From positions 21,266,001-21,330,000 of the forward strand of contig CM114271.1 in assembly GCA_050084515.1 (NCBI GenBank): a DNA stretch of 64,000 nucleotides, in the 5' to 3' direction. This DNA is from Blasia pusilla. Lineage: Eukaryota. Shown one piece after another: positions 1 to 64,000 of the stretch. Every line of letters begins with the position of its first letter. The first letter of the stretch is position 1. The position numbers and the translations under genes are program-made. The notes under the pieces were generated by a model, which had not been told where the DNA came from, searched no databases, and saw only the letters and a program-made list of their open reading frames with translations.

Positions 1-330
1 CTCAAGGCGTCGATCTAAGGTGGTGACACGGGATGATAGACCACCGTTGGCCATGGCCAATAGGGTGGGGGATTTGAGGGCAGCCTTACCTATGTTGGTG
101 AGCTTCCCAACATCCCATGCCTTTCGTCAAGGAGGGCCAGGCATGATTTGGGATGAGGTGACCGAAGCATTGGAGGAGCCTACAGCAGATGAGCGCGAGC
201 GCGCCATGGGGTTCGCTACCGGTACTACGGCCGTTCCAGGGATGACTGAGGCATCCCGGAGATAGGTGTTGGGGCAGGCGATGGACCTCAACTGTCTCAC
301 ATGGATAGTCAGCCTATGTATGGCTGAGCA
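1..330 (+). pseudogene. C-terminal part of a DNMT3-like cytosine-C5 methyltransferase domain (motifs IX-X) in Gypsy pol
   Basis: EPTADERERAMGFATGTTAVPGMTEASRR*VLGQAMDLN resembles DNMT3 motifs IX/X (E.ER..GFP...T...R...LG). One in-frame TAG at 263-265. Same sequence as 23740-24050 on the minus strand. Confidence 0.8.
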
Positions 331-721
331 GAGACAGATGCGAGTGTCATCCATGCCGTCACGTCCACGAGTTGGACCATTGCCTATAGGGTCTGTACAG
401 GCATTGGATGGGGGCAAGAGGAGGAGAGATAGGCACCCATGGACTTCCTGGGACGTCGTTTGAGCAGAGAGTGCAAAGGCGGCCAGAGTAGCACATGTTC
501 ATTTTTCAGATGTAGAGCATGGTGTAGGAGGTCAGAATGGAGTGGCTGTTGCGGAGATGGCTAGGGTTGCTACATAGCAACCAAAGCCGCAGGTTGCGTC
601 CTTTCTGAGTGAGGTCACGATGGAGACTTGGGAGCCTATGATAGGTCTCAAGTTGATAGGAGGAGAGCGACGGTGAGTTCATAGGTTTCTGAGAGGGCAT
701 GTCAATTTTTTTGCCTTCAGT

Positions 722-1209
722 ATGAGAGACTTGGGTACGCTGAAGGGTCTCAGGATACGGATTGAGTTGGCTAGTGATACGCCAATCTTTCCTCGACCCT
801 ACAAGTATTCCGATATGGAGCGAGCCTTGATTCAGAGCAAGAGTCAGGACTTGTTGGAGGCAGGACTTGTGGAGTTATCACATGGGGAGTATGCATCTGC
901 CACAATCATGCCGACGAAGAAGGATATGTATGGCAATTGGACGGATAGGCGGATGTGTGGAGATTACCGTCCTATCAACCGACAGATGAGGTCAGATCGG
1001 TACGCCATGCCTAGTCCTGAGGAGATCTTTGATGCGGTAGGGCATGCAAAGATCTTCAATTCTTTAGATCTCCGTGATGGGTATCATCAGCTTCCTATTA
1101 GGTTGGAGGACAGGGAGAAGATAGCATTATGGGGGATAGATCAGTTCGGGAGAGATTGCTTGTATCATTAGCGGTTCTTACCATTTGGGTTGAAGAACGC
1201 GCCTGCAGA
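722..1209 (+). pseudogene. Gypsy reverse transcriptase, N-terminal half, truncated by a deletion
   Basis: PIFPRPYKYS, RMCGDYRPIN, RYAMPSPEEIFD, LDLRDGYHQ, PFGLKNAPA. The sequence then switches abruptly to Copia ASNHMT at ~1210. Confidence 0.9.
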
Positions 1210-3184
1210 TGCATCAAATCACATGACCTCACAAGCTAAATGGTTAAGTAGTTTGGAGCCGGTGAAAGATCCTGCCATTGTGCTCACACGAGATGACGCT
1301 CAACATCATATCACGCATACCGGTGAAGTTCCAATAGCATCAGATGGTCTTTGTGCTCGTGGAAATTTTCTCTATGTTCCTACCATTGCAAGAAACTTGA
1401 TCTTTGTAGGACACATAGCAGAACAAGGTTATCAAGTGAAGTTTAACGCAGATGGTTATTTCATTGAAACAATGGATGACCAGACTACGATAGCCAAAGG
1501 AACTAGATCTGGCAGAATGTTCAAATTAGATGTTTCTATGCCAGAGATTCAAACAATAATGTATGGTCAAACAAGCTAACAAGTCACAGATCTAAATATG
1601 TGGCACATTTAGATCTGTGACTGGAGACTGTGATTGGAGAATACATTCTGAAATTGCGTTGTGATGGAGGAGGAGAGTATCTTTCAAAAGAGTTTAATGA
1701 CTATTTACGTCAGAATGACATCCAACATCCAGTGACTTACCGTTACAAAATGGAGTGGTTGAGAGGAAGAATGGACATATTGCTGAAGCGGCACAAGCTA
1801 TGCTAAATGAGAAGAACATGCCTAAGGTCTATTGGGCAAAGGCTGTAGCATGTGCAGTCTTCTTAATCAACCGAACTCCAACAGCAAAAGTGTTTGATAA
1901 AACTCCATTCGAAGTCTTCACAAGAAGTAAACCTGATTTTTCCTTCTTGAAAGTATTTGGCTGTATTTTTTATGCTCATATTCCTTCTGAGAGACGTCAG
2001 AAATTAGACCCTAAGTCTGAAAGATGTATCTTCATTGGCTATGCCGATGGAACTAAGGGATATAAGTGCTACGTTCCATCCTCTAGGCATCTTATTGTTA
2101 GTCGGGATGTTGTCGTTGATGAGCTAAAGTCATGCTATGCTCCATCTAAGCCTATTCCACCTCTAAACTTGTCTGTTGAGAGGGAGAATATGACTGTAAA
2201 CCAACAGACATTGTCTTCAACTTCCCCAAGTACTAGCGCAGGATTAGGAGAGGTCCTAGATTCAACATTTAAATCTGTGAGTCCATGGACAGGAAGAGTA
2301 CGTATTTAGTCTGTTGACACTAGTCAGAGCTCGAGTCAGATGTCAGAGGCATCTACCTCTGAACAACAACTTTGTAGATCAAGTAGAGTTACACATCCAA
2401 TTCATAGATTCATAAATGAAGGTTTCCTTGCGACACATCATGCATTTATGGTGACTATCCTTCAAGAACAGGAGTCAAATTGTTTTGAAGAAGCTGCAAG
2501 TAAAGTCGAATGGATTGAAGCTATGGAGGAAGAGCTTGCTGCATTAAGACATCAACAGACATGGGAGCTGGTTGATATACCTTCCGGTAAGGAAGCTATT
2601 GGTTGCAAATGGGTTTACAAAATCAAGCGCAATCAAAATGGTAAAATTAAGAGATACAAAGCAAGATTGGTGGCTAAGGGCTATGCACAACAATATGGTA
2701 TCGATTATGAGGAAACATTTAGCCCTGTTGCAAAGATGGCGACTACGAGAACAGTGGTTGCAGTTGCAATAAGTAAGAAGTGGAGATTACATCACATGGA
2801 CGTCAAGAATGCCTTCTTGAATAGAGATCTATACGAGGAGATATATATGACTCAACCACCTGGATACGAGCATCCCAAGTTTCCATTTCGCATATGCACG
2901 TTGAAGAAAGCTCTATACGGGCTCAAACAAGCTCCAAGAGCTTGGTATGGCAAGATTACATACGTCCTACAAGAGTTGGGTTTTAGGGTATGTGATTCTG
3001 ACTCCTCGTTATATGTCTTGAGAGAACAAGATCATATAGTCCTCATTGTGTTATATGTTGACAATCTCTTGATTAGTGGGAGTACTGAAGAAATGGTACA
3101 ACAAGTCAAGCTTAAGTTACAAGCAAAATTTGATATGAAGGACTTGGGAGACCTCAAGTACTTCCTTGGTATTGAGTTTATCGA

Positions 3185-4215
3185 TGTCGTGCGTCTACTC
3201 TCCTTGAACGTTAATCTTGTTTGTTGCGGAAGCGTGCGTTCAGTAGGTCACGCTCTCAACGCTGATCTGCATCCAAACACGCACTTTGGTTAGTCGGGTC
3301 TTGGATCAATCAGCGGGATTACTTTCCGAGTTCTCGTCTCGGACTCTCATCAAGCTCAACCTTCCTAGTTTCAAGGTTTACAACACGGGAAAATCTTGAA
3401 AGACTTGGGACAGACTTTTTGGTCGGTTCAGGAACCTGAAACGGCGTTTCGCGCCTAGTAGTTCCAGCTGTCCGATGGACATCCAATGAGTCTCACATCA
3501 AGACTCGCACGAAATGAATCTCGAGTTGGAATCCAAGTGTGGCGTACAAAGTCCACTCCCTTGGATCAGGTTTGGGTTTCGAGTTCCCACGCCAAACTCC
3601 CGTTCCATCCCGTGCCTCTAAAATGCCGTTTGGCGCCAAAAGTGGGGATTCATTTTCCGAGACATCTCAGAGAGACTCCTCCCTTACTAGTACTTCTGGG
3701 GATCTCCGGGGGCCCCCTGCATTTAGGAAAAGACACCCGGGCCTCTCCAATTGGCCCTCAACCCGATTGCTCTTTCAATTGTTTTCGGCCAATATCTCAG
3801 CCTGTACTTATGCGTTTGCTAAGATCTTTGGTGCGTCGAAAGCGTCTTAAGATCAGCTTTCCAACGCAGCCTTATTTGTCCCGAACGCATCTTGGAGCTC
3901 AACGTTATGGTCCTAAACACAGTCAGATTCTCCCAAACGCTAGTCGTGTTCCAAACTGGTTCTCACCTCTTTGGCAACCAACCTCCCAAGACTCAACTCA
4001 TCTCAAGTCTTGGCTCGCGTTTGGTCTAGGTTTCTTGGTCGCGACCACTAACGCATGAAATGCACAACTTTGTTCTGCGTTTCGTCTCTTAGACTTTTCC
4101 AAGAGACTTTTCCAAACGTTTCTCCAAAGCGCAAACCTTGCAGCGTGAGTTCCCTTGAGTTCAGATGTTTCGCTTGGCGCCTATTTGGTATTGTTTGGTT
4201 ATGAGGGTTGTGAAA
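3185..4215 (-). repeat. Solo LTR (~1.03 kb) of the chromovirus family found at 31900-37579, inserted in Copia RT
   Basis: Begins tgtcgtgcg and ends ggttgtgaaa (degraded ggtcgcgaca). Perfect 5-bp TSD ATCGA at 3180-3184 and 4216-4220. Clearly similar to 31900-32902. Confidence 0.9.
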
Positions 4216-4602
4216 ATCGAGGTTGGAGAGCATGTGGTTACTACAACAATAATGTGCTCTTCATATGCTCTCAAAATATGGTATGACTGCTTGTAAGCCA
4301 ATCTCTACACCGTTGGACCAGAACGTTAAGCTAAGAGTGGATGAAGGAGAGCTGCTTGCAGATTCTAATGTGTACAGGTGCATGGTTAGAAGTTTAATCT
4401 ATCTAACTATAACTAGACCAGATTTGAGCTATGTTGTTGGCCTAGTCAGTCAGTTTATGCATGCACTACGAAAACCACACCTTGATGCTATGGGGAGGAT
4501 TATGCGGTATGTGAAATTCTCTATTCAATGCGGGCTTCAATTTGAATCTTCTCCGAGTTTTCAATTATAGGGATTCACAGATGCTGATTGGATAGGAAGC
4601 GT

Positions 4603-5840
4603 TGTCGTATAATAAAATCAGCCAATGTGTAAACTCCTTCCTCATTAAGTGTTAGATAGAGTTTTATTAGTATTATATAAATTAGCCTAGGAAAAAGAAA
4701 TTCCTATGTTTAAACCTCTTTATGGTGCCTCTTTTATGCGGGCCCAACTTTAGGAAAAGAGGTGATAAATAAAAGATGACTTTATAAAAGCAAAAGTAGT
4801 CTTGGTTGGTGACTAGGTTAGTTGGGGTAATTTGGAAAATATCAAGTGGATAAAAGAGGATATTTTGGAAGAGATAAGAGAAAATCTACTTATGTCAAAA
4901 TGTGATTGGCTAAGCCTTGAGAGGTAGCCATGTGGCACAAGTTAAGATTAGCTCTATTTTGTACTCTTGTGGATCCCTGGTGAATATATAAAGAGGAGGG
5001 ACCTTCAAGGGTTCATCACCTTCTATTTCACATCTTGAGTCTCTCGTGTCACTCTTAAGTGTATGTCTTTGGGATTGCTTGCTCTTCCAATGAGAGTAGA
5101 TCGCCCTTCTTGGGAGAGTAACTTGACCATGATCTATTCTCCGAGAGGTTTCTAGAGTGTGGTGTGTGTGTGTGGAGATGAGAGGCTTGTCACCTTAGAG
5201 GATTTTAGTCATACTAAAATAGTGAATTTTTTGGCTTGTTATTTTCCCAATGAGAGGGGATTACCCCTCTTGGGAGAATAATTCCGCCAAAGCCCATTCT
5301 TGAGGAGAGTAGAGAATGTCTGTCAAGCATGGATAGGGGTAGAGCACGAGTTGTGTCTAACTTTCCTTTCCTCAATCCTTACCATGTCAAGGTACTCTTT
5401 GTAGATAGGTACTGGTTCACTCGTTATTTAGTTTATCATTTTGGGGAGGCGTTCATGAACCAAGTCATGCAATCTCGAACTCCGGTGATTATTCTTATCG
5501 TCACGTATGGAAGGACATGGGATTGTACTTTGTATGTCCTTATATAGCGATCCATGGACGTCAATAGACCTGCACAAGTAGGGTTTAACACTAGTTGTGC
5601 TATCTTCCTCGTGTACAAGCGTAACGTAGTTTATAGGGATTTTATAGTTAGGAATTTCAGGGTCCGATGTCATGAAGAAGTGATCGCCTCAACACTTCCA
5701 TTTGTTATACTTGTCGTGAGAGAATAGAGAGTATACATAATAATTTTGTATTGAAAAAGGAGAACTTCTTAAGGTCATCGACTACGTCTACCGCAGCTAG
5801 AAGGTCCGCCCTTACTCGAAGAAAGGCTCTTGACACAACA
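4603..5840. repeat. Solo-LTR-like insertion (~1.24 kb, TG...CA) in Copia RNase H
   Basis: tgtcgtata...gacacaaca, flanked by GCGT/GCAT (4-bp TSD with one transition). Removing it restores GFTDADWIGSVSDRHSTS. A second copy lies at 42318-43592. Confidence 0.85.
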
Positions 5841-6291
5841 GCATGTCTGATCGACACTCCACATCTAGTTATTCATTTGCTTTGGGAAGCGCAGCTATAA
5901 GTTGGGCTTCAAAGAAGCAACCTACAGTTGTTTTATCTTCAATAGAGGCTGAGTACAAAGGAGCAACCAATGCAGCATGTGAGGCGGTGTGGCTTCATCG
6001 ATTACTTGTTGAGATTGGTGTTAGTAACTTAGGACCTAGTGTAATATATATAGACAATATTAGTAGCATCAAGCTTAATAATAACCTTATGTTTCATACT
6101 CGTACAAAGCATGTTGAGGTGCACTATCATTTTATCATAGAGAAAGTGCTTGTAGGGGAAATTGATCTTGTGTGTATAAGTACACATCAGCAAATTGCTG
6201 ACATCTGTACAAAGGCATTGTCGAGAGATAAGTTTGAGATGTTTAGAAATGATTTAGGTGTTAAAGATATCGATATGAGCTTGAGGGGAAG

Positions 6292-6603
6292 TATTGAAGA
6301 TTGAGTTACAGTCAAGCTCATGAGACACATGAACTGTTACATTTGGTACTCACATGAAGTAGGGAAGCTTAATCTTGGTTAGTTACTTAAGCACGATTAT
6401 CTTAACTACGGTTAGTTAATCCCAGTTAGTCTAACTCTAGACTATGGTTAAAATTAGGGTTAGGGTTGCTTGTACATACCCTATATAATTGAGAAGAGGA
6501 CCAGCCTCCACTCATTCTCTCATTGCAAGTTTCGTTCTCCATGGTAGTGTGTGTGTGTGAGAGCCGTTTTCCACTAGTTACGCTTGTTTAGCAGTTTTCC
6601 ACA
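6292..6603 (+). repeat. Copia 3' LTR
   Basis: Follows the PPT directly. Starts tattg (TGTTG-like), contains tatataa, ends ccaca at the junction with Gypsy RNase H. Confidence 0.75.
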
Positions 6604-8375
6604 CTTAAGTGGTTGATGGAGTATGACAAGCTTACAGGGACGCTTGCAAGGTGGGCTCTATTGTTACACGAGTATGATTTCCAAGTGGTGCATAGACCTA
6701 AGATGCTCAACCACAATGCCAATGGTTTGAGCCGTAATCCATGTCCGAGTCAGCGAGATGCGACTGGAGGTCGTTGGCATGGTGAGAGTGATGAGGAGTT
6801 GGTGCCAAGATGGCACGCGTCTGCCTATTTGGGCTTGTTGGCTATGGAGAGCCAGATTGCTGAGACTTTGATGGAGAGGTTTGATGGAGAGTCCTTAGAT
6901 CCAGAGGCTAGTGAGGAGAGGACAGGTGGCCGAGATATTCACGATGATGGAGTAGTCTTGGAGTACCTATGACTTGGCAGCGTCGCGATCACAGTGGGTG
7001 CTAGAAAGCGGGATCGGATCCTACAGTGAGCCATACGGTTCCGGTGGGAGGGGACACATGTGTTGCGAGTTTGGAAGGATGGTAGAGTACGTGTAGTGCC
7101 TCATCCTTCACAGAGGGCACGTTTGGTGCGTCATGCCCACGGGGAGTTGGGTCAGTTTGGAGTGAAGCGGACGTACAACTTTCTCCAGATACAATATTGG
7201 TGGCGAGGCATGTAGACTGACGTTTGTTGCCAGGTGCATGGTTTGTGATCGGGTCCAAGTATCGTTCAATGCTTTGACTCCACAGTTGCATCCACTTCCG
7301 ATCATGGGTTTAGGTTATAGATGGAGTTTGGATTTTGCAGGACTTCTGCCTTTGACAGAGCGCCATAGTCGTTATGTGTTGGTGATGGACGAGCACTTCT
7401 CAAAATGGATAGAGTTGGTTGCATTGCTTAACAAAGCAAGTGAGGGAGTAGCGTATGCCTTCCTAGATTGAGTGCTGAGTTATTACGGCGCACCAGCTGA
7501 GGTGTTGACAGACCAGGGTACGGAGTTTCGCAAGGAGTTTCAGGCCTTGTGTGATCAGTTGTTGATCGACCATCGCACCACTTCACGAGATCATCTTGAG
7601 GCGGATGGACTAGCATAGAGGGTTTTGTACAAGGTGAAGAAAAGATTACACAAGTATGGCTTGCAGAGAGGTCACCTAGGAGATTGGGACCTCCAATTGT
7701 CGTGGTTGGCAATGGGATAAAGATTCAGCAGGCAGGCATCCTTAGCGTCTTTCTCACCGTACTTGCTACTTTATGGCCGATGGCCGGATTTACCTACGGC
7801 CATTCGTTGAGATGTTGGTGAGGTGTTGAACTTTGATGACCTTGACGTATGGATGCGAGCATGTTCTCAGAGGGCTAAGTTGTTTTGGAGAGTGATGCCC
7901 ATGGCGTTTGAGAACTTGGCGATTGAGCAACATCGGGATACGTTGAGGTATGCGACTATTCGGGGAGGTGATTATCGACCTACTATCCAAAGGTTTGATT
8001 AGGGAGACTACGTCTACTTGCAATAGACGTTATCCACGATGTTGGATGTGATTGTAGGGCGCACTATCTTGAGAGTGCGTGAGGTTTTGCCATGTGGTGT
8101 CCTCTTATTGGAGGGACGTGATGGTATGGTTTGGAAGGACCATGTGCATAAATTTGCGCCATGTCACCTTCTGAACATTGATACTACAGTTGATCCGAGC
8201 TTAGCAGTAGTTCATGTAGGCTTACAATGTATGTTGTGTGGTTCCGCCCGTGGTGCAGCCACTATGCTAGTCTGTGATGGATGTTCGAGCGGATGGCATA
8301 TGACATGTTTGACGCCACCTCTCACTATGGTTCCTCAGGAATGATGGATGTCTCCCAGATGCACATAGACTAGGT
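6604..8375 (+). pseudogene. Gypsy RNase H end, HHCC/rve integrase and C-terminal PHD finger (copy 1)
   Basis: LARWALLLHEYDFQVVHRP, NANGLSR, WSLDFAG, EHFSKWIE, then CMLC...LVCDGCSSGWHMTCLTPPL..VP...WMSPRC (C4HC3 PHD pattern, one Cys lost). Confidence 0.88.
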
Positions 8376-8531
8376 AGTTCTAGATTTTGACTTGTGTCTG
8401 TGACATGGATGACAAGAAGGCGACTAACGATGGGGCCACATGAGCACCCGACCTTTGTGCTAGAGCAAAAAGGCCCCGTGATAGATGACTATCTGGAGTT
8501 AGAGGGTCCCAACCAACAACTAGGGGGGAAA

Positions 8532-9303
8532 ATTGGAGATATTTTGCTAGTCGTCGTCTTGTTTTTTGGATGCCATGAGTAAGCATGGGATGTGCGTGTT
8601 TGTATGTGTATTCGGTGATACGGATGTATGTTGTGTAGAGACGTGTATGCGCACGACGGTTGTCACGTCTTTTAGGATAGATCGATAAGATCTAGTAGAG
8701 CACCTTCACAAGCAATGGAGGACAGGCTCAAGAGGTCGAAGATGATTTGCTGAGGCCCCGAGAAACCTAAGAGAGCAGGTTTCCCCTTCGTTTCGGCTCA
8801 ATTGTAGCTATATTGAAGAACTTACTATTTTGGGTAAATACCATTTTGAGTATATGGTCAAATTTCTATTTTGGGAAGGGGCCCTTGACCTCCTATATCA
8901 TGTCAAGAGCCAAGGAGGTGACTTAGGAGCATAGGTTACCATGGAGAGAGCTTGGGAGAGAGGAGGGGATATACCTCAAGGAGAGAGAGCTTGAGAGCTC
9001 ATTCTTTATTTGTTGAACCTCTTGCCATGAGGCGGCAGAGCTATGGTCCCTTGCCTTGTGAGTGTCACCCAAGTCTCTCATTAGGAGAGTGGGTTTGGTT
9101 TGACATTGAGAGAGACATGTGAGATTGCACAAATGTGAGAGCTATGGTGTTGTGAGACAGATTTGACCTTATTTTATTGGAGATATTTTGGTACTCCTCG
9201 TCTCGTTGTTTGGATGCTATGAGTTAGCATGGGATCGTACGTGTTTGTGTGCGTATTCGGTGACAGCGATGTATGTTGTATAGCGATGTGTATGCGCATG
9301 ATA
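8532..9303 (+). repeat. 3' terminal split repeat B1 (8532-8658) - A (8661-~9156) - B2 (9176-9303) of Gypsy copy 1
   Basis: attggagatatttt...tatgcgcacgacg recurs as attggagatatttt...tatgcgcatgata on each side of an A block starting tgtcacgtctttt. A purine run taggggggaaa precedes B1. Confidence 0.88.
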
Positions 9304-11309
9304 GAGTATTTATGATCCCCTCTTCCAAGTCGCTTTTCATTCTAGAGAAGCTTGGAGGTTAGTTCTCACGGATATCACCTACACTATCCTATATATCATA
9401 TGCGTCCATGGCCCTTCTATATGACCCTATGTACTAAATTTTTAACAATAAATTGGGCCCTATTTTTGGGTAATTTTCAAAAAAATCCACTATTATAATA
9501 GCCTTATATTCCAATAAGTAAAACCTTTGACTTATTACGTATATACCAAAAAATTCAAGTTAACTTGAAGCATTTTTTTTAAATGCAATGACAAGCTCGA
9601 TAAGAAATTATTTCAATCCTTATTCACAAGATTTATGGTTTATTTTACATTGCTTGCATGTAGGAGATTTGTTATGGATTTGTGTGCAGACATTAGTAAA
9701 AAACAAAAACCCTCATTGTACCAAGATAGACTTTGCTGTGCAATAGAGATAAGTTGACACTAGGTTGATTTCATCCAAGAGAGAATCATCATCACGCAAC
9801 TAAATTTTTAGGATGAAATGGAGTGTGGCAAATCTTTCTATTGGGCCCTCGGGTCAAGAAGTAATATCTCTTGTACACTTGGATGAGCTCCAATGGAGAT
9901 TTTTGTGGTTGACTCGATCAAAGTAGGAGAAGGAAGAAGATATCGGTGAAGAACATGATGTGGAAGAAGAACAAACTAACACTTACACATTGTTAGGTTT
10001 TACTTGTAAATATTCCACTCATGAATAAAATGTGAAAACTTTCCAACTTATCATATCTCATGTAATTTCTTTTCTTTTCTCTTCTTTTTGTACTTGTATC
10101 TCTTCTTCATGTGATAAAGTAATTGGTCATGTGCAAAATAAGCATGTAAGAAAATTTGGTCAGTCATAGAAGAAATTATTGCCAAAATTTGATTGGTTGT
10201 GAATGAATTTTTTGACAAGTTGTGATCGTTCATAAGACAAATATGATCAATCGTAGGAGAAAATTTGATTGGTCATACACTTGCCGTTGCCAAGGATCCA
10301 GCCACCCTTTACAAAAATTTGATCAATCGTAGGCTAAAATGTCGACACTTTTATCCTTTCCTCTAGATCAAAAAAGTTCATATATCTAGCTCTAAGACTT
10401 TCCTTGTTTCTAAAGACGCTCTTATTAATTTAAAAATAAATAAATTCATGGTGCTATTTGCATTGACAAAAAAATTATATACAAAAGCATATGTCTCTCC
10501 TACATCCAACCCATCCCTATTTTCCTTCCCAAAAGTTCTACACATGAATTGCAGAAAATAACAACTTGTCATTGCATCCCCTATCATATTGAACCTTGTT
10601 ATCAAAATTTTCTTTGGGACTCCATTAACCTTGGAAGGAATTTTGTCTACTCTCACTAACCAAAATAATCTCCCTATAGGTATAGGATCCTCTTTAGCCA
10701 CCACTGCAATCATTGTAGATTCTTCGAAGAAATTGCCCAAATTTTCAATTCTTTTTCTTCGAGGACTAGTCTACATTGGTCCGGAAGGTACCACAACTCT
10801 TTCCAATGTTTCATCATTCAATGTTGTAGGGTTTGGCATATTTTGGATCAAAATACTTAAATAGACATGAATATAATTTGAACGTCATTCCCATGATTCA
10901 AACTACATTTTCGGTCGCAAATGATCACCAAAGATCTCCTGTTGATTTTGAAAAAAAAACTTGACTACCATTCTTTTTGAAGATCTTCATAACAGACGTT
11001 GCCAACTTTAATTGCTTATATATATTCTTGTAAATTTTCCCTATAATACTAAGAGAAATCATGTCCATCTTTTCTTTCCCCAAACCTTTCAAAGGAATTT
11101 GTATTGATGGTCACATGGGTCTAGTTGGAACAAAATTCAAGAAGGGCATGCTTGCTCCCCAAGACAAAACTATAGATAATTGCCCCATATCAAGATAGCA
11201 CCATCTTCAACTTTATGATTTGGAATTGCTTTTGGAAAGTCAGGTCTTATAAGTCTTTGATCAGTGAAGTTGGATAATCCAAAAAACTTCTTGAAATATC
11301 CCATCATAC

Positions 11310-11590
11310 GCCTCGCGGGCACTTGTGGACACATACCCTAGAGCCCGATACACCCTCCAGGCATCGATCTTTACAGAGTATAGAGATGGGAACTCCATGT
11401 AATCATCCATCGGCAAATCCTCCAAGTGCTGCTGCAACAACCGCTTTCATGACATAGAAGGGTTTAACTGCGTAGGGGTTCGTATCTCATGGAAGTCGCA
11501 CCACGTGTCAAACTCCTAAATGAAACCATCAAGATCTATGATGCATGCCCCGATGGCCCATGTCGTCCATCTCTCTCCACGTATCACCGT
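11310..11590 (-). pseudogene. Heavily decayed gag 5' relic of the same Gypsy family
   Basis: Minus strand reads MDD..., DLDGFI*EFDTWCDFHEIRTPTQLNPF, matching ELHDFIAEFRSWCDSQRARNSREFNPF of the gag ORF at 26261-27424. Confidence 0.65.
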
Positions 11591-13890
11591 CCCCGTCTGC
11601 GATCTTGTCACCAGACCCATTGTCTAGTGATGTCGATCAACCACTGATGGAAGTTGGGATGGTTCCTCACTAGAAACCCCTCGATACCTCACGCCACTCC
11701 GTGTCACTCCACTACCACTACTCGTACTATCCCGTTCTTCCGAACCTTGGAAGAATGCCGTGATGACAACTCCGTCTCACCCGATCAAGCACTCAAACTC
11801 ACCAAGAGTCTTCTACACTCCTCACTAGCTTACCTACGTTAATGTCAATCCCGTGATGACACACCCAACACTCAACACTCGGGCTCATCATGAGCCTCCC
11901 ACTAACTCACCTAAACTACTGACACTCTCAGGTCATACACGCGACCCCTACTCGGCAACCGCCGTATATCCACCAACATGCTAGACATGAAATGAGTCTA
12001 CACTCGTCACCATCGCTACACCCATCTAATACCAAAAACTATCCAACCCAGCACCCTCAATGGCACGAGATAAGTGCGGGAAAACAGACTCGGATGGGTA
12101 ACCTGATCACGCCCTCCAACCTATGGCACTGTCAACACTCACTCCTCCATGTGGTGCGGCAACCTCCGCGGCAGGATACTCTCCTCGACCAATGTGTCAA
12201 ACCTCCCGTCGACAGATGCTGACTACCTATCGGCATCAGCAAGCTAACACTCCATCGTGAACTCTCTACCACAAATTGTCAGTGCAAATAATCCATCTCG
12301 CTCGCTGTCTATAGCACCCAAGCAAACTCCCGTCATGACTCCCAACTATAACCTCAACTTTGTTTGGCACTACGAGGTTTAGCCCCCAACCATCTCGACC
12401 TCGACTACGTAAGCTTGCTTACCACGTTCAACTTTAACCACGTCACTCTCACAAACTATGTAACTCTGGCCTACTAAGTCCTTCTCCGGTTGCGCACGCG
12501 GTACTACCCAACCCACCTTCTTGGAACTATGCTCCCGATCTCCCTAGCCTGCTTGACGCGGCCCCCTTCTCCTAACGCGCATCCCACTTACGTCCCATCC
12601 CGTGTCATTATTACAGTATGGGCCCATTGCCCTATGCGACCCCATCCGACTTGAGCCATGCGCGCCCTCGGCACGACTCCCTATGCATTGCCTTCCTTCC
12701 CAGCTACGTGGTAGTCTCAACTTCTACTCTCTCTTCTAGAGCCTTCCATTTGATTCGTGCAGCTCTACTCTCTTCCTACCTCCATAGTCCGCAACAAATG
12801 CCTGACCAGGGTTCGGGGAGTTTTTTCGTGGGACCCGGTACATTACCGGGAATGGTAAATCGGGAACGGAAATTCCGGTTTTTGAACCGGTTTTCAAATA
12901 CAAAATACAAAGAGCGTCCTCAAATCCAACCTGTTTTTCATAGGCAGCTTTAAAATTAGTCGGAAATTCTCAAATTTAACCAACTAGCCTTACTCGTAAC
13001 CCCGAATCTCCCCGATCATTGTGCCCGACTCTCCCTTCCGATCCCACTCTAGCCTCCTCGCGCGCGCACACTTGGAGCCCTAGGTACAATGTACCTGGTA
13101 GGTACGAAGGTACCTCCCTCATCCCAAATACTTTGGAGTTGACCCTGCTCTCGCATTTACTCCTTCCAACTCACCGCCCTATGCAGCACGGGTCCCTTGC
13201 CTCCTTTCAGGTTGCGCGTCTCCCTATCCCCTTCACCTTGGATCCCAACTCCATCCTTGCACGTTCGGCCCCGCACTCCTTACCCCGAAACTCACCCTCA
13301 CAATACTACCTCAATCTGCCCCCATTCAACCTGACTCAATCTACCCCACTATAGAGTCAGAACTCAGAGCCTTTATGGCTCCAAGTTTTTGGAGCTCCAG
13401 AAACCCCGGACCCCCCTGCCCCGCCTACCCACCCGCCATTCCCCCTACCCACCCGCTATTCCCCCTACCTATCCGCTACCCTGAGTCGGTCGGAGAGTTT
13501 TCTCCGGCATTCTTATAAATATCCACCCTCCGGGTCGGATGTGGGAGCAGTAATGCAGTGACGGATATTTACCTCGCCACATCCATGTCCATGCTCCATG
13601 TTACTGCATGGGAGGCATGGGAATTTCCATGCCTATCATCCCCACATACCTGCATTTGATGTGTCACGAACGGGAGCCAATGCCTTGTTTGCCCGCTTAG
13701 TTAGGCATATAAGCACTTTGGGGCTCTGACAGGTCTGCGGATCCACCAATAAGGGTGTAGTACGATGAGGAATTCGATCCACCACATCAAATATCTAACC
13801 AATTACCTGACTTCAAACGTAGACGGAGGAGATTGCCCCTTTGCAATTTGTTGTGATCCGACGATACATGACATGACACACATGACAGGA

Positions 13891-14015
13891 CATAATGCCT
13901 ACCAACGTTGAGTCCTTTGTACACTCCCATTATACGACGTCAATGTCATAATGCCTTCCAACATTGAGTCCTTTATACACTCCCATTATATGACGTTAAT
14001 GTCATAATGCCTTCC
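13891..14015. repeat. 56-bp tandem repeat, ~2.2 copies
   Basis: cataatgcct[a/t]ccaac.ttgagtccttt.tacactcccattata.gacgt.aatgt repeats at 13891, 13947 and 14003. Confidence 0.85.
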
Positions 14016-14747
14016 AGTGATCGTCGTATTGGAACATTGCGATTTCGGGCTTGTGTAGGTTTAGGGTTTAGTTTCACATGTTAGCCCGTGTGTTAGCCCG
14101 TGTGTTAGTCCCTTCCGGTGAGGCGGTCGTGTGTTAATCCCTTGCGGTTCTCTGGAGCTCTAGTCGTGTTGGAATAGCAACCGAGTATCCATCCACATTC
14201 GGATGGCAAATGTTTTGAACTGAAATTGCTCCGCATAGTAAGAATTTTCACGAACTTTCATTGCCAGAGGGGTAGGAGTTCGATTGGAGCTGTTGAAGAC
14301 ACACTTCTCCGGGTACAATTTTACCGAGGGATTTGTATTGTGTGGCATTGGTGCGACCGTGTTTGGTCCCTTTGCTGTGGCTTTATTGGTTACTAATTTT
14401 ATTATTATATAAGATTAGGAAATATTCAAGTAAACTGCAAATCAAAAGACATTCCGTCTTGTTAAAACCTTGGATGCATTAGCTAAGCATGAGCCTTTGA
14501 AGGCATGCCCTCCACTCGGAATGCATTCCATCCACTTGGAAGGCATTCCTCTTATTATGAAAACTATCTCTCCCTCTCTCTACTTACTGATATATCAGAT
14601 TAGAAAGCATTCAAGAAACCCGTAGATCAGAAGGCATGCAGAGCCAATTCAAACCCCCAAAGAATCTAACCAAGCCTCTGCCTTGGAAGTGTCTATAGAT
14701 AGGAGACCAACCACACTATATGTAGGAGATAGTTATCAAAGCCAAAG

Positions 14748-14751
<4 letters not shown>

Positions 14752-14830
<79 letters not shown>
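14752..14830. repeat. (TC)n microsatellite, ~39 units
   Basis: Uninterrupted tctctc run. Confidence 0.99.
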
Positions 14831-14832
<2 letters not shown>

Positions 14833-14859
14833 ACAAGTAAATAAAATTGTTGTTTTATT

Positions 14860-17500
14860 TTGAATTCAATGTGTCTCAAGAGTGATCTCTCCATGGCTAC
14901 TTCAAATCTAGATATGTCTCGAGTTGTGTGTGGTGTTGCTTTGGGGGAGAACACATATTGGAGATATTTGCATGATGGCACCAAGTGGATTTTCTTGGTT
15001 TGTAACCGCATGTTCTCTGCCAAAAACAAGACAAAGTGTAACCAACACTTGATTAAAAAGCATCCAAGCCTCGAACAATGCTACTTAGTTCCATTGGAAC
15101 ATGCGGGTAGGCCTCCTATTGACCCTAGAAAGGGTCGTAAGAGGCAGATTAGTGATTCCCAAAGAGAGAAAGAGAAGTTGAAGAAATCTGGTGATGCAAC
15201 TAAGCGAGAGGAAAAAATGAGAAGGGAGAAATTATATCGATTGCGCCAATTTCATTCAAAAATATGGTTAGCAATTAAGAACTGTTCTAAGATCCCTCAC
15301 TTGGGAAAGAAGCCACCCTTGTTAGCTTTGATGGAGTGTAATCTCCAACATTGCTTTGACATTGATGATTGGGACGAGCTCTTAAATAGCAAGAAGTATG
15401 GGCATTTTCTTGTGAAAGTTCGTGAGTGTCAAACAAGCAATGGCATGATGGAGATGGTTGTGTTGGGATGCTTGGCTGCCATTGAGAAAGCAAGTGAGCC
15501 AACGTCTACAGATTTGATTGGGAGGGGCAAGCAATATTTTCTGCATCTTCACTTGGTGAAGAAACTATGGGGGTTGGTGGAGAAAAAAGGGGGTGTGCAC
15601 TTGGATTTGCTTCCTTCTGAATATTCTAATGAGACAGATCAGCAAGTGAGGGAGACAATTGCTTGGATAGCGAGGAAGAAGCAAAACTTGATGGGATGGC
15701 TGGAGAGAGATTAGGAAGAATACTCAGATTTCATGGCAAAGCAACAATATCAGGAATGGTTGGAGAAGAGGAATCTAGAGAAAGTGAAGGAGGTTTGTGA
15801 GGAAAGGACATGTAGGTATGTGCCCAAAGAGAAGATAGATGTAGACCTTCAATGGTCTAGGAAGAGTGGCAATCAATCTGGAGTTGGAGGTAGCTCCAAT
15901 AACTCCTCTACCTCGTCCACTTCAACTTCAGATAACTCTGAACACATTAGTGACTTTGAAGTTTTGCGCCCACGGAGGTCTTCTAGGGTGGTCGTTGATT
16001 GTGTTACACCGAGGAGTCCCATTGTGCTTGAAGAGGTGGGAGAGGACCAAGATGTCCATACTGATGTTGAGGAGCCGAGACGAAGAGTGATGCGGACCAG
16101 ATCCATGGGAGGAACCATTGCATACGAGGAGACGTTACCTTGAGTCTTCAAAAGGCTCAAGAAGAGAGTAAGGCATGAGGTTAGTAGAAACTCCCCCAAA
16201 ATGCCTACAAAGATCCCTACTTCATTGGAGGTAGATGAAGATCATATAGGAGACCCATCAATGGCACCTACAATTTGCGTCATGGAAGGCATTCCATCAA
16301 CTATAAGCATAGATCCTCACACTGATGTGTGTGGGGTTACAATAGAGAGTGCTGATACCTCACCACAAAGGGAAAATCCAAATTTGAGTTCTTTCAACAA
16401 TAGTTCATGTCATGGAGATAGAGATTTTGTTGGCAGAAGTCCTATCTCACACATACGGGTTATTCAAACTCCTGTCTCAACCATCTCCATACAAGGTGGT
16501 TTGGATCCCATTCATGTAGGAAATTTGGATGTTGGGACCATCCCTATCGCAGTGGAGGTTTCCTCTGAAGGTACACCATCTGAAGAACTCCCATGCATTC
16601 CACCCACTAATGAACTGTTGGAGATGACTGTCAAAATTTGGAAGGCATTCCGACAAATGGATCCCCAATAGGGAGCTTGAAAGAGGATAGTGCGAAGCTC
16701 TTGGATCACTTGGGAGAAACAACTTATGTTGCTGAACTTGGTGACATAGATGTTGGTACATCTTAGTCTTTACATTTTGTGGATTCATTATGTGAAATTG
16801 TGGATAGTGTAAACCATCACATCACAAAGATTCCTCTTGAGCATGGTTTTATTACACCAGTGAATACACATTCGGATTCTCTTAAGAATTCAAGTATAAT
16901 AGGTGAGGATTGTGATCCTTATATTGATGGTGTGAGAGAGGGATCTTCTTCTCATGACCTTCTTGCTTTGAAAAAGAACCTATTGAAAGTTGCATCCTCA
17001 TATGGAGCGAGGAAGAGAAATGTCACAGTGCACGAAGAAGTGGATGATTCTACAAGAGGGGGGGTTTCAACTCAAGTGGAGGATATAGATCCCATATCTG
17101 ACACCCAGATATTAAGGGATCTAGATGAGGTTAATGATGAATGGGCCATACCTCCATCTCAGAACCCAAGAAAGCAGATCATGAGAATATGAGAAGATGG
17201 AGGATGAGCTACCAAGTGCATCCCAACTCCATGTTACTCAGGTCATGGCGAGACAAACACAAAACTTCTTGTGGATGAAAGTTTGAAAAGGTCTAAGAGC
17301 ACCCAACGACATCTTTGGATTATCTCCCACCATGGAGGAGTGTAGAGATCTAGGCAAGTCAAGATCTGAAGTTCTTGAAGACATGTTGGCTACCCCCCAC
17401 TCGGCGAGCAAAGAAGAAAAACAAATATGGACAATCAAATGCAGGCGAAAGCAGAGAAGACATTGAGGTACCATTTGATTCACTTTTTCAGCTCTTTCAA
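14860..17500 (+). pseudogene. Decayed long ORF of unknown function with a degenerate C2H2-like motif, probably a transposon accessory gene
   Basis: ORFs 14860-15714, 15733-16143 and 16201-16671 share one frame and are separated only by single TAG/TGA stops. IFLVCNRMFSAKNKTKCNQHLIKKH resembles a C2H2 finger that lost one Cys. Basic NLS-like stretch and low-complexity C-terminus. Confidence 0.5.
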
Positions 17501-18543
17501 TCATTTAGCGTTTTAAGTTTATTCCTATTGTGGATATTATATATGAAATTGGCACATGACTAGTTATACAAAATTTTAAAGGTGATGAATGGATGTGGTT
17601 TTGTGTTCTCGGTGGAGGTGGATTCTTTGGTTGAGGAGCCACATTCAATTGTTTTTTCTTGTAGTGTAAAAAGTTATCATAGAAGATAGCTTGCAGATGT
17701 AGTCATCAGAGAAATGAATGAGGTTGTTTTCTCAAGAAGAACTTTGCTGTTTGGACATCCAATATGTTCAAAAGAATAACCAGTTCATGATTTTGGCCAC
17801 AAGGAGACTATAAATCTATTTTCTTTCTCCCTTTTAGATATGGCGGCTTAGTGTAGTCTTTTTTCCTCTTGACAACTTTAGAGTTTGGACCTACTTTCAG
17901 AAGTTGAAAAAAAAATCTTCCTGTTGTTTTTTGTGTGGTCCAAATCGCTATAAGTTGTGGAAGACACTCATATTGGTGAATACCATAGAGGAGATATGCT
18001 TTTAGAGGTTCCTTTATAGGGAAATGTTCACCTACATATTCTTTTGGGCAACTTTCTTCTCGCTATACACCTATATGTGTGAACAAGTGTCTATGTTTTC
18101 ATATGTGGCATATGAATACTTGTTATGAGTATTTGACAAAGTTTGCACATCTCCAAAGCAAAGACATAAGTGCATGATGCATCAATTCATGATATACTCA
18201 CTTGGCTCTGGTACACAACATTATGAGTGCAAAGACATTTTACCTTGAATATTAGAACTCAATGAACATAAGAAGAATAGCATGTTCCCTTGTATTGCTC
18301 AACCACGGTTGATGGAAGGTATTCCATACTTTATTTGAGTAGATTTGACACCAATAGGTTTTCCTTTCATGACCTCTTCCATTATTTCAGTAAGATATTC
18401 AGGAAATCCTTTCATTTCTTCTTGCTGTGTCTTCATTTTTACTACACAATATAACACAATGTGTTCTTAAATAAATGGAGATTTCCCTTTGTATGCATAT
18501 TGGAAGGCATTCTGGAATTCTGTCACCTACAAAGAGGGAAATT

Positions 18544-19140
18544 ATGACTTAAGTTCTACCATGTGTTTAATGTGGATGGTGTGTTGCTTTGATCCTTTCT
18601 TCCTCCTTCTGTTGGATTTAGAATTATCTCTGTCATAATATAACTTGCTATTGGGGAGTGCTCACTTTTCGTAATTTTATTCTCTTATCATGTTAATCAC
18701 TGTGGCCTTTGTGTCCATTACGGAAGGCATTCTAGCGAACAGTAAACTTCCAAACATTACACAATGACTTAAGTTCTATCATGTGTTTAGTGTGGATGGT
18801 GTGTTGCTTTGATCCTTTCTTCCTCCTTCTGTTGGATTTAGAATTATCTCTGTCATAATATAACTTGCTATTGGGGAGTGCTCACTTTTCGTAATTTTAT
18901 TCTCTTATCATGTCAATCACTGTGGCCTTTATGTCCATTACGGAAGGCATTCTAGCAAACAGTAAACTTCCAAACATTAAACAATGACTTAAGTTCTACC
19001 ACATGTTTAGTATGTATGATATGTTGCTTTGATCCTTTCTTCCTTCTTCTGTTGGATTCAGAATTATCTCTATCATGATATAACTTGCTATTGGGAAATG
19101 CTCACTTTCCATAATTTTTTCTCTTACGGTGTTAATCATT
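18544..19140. repeat. 220-bp tandem repeat, ~2.7 copies
   Basis: atgacttaagttcta at 18544, 18764 and 18984. The first two units are nearly identical. Confidence 0.95.
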
Positions 19141-19566
19141 TTGGACCATGATCAATTACTTTGCAGGATAACATGGACATAAATATATCTCCCAACCCTC
19201 TATTGGAACCTCTTGATTGGATGGACCATATACATGTGCATCAAAGTGCTTTAACCAAAAGAGTCTTGGCCATGCGGAGGATACAAGTTCAAGGGGACTT
19301 GCCGCCTGGACCGATATTAGCATTGCGCTTACACTGGGATATTCACAATATTGTGTTCATTCCTTGGGAAAGACTGCAAGATTTCATTGAAGGCGAGGGT
19401 GATGGAGATGGGATGAATCCCACAAATTTCTGGAAAGGAACGTCAAGATGTTTGAAAGATGCAGGAGAGATCGAACAAGAGGATCCATCATACGTGTCGT
19501 GCGCATACACATCGCTACACATCGCTACCCTAAAGTAAGCTCCAATCTCTCTCATTCTCCACCATC

Positions 19567-20048
19567 TCACACCATAGCTCTCAAAGGTGTGCACTCTCTC
19601 TCATGTCAAACCAAACCCACTCTCCTAATGAGAGGCTTGGGTTACACTCACAAGGCAAGATACCATAGCTCCGCCGCCTCATGCCAAGAGGTTCAACAAA
19701 GAGAGAATGAGCTCTCAAGCTCTCTCTCCTTGAGGTATACCCCTCCCCTCTCCCAAGCTCTCTCCATGGTAACCTATTCTCCCAAGTCACCTCCTTGGCT
19801 CTTGACCTGATGTAGGAGGTCAAGGGCCACTTACCAAAAATAGTAAGTCAATCATATTCTCAAAATGGTACTTACCTAAAATAGTAAGTTCCTCAATATG
19901 GCTCCAAATGAGCCGAAACGAAGGGGAAACCTACTATCTCAGGTTTCCAAGGGCCTCAGCACGTCACCCTCGAGCTACTGGGCGTGTCCTCCACTACTCA
20001 TGAAGGCACTCTATCAGATCTCACCGATCTATCCTAAAAGACGTGACA
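19567..20048 (-). repeat. Repeat A2 (3' copy), flanked by B1 (20051-20172) and a short B2 (19495-19566)
   Basis: Near-identical to 28462-28943. Both B blocks end gcacgaca on the element strand. Purine tract ctaggggggag (20173-20183) precedes B1. Confidence 0.9.
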
Positions 20049-20352
20049 GTTGTCGTGCACATCGCTACACAACATACATCGCTGTCATCGAACACACACA
20101 CAAACACGCATGATCCAATGCTAACTCATGGCATCCAAACAACGAGACAAGAAGTACCAAAATATCTCCAATCTCCCCCCTAGCTGGTGGTTAGGTCCCT
20201 CTAACTTAAGATAGCCATCTATCCCTACCTACCGTGACATACATCTCTCGGACGCTAAGAGCAAGAAGATCGGGTGCTCATGTGGCCCCATCGTTAGTCG
20301 CCTCCTTGTCATCCATGTCACAGACACAAGTTGGAATGTAGAACTACCTTCT

Positions 20353-20495
20353 CTATGTACATCTGGGACACATCCATCGTCCCTGAGGAACCCTAGTGAG
20401 AGGTGGCGTCAAACATGCCATCCTCTCGAACACCCATCACAGACTAGCATCGTGGCCGCACCACGGGCAGAACCACACAACATACAATGCAAGCC
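20353..20495 (-). pseudogene. PHD finger at the integrase C-terminus (copy 2)
   Basis: Minus strand reads CMLCGSARGAATMLVCDGCSRGWH-(small deletion)-LTPPLTRVPQGRWMCPRCT*. Confidence 0.85.
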
Positions 20496-20499
20496 TGCA

Positions 20500-21620
20500 G
20501 GAACTACTGCTAAGCTCGGATCTACTGTACCATCAATGTTAGGAAGGTGACATGGCGCACAATTACGCACATGGTCCTTCTATACCATACCATCGCGTCC
20601 CTCCAGCAAGAGAACACCCGATGGCAAAATATCACGCACTCTCAGGATAGTGCGCCCTGCAGTCACATCCAACGTCGTCGGTGCCGTCTGCTGCAAGTAG
20701 ACATAATCTCCTTGATGAAACCTCCGGATAGTTGGTCGATAACCACCAACCCGAATAGTCGCATACCTCAACGTATCCCGATGTTGTGCAATCGCCAAGT
20801 TCTCGAACGCCATGGGCATCACTCTCCAAAATAACTCAGCCCTCTGAGAACATGCTCGCACCCATACATCTGGGTCATCAAGGTTCAACACCTCACCAAA
20901 GACATCTCGCGAATGGCCGAGGTAAATCGGCTCGGCCATAAAGTAGCAGCACGGTGAAAAAGACGCGCTAAGGATGCCTCGCTCTTTGAATCAGTATCCC
21001 ATCGCCAACCATGGAAACTAGAGGTCCCAATCTCCTAGGTGACCTCTCTGCAAGCCATACTTGCGTAAACCCCTCTTCACTGTCTGCACAACTCTCTCCG
21101 CTAATCCATCCGCCTTGGGATGATCTCGCGAAGTCGTGCGGTGGTCGATCAGCGCCTGATCACACAAGGCTTGGAACTCATCGCGAAACTCGATACCGTG
21201 GTTTGTCAACACCTCAGCCGGTGTGCCATAATGACTCAGCACTCTGTCAAGGAAGGCATAAGCTACTCCCTCACTCGCTTTGTCAGGCAATGCAACCAAC
21301 TCGATCAACTTCGAGAAGTGCTCGACCATCACCAACACATAACGACTATGACGCTCCGTCAAGGGCAAAGGTCCTGCAAAATCCAAACTCCATCTATACC
21401 CTAAGCCCATGATCGGTAACGGATGCAACTATGGAGTCGGAGCATTGAACGATGCTCGGACCCGATCACACACCATGCACTTGGCAACAAACTGCTGAAC
21501 GTCAGTCTGCATGCCTCACCACCAATACTAAATCTGGAGCAAGGCATGTCCGTCGCTTCACCCCAAAGTGACCCAACTCCTCGTGGGCATCTTTGCACTA
21601 GTCGTGCTCTCTGCAAAGGA
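20500..21620 (-). pseudogene. Gypsy DDE integrase (HHCC + rve)
   Basis: HEELGHFG, LHPLPI, WSLDFAGPLP, VEHFSK, YGTPAEVLTNHGIEF, HPKADGLAERVVQTVK. Confidence 0.92.
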
Positions 21621-21969
21621 TGCGGCACTCACGCGTACTCTGCCATCCTCCCAAACCCTCAAAACATGTGTCCCCTCCCAACGGAACCGCCCGGCCATTT
21701 GTGAGGATCCGATCCCGCTCTCTAGCATCCATGGTGCTTTAACGCTTGCCAATATGTCTGAAGATACTCCAAGACTACTCCATCATCATGAATATCTCGG
21801 CCACTTGTCGTATCCTCACCGGCCTCGGGATCAGGACTCTCCACTAGACCTGCGCCATCGAAGTCTCCACACTCGGCTCTCCATAGCTAACATGCCTAAA
21901 TAGGCGTCGTGCCATCCTGGCACCGACTCCTCATCACTCTCTCCATGCCATCGTTTGCGCCGATGCATC

Positions 21970-23407
21970 TCTCGACTCGGGCATGGGTTACGACTCAACC
22001 CATCGCATCCTGGTTGAGTGTCCCAGGTTTATGTACCACCTGAAAATCATACTCCTGCAACAACAGAGCCCATCTCGCAAGCTTCCCTGTAAGCTTGTCG
22101 GACTCCATCAACCACTGAAGTGGTTGATGATCAATGATGATGGTAAAGGGGTTGCCGAATAAGTAACACTTGAAATGCATGACAGCCCACACCGCAGCCA
22201 AGCACTCACCCTCAATCGAGCTATACTTTGCCTCTGCAACATTGTTCGAGCGGCTAGCGTAAGCCACCACAAACTCTCTACCCTCATCATCATGCTGGGT
22301 GAGCACCGCTCCAAGCCCCAACATGCTCCAATCTGTGTGCAACTGGAAAGGACGCCCCCTGATCGGTCTCCTCAAGATGGATGCGGACGTCAACTTGTCC
22401 TTGAGCAACTGAAATGCTCGCTCCTGCTCATCCCCCCGGTGCCACTCATGATCCACCTTGGTCAGCAAGGTCAGTGGCTTCACAATCGAATTGAATCCCT
22501 TGACGTATCGCCGATAGAAGTTTGCCAATCCCATGAATGCGCAAACACAGCTCACATCTGTAGAGCGTGGAATGTGTGAGATAGCCTCTACCTTTGTCTG
22601 CTAAACACCAAGGACCCCTGGGTATATCGTATGACCCAAATACTCAATCTAGTCGTAGAAGAACTTGCACTTGCCTGGATGTAGCTTCAGCCCATGTAAT
22701 TGCAATCGTCTAAACACCTCCTCTAGATGTTGCTCATGCTCCTCAACCGTGGCGCTAAAGACTACGATGTCATCAATATAACACCTAGCAAAATCCAGAC
22801 TAGCCAAGATCCTATCCATGACCCTCTGAAACTCAGCCGGGGCGTTCTTAAGCAAATGGTAAGAACCGCCTTTGTTACAAACAATCCTTCCGTGAGGATC
22901 GATGCCCCAAAATGCCATCTTCACTTTGTCCTCCAATCGATGGCGGTGATGATGGTATCCGGCTTCATAAATCAATGAATTGAAGACCTTTGCGTGACCA
23001 ATTGCATCAAAGATCTCCTCAGGGGTGGGCATGGCATATCTATCGGACTTCGTCTGCCGATTGATAGGTCGGTAATCCCCACACATCCGCCTATCCGTCC
23101 ACTTGCCATGCACATCCTTCTTGGCGGGCATGACAATTGCAGATGCATACTCCCCATGCGACATCTCCACTAGTCCTGCTCCGACCAAGTCCTGGCTCCT
23201 ACTTTGAATCATAGCCCTCTCCATATCATTGTACCTGTAGGGTCGTCGGAAGATAGGCATATCACTCAACAACTCAATGCGGATCCCCGGTCCCTTTAGC
23301 GTACCCAAATCCTCCATGCTTAACGCAAAGCAGCTCCTATAACTCCGAGGGCGATGTATTCGGCGCCGCTCTCCTCCTGTCAACTTAGGGCCCATATCGG
23401 CTCCCAA
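21970..23407 (-). pseudogene. Gypsy reverse transcriptase and RNase H
   Basis: RMCGDYRPIN, LKNAPAEFQRVMD, YIDD, LKLHPGKC, FMGLANFYRRYVKGF, LHTDWS, YSSIEGECLA, IDHQPL, LARWALLLQEYDF. Confidence 0.95.
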
Positions 23408-23739
23408 GTCTCCATCATGACTACGGTAGGACTCTCCGGTAGCTGGTATCGGTGGTTGCTATGGTGCAACCCCGTCTCGAACAACAACACTCGGCCGCTC
23501 TCCTACACCAAGCGCAAACTCGATCTCCTCCGCGTGCGGTGCGAAACCACGCTTCGATGTTGTGGCTATCATCTCTTTTGCGTGCACTGCAAAACATCCC
23601 AAGAAGTCCAAGGGTGTCTCTCCCGATCTCCCCTCGTGCGTAGATCTCCTCGGGTCTCGCCCCCAGCCACTGCCTCCATTGTCTCGGTAGGCATGGGGCT
23701 CACCAACGCAACCGTTGTGATCTGTCGCGATCTCATACG

Positions 23740-24703
23740 ACGCTTCTGAGCCACTCCCAAGCTCAGGATCCATGTCAAGCGATTCAGGTCCATCGCTTTG
23801 ACCCAAGACATGGTGTCGTGATGCCTCGACATCGATGGTACCTGCCGTCACTCCTGTGGGAAATCCCATCGCTCGCTCTCTCTAGTCGGCGTTGGGCTCC
23901 ACCAACCGCTGAACCTGGTCATCCCAAACCAAGCCAGGACCGGCCTCCTTGTATGCATAGGAAGCGGGAAAACTCACAGACGTGGGTAAGGCTGCCCGCG
24001 GCCTGCCTACCCTGTTGACCACAGTCAACGGTGGTCGATCATCGTGCCTCACCGTGTGATCGGCGACTGGATCCGAATGGAATCCACTAACAAATGGGAG
24101 GGGCGCTCCACTCTGATACGCCCTCCATAACTTTGCATGGGGCACCAAGTTGGTCCACCATAGACGCGGCGATGGGTTCTAGAACCTACACTCGCCGCAT
24201 CCAAGAATTTCTTCTTTTGGGCGATCCAAGCACGCTTTTTGATGAGCACTCGTCACCACTCGTGACCTGGAGTCTCCTAAGATCGGCACATTCTCTTGAA
24301 TGTAGGCTAGAGAACGAGACTGGCGCTCCTGCAACTGCCGTAAGACCCTCAACATCTCCCAAAACAACCTGGACCGAGTGTCGCCAACCCGCTGCCTCGT
24401 CAAAGACTCGATTGTACGACGACATGGCCAACCGGCAATGACCAAATCAATGGTCCCTACCCGCTCTAAGTCCTGCGCCCCCAACAACAAAATATCCCTC
24501 GGTAGGGAACTCTGGTACCCATGTACTGCGGACGCAGACAATAAGTCGGGAAAATGTAGGCGTAATTGCGCCACATGTCGTAGTGAGACGCGCCTCGCAA
24601 CATCATCACTCTCCACATACAGGTACTGCTGTACTCACACTCTTGCCTGCAAAACAGCAGCTAACCCGGTGCTAATCCCTCCAAAGAGATCTAACACTCG
24701 AAT
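23740..24703 (-). pseudogene. DNMT3-like DNA cytosine-C5 methyltransferase domain embedded between protease and RT
   Basis: Motifs in canonical order: I IRVLDLFGGISTG (~24703), II YVESD, III RDI, IV DLVIAGWPC (Cys ~24422-24424), VI ENVP (~24295), LDAASVGSRTHR followed by frameshifted RLWWTN (VIII), IX RERAMGFPTGVT, X SRHHVLGQ/AMDLN. Confidence 0.88.
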
Positions 24704-25132
24704 ACCCTCCTCCGGGATACACCACACAATGGGTGTGGTATCCAAGGGTGTGATCGTAGCACTCCCTGTTACCTTGGGTTCCTCAGACCCGTCATGCTCT
24801 GGTGCAAACGCCTCGCTCCACGCGGTCTGCACGTGCTCATCTGCCAATCGTTGAAGCTCCTCAATCGAGCCCCACAACGGCACCTCTCCTCCACCGAATG
24901 ATGCAGCTACCATAACACTCCTCTCCATAGAAATGTCAGGAACGGGAGTATCCTCTGCATGGACATGTCCCTCAATCAAATCACTAGGCCAAGTGATGGC
25001 ACTACTAAATGCTGCTAAGGTCGCCATCTCTCCTGGCCGTTGCTTGATCACTGCACCCGTGAATCGAACTAGTAATGAGCTAAGGCGCCCATCACCTGAC
25101 TGCCATCCTGGTCTATAGGACGCTGACTCCTC

Positions 25133-25801
25133 TCAATAATCTAGGGAAAACCCCATCGGGTATAACATTGCTCCACCAACCAAGACGTCGTAGGACTGTG
25201 CATCAGTCACTATCGCCTTGGCGCGCACCACGGACTCATCTATAGGATGTCCCGGGAAAATCCTTACCACGACCTCTTGTCGGGTGATATACTGTGTGGT
25301 ACTCGCTCCACCCAAGGATGTCTGGATCCGGAATGGACAATGCTCCACATCGGCTTTCGTCAAGCCCAATCCTCTGAATGACGCTTTCCCCAACATCAAG
25401 GGTTGCGCTCCTGAATCCAACAAGACGAGCTCCGGACTAAAAGCTCTACCTCCAAAACTCACCAAGTGGAAGACCTCTCCTCGGTTATCCAACAACACAA
25501 CACCAGGAGAAGCCATGGCACGCTCTATCGCGGGTCTAGCGGGCATCTCCGCCATCCTAGCAGCCGCAGCCTGCCATGAATTTGACGTGGACGGCCCTAG
25601 CATCCGCTCCAAGGGCAGGTCCATCACCTCCTCTGCCATCACCTTTGAACGTGATGCAGGAACTCCAACTCCGCGCTCACATAGTGAAGCGGCCAGCCAA
25701 AAAGCCTCGGCGGGCGTACCCCCCAACGTCATAACATCAGAAGCAGAAAATAAAGGAGTGCGGTACACAACGGTGGCCGCCCCCAACAACGTGCTCGACA
25801 C
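25133..25801 (-). pseudogene. Retropepsin-like aspartic protease region
   Basis: VLLDSGAQP catalytic motif and YDVLVGG (DxLLG-like) motif, positioned between gag and the DNMT domain. Confidence 0.85.
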
Positions 25802-26260
25802 ATGCCCCTCCTAAGCATCAACAATAGGAGTCGTTGCACTCGCTTCTCCCATCGCCCTTCGTGCTTGCACACCAACAACATCACCAACTCTCCAGGAACT
25901 TTGATGAGGACCCATCGATGGGGTCCTCATCGCTTCGGACAACGTGAAAGACTGAGGAAGCCTAGTAAATCTTCGGCTTCCCGCATTTGTGGATCCAACT
26001 CGCGGTCGTTCCCGCGTCACAACTGCGGTGGCCTCCATCTGGGCAACCCCGCACATCCATCCAAGATCCTCCAGATCTCTGGCTGCTCCATATGATGTCG
26101 ATGCCACGGATCCGGAATCGGGTAACCTCAATGCCATAGCGGCAATTTGCTCCTATAGCTGCTGTATCTGAGCAGCCATCCCAGCCTCACGTCCGGCGTC
26201 TCCCTCGACGTGTCTAGGTGGTGGTACTCTACCTCCTCCACGGGCAGCTCCACCACCCTG

Positions 26261-27424
26261 TCAGGAAACTCCAGCTCCTCGTCTCCCAACGGGACCACGT
26301 GGTGCACGATCTCTAGGCCCACCCGGACCGGCTACTCGATCTGGTGCCCTCTCTGGCCCTCGGTCCGGACGTAACTCAGGATGTAAACTGAAACACCTGG
26401 CGCGTGTATGACCATACCTCTGACAATAGTCACACTGATAACCTCCTGGTGCAGCACCATCTCCTCCTCCATGTTGAGGCATACGTCCATGACCCAGAAG
26501 AGTGCAATCACGTTGATGATGGGCTCCACCACATGACCAACAAGTAATAGTAGGCGGCTGTTGCTGAGCGGCATATGAAGGCGCAGGTCTCTGTGGCACG
26601 GCCTCCCGGTATCCTCCCTGAGCTCGTGGTGCCACAGTCGACCTATCTCCGAGTCCAGGTTGCTGCATAGCTGGTGCAGACAATCCTGACTGCTCTCGCC
26701 CAGAACCCATGGTGGCTACGCTCTCCTCCACCATGTTGCGCTCAATGTTCTCGGCGGTCCTAAAAACATCTCTCAACGTAGGGGAGGTGTTCATAAGAAG
26801 CACCCCCTCCCGCACCCGTGTCCGCAGGGTCCGGTCCAGCATCGCGTACCATGACTGGATAGCCTGAGCCTCTATCACCCCCTGAGTGACGTTGATCAAC
26901 CGGCGCAAGCGAGTGTAAGCCTCACGCAAACTCTCACCCGGGCGCCTCTGGAAGTCGTGGATGCTCCGCAACTTCTCCGTCCGTACCCCCTGGTAGCTCG
27001 CCCTCAACTCAGCAAAGAACTCAACCACAAGGTTGAACCTGGGACGAACCCGACTAGACGGTGCAACTGCTCCCGTGCGAGTGACCCCTCCTAAAACGTC
27101 ACTAGTGGAAGAGGTAGTAGCCTCTCCTGACTCCTCCTCCTCGTCTGGGAACGGCTCCGTCCATGACACATAATGTGGGTCATAGTAGTGCCTCCACGCC
27201 TCGATCTCACATGCATATCTATGAGAGAACTCATGGTAATCGTCCATGGGCGCCCCCTCTAAATGCTCAAACATACCGTTCCATGTTGTAAATGGGTTGA
27301 ACTCTCTAGAGTTCCTGGCCCGCTGGGAGTCACACCAACTCCTAAACTCTGCTATAAAATCGTGCAACTCAATCGTGCCTACTGCACCTGAAAACCTACG
27401 CGGTCCTCTACCCCGGTCGTCCAT
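26261..27424 (-). CDS. Gag with two CCHC zinc knuckles
   Basis: 387-aa ORF. FQRRPGESLREAYTRLRRL (major-homology-like region), CWSCGGAHHQRDC and CDYCQRYGHTRARC. Confidence 0.88.
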   Translation of the reverse strand: MDDRGRGPRRFSGAVGTIELHDFIAEFRSWCDSQRARNSREFNPFTTWNGMFEHLEGAPMDDYHEFSHRYACEIEAWRHYYDPHYVSWTEPFPDEEEESGEATTSSTSDVLGGVTRTGAVAPSSRVRPRFNLVVEFFAELRASYQGVRTEKLRSIHDFQRRPGESLREAYTRLRRLINVTQGVIEAQAIQSWYAMLDRTLRTRVREGVLLMNTSPTLRDVFRTAENIERNMVEESVATMGSGREQSGLSAPAMQQPGLGDRSTVAPRAQGGYREAVPQRPAPSYAAQQQPPTITCWSCGGAHHQRDCTLLGHGRMPQHGGGDGAAPGGYQCDYCQRYGHTRARCFSLHPELRPDRGPERAPDRVAGPGGPRDRAPRGPVGRRGAGVS

Positions 27425-28461
27425 CTCGTACGCTCAACTGGTAGGACCACTCACAATGTGTGGCGATGTGCTCACACCCTCCCCCTTGTCTGACGATGAC
27501 ACAGAAGGAGGTCGAGGTGGTCCCTCACGTGGAGACCCTCGGAACCTCGCGCCACTCCGCGTAAAACCTCTAGAGCTACTCTCGAGTTCACCACCTCGCC
27601 TCTCAAAGTCCCGAACGGACTCCGTGATGACCCTCGTGCCCCTCTCACCTGATCACTCTGAACCTCGTGAGGAATCCCTCAATCACTCATCCCAAACATG
27701 CGGCACTCGATCTACACTCTCTCTTCCCGAGACGTGTAACGTGCGGCAACACGCGGCGTGGTGCGGCAAATCGACCAGGCTATCATCTCATCGAAAACCT
27801 ACCCTCAACTCCGGACATACCACACAGGTCTATGTCCCCTAAACCACATACATAAATAATGCTCTCAGCATCCACATACCCAATATCCCCAAATAAATCC
27901 CAGAATCCCTCACACGTGCAGGGTAAAGGACCAGAATGGGTAACCTGAACACATGTCGATGTCGCTCCTCAGCAACTGCAAATCTCGACCCCAACTCGAT
28001 TGTGGAGACAACTCCTCCAATCAGCAAGTCATACTCCTCCCGTACTGATGCTGCTCAAAACTCAACGATAGACAGTACGGTCCCAGCGGAACGGTGCGGC
28101 GTTGCAGGCGGCACGAAATGGCTACGAACGGCACGGCCCTCGATGGTGGGATGCGGCACTCGGCGGCATACCCTCCTCAATCAATAATAATCCCACACTC
28201 TTCTCCACAATGACGGTGCGTCTCCGCGATCGAGATGGTGCGGTGCGGCCACGAGCGGCAAGGCGCGGCAATCGACGGCGCGTTGCGGCTACGGGCGTCA
28301 CGGCACGATACTCGATCGTCGTCGAGCGGCTACCAATCACAACATAGCAGCATGAAATCAAAACTCAAACACCATAACCGGAGGTCATCTGCAATCAGTG
28401 GTTGATGAAGAAACTGCGATGACGGTGGCGGCCAAAACAAAGTACGTGGTGGCGACGCAAG

Positions 28462-28943
28462 TCACACCATAGCTCTCAAAGATGTGCACTTTCTCTCATG
28501 TCAAACCAAACCCATTCTCCTAATGAGAGGCTTGGGTTACACTCACAAGGCAAGATACCATAGCTCCGCCGCCTCATGCCAAGAGGTTCAACAAAGAGAG
28601 AATGAGCTCTCAAGCTCTCTCTCCTTGAGGTATACCCCTCCCCTCTCCCAAGCTCTCTCCATGGTAACCTATTCTCCCAAGTCACCTCCTTGGCTCTTGA
28701 CCTGATGTAGGAGGTCAAGGGCCACTTACCAAAAATAGTAAGTCGATCATATACTCAAAACGGTACTTACCTAAAATAGTAAGTTCCTCAATATGGCTCC
28801 AAATGAGCCGAAACGAAGGGGAAACCTACTATCTCAGGTTTCCAAGGGCCTCAGAAGGTCACCCTCGACCTATTGGGCGTGTCCTCCACTATTCATGAAG
28901 GCGCTCTATTAGATCTCACCGATCTATCTTAAAAGACGTGACA
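28462..28943 (-). repeat. Repeat A1 (5' terminal repeat) of Gypsy copy 2
   Basis: Starts tgtcacgtctttt on the element strand. Identity to A2 stops at gctatggtgtga. No B block and no TGG-type PBS follow. Confidence 0.9.
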
Positions 28944-31899
28944 TACGTTTTCTATTTCTGTGCTTATGGCCCGCAAGACTACCAACATCGAAAACAACTA
29001 GCCATAAATATGTAAATATAGTAAACTCTCTATATTCTTTTTTTGTTCTCTTCTCATGTCATGGTTTGATTGTAAGTTATATTTCTTCTCGTGTCTTTCT
29101 CATTAAACTAATCTTAATTCTTGTATAATTTAGTTCATAACCCTGATCTCCCAAAACACATGTCAGAATGCCTTCCATATGTTGCATGTAGAATTTTAAA
29201 ACATGTGGTAACAGCCCATTGAATAACTTTTAACATTGGACATACCACTGGATCTTACAGGTCAAAAATTCCTAAGACAGGACCTGGAAGTAGGCCACGT
29301 GGCCAGAAGATCATTCAAGGGGAAAGTTGGAAACGTGGATGTCAATGTCGCTTTTCCAGTTTCAGAGTTGAGGGATCTTGTTCATGCTGCAAAGATTGTT
29401 TACAAGCATAGACTACATATCGACAAGGAAGGGAAGCCATGTCACGGTTCACACGATCCGACATGCAAGGACACGCCAAAGATGTATGCCCCAAGAATAT
29501 CACACAATCTGAGATCGTATATTAAAGAGAGGCTTCGTCTTGGGGTGAATCCCCACCAGATTCTGTCGGAGCATGGTGTCACATAGAAGATGCGATCTGA
29601 GATGGATCCAAATTTCGAAGAAAGCATGAAGAGAGATGATTTCTTGCGAATGCATAATATCCTCAATGTGAAGAAAGAGCTAAATATGGAGACCTTTCAA
29701 TATTGTATGGGTGAAAATGAATCATTGAGATATTTTGTGACCCTTTATCTGGACAAGGTGTTCTTTTATGAACCATATATAGAGAATGCGAGGCCCTTCA
29801 TCTTAGGCTTCCAAAGCCAATGGCAATTGCAAACATTGGTCAAGCTTGGACACAATAGTGTATTAAGTATGGACTGTACATTTGGAACAAATTGAAGCAA
29901 GGTAAGTTCACTACATGTTATCATGGTGTTTTGAAAAAAAATGTGCATCACATATTTATTAAGCAAAGTCTCAGACATTGTGGTAATGGTTTGTTGGGTG
30001 TGTGGATTGTATGAGTGCAGTTCCCATTATACACTATTTTGGTATTTGATGAGCATCATACCGGGATACCAATGGCATGGGTTTTGACAAGTAGCTCAAA
30101 AGAGGTACATTTGGTTAGGTGGATGAAGGCAGTGGTCGGGAAATGTAAGACAATCCAACCAAATTGGGAGCCAAATGCAGTCATTGTGGATGATGCAAAT
30201 GCAGAGCAAAATGCCTTGAGGTTTGTCCATCCACTTCCTATCCATATTGTATCTTGTTATAAATAAGCAACTGAATTCTACTATTTTTACCACATTTACA
30301 ATTTCGGCATCCACCATGCAGAAATGGAAGGCATTATAGCCATGCAAATTCAATGACGTTATCTATTTATCATTCCATGTAGAGAGACATTTGGAGGTGT
30401 AAACATCATTTTGTGCCTTTGGCATGTACGACACGATTGGTTGAAGCAATTGAAGCGCAAGGTCCACTGCCCCATTTTTAAGAGCACAAATGTCACAACG
30501 TCTTGGAGAAATAATGTATGTCAATCGTTGTGGTACCTACACGAGAGGTGATGTCTTATATGACGCAAGAAATGCCTTGCAACAGTTCTATGCAGACTTT
30601 AGCGGAGAAGTTGCTTTTGTGAATTACATCCAGACTTATTGGGAGCCCAAACTAGGCAAGTTCATTGAACCTCTCATGTCTCTTGGATTTTCCCACCACT
30701 GGATCTTTAGGTTATGTAATTTACATTAAATATGTGGTGACTCTTGCTGGTTTTTTTTTGCAGAAAAGTGGGTTAGAGCAGCTAGGGACTACCCTCATGC
30801 AAACCAAGACACGAATGCTGCTATTGAAGCTTATCACGGAAGCATGAATGCAGTATTAAATAATTATAACAAGAGGTTGGCTAGAAGAAGAGGTGACTAC
30901 CTTGTGTGGAAGCTCCTCGAGTCCATTGAAGCATGGTATTTCCACATACAACTCTTAAAAAAGAAAGGCTTTGTGCAAAATGCAGCACAGGAGCAATATA
31001 TCAACAATGCAGTTCTAAAAGGAAAAGCTATTGCGGCCAGTGACGTTGTACTGACTCAAACGAGGGGTAATATACGCATGGCACGAGTAAAGAGCCAGAC
31101 AGTTCTCAATAAGTGGTATGAAGTCTACAATTATGACATTGAGTGGGAACATTGTGAGTGTCCATGGTCTCTTAAGGGTAACATTTGTAAGCATATGGTA
31201 AGTTTCACTCGATGATTATTCCATGAAGTAATATCCTTTGCTCTTTAATGGTTCAGAAGAAAATATGAATTATGAAGTAGAAACCCACTGAATGTGGAAG
31301 TGGAAAATAGATTGCTGCTTTGTTGCAGGAAAGCTTTGATGAGGCCGATTTGGTGAGGGTATTAGGAACAAGATTGGGTACAACACAAGGAGGAATATGC
31401 CATCTACAAATGGTGAGGATCGAATCAGACACTACCTTACGTCCATCGTTGGCAAACACCTTGGATCTCAATGAATTACCAGCAACAGAAGCAGGTATCT
31501 TCTCCTGTCAATGAATTCATACTTAGATTTTTCCTTGTTGTTGAGGTGTCTTATTTGTTTATGACATATCCTTTTTTAAGTTATGGCTACTATGTGGTAT
31601 GTTTCAAAAGGCATTCTAGATGAAGATAGCACCATATTTTCTTCATATATGGAAGATGGATATATGGGCACGCTTCTGCACCATCCACCAATTGCTGAAA
31701 GATCTCCATCGATGTTAATGGGAATACATGAGAGTTCTAATAGAATTCTTCCAAGTCCATCTCCCTCTATGGAGCAAATGGTCATTACTATGGACAAGTT
31801 ATACATTGAACTACGCACTAATTGTGGAGGAAACCTGCAATTTTTTACATTAGTATGTAAGATGTTGAGAGAAACCAATGGTAGAATAGAGACAGCAAA

Positions 31900-34800
31900 T
31901 GTCGCGCTCCTACCCTCCTTGAACGTCAATCTTTAGTGTTGCGGAAGCGTACGTTCAGTAGGTCACGAACTCATCGCTGATCTGCACCCAAACACGCACT
32001 CTCGTTAGTCGGGTCTGGGCCAACCAGCGTTCCCACCCACCGAGTCCTCCACTCGACGTCTCATCAAGCTCAACCTTCCTTAGTTCCTAGTTTCCAAAAC
32101 ATGGCAAGTCCTTCAAGACTTGCAACAGACTTCCTGGTTAGTCCAGGGATCTGAAACGGCCCTTGCGCGCCTAGCGATCCCAACTATTCAAAGGTCCTCG
32201 GGTGAGTTCCGAACCGAGACCCAAGTAATTGAGTCGCGGGCTGGAATCCAAGAGGGATGTCTAAAATCACCTCAATGGACTTGGTGCAGGTTTTCCAACC
32301 CAACCCCCAAACTCGCGTTCCGTTCCATGCCCTTGAGCCGGCCCGCGGCGCCCAAAGTGGGGTTTGGGTTCCAAGCACTCTCGGAGACCTTCCCCCTTAC
32401 TAGTACTTCTGGGGTTCTCCAATAACCCCTCCCCTTTGGGGAAAGAGGGTCGGGCCCTTCATTGTGGCCCTCAACCCGACTCCACTTACAGTCGTTTTCG
32501 GGTCGTATCTCGGCCGCTGCTTATGCGTTTGCAGCGATCTTTGGTGCGTTTGGACCGGCTCTCCATAAGTTTTCCAATACATCCTTATTTGCTCCAAACG
32601 CATCTTGGCGCTAAAAGTAATGGCCATAAATACAGTCGGAAACTCTCAAACGCTAGTGGCGTTCCAAATCCGGATCCTCCCTTTGGCAACCCACTTCCTA
32701 GACTCGACTTCTTTCAAGTCTGATTCCGCGTTTGGTCCAGGTTTCTCTGTCGCCACCATAACACCTGAAACGCGACTCCTCGCTCGCGTCACGTCTCTTG
32801 TCTCCTCTTTGAGACAACTCCAACGCGCAAACCATCTTAGCGTAAGCCCGCTAATGTTCCGATGTTCCTTTTGGCACTTGTTTGGTCATGAGGGTCGCGA
32901 CACTCACCCCTCTTTTAGAGGTTGATGCCCTCATCAACGCAAACCTTTATTATGTCAACTCTCATGGGCAGCCTACCCCTTGACATTGAATTGCGTTCTG
33001 GTGGCTAACCCGCAATTCCTCTTAGTCTCTAGTTGTCGCTTTGCCCCACTTAGAATTATTAGCCTCTCCTCTTTGATAAGCCTGGACTAGTTCCAAGGAA
33101 CTAACCTATCAAATAAGCTAACTAAGCGTGCAACCTTAGACTCTTTTGACTCATTACTGTAAACATCACACCTCTTTACCTGGTCCACAAATCGTAGTAC
33201 TATTGGGTCGCTCTCGTATTCGACTTAGGCGCGTCACTAAGTTTACTTATGTGGCCACAAGTAAGATCACCCCAAGCCCCAAGACAGACTTCATCTGCCC
33301 CGCCGACGGTAGGGCGAGCCCGAGTGTAATTCAACACAAGGTCCTGTTCTAGGTGCTTATCCACATACGAGCTCTCACCTCAAATACTCCTTGTATGTCC
33401 TCTTGTCATACATCCTAAGCCTATGATGAACGACTCATAGCCATGCACAACCACATACAAATTGCAATCCACACTGGTATCGAATCTCCAAATCCATACA
33501 CTCCTTTATTGCAACACTAGCATATTCTAGTTACAACGGCCTTCGGCCCAAGATTCCACTGGTTATAAGTCATGTCTCTAGCTTCTTCTCGTACCAACGT
33601 ATGTGCTTCGCTTGTGTTCGCTTGAAGTCGCGCAACAAGTCTTGCGCGTGTTCCAAATCCGCCTCCGCAATCCAAGTCGCCTCCTTCACATGATAGCCCT
33701 TCCATTTTACCAAGTATTCATACTTGTTGGCCCGACGCCTCGAACGTAAGATGGTCTCCACCTCAAACTCCGGCTCTTCATTTACAATGATCGGGTGCGG
33801 TCTCACCACCTGTCTCCGCGCGAAACGTCCATTATCTTGAAGATATTTCTTCAACAATGACACATGAAAGGTCGGGTGAATCTTGAACTCGGCCGTCAGC
33901 CTCAATGTATACACATCCTCAAACGGGTTTGCCACAATCACATACGGTCCAGGATACTTGGCAGACAGCTTCGCAAAAAACTCTTTGGGAAGAGTGAGGT
34001 TCTTTACACTCAACCACACTTGTTCTCCAACTTGGAATCGTACTTGGCGCCGACTCTTGTTAGCATGCTTAACGTACCTCATTTGAGCCTTTGCAAGACT
34101 TCGCCTCGCGCGCTCTTCTTGTTCTCGCATCTCTACCAACAAACCTTCTGCCATCGCTTGTTGTGTTCGTGCCAATGTACTACCCTTCGAAAGGGCTAGA
34201 TCAAGAGGCCCTTCTGGCTCTCGTCCATTTACCAGGAGAAACGAAGATTCTCCAGTTGTAGAATGCTTGGTCGAGTTGTAGCGAGATTCGCCATGCTCAC
34301 CACGACCCAATCGCGTTGATCAAAGACCGACATAATTCCTTAAAATCTTGATTCACGATAGAGCTTACCTTTTCACCGATCATCCATGCGTGGGTGGAAA
34401 GCCGTCTTGAAACTCAGCTTGGTCTTTAAACGAACAAGTGCTTCCGAAAAGCACGGTAAACTTTGATCCCGATCTGAAACAATGCTCCTCGGCAAACCAT
34501 GAGCACGCCACCAGCTATCGAGGAATAGTTGCGCCGTTGTATACGCCGTTGCGGAATCCACCGTCTGCACGAATCTTGCCAACTTGCTAAACCGATCAAC
34601 AATCACAAGTATAGCGTTGTATCCCTCAGATTCCGGAAGACTCGTGATGAAATCCATACTCACACTTTGCAAGGGTCCTTCTGGGATCGGCAAGGGATGC
34701 AGCAAGCCCTGTTTCGTATCATAAGAGACTCTATTTGCTTGGCAGGTCACACAGGTCTTCACATATTGAGCAACATCCTCTTTCATGTTGGGCCAAAGAA

Positions 34801-35352
34801 CCGCTTTGTGCAGCTAGCGAGATTTCTCTCCTTTATGTCCGCCAAGGGCCCGTCGTGACATTCCGCTAACACCTTGGTTCGCATCCTGCCTTGCCCTACA
34901 TAGATCCTACTCTGTTTGAACCTTAGTAAACCGTGCCTCAAACTTATGTTGGCCACCTTCTCACCCTGCTTCAACTTCCTCAAGTATTCCCCTGCTTGAG
35001 CATCCTTCATATATCCTTCACGAATCCTTCTTTCCAGATCTGTTTCTTTGGGGAATATTGCTCTCAAGACCTGTGTCGTCGATGGCATGTGTTCCTCCTT
35101 GCGACTTAACGCATCTGGAATCACATTATCTTTACCTGGCTTGTGAATCAACTCAACATCCATCAGCCCCAAGGTATCATGCCATCGTAGTTGTTTCGGT
35201 GTCACTCGATCTTGGGTCTCAAAATACTTGAGTGATATATTATCGGTGAATACTCAAGTCCTGTGGAGCCCTAGATAATGCCGCCACTTCCTCAAGCAAT
35301 GTACCACCGCGAACAAATCTTTCTCGTGAGTAGGCCATCTCCTTTCAGTATC
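31900..35352 (-). mobile_element. Chromovirus (Gypsy) 3' half: RNase H, integrase, chromodomain, PPT, 3' LTR (31900-32902)
   Basis: ERRWPTHEKDLFAV, HKPGKDNVIPDALSR, CVTCQ, SMDFITSLP, VDRFSK, KYPGPY, IHPTFHVSLLK, EFEVETIL...EYLVKWKGY...ATW. PPT aaaagaggggtgag abuts an LTR with TG...CA ends. Confidence 0.93.
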
Positions 35353-35357
35353 GATAC

Positions 35358-37579
35358 TGAAAGAAGAGCGCGCAAGGCGAAGTCTTGCAAAGGCTCAAAT
35401 GAGGTACGCTAAGCATGCTAACAAGAGTCGGCGCCAAGTACAATTCCAAGTTGGAGAACAAGTGTGGTTGAGTGTAAAGAATCTCACTCTTCCGAAAGAG
35501 TTTTCTGCGAAGCTGTGTGCCAAGTATGCTGGACCGTATATGATTGTGGCAAACCAGTTTGAGGATGTGTATACATTGAGGCTGCCAGACGAGTTCAAGA
35601 TTCACCCGACCTTTCATGTGTCATTGTTGAAGAAATATCTTCAAGATAATGGACGTTTTGCGCGGAGACAGGTGGTGAGACTGCACCCGGTCATCGTAAA
35701 TGAAGAGCCGGAGTTTGAGGTGGAGACCATCTTACGTTCGAGATGTCAGGCCAACAAGTATGAATACTTGGTAAAATGGAAGGGCTACCATGTGAAGGAG
35801 GCGACTTGGATTGCGGAGGCGGATTTGGAACACGCGCAAGACTTGTTGCGTGACTTCAAGCGAACACAAGCGAAGCACATACGTTGGTACGAGAAGAAGC
35901 TAGAGACATGACTTATAACCAGTGGAATCTTGGGCCGAAGGCCGTTGTAACTAGAATATGCTAGTGTTGCAATAAAGGAGTGTATGGATTTGGAGATTCG
36001 ATACCAGTGTTGATTGCAATTTGTATGTGGTTGTGCATGGCTATGAGTCGTTCATCATAGGCTTAGAATGTACGACAAGAGGACAGACAAGGAGTATTTG
36101 AGGTGAGAGCTCGTATGTGGATAAGCACCTAGAACAGGACCTTGTGTTGGATTACACTCAGGCTCGCCCTAGCATCGGCGGGGCAGATGAAGTCTGTCTT
36201 GGGGCTTGGGGTGATCTTACTTGTGGCCACATAAGTAAACTTAGTGACGCGCCTAAGTCGAATACGAGAGCGACCCAATAGTACTACGATTTGTGGACCA
36301 GGTAAAGAGGTGTGATGTTTACAGTAATGAGTCGAAAGAGTCTAAGGTTGCACACTTAGTTAGCCTATTTGATAGGTTAGTTCCTTGGAACTAGTCCAGG
36401 CTTTTCGAAGAGGAGAGGCTAATAATTCTAAGTGGGGCAAAGCGACAACTAGAGACTAAGAGGAATTGCGGGTTAGCCACCAGAACGCAATTCAATGTCA
36501 AGGGGTAGGTTGCCCATGAGAGTTGACATAATAAAGGTTTGCGTTGATGAGGGCATCAACCTCTAAAAGAGGGGTGAGTGTCGCGACCCTCATGACCAAA
36601 CAAGTGCCAAAAGGAACATCGGAACATTAGCGGGCTCACGCTAAGATGGTTTGCGCGTTGGAGTTGTCTCAAAGAGGAGACAAGAGACGTGACGCGAGCG
36701 AGGAGTCGCATTTCAGGTGTTATGGTGGCGACTTAGAAACCTGGACCAAACGCGGAATCAGACTTGAAAGAAGTCGAGTCTAGGAAGTGGGTTGCCAAAG
36801 GGAGGATCCGGATTTGGAACGCCACTAGCGTTTGAGAGTTTCCGACTGTATTTATGGCCATTACTTTTAGCGCCAAGATGCGTTTGGAGCAAATAAGGAT
36901 GTATTGGAAAACTTATGGAGAGCCGGTCCAAACGCACCAAAGATCGCTGCAAACGCATAAGCAGCGGCCGAGATACGACCCGAAAACGATTGTAAGTGGA
37001 GTCGGGTTGAGGGCCACAATGAAGGGCCCGACCCTCTTTCCCCAAAGGGGAGGGGTTATTGGAGAACCCCAGAAGTACTAGTAAGGGGGAAGGTCTCGAG
37101 AGTGCTTGGAACCCAAACCCCACTTTGGGCGCCGAGGGCCGGCTCAAGGGCATGGAACGGAACGCGAGTTTGGGGGTTGGGTTGGAAAACCTGCACCAAG
37201 TCCAGTGAGGCGATTCTAGACATCCCTCTTGGATTCCACCCCGTGACTCAATTACTTGGGTCTCGGTTCGGAACTCACTCGAGGACCGTTGAACAGTTGC
37301 GATCGCTAGGCGCGCAAGTGCCGTTTCAGATCCTTGGACTAACTAGGAAGTCTGTTCCAAGTCTTGAAGGACTTGCCATGTGTTGGAAGCTAGGAACTAA
37401 GGAAGGTTGAGCTTGATGAGACGCCGAGTTGAGGACTCGGTGGGTTGGAACGCCGGTTGGCCAAACCCGACTAACGAGAGTGTGTGTTTGGGTGCAGATC
37501 GGCGATGAGTTCGTGGCCTACTGAACGCACGCTTCCGCAACACTAAAGATTGACGTTCAAGGAGAGTAGGGGCACGACA
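35358..37579 (+). mobile_element. Second chromovirus 3' fragment in opposite orientation: integrase C-terminus/chromodomain (35399-35911), PPT, LTR (36579-37579)
   Basis: Reverse-complement near-copy of 31900-34122, with the same GPY and chromodomain peptide and a few substitutions. Confidence 0.93.
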
Positions 37580-39830
37580 CTTCGTCCTGACACACGTCTC
37601 CACCCGCATTCTCCAAGATTGGCATGATGTTCAATGAATCAGTGGCGTCCGGCTAGTTCATAACATCGGGAGGCATTTTGGCATCGCTTTGCAAAAGAGA
37701 ACTTGCGCCAATATGATCTAAAATAGTCGACGTCCTCAAGTGGGGATCGGCATGAAGGGCAAGAGAATGGCGCTCGCTCAGTTGGCGGTCAATGGCGTTC
37801 TGGAAATGGCGTTCACTTATTTGATAAGCACGAAAAGCATTCTGGCATCGCTCTGCAAGAGAGAAATGGAAAAATCACTCATAGGTATTGATTCAACCTC
37901 TACCATTGATCATCCTAAAGTCCTATATGTTGAAATTTATATTCTGTATCTACGGTTGTCATATTTCTTGACAGACGTCTCCACCCGGATTCTCCAAGAT
38001 TGGCATGATGTTCAATGAATGAGTGGCGTCCGGCCAATTCATTATATCGGAAGGCATTCTGGACATCCTCAAAGGGGGACCAACATGAACGTCCTCAAAG
38101 GGGAACCAGCATCAAGACCAAGACAATGGTGTTCGCTCTGTTGGCGGTCAAGCGCGTTCTGGCAACGGCGTTTGCTTATTTTGATACGAACGAAAAGCAT
38201 TTTGGCATCCCGGCGTTCGCTCAGTTGGCGGTCAAGCGCGTTCTGGCAACGGCGTTTGCTTATTTTGATACGAACGAAAAGCATTTTGGCATCCCGGCGT
38301 TCGCTCAGTTGGCGGTCAAGAGCGTTCTAGCAATGGCGTTCGCTTATTTGATAAGAACGAAAAGCATTCTGGCATCGCTCCGCAAGAGAGAAATGGAAAA
38401 ATCACGCGTAGGTATTGATTCAGCCTCTACCATTGATCATCCTAAACTCCTACATGTTGAAATGTATATTCTAAACATACGGTTGTCATGTTTCTTGACA
38501 GACGTCTCCACCCGGATTCTCCAAGATTGGCATGATGTTCAATGAATCAGTGGCGTCCGGCCAGTTCATTACATCGGAAGGCATTCTGCCATCGCTCTAC
38601 AAACGAGAAATCGCGCCAATACGATCTACAACGGTGGACATCCTCAAGGGGGGACCAGCATGAAGAGCAAGACAATGGCGTTTGCTCAGTTGGCGGTCAA
38701 GCGCGTTCTAGCAATGGCGTTCGCTTATTTGATAAGAATGAAAAGCATTCTAGCATTGCTCCGCAAGAGAGAAATGGAAAAATCACGCGTAGGTATTGAT
38801 TCAGCCTCTACCATTGATCATCCTAAACTCCTACATGTTGAAATGTATATTCTATACATACGGTTGTCATGTTTCTTGACAGACGCCTCCACCCGGATTC
38901 TCCAAGATTGGCATGATGTTCAATGAATCAGTGGCGTCCGGCCAGTTCATTACATCGGAAGGCATTCTGCCATCGCTCTACAAACGAGAAATCGCGCCAA
39001 TACGATCTACAACGGTGGACATCCTCAAGGGGGGACCAGCATGAAGAGCAAGACAATGGCGTTTGCTCAGTTGGCGGTCAAGCGCGTTCTAGCAATGGCG
39101 TTCGCTTATTTGATAAGAATGAAAAGCATTCTAGCATTGCTCCGCAAGAGAGAAATGGAAAAATCACGCGTAGGTATTGATTCAGCCTCTACCATTGATC
39201 ATCCTAAACTCCTACATGTTGAAATGTATATTCTAAACATACGGTTGTCATGTTTCTTGACAGACGCCTCCACCCGGATTCTCCAAGATTGGCATGATGT
39301 TCAATGAATCAGTGGCGTCCGGCCAGTTCATTACATCGGAAGGCATTCTGCCATCGCTCTACAAACGAGAAATCGCGCCAATACGATCTACAACGGTGGA
39401 CATCCTCAAGGGGGGACCAGCATGAAGAGCAAGACAATGGGGTCGCAATAAGTCCACAAAGGCAAGCATATACATTTGCCACAAATAGTGGAGTCACGAA
39501 ATGCTTTGGAGGACACATTGATGATACAGATAGCTCTTGATTCAGAATCTATAGTTGAGGCCTCTACCATTGAATCATCAATCATCTTAAACTCCTACAT
39601 ATTGAAATATTTATTCTAGATAAATAACTTTCACATTTCTTGACATACATCTCTACCAGGATTCTCAAAGATTACCATGTTGTTCAATGAATCAATGGCG
39701 TTCGCTCAGTTGATTAGATCGAAAAGCATTCTGGCATCGCTCCACAAGAGAGAAATTGCGCTTGCACCAATACGATCCACAATAGTGGATGGCCTCAAGG
39801 GGGAAGCAACATGAAGATCAAGACAAAGGG
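37580..39830. repeat. 381-bp tandem array, ~5.5 units, one unit with an internal 75-bp expansion
   Basis: Marker tcaatgaat(c/g)agtggcg at ~37631, 38012, 38539, 38920, 39301 and 39684. ggcgttcgctcagttggcggtcaag subrepeats at 38130-38340. Confidence 0.95.
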
Positions 39831-42317
39831 GTGGCAATGAGCGCAGTTTTGCGCCCACGGAGATTTCTTCAATCAAGAAGTACTTCAGGGAACACGTAGC
39901 CTCTACCATTGGAGCAACCACAAAAATCCAACAACTTTTCCTTTGGTGGAGATTACTCACACAAAGAAAACACGATGGAACATAGATCACAGCAAGGGCT
40001 CTGTGTAAATTTGCAGTAGCAGCATGAATAACGCTCCGCGCAGCTCCTGTCCAGCCTCCGCACCCAAGGTCCCCTTGCACTCTGCTTGCCTGGGCCACCC
40101 TCCGCTCCGTTTATATGCTCAGAATTTGAAATTCAAATTCCATATGGCCTTGCCATCTATGTCAATGGGCGGGCTATGGGATTAAAAAATTCATGCCATA
40201 CCATGAGCATGAAATAACCCCCAACTCGTGCGCATATCCGAACCCAAGTAATAGCGGAGCGGGCGGACGGGAAAGAGGCGCCGGGAAAATGTTTCGCATC
40301 CTTCCTATTCTGGCACGGCCAAAGGACTCCTTTCTGACCCGGGCGTGCTCACGGGTCACGAAAGAGCAATTAATGCTCTGTATTCTTTCTCTATTGCCAG
40401 GCCCTTAACTCCGTCCTAGGCACGCGGCCCTATGCAGGGCCTCCTTGCCTTGCTTGAGTTTTCACCGGCCATTCTACTCGCGTTCTCGGCCTACACGACC
40501 CGTTGCCCTGCCAACTCACTCTCCCATTCCACAAGTTTGCTTCTACCGCCACTTGCGAAAGCCGCGTTAGCACTATGTGGGTCCTATCCACGGCCTAAGT
40601 GACCTAACCTAGCCCAAGCGCTTCCCATCTTTATTTGATAGCCCCCCTTGGCTGCAAGCCCTAATGTTGCTCTACCTTTTTCTCTCCTTCTCGACACTCT
40701 CGTTCGCTTACACCATACGCCACACTTTCCGCTATACTCTACCGTTCTCTCTCGTCAATCTGCACTAGCGAAATCTACGAAAAATGGACAACGCTTCCGC
40801 GCACGGTCTTTCGAATGAAAAAATCACAATAAAATGCAACGCGCGCGTCTCCAATGGCTTCCCAACCGAGGCAACTCGCTTGCCTACCTACAACCAACGA
40901 ATTCCCCCTTGCTCCCTATCATCTTTCTCATGTTAAAATAGAGTAGTAAAAATGGCTCACCCGGCCTAAAACTCCACTCATGAATCTACATCGACATATT
41001 GAACCACATCCACCCTATACTATGAGGGAATCCGGATGCTAGCACCCTAACTCCTACACACCCACACACGTCTATACAAGAGAGGTGCTCTTAAGGCTCA
41101 ACATGAGAAAGATGGCTTGGGAAAGCCATCTTCCTCATTCTTATACCCTTGGGAAAGCCATCTTCATGTGAGATGGCTTTTTGGGAGAAGAGCCTTTTGG
41201 CCGAAAAGGCTCTTCCCCCAAAAATAGCCCTACCAACGATAATTTGCGTGCAAAGGTTACCACGTGACGGTTGATTTGGTCAAGGGATCACCTGCCGGAG
41301 TAAAAACAAATAGAAAAATTGCCATAAATGACATTCCCAACACAACAAACTTGTCGCCAATCTCATCCGACATCTCGGGACGAAGTTACACCCAAACATC
41401 CCGTTGACTCTCTATGCCGTCGACACGATAGAACTCTATCTACGTCAAACTAAGAGGTGACAAATCGGATTAACTATTATGGCTACAAAATTATACTTGG
41501 GTGATAAAATTTTTTGAATTATTATGACTGTAAGCAATTATTACTTTCAATTGGTACTTTGTCAAAAAGCATCATAATGATTGGAGGTAGTACCAAATTT
41601 AAATATTTTCATTGCTAGAAAAAGTTAGGTAAAGTAACTACGCTTAATAGTTCACGAACTTATTTTGGATAGGCACTTTTTGAGATGTTCATGTGATATG
41701 GTAGAAGTGATATGTTGTAGGACACTTAAGCTTTTAGAGTTGTTTCTAGAATTCTTGTTTTCCTCAAAATTTTCATTTTTAGGGTTAAAAAATTGGGACA
41801 TCGGGTGTGGGTATGGATTTTGAGGAAAAAAAGTCAATTTTGAGGGAAGTTTCTAGCCAAAATTTCCCCAAAAATCTAGGTTAAAAAAAGGTTTTAAGGG
41901 ATAGAAAGTATTTTTTATTTAGTATATTTTCAAAAATAATTCTTATTTATTGGCCAAATGATTGTGTTGGTAGGATCCGATATTAATATTAATGAAAGGA
42001 GAGCATCGTATTGGTTGGTGGATACGAAATTAAACATCCACTCAAGATTTTTCCAATGATTCAAAATTAACTCCATAAAAAATAACACGATGCAATGAAA
42101 TGACTTTGTTGGCATCACTAGAGCTATTTGTAAAGCTGAAAAGGTTACATTCACTGACCAAAAGTTGCTAAACTAGCAAGAAACGTCTTTGGAATCCTGA
42201 AGAGGTTGAACATATATTGTAGTGAAGGGTTTGTTGGTTGGTAATTGGAAGCTCCGTATGAGTATCTTTCATGCCAACTACTCACAAAGTGTGAATGATC
42301 TCCCTCAACTCCTATGG

Positions 42318-43592
42318 TTTCGTATAGTAAAATCATCCACTATGTAAACTCCTCTCTCATTAAGTGTTAGAGGGAGTTATATTAGTATTAAGTAAATTAG
42401 CTTAGAAAAATGAAATTTACATGTTTAAATCTCTTTAGGGTGGCTCATTTGTGCGGGATCAACTTTAGGAAAAGAGGTAATAAATAAGACACGAGAGTAT
42501 AAAAGTAAAGTAGTGAGGTTGGTGTATTAATAAAAGACAAACAGAAGCAGTCTTGGATGATGGCTAGGGTAGTTGGGATAGTTTCAAGGATATGAAATGA
42601 GTTGATGAGGATATTTTGGAGGAGATAATATGTAATCTATTTAAGTCAAAATGGGATTGGCTAAGCCTTGAGAGGAAACCATGTGAAACAAGATAAGATT
42701 AGCCATATTTTGTACTCTTGTGAATCCCTTAAGAGTATATAAAAAGAAGGGACCTTCAAGGGTTCATCACCTTGTACTTAATTTCTCGAGTCTCCTTTGT
42801 TGCTCTTGAGTGGATGAAATTGACTTGCTTGCTCTTCCAATGAGAATGGATTATCCCTCTTGGGAGAGTGATTTGGTTGAGTTCTATTCTTCGAGAGTTT
42901 CAAGAGTCTGACAGCGGATTGTTATTTGGGAAGATTTATGTCTTAGTGGAGTTTTATCATATTAGGAATAGTGAATGATTTTGGCTTGTTATTTTCCCAA
43001 TGAGAGTGGATTACCCCTCTTGGGAGAGCAACTCCGCCAAAATCCATTCTTGAAGAGAGTAGAGGATGTCCGTTAAGTATGGATAGGGATGGAGCACTTG
43101 TTGTACTCGATTTTCCTTTCCTTAATCTGTACCACGTCAAGGTTATCTTTGTAGATAAGTACTGATTTACTTGCTATCTAGCCACTTTGGGAAGACATTC
43201 ATGAACCAAATCATGCAATCCCCAACTCGAATGATTTTTTTATTGTCACGTATGGAAGGACATGGGATTATACTTTGTATATCCTTATATAGCAATGTAT
43301 GGATGTTAATAGGCTTGCTCAAGTAGGATTTAACACTAGTTATGCTATTTTTCTTGTGTACAAGCGTAAAATAGTTTATATGAATTTTTAGTTAGGATAT
43401 CGGGTTCGATGTTATGAAAAAGTGATTGTCTCGACATAACCATTCGTGATTCCTATCGTGAGAGAATGGAGAGTGTATATAATAATTCTATACTGAAAAA
43501 GTAGAACTTCTTAAGGAGTTCACCTTGCATCAACCACGTCTGCCGCAATTAAAAAGTCCACCCTTACTCGAAGAAAAGTTCTCGACACGACA
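42318..43592. repeat. Second, more diverged copy of the solo-LTR-like element at 4603-5840
   Basis: Colinear from tcgtata.taaaatca to cccttactcgaagaaa...cgacacgaca. Flanks ATGG/ACGA are compatible with a decayed 4-bp TSD. Confidence 0.85.
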
Positions 43593-45354
43593 ACGATACC
43601 TTCTTCATTGCTTCCTCCCTCTACAACCAAGCCCCTACTCCAAGATGCGGGTTCTATTATTGCAAGGAAAAAATAGATAATACGTAATGAGTGTAGCTTT
43701 CTCCATTAGCATGCTAAGAAATGAATGCTTAATGGGCATAGTTTACTCCAAGAGCTCTCGACAAAGTGGATAGGTTGGGATATATCATGGCAACTTGAAA
43801 GTAGGGTATTCCAATTGTTGAGCCTCAAAGTTGCACTATAGAGTAGGATTGGAAAACCCACTAGTTTATTGGATCAAGATCTTTGACATATGCTCATGAA
43901 ACGAGTAAAAAATGAGCAAGTCATAGGAGTCTTCCAATGATGGGATCTTGGTAGTCTTCTTTACTTTCTCTCCTTTCTAGTGCTAAGACCTCAAGCCTAT
44001 TAAGCAATCGTTGCTTTACGATAATGTCAAATGTGAATAGAGACAATTAGGATCTTCTCTTTTTCCCACGCCCACCCCTCACCCACACTAAAACCACTCT
44101 TGGCAATTTGCCATTCCAATCGTTCAGCCTCAAAGTTGCACTACTTATGCATGAACCTCGCTAGTTTGGGAACTTTCGAGTGGATAGGGAAGAAGAACAA
44201 TTGATGGACAACGCTAGTTCTTGTGGGTTTGCTCGCTTCATTAGAGGGAGGAATTACAGTAAGTCTTAGATTTTTTAGTCCATCGGAAGCCTAGCTGGCC
44301 TGTGTGACCCCTTCCATATATGTAACCACTGCTATTGCCTCCAACGCGCACCTTCACATGCAGATTTCAAGTCTTTACGTCCGTAGTTCCCACGTACCAG
44401 ATTTGTTTTTTCAATAAAGGTTTGGATCTTTTCCAAATAGTAGTATGAAAGAGGTCCTCTCCATATTGAGAGGCATTCATGATTGGTGTCCCCTATTGGA
44501 GGTCATCCATGACCTAGGGAGGGGACACCACGGTTGAGGAGGCCCCGATGTCCACATAGGGGAGAATTGAAGAGAGGATATATGAGTTCAACTACGGATG
44601 AGAGGAGAGGGGATGAAAGGGGTGTGGGTTCACTATTGAATGGTGAGTGGAAGCGAGAAGATAGACTTTGTGCGACAGTTTAGTTTAACAGATCCGTGGA
44701 GGTTGAAACCGACCGGTTGCATCGCACTGTAAGCAAAGACTGAGGCCCTTCCCGCTCTTTCCCCGGAATGATTCATGCCCCTGGTGATCCTCAGGGTCAT
44801 CATTATCCTCCCCCACCGATTTTGTTCTTGCATTTCTGGTTTGGATCTCTCATGCTGGGTCCCTGAGTTCGTGGTCATGCTGCAGTAGTGGATCCATGAA
44901 GGGCATCGCTTCGTGAGACTGATCGACTGAGTTCAACCCCAGGTGAAGCACGCCTTTAAGGATGGAAGAGTTTCTCTTCTCCTTCTGATTAGCCTACTAC
45001 CACTACCCTAACCTCTGCTCGACTCCATCGCTGATGATCTGATTCCCTTGCTGTTCTCAACATCTTGATATGAGATATGGCCCCGATTGCAGAGAATATA
45101 AGACATGTTTCTTCTCACTTCCCCTTCCCAGGGGGTGTGTGAGAGTGGGGTTCTTCTCATTGAAGGCAGCGACAGGAGGACCCACCTCTGGAGGTCTCGA
45201 GTGAGGAGAGGGATGTCACAGTCTTGTTCGTCTCTCTGCGTCAGCCCAATTCCCAGAACTCCGTAGTCCTGCTGCTGCTCCGTGGGGAGCGATTTTGTCT
45301 GGCTTCGATCGCCACAGCTCTATGTAGTGGCCAGAGACTCAGGTTAACAACATC

Positions 45355-48300
45355 ATGGCGCAGGCTCAGGCACAAGAGGCTTCCAGTGCACCCCTGATAG
45401 CCAAACTGGAAGCATGGGGTTATGAAGACAAAGCATCACTTCCTCTGGCTTCCATCATTAGAAAGCTAGATCCACAATCTTTAGTTCTCGTCGAGAGGTT
45501 GTCCAACGATCTAACTCATATGAATGAAATTTGTTATGATCTGCGGAGCCAAGTTGCAAGCGTCACAGACATTCTCAAGCAAGAAAGACTCAAGCTTGAA
45601 AAACTCACCTCAGAGAATCAGACGCTCGTGAAGGAAACCACTGCGTTGAGGAGGGACCTGCAGGAGCTCAGAAAAGCCAATTCCAATGGACTTGAGAAAG
45701 AAGTTGTTGACGAAGAGCAGGTACAACAATGGCGAGCTCAAAGCATGCACCAACTCCAGGCAAGGCCGCTTAAATCTCATCAAACCTAACAACAGTGCAA
45801 CCTCTTCGACTGATCGAGCAAAGGAATTTGCCAAATTAAATGAACGATATTGTGACAGGAAAGTAAAACTAGTGTTACAAAATTTTCAACAACTTGCAAA
45901 ACTCTCTGAGCCGCCTCGTCTGTCTGATCCCATCAAGGTACAAAAGGCCACTTGGGGTTAAACATGGTTCCGAAGTGAGAGTAGCAGAACTAGTCACTGA
46001 AAGAGAATCACATCTAAGATGTCACCAAAAGTCGAGTCTTCCTAGCCACCTGAGACTTTGGAATCGGATGTTTCTTAAGCTTCCTCAGTGTTGAACTAGC
46101 CCACATTCTCAACAGCTAATGAAATAGTGCAGACTGACGTCGAAGGACCAATGTCAAGGTCATGAAAAGCATGGCATGCCAAACTACTCCTGCCATTAAC
46201 AACTTTGATGAATCCTTGAGATATTTCTGCTTCGGAAAAAATTTATAGATCAGACATAAGGGACATCTATGTGTAATACGCTTTGACGTCATGAAGTCAG
46301 TCAAATAGTGTTGTGAGTTCAGTAACCCACAGACGCGCTCTCGTCACCTCTACTTCTAGGTCGTCTGAGTTTTAAGCTATTTTGAAGAAACTTCCTGCAA
46401 AGTCCACTGCTGCTCTCGCCAACACATGGGCCAGACTGGTTTCAAAGTGGTCTTATTTCAGTGCTTTCAAAGACGACTTGGAAGCAGCAATTTTCTTCTT
46501 TCTTTAGGCATCGTGTTGCGAAGAAAATGTCCTCGTAGCAGGAATTTGCTCTGGGCAACACAAATTTTCTATAGATAGATAATTGCCTGGCCTGGTAGTT
46601 AAAGAACGGTACCACTGGCACTGGTCAAGTTCTGCCTTTCAAAACCATTCAAAGATGATGTCCTTCACAGGCGCTGCGTAGCTTCTTAGGCTACTGTAAT
46701 CTCGATCTGAAATCGGCTTTTCAAATGCCTATGATTTGCATATTCGAATCACATTTTTACTGCTAGACAGCCTATGCGAGCTTCTTGAAAGCAAAAAGGT
46801 TGTCAATAGCTTCAGAGGTTCTACTTACATTGGCTATAGGTTTCCACTTCACCAAATAGTTTCCATTTCCAGAATCTTTACGACTGTGAACATCCACTGA
46901 CTACCTACGGCTGATGATTCCCATGGGCTGCTCCCACGCTGAATCACAATTCCAACCTGATTTTGCGACTGCAGGAGCTGGAAATTATGAATCAGGCCCT
47001 TCGCTCAACGCTTAATCTCCATTCCTGCTGTGCCCCTCCTGGTGTGTCCATGACATTCTTGCCTGTTCAGTCGTTTATCAGTGGCTTGTAGGTTTCTAGC
47101 TCATAGTTGCTGGCAGAGAATCTCTCTTTGATGGTACGTAATTGCTTGCGAGGAAGAAAAAAGCACCAGTCCACAAAGATTGACATCATGAGCGCTTCGT
47201 TCTGTAGGGTCTTTTGTCTTTCTTTCCCATACGCTTTACGTAATAGACACAATCATGCACTACACATCCTTGTAAATCAAAGCTAATCTATAATTGTGAT
47301 AATGGCTATCCCCAGAAAGCAATGACGTTACAGCCAACCAGCCAAACAGTTCTTCCCCACATATAGCACTATCAGGAGTACTAGGTATGCAGCTTCATCA
47401 GAAAAGAACGGTAGGACTAGATAATTAGCTAGGCATCATTCTAGGCTATAACGATCTTGATGTTTTCCTCCTAGTGATGGAACTCCTGTGTAGTATTTAC
47501 GAAAGATGAAGCTTATAATCTTCTCTGGTTCCTGTTTGGCTCTCTCTTTTTATATGTTTTATGACAGCCCCAAGAAGCACTACCCCACCCAATCTGAAAG
47601 CAAGACCAAAAGCGAGCAAACCAAAGGCGATAAAATTGCTGAAGTAAGTGTCATCTTCTTTGTAAAAGTGGACAATAGTGCACGTATGTGCATAAAGGAA
47701 CGAATTAACTAATTTTTTTGTCCGGGCAGCGAGATGCTAGATATTCTACCATAGCAGCTGTAAAAACTTGGCTACTTGAACCCGATTCTTCCTAGACATG
47801 AAAGCATTTGTAGAACAGTCCTAATCCTCAGAGAAACTGCATCGGAAAGGTAGGGCTCTTCGTTATCAGTGGCGTCCAAACTCCAGTGTTTACATGAATG
47901 GATAACAGATGAAATCTCTGACATGGAATACTGACTTCTTAGGTGATAGAAAAATAATTCGTTTTGTCGTTCACGCAAGCTCCATGACCGACTGCTTGGA
48001 ACTTCACACCTCGTCCAGAAGAGGTATCTGAGATCAGATTGGCCTGTGTGCCAGTGTTGCAGAGATGAAGTGTAAGCTGTTACAGGAAGAACTGCAGCTG
48101 TGGAAGGAGAGACATGCAGCTCTTGAGCAGAAAATGCAAGCTGCCCAGGTAGAAACAGTTACGTATGCCCTTCTCTATCTGAGTTCTATGTTGGAAAGGT
48201 TTAGACTGATAGTGGGCGACACGTGATGGCTAATTTGTTCACTCTACCTTATAGCTGAAATCAACCATAGACTGCGATGCCCTGTTGTATTGACCTTCCA

Positions 48301-51300
48301 GAATCTCCACTCTTCTGTGCAGAAAGAAATTACTACCTTATCGAGTACCAAGAAGAACGAGAAGTTGTCTGAGTGTGCACAACAATCGTCCAATGTTGGT
48401 CAGCAGAACTTACCTTCTTGATCTTCTTGACACTCTTTCAGGTCGTCGGTGTCAGCCGCTTACCGTACTATCATTACATGAAATGTCAGTCTGCTTTGTG
48501 CTAACTTCTTGTCAAAATGAGGTAAAAATGGTCCATTTCTTCGAGCCTTTCCTCTCGATTAGATCAGATGACTCTTTGTATAAGAATGTAAGACTTCATG
48601 AGTACCTTACTCTATCTTCTAAGTTTTTGGATACGCAGTCATCTTGTTGATTGAAGATCATACAACCACAAGTATGTAGACATACTCGCTCGTCTCCATA
48701 AGACTTAAACCTGTCTAACTGTACTAAAACTAGATGACATTGTCCTCACTGCAACCGAAGGACCCGTCATATCTGATCCCAGCCAGATCTTCACTTCTTC
48801 TCCCATCGAAGTCCAGGTCTAGAACTTGCATTGAAGGTTGAAAGAGTGACTGTCCTGATTTATCCTGACAGAGATCCAAGAGAGCCATCGGGCTTGGAAT
48901 TGCACTATTTGCATTGCTTAGGTAGGCCAGATCATTTAAGACCAGGAAGGTAATAGCAACAGAAATTAATGGTGTTCTAAAACGCCAAATGTTGTAGCTG
49001 ATCTACTCTAGGAGCCACGCACTAATGTACGCACTTAACTATTTGAACCTGGTTTACTACTGGACATGAAAGCATTGATATTCAGGTGGTGCCCTGGGAT
49101 AGTTCAGGGAAGTCCCTTCTAGGTCTCTCTTGGAAGCTGCATTTGAAACGAAAAAGTGTTCTCCAATGTCAAGTTTCTCTGAACTGCAATGCCTTTCGAT
49201 TTCGAAGTCTGCCCTTTTCCAACTCTAAGTTTTGATGAAGCAAGTACTAATCGTAGATGGGGAACACTGTGAATAAACGAAGGGATTTACTGTCAAGGGG
49301 GACCCAAGACTGCCACACGACTTTAAATGAAGATGCTTGCAGTACTTAGGATCACCTCATGCAAGACAAGGAAAGCAAAAGTTATAGAAGCCAGAGATGT
49401 TCTAAAAACTCAACTCTTGTACCCACATATTGATGTATGAGCTTAGCTTTTGGAGCCTGATTCCCACTAAACATGAAAGCTCACAGCCAAGGAAGCTCTG
49501 AAATCGTACTCTTTTCACTAGTGGAGTGTATTCTGTTGGCACACATATGTTCAGCGGACTGAACAGCCGTGCCATTTGGCTCATGTCTTTGCTGGAAGTT
49601 CGTGGAGTTTGTCCAGACAGCCCTCGTCCAAAAGAGAATGGAGATGGCACCCGGAATGACATAGTCTTGTCAAAGTTCGAGTTCGATAGCTTGACGAAAG
49701 ACCTAGTAGTATTGTTCCAGGTGATTTCCTACCTGCCCTCAGCTACATATGTATCGTACATACTTTTTCAAGAACTTATAGATCAATAACGATATTAGAT
49801 CACGCACTCAAGTCACTAAAGCAATGGCACCACAGTGGTCAGGTGGTCACTAATCATGTCCATTGTATGAACGTTAAATAGTAACTTGAAACTGTCCCCG
49901 CTACAGCTTTTTAGTTACAGCATACAGAATTAGCCTACACACATAACCAGACCAACTTTACTGCTGTTCTACCTGGCCTTCAGGACTATGAGAAGGAGCT
50001 GACAGCGCTGGCAGCAGTTCATATATCTGATGTAGAAATGTTGACAAGGTGATCTCCTGCTCTATTTTGACATAAAATGGGAAGAACATGATTGATATAT
50101 GGCTTTTAGTACGTTCATTCAGGAGAGGACGGTAAATTAAAGCTGTGCTCGCTTGCAAAATTTTTTTAGTGCAGTATCAAGTCGACCTGTAACTGATGCT
50201 TATCAAGTAACCGAAAGAGAAATTGCTCCACCACTAAAAACGGCCACTTACCGTTACCACTCGTCTGAACCTCTTTCATCCCTGGTGAAACCGACATCAA
50301 GACGTACAATAACCTTTCCGGTGTTAGAAGACTCGGTGTTCTTTGATGCAACTAAGGCACATTTCTAACCCAAAACAACTACCTGGAGCAATTTTCCTCC
50401 TGATTTTACGGAAAAAAGGACGATTTATGGATAATTTATTTTTTCCAATTCTCTGATAGCCACTTGAGACACAAGGGAGAAGCCGTCATGGAAACATGTA
50501 AGAATGGGTGCACAGATGAAACTATGGGAGATGATCTGCACGTTCAAATCAACTGAACCCTAAGCTCTTCATGAATCAGTGCAGGCAAACAGGGAATTCA
50601 AACAAACAGCTGCACGAGGGATCTCTGTGTGATCAAGAATACCTGGAAAAGGGAATGCAAGAGTTTCTCAATGATTTAGAGTGGAAGGTACAGAATCGCT
50701 AAATGTTTTGTGCAAGCTTGTAGCTTCTTTGTTTTGCCGCATTGACATCTTACCATAGTACAGGCAGTGATCAGTCTGATTAAAGAAGATACCCAGAAAG
50801 TCATTGTGATTTGTTTATAGAGACTTGATGTTAAGTCTGAAGACTTGGTAATCAGCAAATTTCGTGGCATTTTTCGGGTGAAGTGGACTCCACATTGTAC
50901 TCAGACGTCCACTTCTTCAGAAACTCTATGTGAGGTTACCACTACCGTATCAAGAAACTTGCCAGACCTCTTTTGAATGGGAGAGTGGAGGGAAATTGTT
51001 CGGGCCATCTAATGATTATTCTGTACTTATTTAATTAGTGAGGCTGTTCAGACATGTCTGAAAAATTACATTTCAGTCCGTAACCCCTGTCAATCCGCAG
51101 GGGAAGCAGCAGGGTATTGCAGCACTGTGTACTGAAGGCACTAACTACCAAATGCTACCAGATCCGGTGTGTTGTACCTCTCTCTAAAACAATTTGAACA
51201 AGTGATTCTTCATCTATTGAGGGCGGGATAGTAAGTTGACTTACGATGAGAGTGCCAGGCATTAGATTTAAGCCCTGCTGTCACCCAAAAACCTATTAGT

Positions 51301-54300
51301 TTTCGTTTTCCCTGCCGTCATTACTCTTACTCTAGATGCATCTGCCGCTTAAAGGATACAGTCTGCAGCAATAATGGTGAAAGGCTTTGGAGTTTTATCA
51401 CTATAAACACGATTTGCAACTTTGAAGCACGCAGATGCAGAAGATGAAAGCAGCAAGAGAAGAACTGGAACAGAAGTTTGCCCAGTTTGACCAGAAACGC
51501 ACAAAAGTGCGTTTGTTGATTCCCATTCATAACCAATCACAGCATTACATTTGCCATCGTCGAGTGGTAACCATAATCCAATGATGATGAATCAAGAACC
51601 CAGTGGTCCAGATGTATGACCAGAGAACTCAAGTAGAATCCTGGAAACTTGGTCAAATATAAAAAATCGTTGTGGTGTGTATTCACTGTCAAATTGCAGA
51701 TGCTGAAGGCAGTGAAAACATTCAAATCTCAGAGTGCCAGTAAGGTAACTGAATATCTCCCAATTTGTGACACATTGCAGACTCAGTCTATAAACCTGAC
51801 AAGAATTATCAGACTTAGATTCCGAAAGTCTGTGTGGTTTACTGCACTCAAAGTTGATGTTGAAATTATAATGAGGCAAAATTATCAGATCTTCTCACTA
51901 CGATATTGTTCAGGTGGAGGGGCTGAAGGCAAAAATGAAGGAGATTCAGACCGTTTTGGAGTCACAGGAGTCCATGATAGGATCCTTACGTGCAGAAATT
52001 CTGAGCAAAACTGATCAGATTAGCTTCATTATGGACGAGAAGGTATTTGAAAAGAGAGAAGACAGTAAATTTGTCTCTATTGCACCCTTCAAGCGTCCTC
52101 CCCACTCTAGGGTCTACATCCGTGTCTATAAAATCAAAGCTGTTGCTGATAAACCCTTAGGGAAAAAAAGAGAATAGTCGATTAGTGGAGGCATTTTCTT
52201 CTGTATGTAATTAGCCTTTGCAGTTGCATATGCAAATCACTTTGATCACTACGTGTTCTCAGGGAAATCTTGGCACTCACAGACATAGATCTCTTTTCCC
52301 AGAACTGCACAATGGGATTCAATTGTTAGGTGATCAGAGCCGTGTATCACATCAGGCTACTTATTTATTGATCTTGCTATGCCAACTAGCATGGATCCGA
52401 TAACAATTGACTGCATGCTTCTTTGAGTCTGCAGTGGACTTGAATATTTACTAACCTGCACTTTCGTTGATGTGGAACATGGGTAGGCGGTTGGAGAAGA
52501 GGCTCTACAGGCTAGCCAGTCTGAATGCAATGAGCTGGCGTCTTTGATGAGGGTAAAGCACAATATGATAGACTTCATTCAAGAGCTAATTCTTGCACCT
52601 GAGGGAGCTCAAACTATTTTCACTAGTCTTCCAGTCAGGCTGTGAGTTGGCACATAGTTCTGTAGTAATTCTGCTGCACATGCTGCAGGAAATTGATACT
52701 AGTATGGTGCAGTTAACAACAGCATTGGCCACACGAACTATTGAACGTGATCAGGCAAGTGCCCTGTGTTCGATGATTCAGCCTCATATCCCTGCTGGAA
52801 AACTTGCTTGAAAGCTTTGATTTTATTTGAAAATGCTTCCTTGTAGCTCACACACACAAACGTGACAAATGAGATACATCAAATTCCAACCTAATCAATC
52901 GCAATTGTTACTTTGTAGCTATAGTTATGACAATTTGCCATCAGGGATTGAAGGTAGTTTCTGCTGTTCATATCTCATGCTCTTGTTAGTGAGTTCTTGG
53001 AAATGAGTTGTTCAAAGGTTTTGTGAGGCCCTATTGTCATGTAGATATTCATGTGTACCTGTCCCGTTTGGCAGGAATCAGAAGCAAGGATGAAAACTGA
53101 ACAGGAGCTAAGAAACAAGTACAACAATTTGCTGTAATTCCCCTTCTGGCATCGACTCGTTCCTTCTGAGTTGAGTTCATTATCTAGGCCATAGGAATCC
53201 AACAAGCTTAAGGAACCCCTTCCCTATGTATCCCTTGCTTTCCCATCCTTCATGCACTTTTCATGACGAGATTTCAAGCCACCAGGCTTGGACTGTCCAT
53301 GAACAAGATTTCGTTTGGTTAAGAGCTGGGATTTTTCCAAGTCGTAATGCACAATCTAAGCATGATCCTGGAGAGGTGTCCAAAGTTCACTCACATGTTA
53401 CGTACAACAGCGCTAAGTATCCTGAGAGTGCTCCTATGTTAGCAGCAAGTATTGAAATCCTGACCTCCGTCTTGTGAGGATCTTGTACTGTGATGCTATA
53501 ACCGCTAAAAAAAGAAAGCAGAAAATTCTATTAAGAAATAATATCTTTTTTTTTTTGTTTTTTTAAGCGAGACACTCGACCAAAGCCCTGGATTTGGTAT
53601 TAGTTTTTGGTAGGCTATGCTCCATATGTCCATACTCTTTAGGTAATTGCTTAGATCATGGCACGCCCTTGCTAGAGATTATTCGTTCCCCACTTCCAAG
53701 GGGGCGAAACCCGCTTATCCCGGGGGGGCGAAGACTACGGAAAAGGCTTATATAATACCACAGCTTTTAGTGTTTTATAATTTACTTCTAAATGATTAGG
53801 TTTCATTCTCCTTATTCGGCCAGCAAAAATTAAAAATATTGCATAGCCGGCCCCCCGTTCACTGGCTTTCACTGAACGAACGAAGGCAGCACGGGGGCCT
53901 GGCGCGTAAAGTTTCTTCTGTTTCTTGACGATTTCAACACACGAAGACCCGACGGGCCCAGAGGGCAAGAGACTTGCCGTAAGAGGTGCTACGGACGTAA
54001 GATCCGAGACAAAAAACTGCTAAAACTCATTGGGCCCGGCGGGGGGGTCTGTGGCATATCGCGGCTGCTACGCGAAGATCTTTTAGATTGTTCATAATAT
54101 TATTTTATAAAGCTTTAAAATATTTTTATATTTTTATATTTCTTTGTGAATAGTATGCTTATTACAATATAAGAAGAAGGCAGATTAGTAGATCTCTTCC
54201 AGTGCAGATGAGAAATCAAGTTTCACAATTCGTATCTACTCTGGCAAGAGTTGTTGTTCGCAGCTGCTGACCCTTGGAGGTGGGCTGGAAATGACATTAG

Positions 54301-57300
54301 AAGACAACTGTGATATTCAGGTCTGAATTAGATAGAGCTCGAACACAGATAACAAAGCTGGAATCAGAGCTGCAGCTTAGCAACTCGGAACAAGAAGAAA
54401 AAAGGACTCAAGCAGGCAGCTTGAAGGCTGAGCTTCAACAATGCATGTATTGATCTGCATCATCCTACTGTACTCTTGACTTCTTTTGGTTACAAGAATT
54501 TTTATGACAGATTTGATGAACGGCTCAAATCTGTTCCCGGCTGGCAGAAGCTACCTTGTGAGCAGAAGAAAAAATCTCATCCAAAGTTTCTGATTTCAAG
54601 TTTAAAGAGTAAGACCTAAATGGGTAGTCTGGGTATCAAGTTGGGGTAATGAATCTACCACTCTTAGGATGAGTCTTGTACCACTTGTCGTGCATGACCT
54701 GCCATCCCTTGGTGCTGCAAATATTATAATGCCAGGAAAGTCTCACGACGATTTAAGTCCATGCATGTGGAAAAAAGTCATTTTATTTATGCTCTATTGA
54801 CTAACATTAGATTCGGAGATCCTACTGCTGAATTCTTGCTATGTGACTAACGGTATGCTTACTCGCACTGCGTATACAATAATGATTCCTATGGTCGAGA
54901 GAATTGCAGGAAGCGGATGGAGAGCGCAGAACGAGATGTCGAGCAATTGAAGACCCTCATCATTCAACTGGACGTGACGCGAGAGGAACTGGTTTGTCCT
55001 GGATTCCTTGGTTTGCAATCCGATATCAGAAGCTGCCAGCACCTGAGACCAAGAAATAAACTAGTCTTCATGGCAGGAACTTGATTTCAGACGAACTGTG
55101 CAAACTCCTAAGAACTGAAGTTCATAGCACTCACTAGGACGGGGGTCAAAAATCTGCCTTTAATGCATGATGCATGTTTCATTTTAACCCATTAAAGGTC
55201 TCCTCAGAGTAGTACCAAAGACTTTGCTGTTTTAACTCAGACTCTTGTATACCAACAACGAACGATAATCAGAGTATATTTCTTGGCACCTCTGAAATTT
55301 CATATCCTTAGACCCACATTCATGGGAACTCTTGACCAGCAGAATCAGGGGTGTTGGATGTTGTCACGAATGTTTTAATTTTGATGGTTTAAATTCAAGG
55401 TGGCAAAGCTCAAGACAACCATGCAAAAGGAGCAACAAGCAGAGAAGCAAGTTGTTTCACTAGATGCGGAGGTTGGACGTCTAGTTGGGGAAGTTGCAAC
55501 TCGGACTACAGAAGTGACTCACATAAGTGGCCTATTAGAGGCTCTTGGCAAGGAACGTGATCATCTTCAAGCCGAGGTGATGCACTTTCTCCCAGTCTCC
55601 ATGGTCGTTGTTGATTACACAAATGCTCTGTAAAGGAGAATTAGATGACAGGAAGTAAAACACTACTACTACTCCCAGTGAAGAAGCCTGGAAGTCAACC
55701 TGTCTTTGACTTCATACATGTTGACGTGCACACCTATGTCGAAGAGATCCATCAGGGGACACCCATTTCTGCTACTCACAGATTGGACTGTCTTGGGACT
55801 TGGAGGGGTGCTTACACAGTAGGAGGATGAGTCAAGGAAATCTTGTGCGGCTTGGCTGTTCAGGCTGCATATGTTCGTATGTGCAAGTCATTTCTTATGG
55901 GGGATAAGCGAATTTCTTTTCAGAATATTCTTAGCTCATGGTGTAGCATACCGATTTCAACTAACATGGCCTTGGGTGACATAGACAAGCATGCAGGCAG
56001 AGAAGATATCTCACTTGAATGATGACAATACCAAATTGGAAGCTGAAGTAAGGTTCTTGAGAAGAAGCCTAAAATCTGCGGAGCAAAGGCTGCAAGCAGC
56101 GCATTCATTGCTTTCACAGGCAGAAGCAGAGGTACTGAAGTTGGTTTGAAACTGTTATTTAATTCATTCATAGATCCTTCAGACAAACAGCATTTGCCAC
56201 AAATTCGTATTCAAGGACAGGGACAGAATCCTTTCTCGTTCATTTACTTCACCTACATCTGTTTTCTGGTGTACATACCATACAAGCTATATCACCTTAC
56301 AATTTTTTCTTGTATAGATGTACACGATGTAATGACTCTTGCATTTCTCCAAATTCCACTCCAGCTTATAAATTTGAAGGAGCGGCTTTCAGTTGAGGAG
56401 GCAACCAAAAATCGGCTGGAAGAACTATGGACTGCAAAGGTGGTATACCGACTTTGCACATGATTTGGATTTGCAGGATGGGATCTCCATTAAATTGGTA
56501 CTAACAATCAAAATTGACACAGTCCACGGAGCACCGATCTACTGCAGATGAACTTGCGAACCTGTCATTCGCGCACCAAGTAGGTTTCAATACTATCTTA
56601 TCTTTCTACTTCTGAGACTTTTTTTGACAATGCATGTGCGTAGTCCTAGAGTTGGAAGTGCAAGGATAGAATAGACTAACACTCAGGAGATCAGGAGCGA
56701 ATGGATGGACCAAATAGGACTAGTATCAGAATCAGAAGTCTAAACTGAGCCATTAAACAGACAGGACTGAGTAAGGAAATGGATTGGAGTAATAATAGAG
56801 TAACACATCTAGAAGAAATGTGGTCTGAAGCATTGAGCATATCAGACAGGCTGCTTCATATACGAAATCATCTGCAAACTGTCCTTACTTAAGCATATAC
56901 GTGTACTCACTAAACAAAATGCAACTACATACACTTGCAGGTACTAGAAGAGTCAGGTCATGAGTAATTACTGATCTGACTTCGTATCAATTGGAATATG
57001 AAAAAATCCTTCATCGTAGAGGCAAGACTAATCTACATGCTGGACTTGGTTTCTTGACCACTTCTCTGCCTTCTGAAATAGAACCACAGTTACAAAACTA
57101 ACCACGGTTAGAGAGAACTGGATCAATAGACAATCTGATCGGTAATTATATCAATATGTCACTGGAAAGAACCGGTGGAGGTTGTAAAGTTACAGTATGG
57201 ATGATCAGATAAAGAGTTACTCACAATCAGGACAAGGAAAGATGAGCCACTTGTCCAAAAGCACAAAGCAATGTATTAATTATCTCATCTTCATGATGTG

Positions 57301-60300
57301 TGAAAATTTTTTCATGACAGATCCTGAAGAATGATCTCACCCAGCTCACCAACCATAATGAGAATTTGATGGACAACTTGAGAAATATGACCGAAAAAGT
57401 CAATCATTTCGAGCAGGCCAGCTCCTAGACCTAACATAATGTAGTATGTGAATGATGGAAACAGTGCAGTGCTACCTACTTCTTTCTTTGTTTCTTGTAA
57501 ATTGTCCAACTTCAATGCAGTAGTTAAGACTAAATGAAATTCACTTGGGAGTACCTAGAACTCCTTAAGAAGGTCTCCCAGTTCTCTGTCATGGCATCAA
57601 TTAATCAAAGTAGAGATCATAAGGATGTGTCCTCCTTTCAGTGGGATGGGGACGATTGCTGTCCTCATTGTCCTTACCCCCAGATCACACTGGTATTCAT
57701 CATGCAGAATAAGTCTCGTTCTGAAGTTCTATCACGATATTTTCCTAAGTCACAATCCTGAAGTAAAAACTCTAATCTCTACTAGGAAGATCAACTCCTT
57801 CTTCCTATGGGTTGGTCCATGACTATGAAGGGTATTTTTTGGTTGAGACGTGTTGAATGGAACTACCATACCATGTCTCATTGGATTCCTTCCCTTTCAG
57901 GTAATATGCGTCAAGGAGAAAGAGCACGATGAACTTCTGCATTTGTATCAAAATATGTGTGCGGAAAATCAGCAACTTAAGGTGGCTGCCTGTGAGATCG
58001 AGAATCAGGTGAAATTTTTTTGTCTCTCTCTCCTCCTAGGAATTTCAGCAGTCATGTACTGATCACATGCAGATTCGCTGATCAGACTTACTGCTGGAAA
58101 GTGGAGGGTTTGCAAACATTGAAATCAAAGATTATGCTGACACTGCAGTACAGATACTATCGACTATGAGAGCACCACCTCTTCAGTTGCAACTTCTACA
58201 AGATCATTATGATTGAGTTCCAAACCTTTTCCAGAGCGCTTTCCTGTTCAATAGAAAGAAGGCTCAAGAAGTTCGGCTTTGAGATCAGTTTGAGGTTGAA
58301 AAGTAGAACATCTAGTAGAGTTTGCCTTCTCGTGAAATGTCTAGCTTCTATGGCTTTCATCTTCTTATTTCAAAGATTTGCATCTGTCACCCCACAAATA
58401 TTACAAACCAAACTGGAGAGTGGTTGACAGGAATCTTGATACATGATTCTAGGTTCAGCAACAAAGGTATCATCTGGAAAGCATGGAAGAGATTGTTCAT
58501 AAAGCAGAAGATCAAGTGAGGTCCCTTCTTGAAGAAAACCAACATGGCCAATCTGAACTGAAGGTACCAGGCCTATGTTGACGAAAATAAACAAAAATTT
58601 ACTAACAATCACCAGTTTGATTAGATTACAGCGTGGTTGGATCCTTTCGCTCTCGGGCATGTCTGGTTGTAGAGTGTGGGGTGGATGTTTCCTGAATGAT
58701 ATGGTGCAACTTGTGAGTTACCCATCAACTTTTGATCCCAACCATGGCTGCACCTCTCTTTTCTTTCCCTGCAGGCAATGGAAAGACAAGCAGACTTGAT
58801 GACAAGATCCCTGAATCAACAATCTGGCCTTCTGAGTGATTATCAAAACGAAAAGTCTATGTTATTGTCCCAAATGTCTGCATCCAAAATGGTACGCCTA
58901 TTCTATTCGCTTCTTGTGTTTTCTGGGTTGTTCCATTAACTGGAAAGGACCGTACAAACTGGCGTCTACTCTGTACGTTACTCTGCCATAAATCTTCTTT
59001 GAAGGTACGGTCATCGAGGACATAACCTACTTGGAACTCGATTTGATGGACCACATCCTCACTCGGGATCTTCCTTTAAGAAGTGAAACTGAAACTGGTT
59101 TGAGTGCAATATTCTCTGGCATGACGACTGGCTTGCTCAACAAGTTCTTGTGTGAGAAAACAGGCTGTCACTGATTTGGAGGCGAAGCTAAATAATGCCC
59201 TCAGGGATTTGGCCTCTGCCGAAGGAAAGAATCAGCAGATGTCAGATCTACTACAGGAGAACATGCAGGTGACATTCTTTTCAGAGATATTCGTGTATGC
59301 TTTCCTTATGAGAAACTGTTGAAAAGGTTGAGTTGACAATTCTATTTTGATGTGATCAGTAAGGTTAAGTAAAGTCATTCCTTGACTATAATATGAGAAA
59401 GGGATTTTCCTTATGTGCTATTTTTCTATTTCTGACGGTTTTAGATCTTAAGATGGGTGTTTCCCCTGGTTCAGTTCTAACTATCTTCGAGGGGTCTCCT
59501 CCTCACTCTGTACTAGCCAATTGTGGCTATGCTGTCCCCCTTGTAACTTTCTGGATGGGATTTTTCGATTCCGCTTTCCTTTCCCCATCCCCATTTCATT
59601 TTTGGATTCTTCTTTAGTTACAGAATAGCATGAAATAATTTTAAGGACCACAGAGACAAGGACCCAAAAGACAGAAGAGCTCAAGCAGAGACCACCCTCA
59701 AACACATTGCACCAACAATGCAGAACCAGTCTAATAAATTAGCCTCCTAATCTTAAGTCCTTCCAAATCGTCTTTTGTAAATCTAAGATCCCCTCGCTAA
59801 ACCCTGGGCACTTCTGATGTCTATAACTGAGGCACTAAAGAAGGACCTCAGAGGGAATTCTACATTTGAGGAACCGGAAGTGTGTTAATAGCTTTTTTCC
59901 TGCGACGTTCTATTTGGAAGTTTTTAGAATCAGAGTTTCTCTACAACCTAGCTATTACAAGCACACTTAGTGCAATAGCAACCACTCAGGTTAGCAGCAG
60001 TAGACATCTCAATAGCAACCACTCAGGTTAGTACTACTATACACCTTGTATCACAAGACTCACTGAACTCCTCAAGTCAGCAGACCTCTCAGTCTGTAAG
60101 CAGCAGCACACTCAGTGCTTAGCACACTGAACTACTAAGGTCAGAAGCACAATCCACTCAGGTAAGCAAAGCACACTCAGTGCTTCTCAATCAGCTCCTC
60201 AGCTCAGAGAGTTGTGTCCAGAAAGGTGTAAGAGAATGTAAATTCGCAGGGCACCCTCAGAGGGTTATATACAGCCAAGAGAATGAGTTTCTAAGTTTTA

Positions 60301-63300
60301 GGGTTTTTAGGGTTAGGGCCTGCCGCCCATAGTAATTCTCAGAATTACTGAGGTAACTCTATGGTAACAAGAAATTACTATTTACTGTGGTAAAACACTA
60401 AGTTACTATAGTAATTCTATCAGTTACTTTTCACTATAGTAAACTCCAAGTTACTATGTTTTACAACAGAAGTAATTCTATTGCAGGAGGTTTCCTAGCT
60501 GGGATCTGCTCTTGTTTGCCTTTAGGGTCAAGCTTTTTTTCACCCCTTTATCCCTTGTGGTGGATGCCTAAACTTTAGAATCATACAATCATTTCCAAGA
60601 AGCAGTATTTTTCTACAAAGCTCCTTGGTACTTAGAAATAATTTTTTGACCGTACAATTGAAGAGTACCATGACAAGCAACTTAGATATAATATTTTAGA
60701 ATATCAGAGTTTCTCTACAACCTAGCTATTACAAGCACACTTAGTGCAACAGCAACCACTCAGGTTAGATTGTAGAGGAAAGCACTAGACAACCTGCATC
60801 ACCAGATTACCTTGCATTTTCAAGAACACTTAGTGCAATAGCAACCACTCAGGTTAGCAGCAGTGGACATCTCAATAGCAACCACTCAGGTTAGTACTAC
60901 TAGACACCTTGTATCACAAGACTCACTGAACCCCTCAGGTCAGCAGACCTCCCAGTCTGTAAGCAGCAGCACACTGAACTACTAAGGTCAGAAGCACAAT
61001 CCACTCAGGTAAGCAAAGCACACTCAATGCTTCTCAATCAGCTCCTCAGCTCAGAGAGTTGTGTTCAGAAAGGTGTAAAAGAATGTAATTTCGCAGGGCA
61101 CCCTCCGAGGGTTATATACAGCCAAGAGAATGAGTTTGTAGATTTTAGGGTTAGGGCCTGCCGCCCACAGTAATTCTCAGAATTACTGAGGTAAATCTAT
61201 GGTAACAAGAAGTTACTAAGTAATTAGTATAGGAATCTAAGTTACTATAGTAATTCTATCAGGTACTTTTCACTATAGTAAACTCCAAGTTACTATGTTT
61301 TACAACATAATATATATCAGTGCCATTATCTGGCGGTATTCTCCTTGAGATGGTCCAAGAATGCTAGAACATAACCCTCTTCTCAGAGTGGCAAACTGTC
61401 GACTATTTTATATGTGAAAACAGGCCATGAAAAGAGATGGTTTCCGTAAAGTTATTCCCTTCTCTCGCATGAATGATACTTCAGAATCTGTGGTTTTCTC
61501 TTCTAAATTCGTCCTCATGCTTCTCATCACCGTCCATGCTGAATTTAAAGGAAATTGAAAGACTGTCAACAACTTGCATAATGGAGCAAGAACGGATAAG
61601 AGAGTTGGAACATTTGTTGGCATGCCTACGACAAGAAGAGCAACGCCTCGAGATGACAAGCAAGGTCAATTACACAACCATTGTATGAACTAGCATTTAT
61701 ATAGCGCACCAGAAAGCACTTTATCATTTTGCTCTTGTTGCCATGTTCCAAAATTGATACACTTGAGTAAACCCAAATATTTTCATGACCTTCAGGATGT
61801 GGTTAATGAGAATCTGATGATGAGAGAACAACTTTCTGCCCTCCAAGATCAGGTCAGAATGTTACACATTATTGTAGACAATCAAGGCAGTTCATTTACA
61901 CTGATGATTTAAATAATAGGGAAAGTCAGAACCCACAAACTGAGAATAATGAGATCGAAGACATATTTGGTCTGAATGCGGGGTAAATTATTTATTATCA
62001 CGTCAGAAAAACTAATGTTTACCCATATTTTAAATTTGATAGACGGTTAGTTTAAGATTCATCTTTCCAAGTTTCTCGTATACTTCTGGTCTTGTTTGTT
62101 CTGTACTTATCATCAGAAGCAGGCATGCAAACTCCTTGATTGTCTATTTTGTGTTTAAAAACTTAAAACAGGTCAAGAACTTGCAAGTAACAAGAGATGC
62201 GCAAAACCAAGACCTAATTCGGCTGCAAATATCGAGAAACAGGGTGTGTCCAGTCTGGCAGCAATCTGAATGGTTGAATTGAGCTGAACCTATTTTCCAG
62301 GACTTAGACTTTGCACTACAGCTCCCGTTCATCACTCCTTCTGAATGGTTAAGAAAGTAAACACAATGGAGGAACTCTCACTCAACTGATTCAGAATTTG
62401 ATACCACTTTTATTGTGGCACAATCTGCAAATCAAAGTCTCATGGCGTTTTGGGGTCCCCGCGGACAATAAAACACTTCATTCATTCATTCTCTCCTTCT
62501 GGACACTTGTTCCTACCCATATGTAACACGCAGTTGAGTACCTATTCAGATTGAAGGCGAGGAGAGCAGGAGATTCTGGTCAACAGCACCCTCTCCAACG
62601 TATTCCACTCAGTCGTTGGATTCGCATCCCCATCAAATTTCCAGGGATATCATTCTAGCTAAGGTATTCCCAGGGACTTCGTTCCAGAACCGAGTGGCAA
62701 TATTCGCTGCTCTTTCATCTCACAATTTTTTAGAAATAAGTACCACCCTCTGGTTTCACGCATAGACGGCATAGCATCCTAAAGAGTGTGACATCAGTGA
62801 AATCAATGAGGAAATGATAATTTCGCTACGAACACAGACCAAGATTCAGCAGTTGGAGATGAAGCTGGGTTCAGTTACCACAGATTTGAAAAAGACAACG
62901 ACGCTGTACAAAGACTGTTTCTCAAAGCTGCAGAAAGCAGAGTCACAGTGAGACTTCTAACTCTCTGAATTCTTTGTAACCTATTTACAATTACTACGTG
63001 AGCTTTAATTTGGACAACCCAAGGCAACTCATCTTTCAAAGAATGTTCATTTTGAGGGATATTAATGTGCATAGGTTAGGCATGAGGGTTTCCTCAGGAA
63101 GGCCTTTTCTAGCTACCTAGCCACACGTAGCTGGTTGGTTTTCTTCTGTTCTTTCACATCACCTTGGTTAAAAGCCTTAGAATCACATTATGCAGTAAAT
63201 TGCCAACACTGACCTTTTTGCTAAAAGATTTAATTTATTCGATCTAGAAGTTTATGAACTAGTAGTTAGATGGGGGGAAGTACCTTCAATTCAAACTCTC

Positions 63301-64000
63301 AAAGATTCTCATGATCACGGCTTGTCAACGCGCAACTGATCTGACTTAGTCGATACTCGCGATGTGCCTGATCACATTGTGTAATGTATGTGATGAGCTG
63401 CTGACTTTCAAATTGGAGTGACTGCAGATTTTCAGAGTTGAAGAAGGAGTTCGACCAAGTATTGACTTTACTTTCAAAGGTATTGTTTTCTACCAATGCA
63501 CACTTAATCATCCATATTTTCCACTGAGAGAAAATGCTACTGATTCTACAAAGCCCTTGAAAGGAACTGACAGTCTCGAACTCCTCTGCTTGTGCTCGAC
63601 AGAAAGAAGTGCTGGAAGTTTGGAACTTCTCAACCGTTCATAGCTTGCTTGATCAAGCAGTCAATTAGAGAGAAGCATGAATTTTTATCTGTAACTAGGA
63701 TTTCGAAGAAAGTAGCAAACTATATTGAAACCGGATCTTGGACTTGTGACTAGGTTGAGGAAGAGAGGATACAGCTAGACCAGCGATGTAAAGAGCTTGA
63801 AGGAGCGGCCGTGAAGCAGCGTCAAGGTTCGGGGCACAGTAGTCCTACCCATCCTGAGATTGAGATGATGCAGGTAGCGTCTCACGAGGTCCCTTCGTTT
63901 CTCACTTTCTAAGCAATTTTTCCAGAAACTGAACCAATAGTTGAATCATCTGATAGAGTCCAATGCTTAAGGAGACTACCCTTCTGGATGGTAGCAAAAT
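45355..64000 (+). CDS. BLD10: Multi-exon long coiled-coil protein, BLD10/CEP135-like centriole protein; runs off the window
   Basis: Exon 1 (45355-45720) KLEAWGY...SLVLVERLSNDLTH...LEKLTSENQTLVKE resembles the CEP135 N-terminus as I recall it. Phase-compatible exons with splice sites at 51914-52042, 52487-52552, 52689-52754 (GC donor), 53075-53118, 54321-54446, ~54910-54991, ~55400-55576 and ~57901-58008. Heptad peptides include LGKERDHLQAE, KEKEHDELLHLY and ERIRELEHLLA. Not every exon is resolved. Confidence 0.75.
53500..54150. other. Compositionally foreign intronic insert, possibly organellar (mitochondrial intron/spacer-like) DNA
   Basis: CpG-rich G/C-run segments alternate with very AT-rich runs inside intron 53119-54320, unlike the neighbouring introns. 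Confidence 0.35.
59394..61307. mobile_element. Intronic LTR-like insertion containing a ~550-600 bp direct repeat (59922-60468 / 60694-61307)
   Basis: Duplicated block ttttagaat..cagagtttctctacaacc to gttactatgttttacaaca, with internal gcaaccactcaggttag subrepeats. Candidate TG...CA ends flanked by TAATA (59389-59393 / 61308-61312). Confidence 0.6.

Follow-up and report, generated by a model that had tools for sequence, protein, structure and literature searches.

A DNMT3-like methyltransferase and an integrase-terminal PHD finger share the polyprotein of a Ty3/Gypsy clade with two decayed copies in Blasia pusilla

Among described elements, the kind to which ours belongs is represented by KnitGypsy-Dnmt3 of the charophyte alga Klebsormidium nitens, which has been presented as the Gypsy-DNMT3 of streptophytes (de Mendoza et al., 2018, PMC5890265). 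According to the text of that report, it is an LTR element of the Gypsy type with a DNMT3-related, unrearranged methyltransferase inside its Pol ORF, and it combines Gypsy domains with DIRS-like repeats in the arrangement A-coding-B-A-B. The name Gypsy-DNMT3 is reused in the available text of a report on EpiLTRs, which are found in Cymbomonas and Euglena and also combine a chromatin reader with one or more DNA methyltransferases in a single LTR retrotransposon (10.64898/2026.05.21.726589). The reader of an EpiLTR is a chromodomain and its DNMT groups with DNMT4, in company with an adenine methyltransferase; the authors consider the acquisition distinct from that in Gypsy-DNMT3. The same text describes the chromodomain as recognising heterochromatic marks and guiding insertion off transcribed genes. 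PHD fingers in Gypsy elements have been described as well. Gypsy-7a_cRei and other Chlamydomonas transposons have a Gypsy Gag-Pol with a PHD accessory domain, whose role, the authors suggest, may be to avoid harmful insertions (10.1101/2022.06.16.496473).

We analyzed 64,000 nucleotides of Blasia pusilla (contig CM114271.1, positions 21,266,001 to 21,330,000; "the window"). It holds two inverted Ty3/Gypsy copies, and the pol of each terminates in a C4HC3 PHD finger (Table 1). A first-pass annotation of the window had placed these fingers at 8225-8375 on the forward strand and 20353-20495 on the reverse strand, which is correct to within a few bases, and its identification of the domain holds up against Pfam (for copy 1), relatives and fold.

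Table 1. Features of the two Gypsy copies and of neighboring elements in the window
Feature	Location	Strand	Basis
Copy 2, entire element (about 9.45 kb, TG...CA ends)	19495..28943	-	Repeat mapping, motif positions
Copy 2, repeat A1 (5' LTR-like repeat)	28462..28943	-	Repeat mapping
Copy 2, Gag with two CCHC-type knuckles	26264..27433	-	Translation
Copy 2, aspartic protease region (LLDSGA motif)	25136..25810	-	Translation
Copy 2, DNMT3-like C5 cytosine methyltransferase, two in-frame stops	23885..25132	-	PF00145, motifs
Copy 2, reverse transcriptase	22652..23458	-	PF00078, E 1.9e-16
Copy 2, RNase H	21998..22600	-	PF17917, E 9e-36; PF17919, E 2e-31
Copy 2, integrase with frameshifts	20583..21782	-	PF00665, E 1.5e-11; translations; relatives P0016, P0029
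Copy 2, PHD finger at integrase C-terminus	20359..20486	-	Translation; alignment; Pfam PHD on first half
Copy 2, repeat B1, directly upstream of A2, behind a polypurine run	20058..20172	-	Repeat mapping
Copy 2, repeat A2 (3' LTR-like repeat)	19567..20048	-	Repeat mapping
Copy 2, repeat B2, internal deletion, forms the 3' end of the element	19495..19556	-	Alignment
Copy 1, 5' part, cut by the window start	1..1171	+	Translations; BLASTN
Copia-type sequence inside copy 1	1172..6304	+	PF25597 at 1719-2306; PF07727 RVT_2, E 2.5e-73, at 2310-3290
Copy 1, RNase H end through integrase to PHD; several stops and frameshifts	6592..8227	+	Translations
Copy 1, PHD finger (C4HC3) at integrase C-terminus	8228..8362	+	Translation; Pfam PF00628; DNA alignment of both copies
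Copy 1, 3' repeats (B1 8530-8646, A2 8661-9150, B2 9176-9290)	8530..9290	+	Repeat mapping
Chromovirus integrase tail, SH3_Tf2-1 + Chromo	33573-34319	-	Pfam scan
Chromovirus integrase tail, SH3_Tf2-1 + Chromo	35330-35908	+	Pfam scan

In copy 1, the first Cys codon of the finger is at 8228-8230, the last at 8360-8362, and the pol stop at 8366-8368. The Pfam search that had been suggested gives a match to PF00628 for the translation of 8027-8341 (E = 3.7e-8, 33.7 bits, gathering cut-off 24), which covers profile positions 1-35 of 47, up to an in-frame stop. That stop (TGA at 8342-8344), a Gly-to-Glu change just ahead of it, and a Ser at the position of the seventh zinc ligand leave the copy with 7 of its 8 ligands. 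In copy 2, where the first Cys is at 20486-20484, the last at 20361-20359, and the pol stop at 20355-20353, a 7-base deletion directly 3' of the Trp-His codons shifts the frame. The first half alone scores under the Pfam cut-off (E = 0.0013, 19.1 bits against 24), and the second half (...GRWMCPRCT-stop) is legible in another frame, so that all eight ligand codons are present but spread over two frames. Alignment of the two copies at the DNA level shows that the lesions are private to each, with none in common. Both fingers are thus decayed, and neither copy yields a complete finger by itself.

Copy 2 is flanked by a 4-bp duplication (CGTA at 28944-28947 and 19491-19494), and its repeats A1 and A2 are 97.1% identical over 482 nt. 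Its integrase can be divided into a zinc-binding part, a DDE core (21021-21428), and a C-terminal barrel (20583-20990). The protease region of this decayed copy had no match in the Pfam scan; the relative P0054 matches PF13650 at the equivalent place. (A Marchantia relative of the Gag, P0034, is named in its source as a CCHC-type domain protein.) In the 5' part of copy 1, the DNMT domain is represented by its end (2-460) and the reverse transcriptase by its first part (677-1168). By BLASTN, copy 1 is 75% identical to copy 2 over 614-1167 (23421-22873 in copy 2) and 83% identical over 6602-9150 (22122-19569). At the Copia site the homology between the copies breaks, and about 750 bp of the host element are gone. 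The repeats of copy 2 run A1, B1, A2, B2 and those of copy 1 run B1, A2, B2. Altogether, the element is a Gag-PR-DNMT3-like-RT-RH-INT-PHD retrotransposon with DIRS-like split repeats.

Relatives have the same end structure as copy 2. Among six metagenome loci that include A1, B2 is present in four, and the other two end too early. Perfect 4-bp target duplications flank copy 2 and three independent metagenome insertions. No primer-binding site starting with TGG was seen by eye behind repeat A1. In this clade, a DDE integrase, TG...CA ends, and 4-bp target duplications occur alongside the split repeats of DIRS-like elements, which may hint at an unusual way of regenerating the ends of the element.

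Both window copies are long dead and have no function of their own; they represent a bryophyte-type member of the clade. Copy 2 has 10 in-frame stops in 1812 codons, plus frameshifts. Most metagenome copies (80 loci) also carry stops: 44 of the 46 ungapped copies do, and 2 are stop-free over the 218 codons examined. Because ratios from such copies would mostly reflect neutral decay, we set dN/dS aside and judged the retention of the finger by protein-level conservation across distant relatives. We also considered whether the decay was driven by methylation. The two copies differ by 180 GC-to-AT and 113 AT-to-GC changes over 3171 aligned bases. However, just 2 of the 10 stops in copy 2 clearly lie at the relatives' Trp or Gln (one each), and several lie at Glu, Leu, or Lys, where transversions are needed. 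As the signature of cytosine deamination is not clean, we make no claim of methylation-driven decay.

In the relatives, the finger is part of the integrase. A search with the 105-amino-acid integrase tail returned 32 proteins, the named ones from Marchantia, Calypogeia, and Sphagnum, and all 32 have a finger at the same place. The complete pattern, C-x2-C-x11-C-x2-C-x4-H-x2-C-x13-C-x2-C, is present in 24 of them; the other 8 have one ligand substituted or an end that is truncated or shifted. PF00628 scores of the relatives range from 32 to 50 bits. In another set of 35 proteins, 10 have a complete C4HC3 pattern and most of the other 25 end before the integrase. The family is large: at E <= 1e-30 there are matches to 309 clusters (50% identity), and 144 of the 150 clusters that were listed match through the finger. 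Each of the 46 ungapped metagenome copies has the finger too, and 35 of them keep all eight ligands. Positions other than the zinc ligands are conserved as well in an alignment of 34 relatives: M185 (32/34), D189 (31/34), G194 (33/34), W195 (31/34), P202 (34/34), P208 (34/34), G210 (30/34), and W212 (33/34). (The alignment was built from relatives whose ligand pattern is intact; the ligands themselves are therefore invariant by construction.) The finger is kept at a fixed spacing in relatives down to about 40% identity, and it is a canonical C4HC3 PHD fused to the integrase behind the SH3-like barrel.

The element pairs this finger with a DNA methyl writer in the same polyprotein, as had been proposed. 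In copy 2, PF00145 matches at 24182-24634 (E = 1.5e-5, 25 bits, cut-off 22), in the pol frame between the protease and the reverse transcriptase, and the motifs FGG, PC, and ENV are visible. The domain is 54-55% identical to Marchantia proteins that have PF00145, and the best PDB matches of the relative P0045 are DNMT3A/3B/3C (E = 2e-6). The pairing is conserved. All 7 of the full or near-full polyproteins that were scanned have both domains. Among 32 long representatives, all have the PHD, 13 have PF00145 by Pfam, and 29 have a DNMT by phmmer with the family's own domains. Among metagenome loci, 27 have 6 kb or more of sequence upstream: the DNMT is 2.9-5.5 kb upstream in 21 and adjoining after an internal deletion in 2, and the other 4 are 5'-truncated. 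The pairing is thus near-obligate, at 29 of the 32 long polyproteins and 23 of the 27 metagenome loci. The order of the domains varies: P0054 has PR-DNMT-RT-RH-H2C2-rve-PHD, and P0060, P0061, P0065, P0058, and P0056 have RT-RH-DNMT-INT-PHD. P0016 and P0029 read RT-RH-H2C2-rve-PHD. In P0056, a Tudor domain (PF21743) lies behind the finger, which would fit a chromatin-reading tail.

The fold was modelled with AlphaFold2 on an intact relative, P0003, and not on the broken window copies; residues 171-219 of P0003 have pLDDT values of 80-89. Foldseek superimposes the model on the PHD fingers of DPF3b, MOZ, and ATXR5 with an rmsd of 0.5-1.8 A (0.5-0.9 A over 46-50 columns for DPF3b; TM 0.86 by target for ATXR5 PHD with H3). 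Further matches are the BAZ2A PHD with unmodified H3, BHC80, UHRF1, and AIRE (e.g., 5vab, 5t8r, 2puy, 3zvz, and 1xwh); the entries 5t8r, 3t6r, and 5vab have H3 or unmodified H3 in their titles. By sequence, the top matches of phmmer in the PDB are CHD4 PHD2, PHF21A/BHC80, PHF12, KDM5A/B PHD1, and ATXR5 (E = 4e-14 to 6e-7). With sequence and structure together, the best PDB matches are BHC80/PHF21A, CHD4 PHD2, KDM5A/B PHD1, ATXR5, BAZ2A/B, UHRF1, and AIRE PHD1, and the closest solved PHDs are readers of the unmodified H3 tail (CHD4, BHC80, ATXR5, BAZ2A, UHRF1, and AIRE). The finger has a layout in common with these readers, ...L-x-C-D-x-C-x-x-x-[YFW]-H-x-x-C-L-x-P-P-L-x-x-x-P-x-G-x-W-x-C-P-x-C, and its P-x-G-x-W loop and L-x-C-D strand, which presumably hold the H3 N-terminus as they do in reader complexes, are conserved in 30-34 of 34 relatives. 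A Gly occurs three residues past the fourth Cys in 33 of the 34, at what we take to be the position of the cage Trp in the H3K4me3 readers BPTF and ING2. Judging from sequence and the model, then, the finger looks like the unmodified-H3-tail class and not the H3K4me3 class.

The finger differs from these readers in that it is part of a transposon integrase and not of a host chromatin protein, and in its first loop. The H3K4me0 subclass (AIRE, BHC80, and DNMT3L) is described as lacking an aromatic cage, and in AIRE-type readers an Asp in the loop contacts K4 (passages of PMC2261226). In the window's subfamily, the loop from the second to the third Cys is GSARGAATMLV, which has no acidic residue. 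Of 34 relatives, 6 have a Glu two residues past the second Cys, and in the algal-type relatives the loop contains several acidic residues; the equivalence of these positions to AIRE D297 is tentative.

We propose that the finger is a normal C-terminal module of the integrase in a large, old green-lineage Ty3/Gypsy clade with a DNMT3-like pol domain, where it would tether the integrase to nucleosomes, and on balance we consider this account probable. Because the nearest solved PHDs are unmodified-H3-tail readers, tethering for integration appears to be the likeliest role. By analogy with the chromodomain, the finger would hold the integrase-cDNA complex to nucleosomes via the N-terminal tail of histone H3. 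Given the likeness to H3K4me0-type readers and the Gly at the presumed cage position, insertions would be steered off H3K4me3-marked promoters and into chromatin that is silent or poor in genes. The DNMT, for its part, would act on the DNA of the element independently. (Both window copies lie in a transposon-rich stretch, but two insertions prove nothing about targeting.)

One objection to any such role is that the fingers are a chance pattern of Cys and His, or a host exon captured by these two copies alone, as both are degenerate and neither has a complete finger. This is refuted by the Pfam score above the curated cut-off in copy 1 and by the occurrence of the finger in all 32 relatives, 144 of the 150 listed clusters, and every ungapped metagenome copy, and we give it practically no weight. 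Alternatively, the finger could be a zinc module that does not read histones and instead binds a host protein or DNA or aids multimerisation of the integrase. PHD folds do serve non-histone partners in some proteins, and the acidic residue that would be expected to contact K4me0 is absent from the window's subfamily. Nevertheless, the best matches by sequence and structure are all readers of the histone H3 tail, the loop and strand noted above are conserved, and one relative has a Tudor domain behind the finger. We consider a non-histone role quite improbable, more so than the roles with the methyltransferase that are discussed next.

The finger might serve the methyltransferase and leave the choice of integration site unaffected: it would sense unmethylated H3K4, much as the ADD domain of DNMT3A/3L does, and so license or recruit the element's DNMT. 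The two domains occur together in nearly all long polyproteins, and with the order RT-RH-DNMT-INT-PHD the contiguous parts could remain one mature protein. Also, the DNMT is DNMT3-like, and the Cys-rich domain of DNMT3L reads H3K4me0 (as described in PMC2261226). On the other hand, in elements of the window's type about 1100 residues, made up of the reverse transcriptase, RNase H, and the entire integrase, separate the DNMT from the finger. A Pol polyprotein is normally cut up by the protease of its element. Furthermore, the finger is joined to the integrase barrel in every case and never adjoins the DNMT, and it is a plain PHD, not an ADD module (GATA-like + PHD). A service to the methyltransferase alone therefore seems unlikely to us. 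We are similarly doubtful of a single coupled reader-writer system made up of the integrase-PHD and the DNMT3-like domain, in which the finger would direct a new copy to H3K4-unmethylated chromatin and the element's methylase would afterwards mark either that copy or what surrounds it. If so, the element would write its own heterochromatin rather than wait for the host, and the whole clade would depend on the system. A mechanistic coupling of the finger and the DNMT is possible, as a matter of speculation. In the relatives with the RT-RH-DNMT-INT-PHD order, the three parts may act as a single integrase-methyltransferase-reader protein.

Chromoviruses offer a further comparison. Like the window element, they have a small domain of the histone-reader type behind the SH3-like barrel of the integrase, at the end of pol. 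The first-pass annotation had noted that the PHD occupies the place of the chromodomain, and the window's own chromovirus tails (Table 1) bear this out, as the finger is at the extreme C-terminus of the integrase. The scan that finds Chromo in the neighboring chromovirus fragments detects none in the two copies or in 12 + 32 relatives. Unlike chromoviruses, the element has a zinc-binding PHD and adds a DNMT, and the ligand of its reader is likely to be the H3 N-terminus rather than H3K9me.

By its description in PMC5890265, KnitGypsy-Dnmt3 is the same kind of element as ours: it has a DNMT3-related methyltransferase within Pol, and its repeat arrangement is found in the window copies and in four metagenome loci. 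The hosts differ, as the named relatives of the window element are from bryophytes, and none of the relatives that were returned by the protein searches is named as Klebsormidium. A PHD finger is not mentioned in the main text and three supplementary files of that paper. Similarly, in a search of the literature, which covered the text of articles, no description of a PHD finger on a DNMT-bearing Gypsy turned up. Gypsy-7a_cRei, again compared by description, is given in its legend as RT, RH, PHD, INT, with no DNMT listed (10.1101/2022.06.16.496473).

Two clades in the REXdb classification were also considered. Phygy, a non-chromovirus clade of Physcomitrella, is tabulated with 4-bp target duplications, a length of 7.7-10 kb, and NCGN targets in 100% (PMC6317226). 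The element has 4-bp duplications and a size of about 9.45 kb, which agree with Phygy. An NCGN preference linked to the DNMT was rejected, as none of four duplications (CGTA, CATA, AAGG, and TCTC) has this pattern, in a small sample and with ends that include repeat B2, for which an LTR finder might choose another placement. No support was found for the annotation's assignment of PHD-bearing Gypsy elements to the Selgy clade of Selaginella: the REXdb table gives Selgy as 4.4-6.7 kb with GAG / PROT-RT-RH-INT and no extra domain, and "PHD" is absent from the main text and five supplementary files of that paper (PMC6317226). The window element, with its greater length and two extra domains (DNMT and PHD), does not fit Selgy.

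The finding is solid, and DNMT-bearing members of this large family were already described. The idea of a reader plus a writer is also less new than the annotation supposed, as Gypsy-DNMT3, PHD-bearing Gypsy elements of Chlamydomonas, and EpiLTRs, which join a chromodomain reader to a writer, are all in the literature. A practical consequence is that many gene models of Marchantia, Calypogeia, and Sphagnum that are named "PHD-type domain" or "DNA (cytosine-5)-methyltransferase" are pieces of this transposon family, and these should not be tallied as host chromatin genes. More broadly, how mobile DNA deals with silencing by its host can be seen in retrotransposons that carry chromatin tools. 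Here, a finger of the histone-reader type and a DNMT3-like writer travel together in a large clade, from alga-like sequences to bryophytes, and the clade is a natural system for asking whether a transposon chooses its chromatin and then writes its own methylation.

In both copies of the Ty3/Gypsy element, pol ends in a C4HC3 PHD finger, as the first-pass annotation had claimed, and the coordinates that it gave for the fingers (8225-8375 on the forward strand and 20353-20495 on the reverse strand) were correct. In copy 1, a 105-residue open stretch (8027-8341) matches Pfam PHD with 33.7 bits (E 3.7e-8), above the cut-off of 24 bits. An in-frame TGA ends this match at profile position 35 of 47, the conserved glycine before the stop has become glutamate, and the seventh ligand is now serine. 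In copy 2, a 7-base deletion after Trp-His shifts the frame, and the second half of the finger (...CPRCT-stop) is intact in the shifted frame. These lesions are private, with none common to the two copies.

Coordinates of the two element copies (A and B, split direct repeats; A is LTR-like) and of neighboring features
Feature	Position	Strand	Remark
Copy 1	window start to about 9290	+	5' side cut by window edge
PHD finger, copy 1	8228-8362	+	pol stop 8366-8368
Copy 1 repeats B1, A2, B2	8530-9290	+	
Copia-type sequence inserted in copy 1	1172-6304		RVT_2, E 2.5e-73
Copy 2, whole element	19495-28943	-	
PHD finger, copy 2	20486-20359	-	
Copy 2 repeats	A1 28943-28462, coding, B1 20172-20058, A2 20048-19567, B2 to 19495	-	B2 internally deleted
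Chromovirus integrase tail	33573-34319	-	SH3_Tf2-1 + Chromo
Chromovirus integrase, zinc-binding + core parts	34376-34813	-	
Chromovirus integrase tail	35330-35908	+	SH3_Tf2-1 + Chromo

Self-comparison of the window identified one element in two inverted copies, which are 75-83% identical over their alignable parts and are both dead. Copy 2 has a single reading frame (27433 to 21998), broken only by 10 in-frame stops, whose products are a Gag that contains two CCHC knuckles, an aspartic protease region (PR), a C5 cytosine methyltransferase domain (DNMT; PF00145, E 1.5e-5 for a single fragment), reverse transcriptase (RT; PF00078, E 1.9e-16), and RNase H (RH; PF17917, E 9e-36), in that order. 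The integrase (INT; PF00665, E 1.5e-11) is downstream of RNase H and is frameshifted. Copy 1 is missing about 750 bp at the Copia-type interruption. Its G+C content (41-47% over 1-10000) is close to that of most of the remaining window (37-51%), and copy 2 has 52-56% (20001-28000). Where the two copies differ, the changes in copy 1 are more often GC-to-AT (180) than the reverse (113). We looked for a clean deamination pattern in the stop codons of copy 2 and did not find one.

The finger was found well beyond these two copies. With the integrase tail as the query, we obtained 32 proteins (46-77% identity); those with names are annotated as hypothetical or "PHD-type domain" proteins from Marchantia polymorpha, Calypogeia fissa, and Sphagnum fallax. 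All 32 have the finger at the same place, and 24 have the full C-x2-C-x11-C-x2-C-x4-H-x2-C-x13-C-x2-C pattern. In the other eight, one ligand is substituted (often Cys to Tyr) or the end is shifted, as would be expected for decayed copies. (Most of the metagenome copies are decayed too.) In an exhaustive HMMER search, 6677 cluster representatives passed a threshold of E <= 1e-3, and 309 of them also passed E <= 1e-30; among the matches listed, the alignment extends through the finger in 144 of 150. We also aligned 34 relatives that were picked for an intact ligand pattern, so the invariance of their ligands is by construction. The non-ligand residues M185, D189, G194, W195, P202, P208, G210, and W212 are conserved in 30-34 of these relatives, and finger identity parallels integrase-tail identity, down to about 40% at the lowest. 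The finger is a family feature rather than chance.

The DNMT accompanies it. Using the DNMT part of copy 2 as the query and limiting candidates to polyprotein size, we found Marchantia proteins at 54-55% identity, as well as polyproteins that carry PF00145 and PF00628 together. When the DNMT of one relative (P0045) was compared to the PDB, DNMT3A, 3C, and 3B came first (E 2e-6 to 1e-5), ahead of the bacterial M.HaeIII, and the FxGxG-like, PCQ, and ENV motifs are conserved in relatives. Among the matches listed, there are 32 HMMER cluster representatives of at least 1300 residues, and every one has the finger; PF00145 is detected at E <= 1e-3 in 13 of them. The three that do not match the family's own DNMT domains (phmmer E <= 3e-12) are P0113 and P0168, which begin just before RT and have a short RH-INT gap, and P0092, which has no RT match. 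If the DNMT preceded RT, as it does in the window, it would fall outside these three protein models. The integrase tail also led to 80 metagenome loci, 27 of which have at least 6 kb upstream. In 21 of these, the DNMT lies 2.9-5.5 kb upstream in the same orientation, and in two more it is adjoining after an internal deletion; the remaining four are 5'-truncated, with unrelated upstream sequence. No intact element with the finger but without the DNMT was found among the 32 long representatives and the 27 loci. The integrase tail carries a fused finger that is conserved and almost always accompanied by a DNMT3-like domain. The interpretation in the first-pass annotation is partly supported: that one element carries both a PHD finger and a DNA methyltransferase is borne out by PF00145 in copy 2, by 29 of the 32 long relatives, and by 23 of the 27 loci.

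Pfam scans gave two domain orders: PR-DNMT-RT-RH-INT-PHD for the window element and P0054, and RT-RH-DNMT-INT-PHD for P0060, P0061, P0065, P0058, and P0056. Outside the window, relatives of the second kind (P0056, P0059-P0061, P0065) have a further conserved tail after the finger. In P0056 it is identified as a PTM/DIR17-like Tudor domain (PF21743, E 6e-8), so finger and tail make up a PHD-Tudor reader cassette in these relatives. Two relatives, P0171 and P0227, have a G-patch between the DNMT and the integrase.

What might the finger read? Its best solved sequence relatives are CHD4 PHD2, PHF21A/BHC80, PHF12, KDM5A/B PHD1, ATXR5, DPF3, BAZ2A/B, UHRF1, and AIRE (E 4e-14 to 6e-7). An AlphaFold2 model of an intact relative, P0003 (mean pLDDT 70.6, pTM 0.45), has helices, a small beta barrel, and the finger (pLDDT 80-89). 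The modeled finger superposes on the second fingers of DPF3b and MOZ with rmsd 0.5-1.4 Å and on the ATXR5 PHD with H3 with TM 0.86 by target; other superpositions gave 0.81 (BAZ2A PHD with unmodified H3), 0.82 (UHRF1), 0.71 (BHC80), and 0.59 (AIRE). Three places past the fourth Cys, at what we take to be the site of the cage Trp in BPTF and ING2, 33 of the 34 aligned relatives have Gly. The first loop in the window's subfamily (GSARGAATMLV) contains no acidic residue, and just 6 of the 34 have Glu two residues past the second Cys; the first loop of more distant, alga-like relatives has several acidic residues. Passages of PMC2261226 place AIRE, BHC80, and DNMT3L in a subclass of readers of unmethylated H3K4 that lacks an aromatic cage and opposes K4 with an acidic residue, and parts of PMC4225485, PMC3214078, and PMC8166343 state the same properties for KDM5B PHD1, UHRF1, and PHD subsets generally. 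The acid-free first loop would speak against simple K4me0 reading. Overall, our best guess is that the finger is a putative H3-tail reader without a methyl-lysine cage.

By analogy with the chromodomain of chromoviruses, we propose that the finger would tether the integration complex to nucleosomes via the H3 tail. It would probably favor tails without K4 trimethylation, so insertion would be biased away from active promoters. Methylation by the DNMT may fall on the element itself or on its surroundings. (The two insertions in the window are not reliable evidence on targeting.) Another possibility is that the finger works for the DNMT, much as an ADD domain would, which is more plausible for the relatives with the DNMT-INT-PHD order but less so for the domain order in the window. 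Or, the finger could bind a non-histone partner.

The direct repeats are split (A1-coding-B1-A2-B2), as in DIRS and Ngaro elements, and a DDE integrase is present. In copy 2, the two A repeats match at 97.1% identity across 482 nt. A1 is present in 6 of 22 metagenome loci examined; in four of the six, B1 is repeated directly after A2 (91-94% identity), and the other two end too early to show it. If A1 and B2 are taken as its ends, the element has the termini TG...CA and is flanked by perfect 4-bp target duplications: CGTA for the window element, and CATA, AAGG, and TCTC at three independent metagenome loci. (L017 and L072 have identical flanks and so were counted as a single insertion; L033 and L021 are other loci with split repeats.) The internal B1-A2 joint resembles the two element ends joined head to tail with 2-4 bases between them. 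Ahead of B1 is a polypurine run.

Many other transposons surround the copies, including nested Copia and two chromovirus fragments, whose inverted integrase tails were identified with E 6e-15 and 2.5e-14. True chromodomain elements are thus present a few kb from the PHD-bearing copies. About 350 bp past the 3' end of copy 2, a 220-nt unit occurs in three tandem copies (18486-19145; 100%, 88%, and 74% identity to the first). At 38009-39304, open frames of 178, 126, and 126 residues follow in succession, and the last two share their first 60 residues, which points to a tandem repeat about 380 bp long. Neither the 178-residue frame nor three same-frame open stretches at 14845-16668 on the forward strand (289, 142, and 175 residues, with single stops between) had a Pfam match; the latter are possibly another decayed mobile element or gene.

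The first-pass annotation had mentioned PHD-bearing Gypsy elements from Selaginella (Selgy clade), but REXdb lists Selgy at 4.4-6.7 kb with no extra domain (PMC6317226 supplement). Phygy elements are listed there at 7.7-10 kb with 4-bp NCGN duplications; the window element agrees in size and in duplication length, but none of the four duplications has the NCGN form. The window element shares two traits with KnitGypsy-Dnmt3 of Klebsormidium nitens, an LTR Gypsy element that sections of De Mendoza et al. 2018 (PMC5890265) describe: its Pol ORF contains a Dnmt3-related domain, and its repeats have a DIRS-like arrangement. The term "PHD" is absent from the main text and three supplementary files of that paper. 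PMC12344493 covers retrotransposon-embedded DNMT3 members, with the finger unmentioned. Elsewhere, PHD fingers have been reported in Ginger1 transposases (PMC2836005) and, in a portion of 10.1101/2022.06.16.496473, in the Gypsy polyprotein of Chlamydomonas Gypsy-7a_cRei. Part of 10.64898/2026.05.21.726589 uses the name "streptophytes (Gypsy-DNMT3)" and the term EpiLTRs for LTR elements that pair a reader (chromodomain) and a writer. Within the published Gypsy-DNMT3 kind, the window element is a new member of bryophyte type, and the integrase PHD finger is a conserved feature that goes unmentioned for this kind in the texts searched.

Follow-up and report, generated by a model that had tools for sequence, protein, structure and literature searches.

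In textbook models, a retroelement with a DDE integrase has to produce identical LTRs at its two ends through two strand transfers. A different organization, A1-internal-B1-A2-B2, is known from Ngaro/PAT/TOC1 and from SymbioDIRS-Dnmt3, which carries DNMT3 too; here the B1-A2 joint contains both ends in full. For the split repeats of Ngaro/PAT it is proposed that the ends are rebuilt from this internal joint by template switches. The original prediction treated the layout as exclusive to tyrosine-recombinase elements, a view that is out of date given KnitGypsy-Dnmt3 of Klebsormidium nitens, in which DIRS-like repeats occur together with Gypsy domains (de Mendoza et al. 2018, Fig. 4c legend, PMC5890265). 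As described there, KnitGypsy-Dnmt3 is of the Gypsy LTR type, carries a DNMT3-type domain within its Pol polyprotein and has repeats in the order A-coding-B-A-B, as in a DIRS retrotransposon. The main-text passages of PMC5890265 that bear on this element give no detail of its junction, polypurine tract (PPT) or target-site duplication (TSD). In the searchable literature we found no description of the junction, PPT, TSD or cross-family conservation of such elements, and the one printed mention of the layout is that figure legend.

Here, we describe a 9,449-bp element on the minus strand (28943-19495) of a 64-kb window, the whole stretch of Blasia pusilla DNA that was analysed. Its order is TSD-A1-leader-gag/PR/DNMT-RT/RNaseH/integrase-PPT-B1-ac-A2-linker-B2 remnant-TSD. 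Block A1, the 5' terminal repeat (28462-28943), begins TGTCACG, as does block A2 (19567-20048); the two are 97.1% identical over 482 nt, ungapped (98% over the first 300 nt). Block B1 (20051-20172; nhmmer E 3.8e-40) is internal and ends CACGACA. It is separated from the start of A2 by a 2-nt spacer, 'ac' (20049-20050), and is directly preceded on its 5' side by the PPT-like purine tract CTAGGGGGGAG (20173-20183). The B2 remnant (19495-19523; nhmmer E 6.9e-4) consists of the last 29 nt of B and also ends CACGACA; by alignment to a second copy, ~95 nt of B are deleted from it. A short B2 had been predicted at 19566-19495. The part at 19523-19495 is indeed B, and 19566-19524 is instead a 12-nt extra piece plus a linker of ~28 nt homologous to that of the second copy. 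An nhmmer profile made from three B copies matches the 64-kb window at four places with E<0.001 (three additional rows all have E>2), and none lies next to A1, upstream or downstream. The 5' end is thus A alone and the second B lies between the PPT and A2, so that the two ends of the element share block A only.

The termini TGTCACG...CACGACA are flanked on both sides by CGTA (28947-28944 and 19494-19491), in keeping with the TG...CA ends and 4-bp TSD of the original prediction; ACGTA, a duplication of 5 nt, fits equally well. The A1/A2 and B1/B2 homologies place the ends independently of the flanks, so that a 4-nt match between the flanks has a chance of ~1/256. A TSD of 4 bp is short, and the joint between flank and A1 is known from one copy only. 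In run X4, summed contig depth, which does not measure copy number, drops from 9117.6 at 28826-28926 to 13.5 at 29028-29128, a sign that the repeated family ends near 28943. The family is abundant, with 116,205 contigs of run X1 on 3 kb of the element.

The coding part is that of a Ty3/Gypsy-type element. Gag with two CCHC knuckles, an aspartic protease (LLDSGAQ) and a DNMT3-type methyltransferase occupy 23462-27433 with seven premature in-frame stops. They are followed by an in-frame TAG at the DNMT/RT boundary (23459-23461; context TAG-CAA-CCA), a reverse transcriptase (YIDD) with RNase H (21998-23458; RVT_1 E 1.9e-16, RT_RNaseH E 9e-36) and an integrase with zinc-binding region, DDE core and C-terminal part (20583-21628; rve E 1.5e-11) that has one frameshift near 21404-21428. 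RVT_1, RT_RNaseH and rve thus lie in Gypsy order on one strand. Among 20 ORF pieces of the element, Pfam gives no Phage_integrase match that would indicate a tyrosine recombinase, and 10 other ORFs have no Pfam match whatever. The complete copy is a dead Ty3/Gypsy-type element, decayed by 15 premature stops and one frameshift, with the coding order Gag-PR-DNMT3, UAG, RT-RNaseH-DDE integrase.

The C-5 DNA methyltransferase domain (23815-24706; PF00145, 25 bits, E 1.5e-5) had been overlooked in the first reading of the sequence. It lies between protease and RT, in the same frame as both, and its translation includes LDLFGGISTG, GWPCRR (PCQ in relatives), QENVPIL and RERAMGFPTG. Each of its 31 PDB matches is to DNMT3A/3B/3C, DRM2 or one unnamed DNA methyltransferase. 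Homologues, of which the searches gave 38 and 77, are long polyproteins with CCHC, DNMT, RVT and rve from Marchantia, Sphagnum, Calypogeia, Closterium and Haematococcus. The best protein matches overall are liverwort and moss polyproteins (53-56% identity), and those of Marchantia are 53-55% identical. Because a DNMT3-type domain lies between protease and RT, the element is assigned to the streptophyte Gypsy-DNMT3 lineage; as that lineage is characterized in PMC5890265, it combines a DNMT3-type domain in a Gypsy polyprotein with DIRS-like A-coding-B-A-B repeats, and both are present here. It differs from KnitGypsy-Dnmt3 in its host and in that the family is far more abundant in Blasia pusilla. 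Among the protein matches, the single one from K. nitens is weak (KFL_000540020, 28% identity, E 1.7e-5).

The element combines traits of two groups. With canonical Ty3/Gypsy elements (Metaviridae) it shares a Gag with CCHC, the PR-RT-RH-IN order, TG...CA ends, a short TSD and a polypurine tract. It differs from them in that its ends are not identical LTRs, B1 separates the PPT from the 3' A-B unit, no TGG stands directly beside the 5' repeat, the polyprotein includes a DNMT domain, and the stop at the gag-pol boundary follows the DNMT rather than Gag. Unlike Ngaro/PAT/TOC1 and SymbioDIRS-Dnmt3, with which it shares the repeat order, it has no tyrosine recombinase and instead has a DDE integrase (H2C2 zinc finger) and Gypsy-type RT/RNase H; its TSD and TG...CA termini also set it apart from Ngaro/PAT/DIRS, which make no TSD.

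The layout recurs. As predicted, the 3' end of another copy in the window, copy 1 (8532-9303, plus strand), reads B1-gt-A-linker-B2 with a full-length B2 by alignment and nhmmer: B1 8532-8658, 'gt', A 8661-9150, linker 9151-9175 and B2 9176-9303. Its body reaches back to ~32, with a nested insertion of ~5 kb at 1209-6602; its 5' end falls outside the window, so only its 3' layout is comparable. The two copies are 83-86% diverged and identical in 3' layout, and their A-B linkers are homologous. A distant relative comes from one assembly of an organism other than Blasia pusilla, represented by L004 and by contig C148 (L015). L004, 36% identical to the window element over gag-pol and 68% over the integrase (281 aa), is an intact 9,158-nt unit assembled as a circle, PPT-B-gc-A-leader-gag, with a single B. 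It encodes Integrase_H2C2 and rve by Pfam, shows no tyrosine recombinase in the three reading frames scanned, and has as its sole internal stop a TAG at the same DNMT/RT position (context TAG-CAA-TCA). C148 reads pol-PPT-B1-gc-A(342 nt)-20-nt linker-B2-21 nt-contig end. From these two orders it follows that A precedes either the leader or linker-B2, as in the window.

Unrelated repeats could in principle fall in the order A...B-A-B by chance or through assembly error, and repeat-rich DNA carries a general risk of mis-assembly. Such an origin is extremely improbable: two diverged window copies share this order, as do contigs of public runs, including a B-A joint in X19, and the independent assembly of the distant relative. 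The recurrence of the layout refutes it.

Between B end and A start, the complete copy has the spacer 'ac'; copy 1 and an X19 contig have 'gt', L004 and C148 'gc'. What is kept between both families is CTAGGGGGG and TAGCGAT..CACGACA-NN-TGTCACG; outside these motifs, A and B of the window family give no significant alignment with those of the L004 family. Such conservation would be expected of integrase and priming sites. B1 of the complete copy and B2 of copy 1 are 91.3% identical, and in C148, B2 and B1 are 95% identical vs 87% for the remainder of C148 against L004. This closeness of B2 and B1 fits re-copying of one B from the other.

The position of the purine tract raises the question of which unit reverse transcription defines. 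As originally noted, the tract is upstream of B1 and not beside the TG of A, 124 nt upstream of the A2 start and hence not adjacent to a 3' LTR as in Ty3/Gypsy; in L004, GCTAGGGGGGG abuts B in the same position. It could be argued that the reverse-transcription LTR is B-NN-A, running from PPT to leader, and that A...B-A-B is secondary, for example an array (tandem or recombinant) or the product of integrase re-opening a 2-LTR circle at the internal CA-NN-TG. That the PPT adjoins B rather than A in both families would agree with this, as would the B block beginning with T followed by TG and ending CA, and one X1 contig with an A-37 nt-A tandem joint. We regard this account as improbable. The complete copy has no B upstream of A1 and its TSD lies exactly at the A start; B2 follows A in both window copies and in C148; and the conserved terminal motifs are at A start and B end, not at B start and A end. 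Moreover, the linker is inherited between copies and is therefore not a fresh end-joining scar.

The 5' joint requires separate consideration. At the end of A1 the complete copy reads ...GGTGTGA followed by CTTGCGTCGCC, in agreement with the predicted lack of a TGG PBS after A1. The leader (27425-28461), ~1.04 kb from A1 to the gag start, has no tandem repeat and its ORFs have no Pfam domain. At 28464, loose ends in 23 X4, 1 X6 and 2 X19 contigs (three organisms; the non-A form alone was counted) carry non-A sequence upstream of the leader that reads ...GAGGGTCTTCCACGACG[A/T]TCGTTGATTC.. The last 3 nt before the leader (TGA) are common to the A and non-A forms, as at a microhomology deletion, and the exact A1-leader joint of the complete copy may be private. 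The layout as such is not a one-off: its 3' part recurs in copy 1 and C148, and L004 passes from A to the leader without a B.

These loose ends bear on a more conventional account, in which both ends bore a canonical LTR, A-linker-B, an additional B1 followed the PPT, and the complete copy lost the 5' linker-B and perhaps the PBS by a private or subfamily deletion at the shared TGA. In its favour, the non-A sequence holds CACGACG, similar to the B end, and a weak B-like stretch, which may be a degenerate 5' B, lies 65-150 nt into the leader. Mononucleotide shuffles reach the score of that stretch in 6/500 and 11/500 cases, but 1/39 internal control windows score above it. In the loose ends, however, the 30 nt that precede CACGAC do not match B. 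A 5' B borne on an LTR would be re-copied in each cycle and equal B2, and none is detectable after A1 although A1 and A2 are 97% alike. In the intact L004, A passes into the leader without a second B (best local score 45 vs a shuffle mean of 47). L004 was built from reads of many copies in a metagenome bin, and its circular path could hide variants. Collapse of a second B is improbable, since B is ~105 nt long and the terminal overlap of the contig, taken as the likely assembly word size, is longer (127 nt). The K. nitens element is likewise described as A-coding-B-A-B in the legend cited above (PMC5890265). On balance, a canonical LTR with a lost 5' B is unlikely, less so than the B-NN-A unit.

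Priming may also be unconventional. L004 has no TGG at its A-leader joint either, and because TGG is lacking there in both families a tRNA-independent route is plausible. An initiator-Met PBS motif is absent from the element and L004 at up to two mismatches, and no tRNA gene was found in the 64-kb window.

Taken together, the architecture is real and unusual, and the element is a further member of a barely described kind. It is probable that the terminal repeats of this lineage are truly split, A1-leader-coding-PPT-B1-NN-A2-linker-B2, and that replication proceeds by a split-repeat scheme. Judging from the termini, the 'LTR' unit of the integrase would be A...B, TGTCACG...CACGACA with a 4- or 5-bp TSD, contiguous at the 3' end only. 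Transcription may start in A1 and continue through B1-NN-A2, whose internal joint would be the sole site holding both ends in full. By template switches, reverse transcriptase could then restore upstream A1 sequence using A2, and B2 using B1, and the DDE integrase would insert DNA ending in A start and B end, either linear or as a circle cut at the CA-NN-TG joint. In this scheme the transcript ends, the template switches and the form in which the DNA is integrated are all inferred.

In the palindromic att site of a retroviral 2-LTR circle, the CA of the U5 end stands beside the TG of the U3 start with a few nucleotides between. The internal B-end/A-start joint looks like such an LTR-LTR circle junction in its CA-NN-TG juxtaposition. 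It differs in that it is heritable and internal to the integrated element, and in that 2 nt, not 4, separate CA and TG. More tentatively, and with less than even confidence, we envisage a charophyte-to-bryophyte lineage of DDE-integrase Gypsy elements that has abandoned identical LTRs. Its split-repeat replication would be convergent with that of tyrosine-recombinase elements, with priming that uses no tRNA PBS beside the 5' repeat. The heritable CA-NN-TG joint would serve as both end-rebuilding template and att site, and the integrase would possibly make cuts there, staggered by 2 nt, in an intermediate that is circular or concatemeric.

The two-strand-transfer scheme cannot directly yield a lineage whose ends differ and which keeps the joined ends as an internal copy. 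Should the layout hold, split direct repeats would be independent of tyrosine recombinases and would have evolved convergently, and intact Marchantia copies would offer a tractable system for the priming and completion of reverse transcription. As foreseen in the original prediction, annotation by LTR pairs would also mis-call a very abundant Blasia pusilla family, reporting A-A pairs with wrong 3' ends, PPTs and insertion ages.

The split-repeat architecture, in which a Gypsy element with a DDE integrase carries its terminal blocks in the order A...B-A-B, is real and, on the sequences compared here, lineage-wide. This layout, as originally observed, is confirmed in the window and extends to a distant relative found on two contigs, L004 and C148. 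The element is 9,449 bp long and lies on the minus strand, from 28943 to 19495. Its block A1 (28943-28462) is 97.1% identical to A2 (20048-19567) over 482 nt without gaps. A base-by-base reading of the 3' end on the same strand gives the polypurine tract (PPT) CTAGGGGGGAG at 20183-20173, B1 with the end CACGACA at 20172-20051, the 2-nt spacer 'ac', A2 with the start TGTCACG, and a 72-nt stretch 3' of A2 whose last bases, at 19495, are CACGACA. As first observed, the PPT lies upstream of B1, directly before its start at 20172.

A second copy (copy 1), with 83-86% identity to the element, lies in the window in plus orientation and has its 5' end beyond the window start. Its 3' end was first described as B1-gt-A-B2 with a full-length B2, and 8532-9303 bears this out: B1 occupies 8532-8658 and is followed by 'gt', A occupies 8661-9150, and a linker then leads to a complete B2 at 9176-9303. 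A profile of three B copies finds B at exactly 4 places in the 64 kb (E<0.001), none of them near A1. The 72-nt stretch of the element had been called a short B2. By alignment of both 3' ends, the end of B is present as its last 29 nt, and the remainder is not B: it consists of a 12-nt extra piece and a linker of about 28 nt. The linker is homologous to that of copy 1 and is therefore regarded as inherited, not as a random scar.

Several other repeats lie nearby. Copy 1 is broken at 1209-6602 by an insertion of other repeats, about 5 kb in all, parts of which resemble 31899-32886 (72%) and 42320-43592 (77%). Inverted 2.2-kb arms at 31897-34120 and 35361-37582 (96.8% identity, 1.2 kb between them) are about 72% similar to 3184-4189, a part of the copy-1 insertion; they may represent a single element with long TIRs, or else two repeats placed head to head. 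The inverted repeat is adjoined by a tandem array at 37585-39840 (period about 380 nt, about 6 units, 82-88% identity). About 350 nt past the element's 3' end, at 18486-19145, a 220-nt unit is repeated three times in tandem, the later two copies being 88% and 74% identical to the first.

The termini of the element, TGTCACG...CACGACA, are set by the A1/A2 and B1/B2 homologies. CGTA stands directly outside both termini (chance about 1 in 256; ACGTA is an equally good reading), in line with the originally observed TG...CA ends and 4-bp target-site duplication (TSD). The joint between flank and A1 was observed in one copy. The family is very abundant: contigs from four public sequencing runs placed on 26200-29200 number 116,205 (X1), 10,320 (X4), 131 (X6), and 59 (X19). 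In X4 the summed contig depth, which is not copy number, falls from 9117.6 at 28826-28926 to 13.5 at 29028-29128, and this fall is taken only as a sign that the repeated family ends at about 28943. One X4 contig matches the flank 28942-29200 apart from 3 differences and extends 47 nt towards the element with sequence unlike A1; it could represent an empty site. Contig differences from the window are C>T at 55 and G>A at 50 places against A>G at 33 and T>C at 34 in X1, and 47 and 39 against 30 and 29, respectively, in X4. Such a C>T/G>A excess on 26200-29200 is as expected of a heavily methylated repeat family decaying by deamination.

The coding region is a single reading frame (27433-21404) with 16 stops, followed by a frameshift just before the integrase core. 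Pfam families found in the element are RVT_1, RT_RNaseH, rve, and PF00145 (C-5 DNA methylase; 25 bits vs a 22-bit cut-off), and in ten further ORFs of the element neither another Pfam family nor a tyrosine recombinase was found. The Gypsy polyprotein contains a DNMT3-type cytosine methyltransferase (23815-24706, minus strand), which was absent from the original account. Its translation has the motifs LDLFGGISTG, GWPCRR, QENVPIL, and RERAMGFPTG; the catalytic PCQ, present in all ten aligned relatives, is replaced by PCR in this dead copy. All 31 PDB matches of the methylase part are DNMT3A/3B/3C, DRM2, or one unnamed DNA methyltransferase.

Searches with the DNMT part returned 38 ('longer' search) and 77 ('near' search) homologues, which are long polyproteins also carrying CCHC, RVT, RNase H, and rve domains. 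For this reason, the element is placed by sequence in a Gypsy-DNMT3 lineage widespread in streptophytes. Named hosts are Marchantia polymorpha (53-56% identity), Calypogeia, Riccia, Sphagnum, Closterium, and Haematococcus; there is one weak Klebsormidium protein, and many homologues are unnamed metagenome proteins. The annotation of M. polymorpha includes intact polyproteins of this kind. A metagenome scan with Gag found one locus (L001), a decayed, truncated relative of 34% GC in which no terminal repeats were detectable. Gag matched only generic CCHC and retrotransposon-gag clusters in the Protein Atlas, with no useful taxon. In viral contigs, a scan with the polyprotein alignment found only phage-type DNMTs (L002, L003), and a scan with the junction pattern found 9 stretches, none of which matched the element's proteins.

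The relative came from a scan of contigs of prokaryote genomes, for which ten homologues were aligned as the query; it yielded one eukaryotic contaminant contig, L004. The first 127 nt of L004 are identical to its last 127 nt, and it is therefore read as a circularly assembled unit of 9,158 nt. Its assembly bin, G001, is labelled cyanobacterial; at least 2 contigs of a streptophyte-type eukaryotic retrotransposon indicate bin contamination. The polyprotein of L004 is almost intact (Gag-PR-DNMT, one TAG, RT-RH-IN-PHD), with 36% identity to that of the window over gag-pol and 68% over the integrase. At the C-terminal end of its integrase is a PHD finger (PF00628, 6459-6593, E 4.3e-10), a family listed for several homologues as well; none was detected in the decayed window copy. 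In chromoviruses, a chromodomain occupies this position.

The TAG of L004 (3489-3491, TAG-CAA-TCA) is its sole internal stop and matches in position a TAG between DNMT and RT in the window (23459-23461, minus strand, TAG-CAA-CCA). Plant viruses use the readthrough motif UAG-CAR-YYA, which we take both contexts to fit. On that reading, ribosomes passing the stop codon after Gag-PR-DNMT would produce Pol (RT-RH-IN). An ORF1 ending at this TAG fits the many homologues of about 1,250-1,450 aa that have CCHC, PR, and DNMT only.

The non-coding order of L004 is ...GCTAGGGGGGG, a block of about 105 nt ending in TTTACACGACA, 'gc', TGTCACGGG..., about 1.5 kb, and gag. C148, found by searching G001, is colinear with L004 (87%) from pol across the PPT, B1, and 'gc' to the end of a 342-nt stretch of A; beyond this come a 20-nt linker, a second B (95% to L004's B, end CACGACA), and 21 nt before the contig end. 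In this family too, A therefore leads into the leader, with no B, or into linker-B2 and flank, and B1 adjoins the PPT. Neither A nor B aligns significantly between the two families, and what is conserved between them is CTAGGGGGG and TAGCGAT...CACGACA-NN-TGTCACG, as would be expected of priming and integrase-recognition sites.

These arrangements bear on how the repeats should be parsed. If both ends carried A-linker-B as a canonical LTR, a second B should follow A in the L004 circle; none is there (best local score 45 vs shuffle mean 47). Collapse of a second B during assembly is unlikely because B is shorter than the 127-nt overlap, taken as the likely word size. The same parsing predicts that the 5' B is made equal to B2 in each cycle. 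A1 and A2 are 97% alike, and a profile search (nhmmer) finds no B after A1; plain local alignments there do not rise above shuffles. A transition-tolerant alignment hints at similarity to B in the leader, 65-150 nt from its start, with a score reached by 6/500 and 11/500 shuffles and exceeded in 1/39 control windows. This parsing is considered unlikely. With B-NN-A as the canonical LTR, B should stand upstream of A1 and nothing should come after A2; both window copies and C148 contradict that. Two-jump reverse transcription schemes give identical ends and are excluded by the reading of the element's ends, which are not identical. Leader and linker are inherited separately. B2 is close to B1 (95% vs 87% overall between C148 and L004; 91.3% between the window copies), therefore one B appears to be re-copied from the other.

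Contigs that match the window up to a point and then depart (loose ends) complicate the A1|leader joint. They match the leader up to 28464 and then read ...GAGGGTCTTCCACGACG[A/T]TCGTTGATTC.. in place of block A, in at least 23 X4, 1 X6, and 2 X19 contigs (24 of about 1,620 loose ends listed). This non-A sequence upstream of the leader reads ...CCACGACGATCGTTGATTCTC, and the three bases TGA are common to both forms. Because of these contigs, the A1|leader joint of the window copy may be a private or subfamily variant. It could have arisen by microhomology deletion; alternatively, a short stretch of the leader may have undergone aberrant strand transfer. The non-A sequence could be a degenerate B; neither L004 nor the rest of the window contains a good match to its 30-nt consensus. 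Leader tandem repeats were considered as a cause of the loose ends, and none were found. Also among the loose ends listed, at least 61 X1 contigs pass from A into the linker at 28462, as A2 does, and at least one X19 contig has a B|A joint with the spacer 'gt'.

The layout had been held to be confined to tyrosine-recombinase elements. That view is out of date because of KnitGypsy-Dnmt3 of Klebsormidium nitens, described by de Mendoza et al. 2018 (PMC5890265), whose figure legend gives it DIRS-like repeats with Gypsy domains and gives the SymbioDIRS arrangement as 'A-coding region-B-A-B'. The available portion of a 2026 preprint (10.64898/2026.05.21.726589) mentions 'streptophytes (Gypsy-DNMT3)' and holds no structural detail. 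In the portions of the literature available, a search for split repeats on Gypsy elements gave no description beyond PMC5890265. To that extent, the layout on Gypsy elements is not new in kind, having been mentioned in print once, without analysis, and the original interpretation is partly right.

The replication route as a whole is a hypothesis, for which the split-repeat logic proposed for Ngaro/PAT is the most economical reading. From the conserved outer motifs and the TSD, we infer that the DDE integrase uses the start of A and the end of B as its sites. At the internal B1-NN-A2 joint these two lie 2 nt apart, and the joint resembles an LTR-LTR circle junction but is heritable. The RNA would begin in A1 and pass through B1-NN-A2, perhaps into the linker and part of B2. 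By template switches, reverse transcriptase would restore the missing upstream A1 from A2, and B2 from B1. The product would be integrated as linear DNA, or after an integrase cut at the CA-NN-TG joint of a circular or concatemeric intermediate, which would leave 3'-CA ends and 2-nt overhangs. The A|leader joint has no TGG in either family, as first observed for the 5' repeat, and an initiator-Met PBS motif was found neither in the element nor in L004; tRNA priming adjoining the 5' repeat is therefore doubtful. There are no tRNA genes in the window, and a search of A and the leader for self-priming foldbacks gave only short, unconvincing inverted repeats. With this element, an unexplained problem of replication takes a concrete form that can be tested.

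Follow-up and report, generated by a model that had tools for sequence, protein, structure and literature searches.

A dead Ty3/gypsy retrotransposon of Blasia pusilla and its relatives: a DNMT3-type methyltransferase domain upstream of a candidate read-through stop

Does a retrotransposon of land plants carry a cytosine methyltransferase as part of its own coding plan, and if so, how would the enzyme be made? The question arises from a 64-kb stretch of Blasia pusilla DNA on contig CM114271.1 (all of it hereafter called the window), in which a minus-strand element (copy 2) had been predicted from its letters to be a Gypsy retrotransposon with a DNMT3-like methyltransferase between protease and reverse transcriptase (RT). 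A single reading frame, Pfam matches and a pair of long terminal repeats (LTRs) bear this out. Positions 19567–28943 (−) are a dead 9.4-kb Ty3/gypsy LTR retrotransposon, with two direct LTRs and the order protease, RT, RNase H and, in last place, integrase by which Ty3/gypsy elements are recognized (Table 1).

In copy 2, gag (with CCHC motifs), protease, the DNMT3-like C5 methyltransferase, RT and RNase H share one frame and are followed by the integrase and a PHD finger. This minus-strand frame runs from 27433 to 21995, spans gag through RNase H and is broken by in-frame stops. The nine ORF starts listed in the original prediction as sharing a frame do lie in it, since all are offset from the stop-to-stop pieces by multiples of three. 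With ten in-frame stops in 1813 codons and several frameshifts, copy 2 cannot encode anything. A target-site duplication was not found at copy 2, where the flanks beside the LTRs differ, nor was a TGG-type primer binding site after the 5′ LTR or a purine-rich tract before the 3′ LTR; relatives have a common non-purine GCACGACA[AG]C ahead of the 3′ LTR. The CpG o/e ratio is 0.81–0.87 in the element interior, a mild depletion, as against 0.52–0.56 in flanking DNA, figures that say little either way about methylation. In ten other ORF stretches of the window, Pfam searches found no host genes, returning transposon domains (Pol_BBD, SH3_Tf2-1, Chromo) or no match. The diverged second copy that had been claimed at 1–330 is real, lies on the plus strand and has the methyltransferase domain in the same position ahead of RT.

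Table 1. Features of the two element copies in the window
Feature	Positions	Strand	Basis and remarks
5′ LTR, copy 2	28462..28943	−	482 bp; direct repeat with 19567–20048, 97.1% identity, 14 mismatches in 482, gap-free
gag, two CCHC-like zinc knuckles	26261..27433	−	390-codon open piece; alignable with gag of Marchantia P0001; gag query matches type-A proteins
Aspartic protease region (LLDSGAQPLMLGK)	25133..25810	−	Translation LLDSGAQP and alignment; relatives match Pfam Asp_protease_2
Protease–methyltransferase linker	24728..25132	−	Aligned to Marchantia P0001
DNMT3-like C5 cytosine methyltransferase domain, broken	23798..24727	−	Motifs, PF00145, DNMT3A and family matches
Tail of upstream ORF, 3′ of methyltransferase	23462..23797	−	Translation and alignment
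In-frame TAG then CAACCA, candidate programmed read-through site	23459..23461	−	Between DNMT and RT; conserved in relatives
Reverse transcriptase	22649..23458	−	Pfam RVT_1, E 2.1e-19
RNase H	21995..22600	−	Pfam RT_RNaseH, E 5.4e-35
Integrase, several stops and frame changes	20412..21659	−	Pfam rve, E 1.5e-11 (21428–21018); tblastn with L001 ORF2, 61% identity over 417 columns
PHD finger, C-terminal half, after integrase	20359..20424	−	Aligned to the L001 ORF2 C terminus, itself Pfam PHD, E 2.6e-10
3′ LTR, copy 2	19567..20048	−	Direct repeat with 5′ LTR
Copy 1 methyltransferase C-terminal part and tail	8..523	+ (frame 2)	Truncated by window start; 56% identity to Marchantia P0001 residues 1094–1261
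Copy 1 boundary stop, TAG and CAACCA	575..577	+	Same as copy 2
Copy 1 reverse transcriptase, then interrupted	641..1210	+	Copia-type piece next (Pfam Pol_BBD)
Copy 1 integrase, PHD finger, 3′ LTR	6580..9115	+	DNA 83.8% identical to copy 2 over 2563 columns

The motif strings on which the prediction was built are largely where they had been placed. VLDLFGGISTG, YVESD, DLVIAGWPC, ENVP, RLWWTN and RERAMGFPTGVT lie in the main reading frame of copy 2, but two others do not: DAASVGSRTHR is in a different frame (ORF 24049–24252), so that a frameshift pair flanks it, and VLGQAMD is the reading of copy 1, the copy 2 sequence being VLGQS and then, after a frame shift, ...AMDLNRLTW. The copy 2 domain is interrupted by three in-frame stops (24635–24637, 24179–24181 and 23882–23884) and by frame changes around motif VIII and after VLGQ. 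For domain searches we used the translation of 25132–23459 with stops masked as X. This query matched Pfam PF00145 with an E value of 1.4e-4 and 21.8 bits, 0.2 bits short of the curated cut-off of 22 bits, and the broken window copy is therefore not itself filed as PF00145. The Pfam comparison suggested with the prediction thus narrowly fails on copy 2 but succeeds on intact relatives, which score 32.5–51.1 bits (P0021, 32.5; P0001, 35.6; P0027, 38; L001 ORF1, 51.1).

Against the PDB, the masked translation matched DNMT3A (E 4e-6), then DNMT3C, DRM2 and DNMT3B. A profile from 21 family domains matched DNMT3A (2.8e-23), DNMT3C (3.8e-22), DNMT3B (3.7e-21), DRM (2.6e-14) and M.HhaI (2.6e-10), with DNMT2 far weaker than DNMT3A/B/C (about 1e-8). 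An AlphaFold model of the domain from a relative (L005; pLDDT 91.9, pTM 0.91) was compared with the PDB by Foldseek, and the top matches listed were all DNMT3A/B/C (best E 2.4e-20, TM 0.83; 20–23% identity). The structural comparison with DNMT3A proposed at the outset accordingly gives a DNMT3 fold for the modelled relative, and the parallel drawn there between the motif strings and the DNMT3 catalytic domain is upheld: sequence, profile and fold matches all put DNMT3 nearest among solved methyltransferases. In the conventional numbering of C5-methyltransferase motifs, motifs I (FxGxG), IV (PC), VI (ENV), VIII (RxR), IX and X occur in order in the relatives and are split by stops and frameshifts in copy 2. 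The alignment to DNMT3A is linear and spans motifs I to X in order, with no circular rearrangement; in plant DRM the motif order is circularly rearranged. Pfam found neither PWWP nor ADD in P0001, P0021 and L001 ORF1, and for want of these N-terminal readers we call the domain DNMT3-like or DNMT3-type, not a full member of the DNMT3 family. On sequence and modelled fold, the intact family domains are assigned as DNMT3-type cytosine methyltransferases.

A protein database search returned at least 35 polyprotein matches, down to E 1.4e-98, and a wider search returned 929 representatives at E≤0.001, of which 378 reached E≤1e-10. Among the matches listed, the closest named relatives come from Marchantia polymorpha and Sphagnum fallax, where they are annotated as "hypothetical proteins", and they show that the DNMT-carrying family occurs in land plants. 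In the Protein Atlas the match is to a generic PF00145 cluster, 'commonest Streptophyta', beside phage clusters. Mp_8g17980 has a UniRef name that starts with "DNA (cytosine-5".

The domain lies after protease/gag or before RT (an arrangement we call type A) in 48 of the 196 database proteins that bear it. At the DNA level, the C terminus of the DNMT is less than 900 nt from the N terminus of RT in 46 elements, namely 44 metagenome loci and both window copies; close kin of the window element are absent among the 80 metagenome loci searched, the best having ~75% DNA identity. That the domain is an in-frame part of gag-pol and not a bystander, as predicted, therefore stands insofar as it is integral and takes the same position in both window copies, the 48 proteins and the 46 elements. 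The notion of a single uninterrupted gag-pol does not, because a stop is conserved between DNMT and RT. The prediction had also made its case depend on other family members having the domain at this position: the type-A position does recur, but a sister lineage (type B) has the domain elsewhere.

Type B consists of green-algal gypsy elements, its named members coming from Haematococcus, Monoraphidium and Cymbomonas. The methyltransferase domains of types A and B are mutually nearest (30–39% identity, E 1e-27 to 1e-52), and a PHD finger follows the integrase in both lineages. The type-B order is RT, RNase H, DNMT, integrase, PHD, whereas type A has the DNMT between protease and RT. In a midpoint-rooted tree of family domains only, all 55 type-B rows fall on one side of a branch with an SH-aLRT value of 89, and the A/B label changes once. 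F..G...G, GWPC, ENV and RERAMGF are among the strings invariant in 14 type-A sequences (alignment A1); PC-Q and R.R..W.N are invariant over 21 type-A and type-B domains (alignment A2).

Selection on the coding sequence was estimated between relatives. For the DNMT domain, dN/dS is 0.131 (L001 versus L002, dS 0.26), 0.122 and 0.103; it is 0.11–0.16 for the protease, 0.04–0.05 for RT and 0.25–0.34 for the linker, and the tail after the methyltransferase is the least constrained stretch (0.35–0.59). [quoted passage not shown] With its position, catalytic motifs and predicted DNMT3 fold all kept, the methyltransferase is a stable, selected part of the element. The degenerate state of the window copy, just under the Pfam cut-off, might by itself suggest that the domain was captured as a bystander, stems from a chimeric assembly or is a chance string of motifs. 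This reading is refuted, and has next to no probability: the same position and frame are found in both window copies (~60% alike), in proteins from Marchantia and Sphagnum and at 44 metagenome loci, and the domain shows purifying selection and a DNMT3 fold.

A domain kept by selection could still do something other than methylate DNA: it could methylate the genomic RNA as an m5C methyltransferase, or serve as a nucleic-acid- or SAM-binding module or an assembly scaffold. The domain of KnitGypsy-Dnmt3, an element of Klebsormidium nitens, gave no methylation in yeast, a result that its authors call inconclusive, and RNA methylation is raised in the same paper for a LINE-borne DNMT (de Mendoza et al., 2018; PMC5890265, in the portions cited here). 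We nevertheless consider such a role improbable, in view of the PC(Q), ENV and R.R residues invariant in type-A and type-B members, the low dN/dS across the whole domain, and nearest structures that are the DNA enzymes DNMT3A/B/C, with DNMT2 a distant match.

How the enzyme would be made turns on the stop that separates DNMT from RT. At this boundary, copies 1 and 2 alike read TAG CAACCA. The type-I read-through motif is UAG followed by CARYYA (PMC5382211, in the passage describing it), and this motif, with the downstream ORF in frame, is present in both copies. Across the 46 elements a stop stands at the homologous site in 42, the remaining 4 having none: the context is exactly TAG and CARYYA in 7, TAG CAACCC in 22 and TAA CAACCC in 11, and a second stop replaces the CAA codon in 2. 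Directly after the stop, 40 of the 42 have a CAA or CAG codon. In 33 of the 46, RT keeps the DNMT frame and lies 16–24 codons past the stop, and frame differences are confined to visibly decayed copies. Many of the 46 are close copies of one another, so these counts represent about five independent lineages. In the intact elements L001 and L003 the boundary stop is the sole interruption, lying in L001 between a 1369-codon and a 1047-codon ORF. Among annotated proteins, three Marchantia models (P0001, P0002 and P0006) end ~79 residues past the domain; three others (P0004, P0005 and P0007) and the Sphagnum model P0024 skip over the boundary site; and five type-A proteins (P0021, P0022, P0077, P0104 and P0108) continue from DNMT to RT with no intervening stop. 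The boundary stop looks programmed rather than a product of decay, in which case gag-PR-DNMT would predominate and RT-RH-INT would be added to it by read-through.

The stop could instead be a true terminator, RT-RH-INT being expressed by splicing, re-initiation or a subgenomic RNA, or the stop-bearing elements being non-autonomous. The commonest context, CAACCC, does depart from CARYYA, TAA is found in 11 of the 46 elements, and gene predictors put introns over the site in the Marchantia and Sphagnum models. The in-frame RT close behind the stop and the CAA or CAG codon next to it speak against termination, as do L001 and L003 with no other stop, and no RNA splice joint crosses the site among the joints listed; we regard a true terminator as rather unlikely. 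The elements resemble plant RNA viruses with type-I read-through (tobamoviruses) in having UAG followed by CAACCA, CAGTTA or CAATCA with the polymerase downstream in frame. The present candidate site differs in belonging to a retrotransposon, in lying between an accessory enzyme and RT, and in having CAACCC in most copies.

The window element has sibling copies that are abundant in DNA and show low-level transcription. Three RNA runs gave 457, 470 and 513 reads on the element, with the first mate mostly on the plus strand (e.g. 13.4 versus 0.51), which, provided the libraries follow the common stranded protocol, means sense RNA. Nearly all of these reads are 95–99% alike to the element, with 99% or more in only 8 of 457, 22 of 470 and 21 of 513, and they therefore come from sibling copies. 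Depth over the DNMT bins is only 0.3–7. In the DNA of the best-matching run the family is very abundant, with 156,273 contig records.

The reading we prefer, at a probability of roughly 0.68, is that the locus is a dead Ty3/gypsy copy with the coding plan gag(CCHC)–protease–DNMT3-type–leaky UAG–RT–RNase H–integrase–PHD, and that intact members would produce the enzyme at Gag level, perhaps for methylation of cDNA or integration sites. It is very likely that ribosomes normally terminate at the conserved UAG. The enzyme would then be part of a Gag-PR-DNMT precursor more plentiful than RT and integrase, which would arise by read-through only. Within the Gag precursor, the enzyme may be packed into the virus-like particle and released there by the protease. 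Once free, it may methylate cytosines of the new element cDNA or of the DNA at the integration site, and the PHD finger linked to the integrase might read histone tails for targeting.

A related possibility is that the enzyme acts on the host genome and not on its own cDNA, modifying insertion-site chromatin, competing elements or host genes, or disguising new insertions as long-silenced DNA. Production at Gag level would supply enzyme well beyond the needs of a single cDNA, the PHD finger suggests chromatin reading, the family DNA is very abundant, and possible effects on the host methylome are discussed by de Mendoza et al. (2018; PMC5890265, in the portions cited here). It would require that a Gag-linked enzyme reach the nucleus, and we hold it to be unlikely, if worth keeping in view. 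Returning to the preferred reading, we tentatively extend it to a broader proposal that is possible but doubtful: a gypsy lineage of land plants, at any rate of bryophytes, abundant and transcribed, may make a working DNMT3-type de novo enzyme at Gag-level dosage via a conserved leaky UAG, part of the cytosine methylation of such genomes, at new insertions or elsewhere too, may be written by the transposon and not by the host, and the module may have been re-slotted once inside the polyprotein between a mainly green-algal lineage (RNase H, DNMT, integrase) and a bryophyte lineage (protease, DNMT, RT).

Cytosine methylation is the main route by which plants silence transposons, so an element with its own de novo methyltransferase would invert the usual roles. 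Because the family occurs in the genetic model Marchantia polymorpha, what a transposon stands to gain by methylating DNA can be addressed by experiment. In bryophyte annotations, DNMT gene counts can be raised or muddled by element copies (e.g. Mp_8g17980). A conserved UAG-CARYYA would also be an unusual form of recoding, since an accessory enzyme would precede the stop together with Gag.

The kind of element is already known. The precedent cited with the original prediction is correct: a 2018 study reported KnitGypsy-Dnmt3 from Klebsormidium and DNMT-bearing elements from Symbiodinium (de Mendoza et al., 2018; PMC5890265). Its further remark, that no characterised land-plant example is known to it, is right in that we found no paper on one but needs amending in that members are already annotated as unnamed Marchantia and Sphagnum proteins. 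In a literature search with most subscription journals and supplements outside its coverage, no DNMT-carrying retrotransposon was described for a land plant, and neither land-plant presence nor the present layout was found in print; one passage of a 2019 opinion paper has methylase-encoding transposons absent from land plants "such as tracheophytes" (PMC6338049).

Compared with animal DNMT3A/3B/3C, which provide the best sequence and fold matches and have the same motif order (I-IV-VI-VIII-IX-X), the element domain is only 20–23% identical, is longer between motifs VIII and IX, and is part of a retrotransposon precursor. Among mobile elements, SymbioDIRS-Dnmt3 and SymbioLINE-Dnmt of Symbiodinium are likewise retrotransposon-borne DNMTs, and the DIRS ones methylate CG in yeast; their element classes differ (tyrosine-recombinase DIRS; LINE), as does the host kingdom (PMC5890265, in the portions cited here). 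KnitGypsy-Dnmt3 is closer: by the account in the same portions of that paper, it is, like the present family, an intronless Gypsy-type LTR element with a non-rearranged DNMT3-type domain in its coding region and key residues conserved, and its Ka/Ks is <0.2, as against 0.10–0.13 in the relatives here. Its domain lies in the Pol polyprotein ORF, whereas ours is upstream of the conserved stop with gag and protease, a comparison made by description only. Its repeats are DIRS-like (Fig. 4c legend, PMC5890265); here there are two plain 482-bp direct LTRs, the only direct LTR pair within 18500–30500. Since the present element has no DIRS-like repeats, KnitGypsy-Dnmt3 is named as the closest known kind and membership is not assigned. 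No Klebsormidium-named protein is among the matches listed in the protein searches, in which most matches are unnamed. KnitGypsy-Dnmt3, the sole gypsy-type precedent found, has a charophyte alga as its host, whereas the named hosts of the present family are land plants.

The interval assigned by the original prediction to a DNMT3-like domain within a gypsy polyprotein (23740–24703) is enclosed by a minus-strand LTR retrotransposon of 9,377 bp (copy 2; Table). A single minus-strand reading frame spanning 27433 to 21995 encodes, in this order, a gag that has a pair of CCHC knuckles, an aspartic protease reading LLDSGAQPLMLGK, a stretch of C5-methyltransferase motifs, reverse transcriptase (RT) and RNase H. 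Alignment with an intact relative, which matches Pfam PHD (2.6e-10) at its C-terminus, located a PHD finger 3' of the integrase. Directly after the 5' LTR no TGG-type primer binding site was found at 28437–28461; the RNA-sense sequence there resembles a tRNA 3' end (...CGCCACCA), not a tRNA complement. No purine-rich tract was found at 20049–20075, before the 3' LTR. A GCACGACA[AG]C-like string just ahead of the LTR start TGTCA is common to the related metagenome loci L005, L066 and L074.

Table. Features of the two methyltransferase-carrying elements and of neighboring sequence (window positions).
Feature	Position	Strand	Details
LTRs of copy 2 (direct repeats, 482 bp each)	19567–20048 and 28462–28943	minus	97.1% identity, 14 mismatches, 0 gaps
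RT of copy 2	main frame	minus	Pfam RVT_1 2.1e-19
RNase H of copy 2	main frame	minus	Pfam RT_RNaseH 5.4e-35
Integrase core of copy 2	downstream, shifted frames	minus	Pfam 1.5e-11
Boundary stop of copy 2, between methyltransferase tail and RT	23459–23461	minus	TAG then CAACCA
Boundary stop of copy 1, homologous place	575–577	plus	TAG CAACCA
Sequence splitting copy 1 after RT	1211–6579	plus	~5.4 kb
220-bp unit, three tandem copies	18502–19161		100, 90, 71% to first; adjoins 3' LTR of copy 2
Chromovirus-type gypsy fragment	35330–35911	plus	SH3_Tf2-1 E 1.7e-16; Chromo E 2.5e-14
Decayed RNase H/integrase-like ORF run	33570–35253	minus	near chromovirus-type fragment
Piece resembling gag of the DNMT element	11327–11581	minus	42% over 85 aa
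Piece resembling RNase H region of the DNMT element	55691–55891	plus	42% over 67 aa

Copy 2 is a dead element. Ten in-frame stops, including the one at the methyltransferase-RT boundary, interrupt the 1,813 codons of its main frame, and an eleventh (21995–21997) closes the stretch. Three fall inside the methyltransferase part (24635–24637, 24179–24181 and 23882–23884), and in alignment to the closest named relative the frame changes near motif VIII and again past VLGQ, and the sequence right behind the catalytic Pro-Cys is scrambled; breaks are far more numerous in the integrase region. The motif strings quoted in the original prediction are all present in the window, but DAASVGSRTHR lies in another frame, and is therefore flanked by frameshifts, and VLGQAMD is a reading of copy 1, the diverged plus-strand element cut by the window start. 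Divergence of ~3% between the LTRs suggests insertion ~1 million years ago, an order of magnitude only, at the rice rate of 1.3e-8 per site per year, which may not be that of the host. The sequence splitting copy 1 looks like a nested insertion because part of it is a decayed pol piece of Copia type (Pfam Pol_BBD E 2.1e-10 on 1172–4058). The gag-like and RNase H-like pieces elsewhere in the window are probably remnants of related elements.

The broken window copy alone gives modest but consistent evidence for a methyltransferase: it scores 21.8 bits (E 1.4e-4) against PF00145, just under the cut-off of 22 bits, and its best matches among PDB sequences are DNMT3A (4e-6), then DNMT3C, DRM2 and DNMT3B, with bacterial M.HaeIII at just 0.23. 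With 32.5 to 51.1 bits, intact relatives clear the PF00145 cut-off. A profile built from 21 family domains matches DNMT3A at 2.8e-23, DNMT3C at 3.8e-22 and DNMT3B at 3.7e-21, ahead of DRM (2.6e-14), M.HhaI (2.6e-10) and DNMT2 (near 1e-8), and the family's motif order is linear, unlike the rearranged order of DRM. An AlphaFold model of the domain of L005, the sister of the Marchantia-plus-window group on the domain tree (mean pLDDT 91.9, pTM 0.91), retrieved only DNMT3A/3B/3C catalytic domains among the top Foldseek matches listed (20–23% identity; best match E 2.4e-20, TM 0.83 on target). Family evidence thus settles the domain, by sequence and predicted fold, as a DNMT3-type C5 methyltransferase, bearing out the identity first proposed. 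PWWP and ADD domains were not found in the precursor by a Pfam scan of relatives.

Selection on the domain is indicated by dN/dS values between intact metagenome elements of 0.131 (L001 versus L002), 0.122 and 0.103; dS is 0.26 and unsaturated for the first pair, exceeds 1 for the less reliable L003 pairs and is saturated for L004/L005 pairs. Other parts in the same pairs give 0.11–0.16 (protease), 0.04–0.05 (RT), 0.25–0.34 (linker) and 0.35–0.59 (tail). The catalytic-motif columns F..G...G, GWPC, ENV and RERAMGF are invariant in 14 sequences with the methyltransferase placed as in the window, after protease or before RT (type A); PC-Q and R.R..W.N are invariant in 21 domains that also include type B, where it lies between RNase H and integrase.

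The claim that the domain is part of gag-pol was upheld as to the common frame from gag to RNase H, but a conserved stop splits methyltransferase from RT. Some deeper type-A proteins lack this stop. It recurs at the homologous place in copy 1, at a protein identity between the copies of just ~58–65%. Of 80 related loci taken from metagenome contigs, 44 contain both the C-terminus of the methyltransferase and the N-terminus of RT. Adding the two copies in the window gives 46 elements, which represent ~five independent lineages because many are close copies; 42 of them have a stop 16–24 codons upstream of the RT domain, and four lack it. TAG is followed by exact CARYYA (CAACCA, CAGTTA or CAATCA) in 7/46 elements; TAG CAACCC occurs in 22, TAA CAACCC in 11, and in two a second stop replaces CAA. 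Methyltransferase and RT share one frame in 33/46, the remaining 13 being visibly decayed. In the intact loci L001 and L003 the stop is the sole interruption between the upstream ORF (1,369 codons in L001) and a 1,047-codon ORF. Some Marchantia gene models stop ~79 residues past the domain; others, and a Sphagnum model, reach RT by omitting exactly the boundary stretch. From these comparisons we take the stop to be programmed and set the decay reading aside. In tobamoviruses and others, UAG followed by CARYYA serves as the type-I read-through signal (PMC5382211). The conserved stop, its context and the gene models lead us to read the element as gag-protease-DNMT, a leaky stop, then RT-RNase H-integrase-PHD, with a probability of about 0.7 that read-through occurs. 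The automatic models P0004, P0005, P0007 and P0024 (Marchantia, Sphagnum) contain an invented intron over the stop, which fuses methyltransferase to RT and loses the tail; counts of DNMT genes may be skewed by such models.

Among proteins of polyprotein size, a search scored on the methyltransferase portion gave at least 35 matches. The best among those listed are "hypothetical proteins" of Marchantia polymorpha, such as Mp_4g09160, whose intact ORF of 1,278 aa encodes gag, protease and methyltransferase (55% identity, E 1.4e-98); one listed match is from Sphagnum fallax and the remainder from environmental assemblies. The Marchantia and Sphagnum records place the family in land plants. At E<=0.001 an exhaustive HMMER search yielded 929 cluster representatives, 378 of which pass E<=1e-10; many are 1,000–3,400 aa long. 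When every collected protein was mapped for gag, protease, methyltransferase, RT, RNase H and integrase, two arrangements emerged: 48 of 196 methyltransferase proteins are type A, 73 type B and 75 uninformative fragments (48, 171 and 76 of 295 after an extra search from a type-B seed). Three green algae, Haematococcus lacustris, Monoraphidium neglectum and Cymbomonas tetramitiformis, supply the named type-B members. Loci L045–L058 and the type-B proteins form a large sister gypsy group with a PHD finger at the end; one of its proteins carries the label of a bacterial MAG (Minisyncoccia), which presumably reflects contamination or mis-binning. The domain tree (n=111: 35/35 complete type-A, 45/153 complete type-B and 15/27 undetermined proteins, the picks being random, 15 loci and the window) has a branch (SH-aLRT 89) with all 55 type-B rows to one side, and the A/B label needs to change only once; as a quick, midpoint-rooted search with no outgroup, it does not order the arrangements or separate one capture from two. 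The window groups with Marchantia proteins, L004 and L005 in a set of nine, all type A (support 100), on a long branch (0.77) that reflects the broken state of the copy.

Reads from three RNA-seq runs whose species label matches that of the best DNA run (6–12% of each run) were mapped on 20049–28943, giving 457, 470 and 513 reads. Nearly all are 95–99% alike (only 8, 22 and 21 reach >=99%) and are therefore assigned to sibling copies, not to copy 2. First mates lie mainly on the plus strand (e.g. 13.4 versus 0.51 in the first bin), so the RNA is in the element's sense if the libraries are of the usual stranded kind; depth is 0.3–7 over the methyltransferase bins. In the DNA run 156,273 contig records map to the element, and the family is therefore highly repeated there. 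At 23882–23884 all covering main-strand RNA reads (5/5, 3/3 and 11/11) and most of the DNA depth carry a sense codon; siblings are thus unbroken at that place. Five RNA reads (run X22) and two DNA contigs (X1) join 20172 to 28462, with ~31 nt of other sequence between the 5' LTR and the final ~124 nt of the internal region. This suggests a short internally deleted family derivative that is also transcribed. A fragment matching that internal tail lies at 9176–9290, right after the LTR of copy 1.

The coding plan, fold and motifs, selection, conserved stop with its context, and sibling transcription are the observed basis for a likely mechanism. Termination at UAG would make Gag-protease-DNMT the main product, so that the enzyme would be produced alongside Gag in excess over RT and integrase, enter the particle within the Gag precursor and then be freed by the protease. 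It could methylate new cDNA or nearby DNA, in the particle or the pre-integration complex, and the integrase PHD finger may read histone tails and guide integration. De Mendoza et al. (2018; PMC5890265) propose cDNA methylation for their DIRS elements; no methylation was seen in yeast with the Klebsormidium domain, a result the authors call inconclusive, as human DNMT3B failed too.

Retrotransposons with a captured DNMT3 are a published kind (PMC5890265). A 2019 opinion describes methylase-encoding transposons as absent from land plants such as tracheophytes (PMC6338049), and we found no land-plant member described in the literature searched, a set that leaves out most subscription journals. 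The family is of solid interest for plant epigenetics because Marchantia is tractable. The published Klebsormidium nitens element KnitGypsy-Dnmt3 shares with the window family the gypsy domain set, an intronless DNMT3-type domain and purifying selection. Compared by description only, the window family has plain LTRs and, with respect to its conserved stop, carries the domain on the same side as Gag, whereas KnitGypsy-Dnmt3 has a DIRS-like repeat arrangement according to the paper's legend and carries it in the Pol ORF according to the paper; the named hosts of the window family, unlike that of KnitGypsy-Dnmt3, are land plants.
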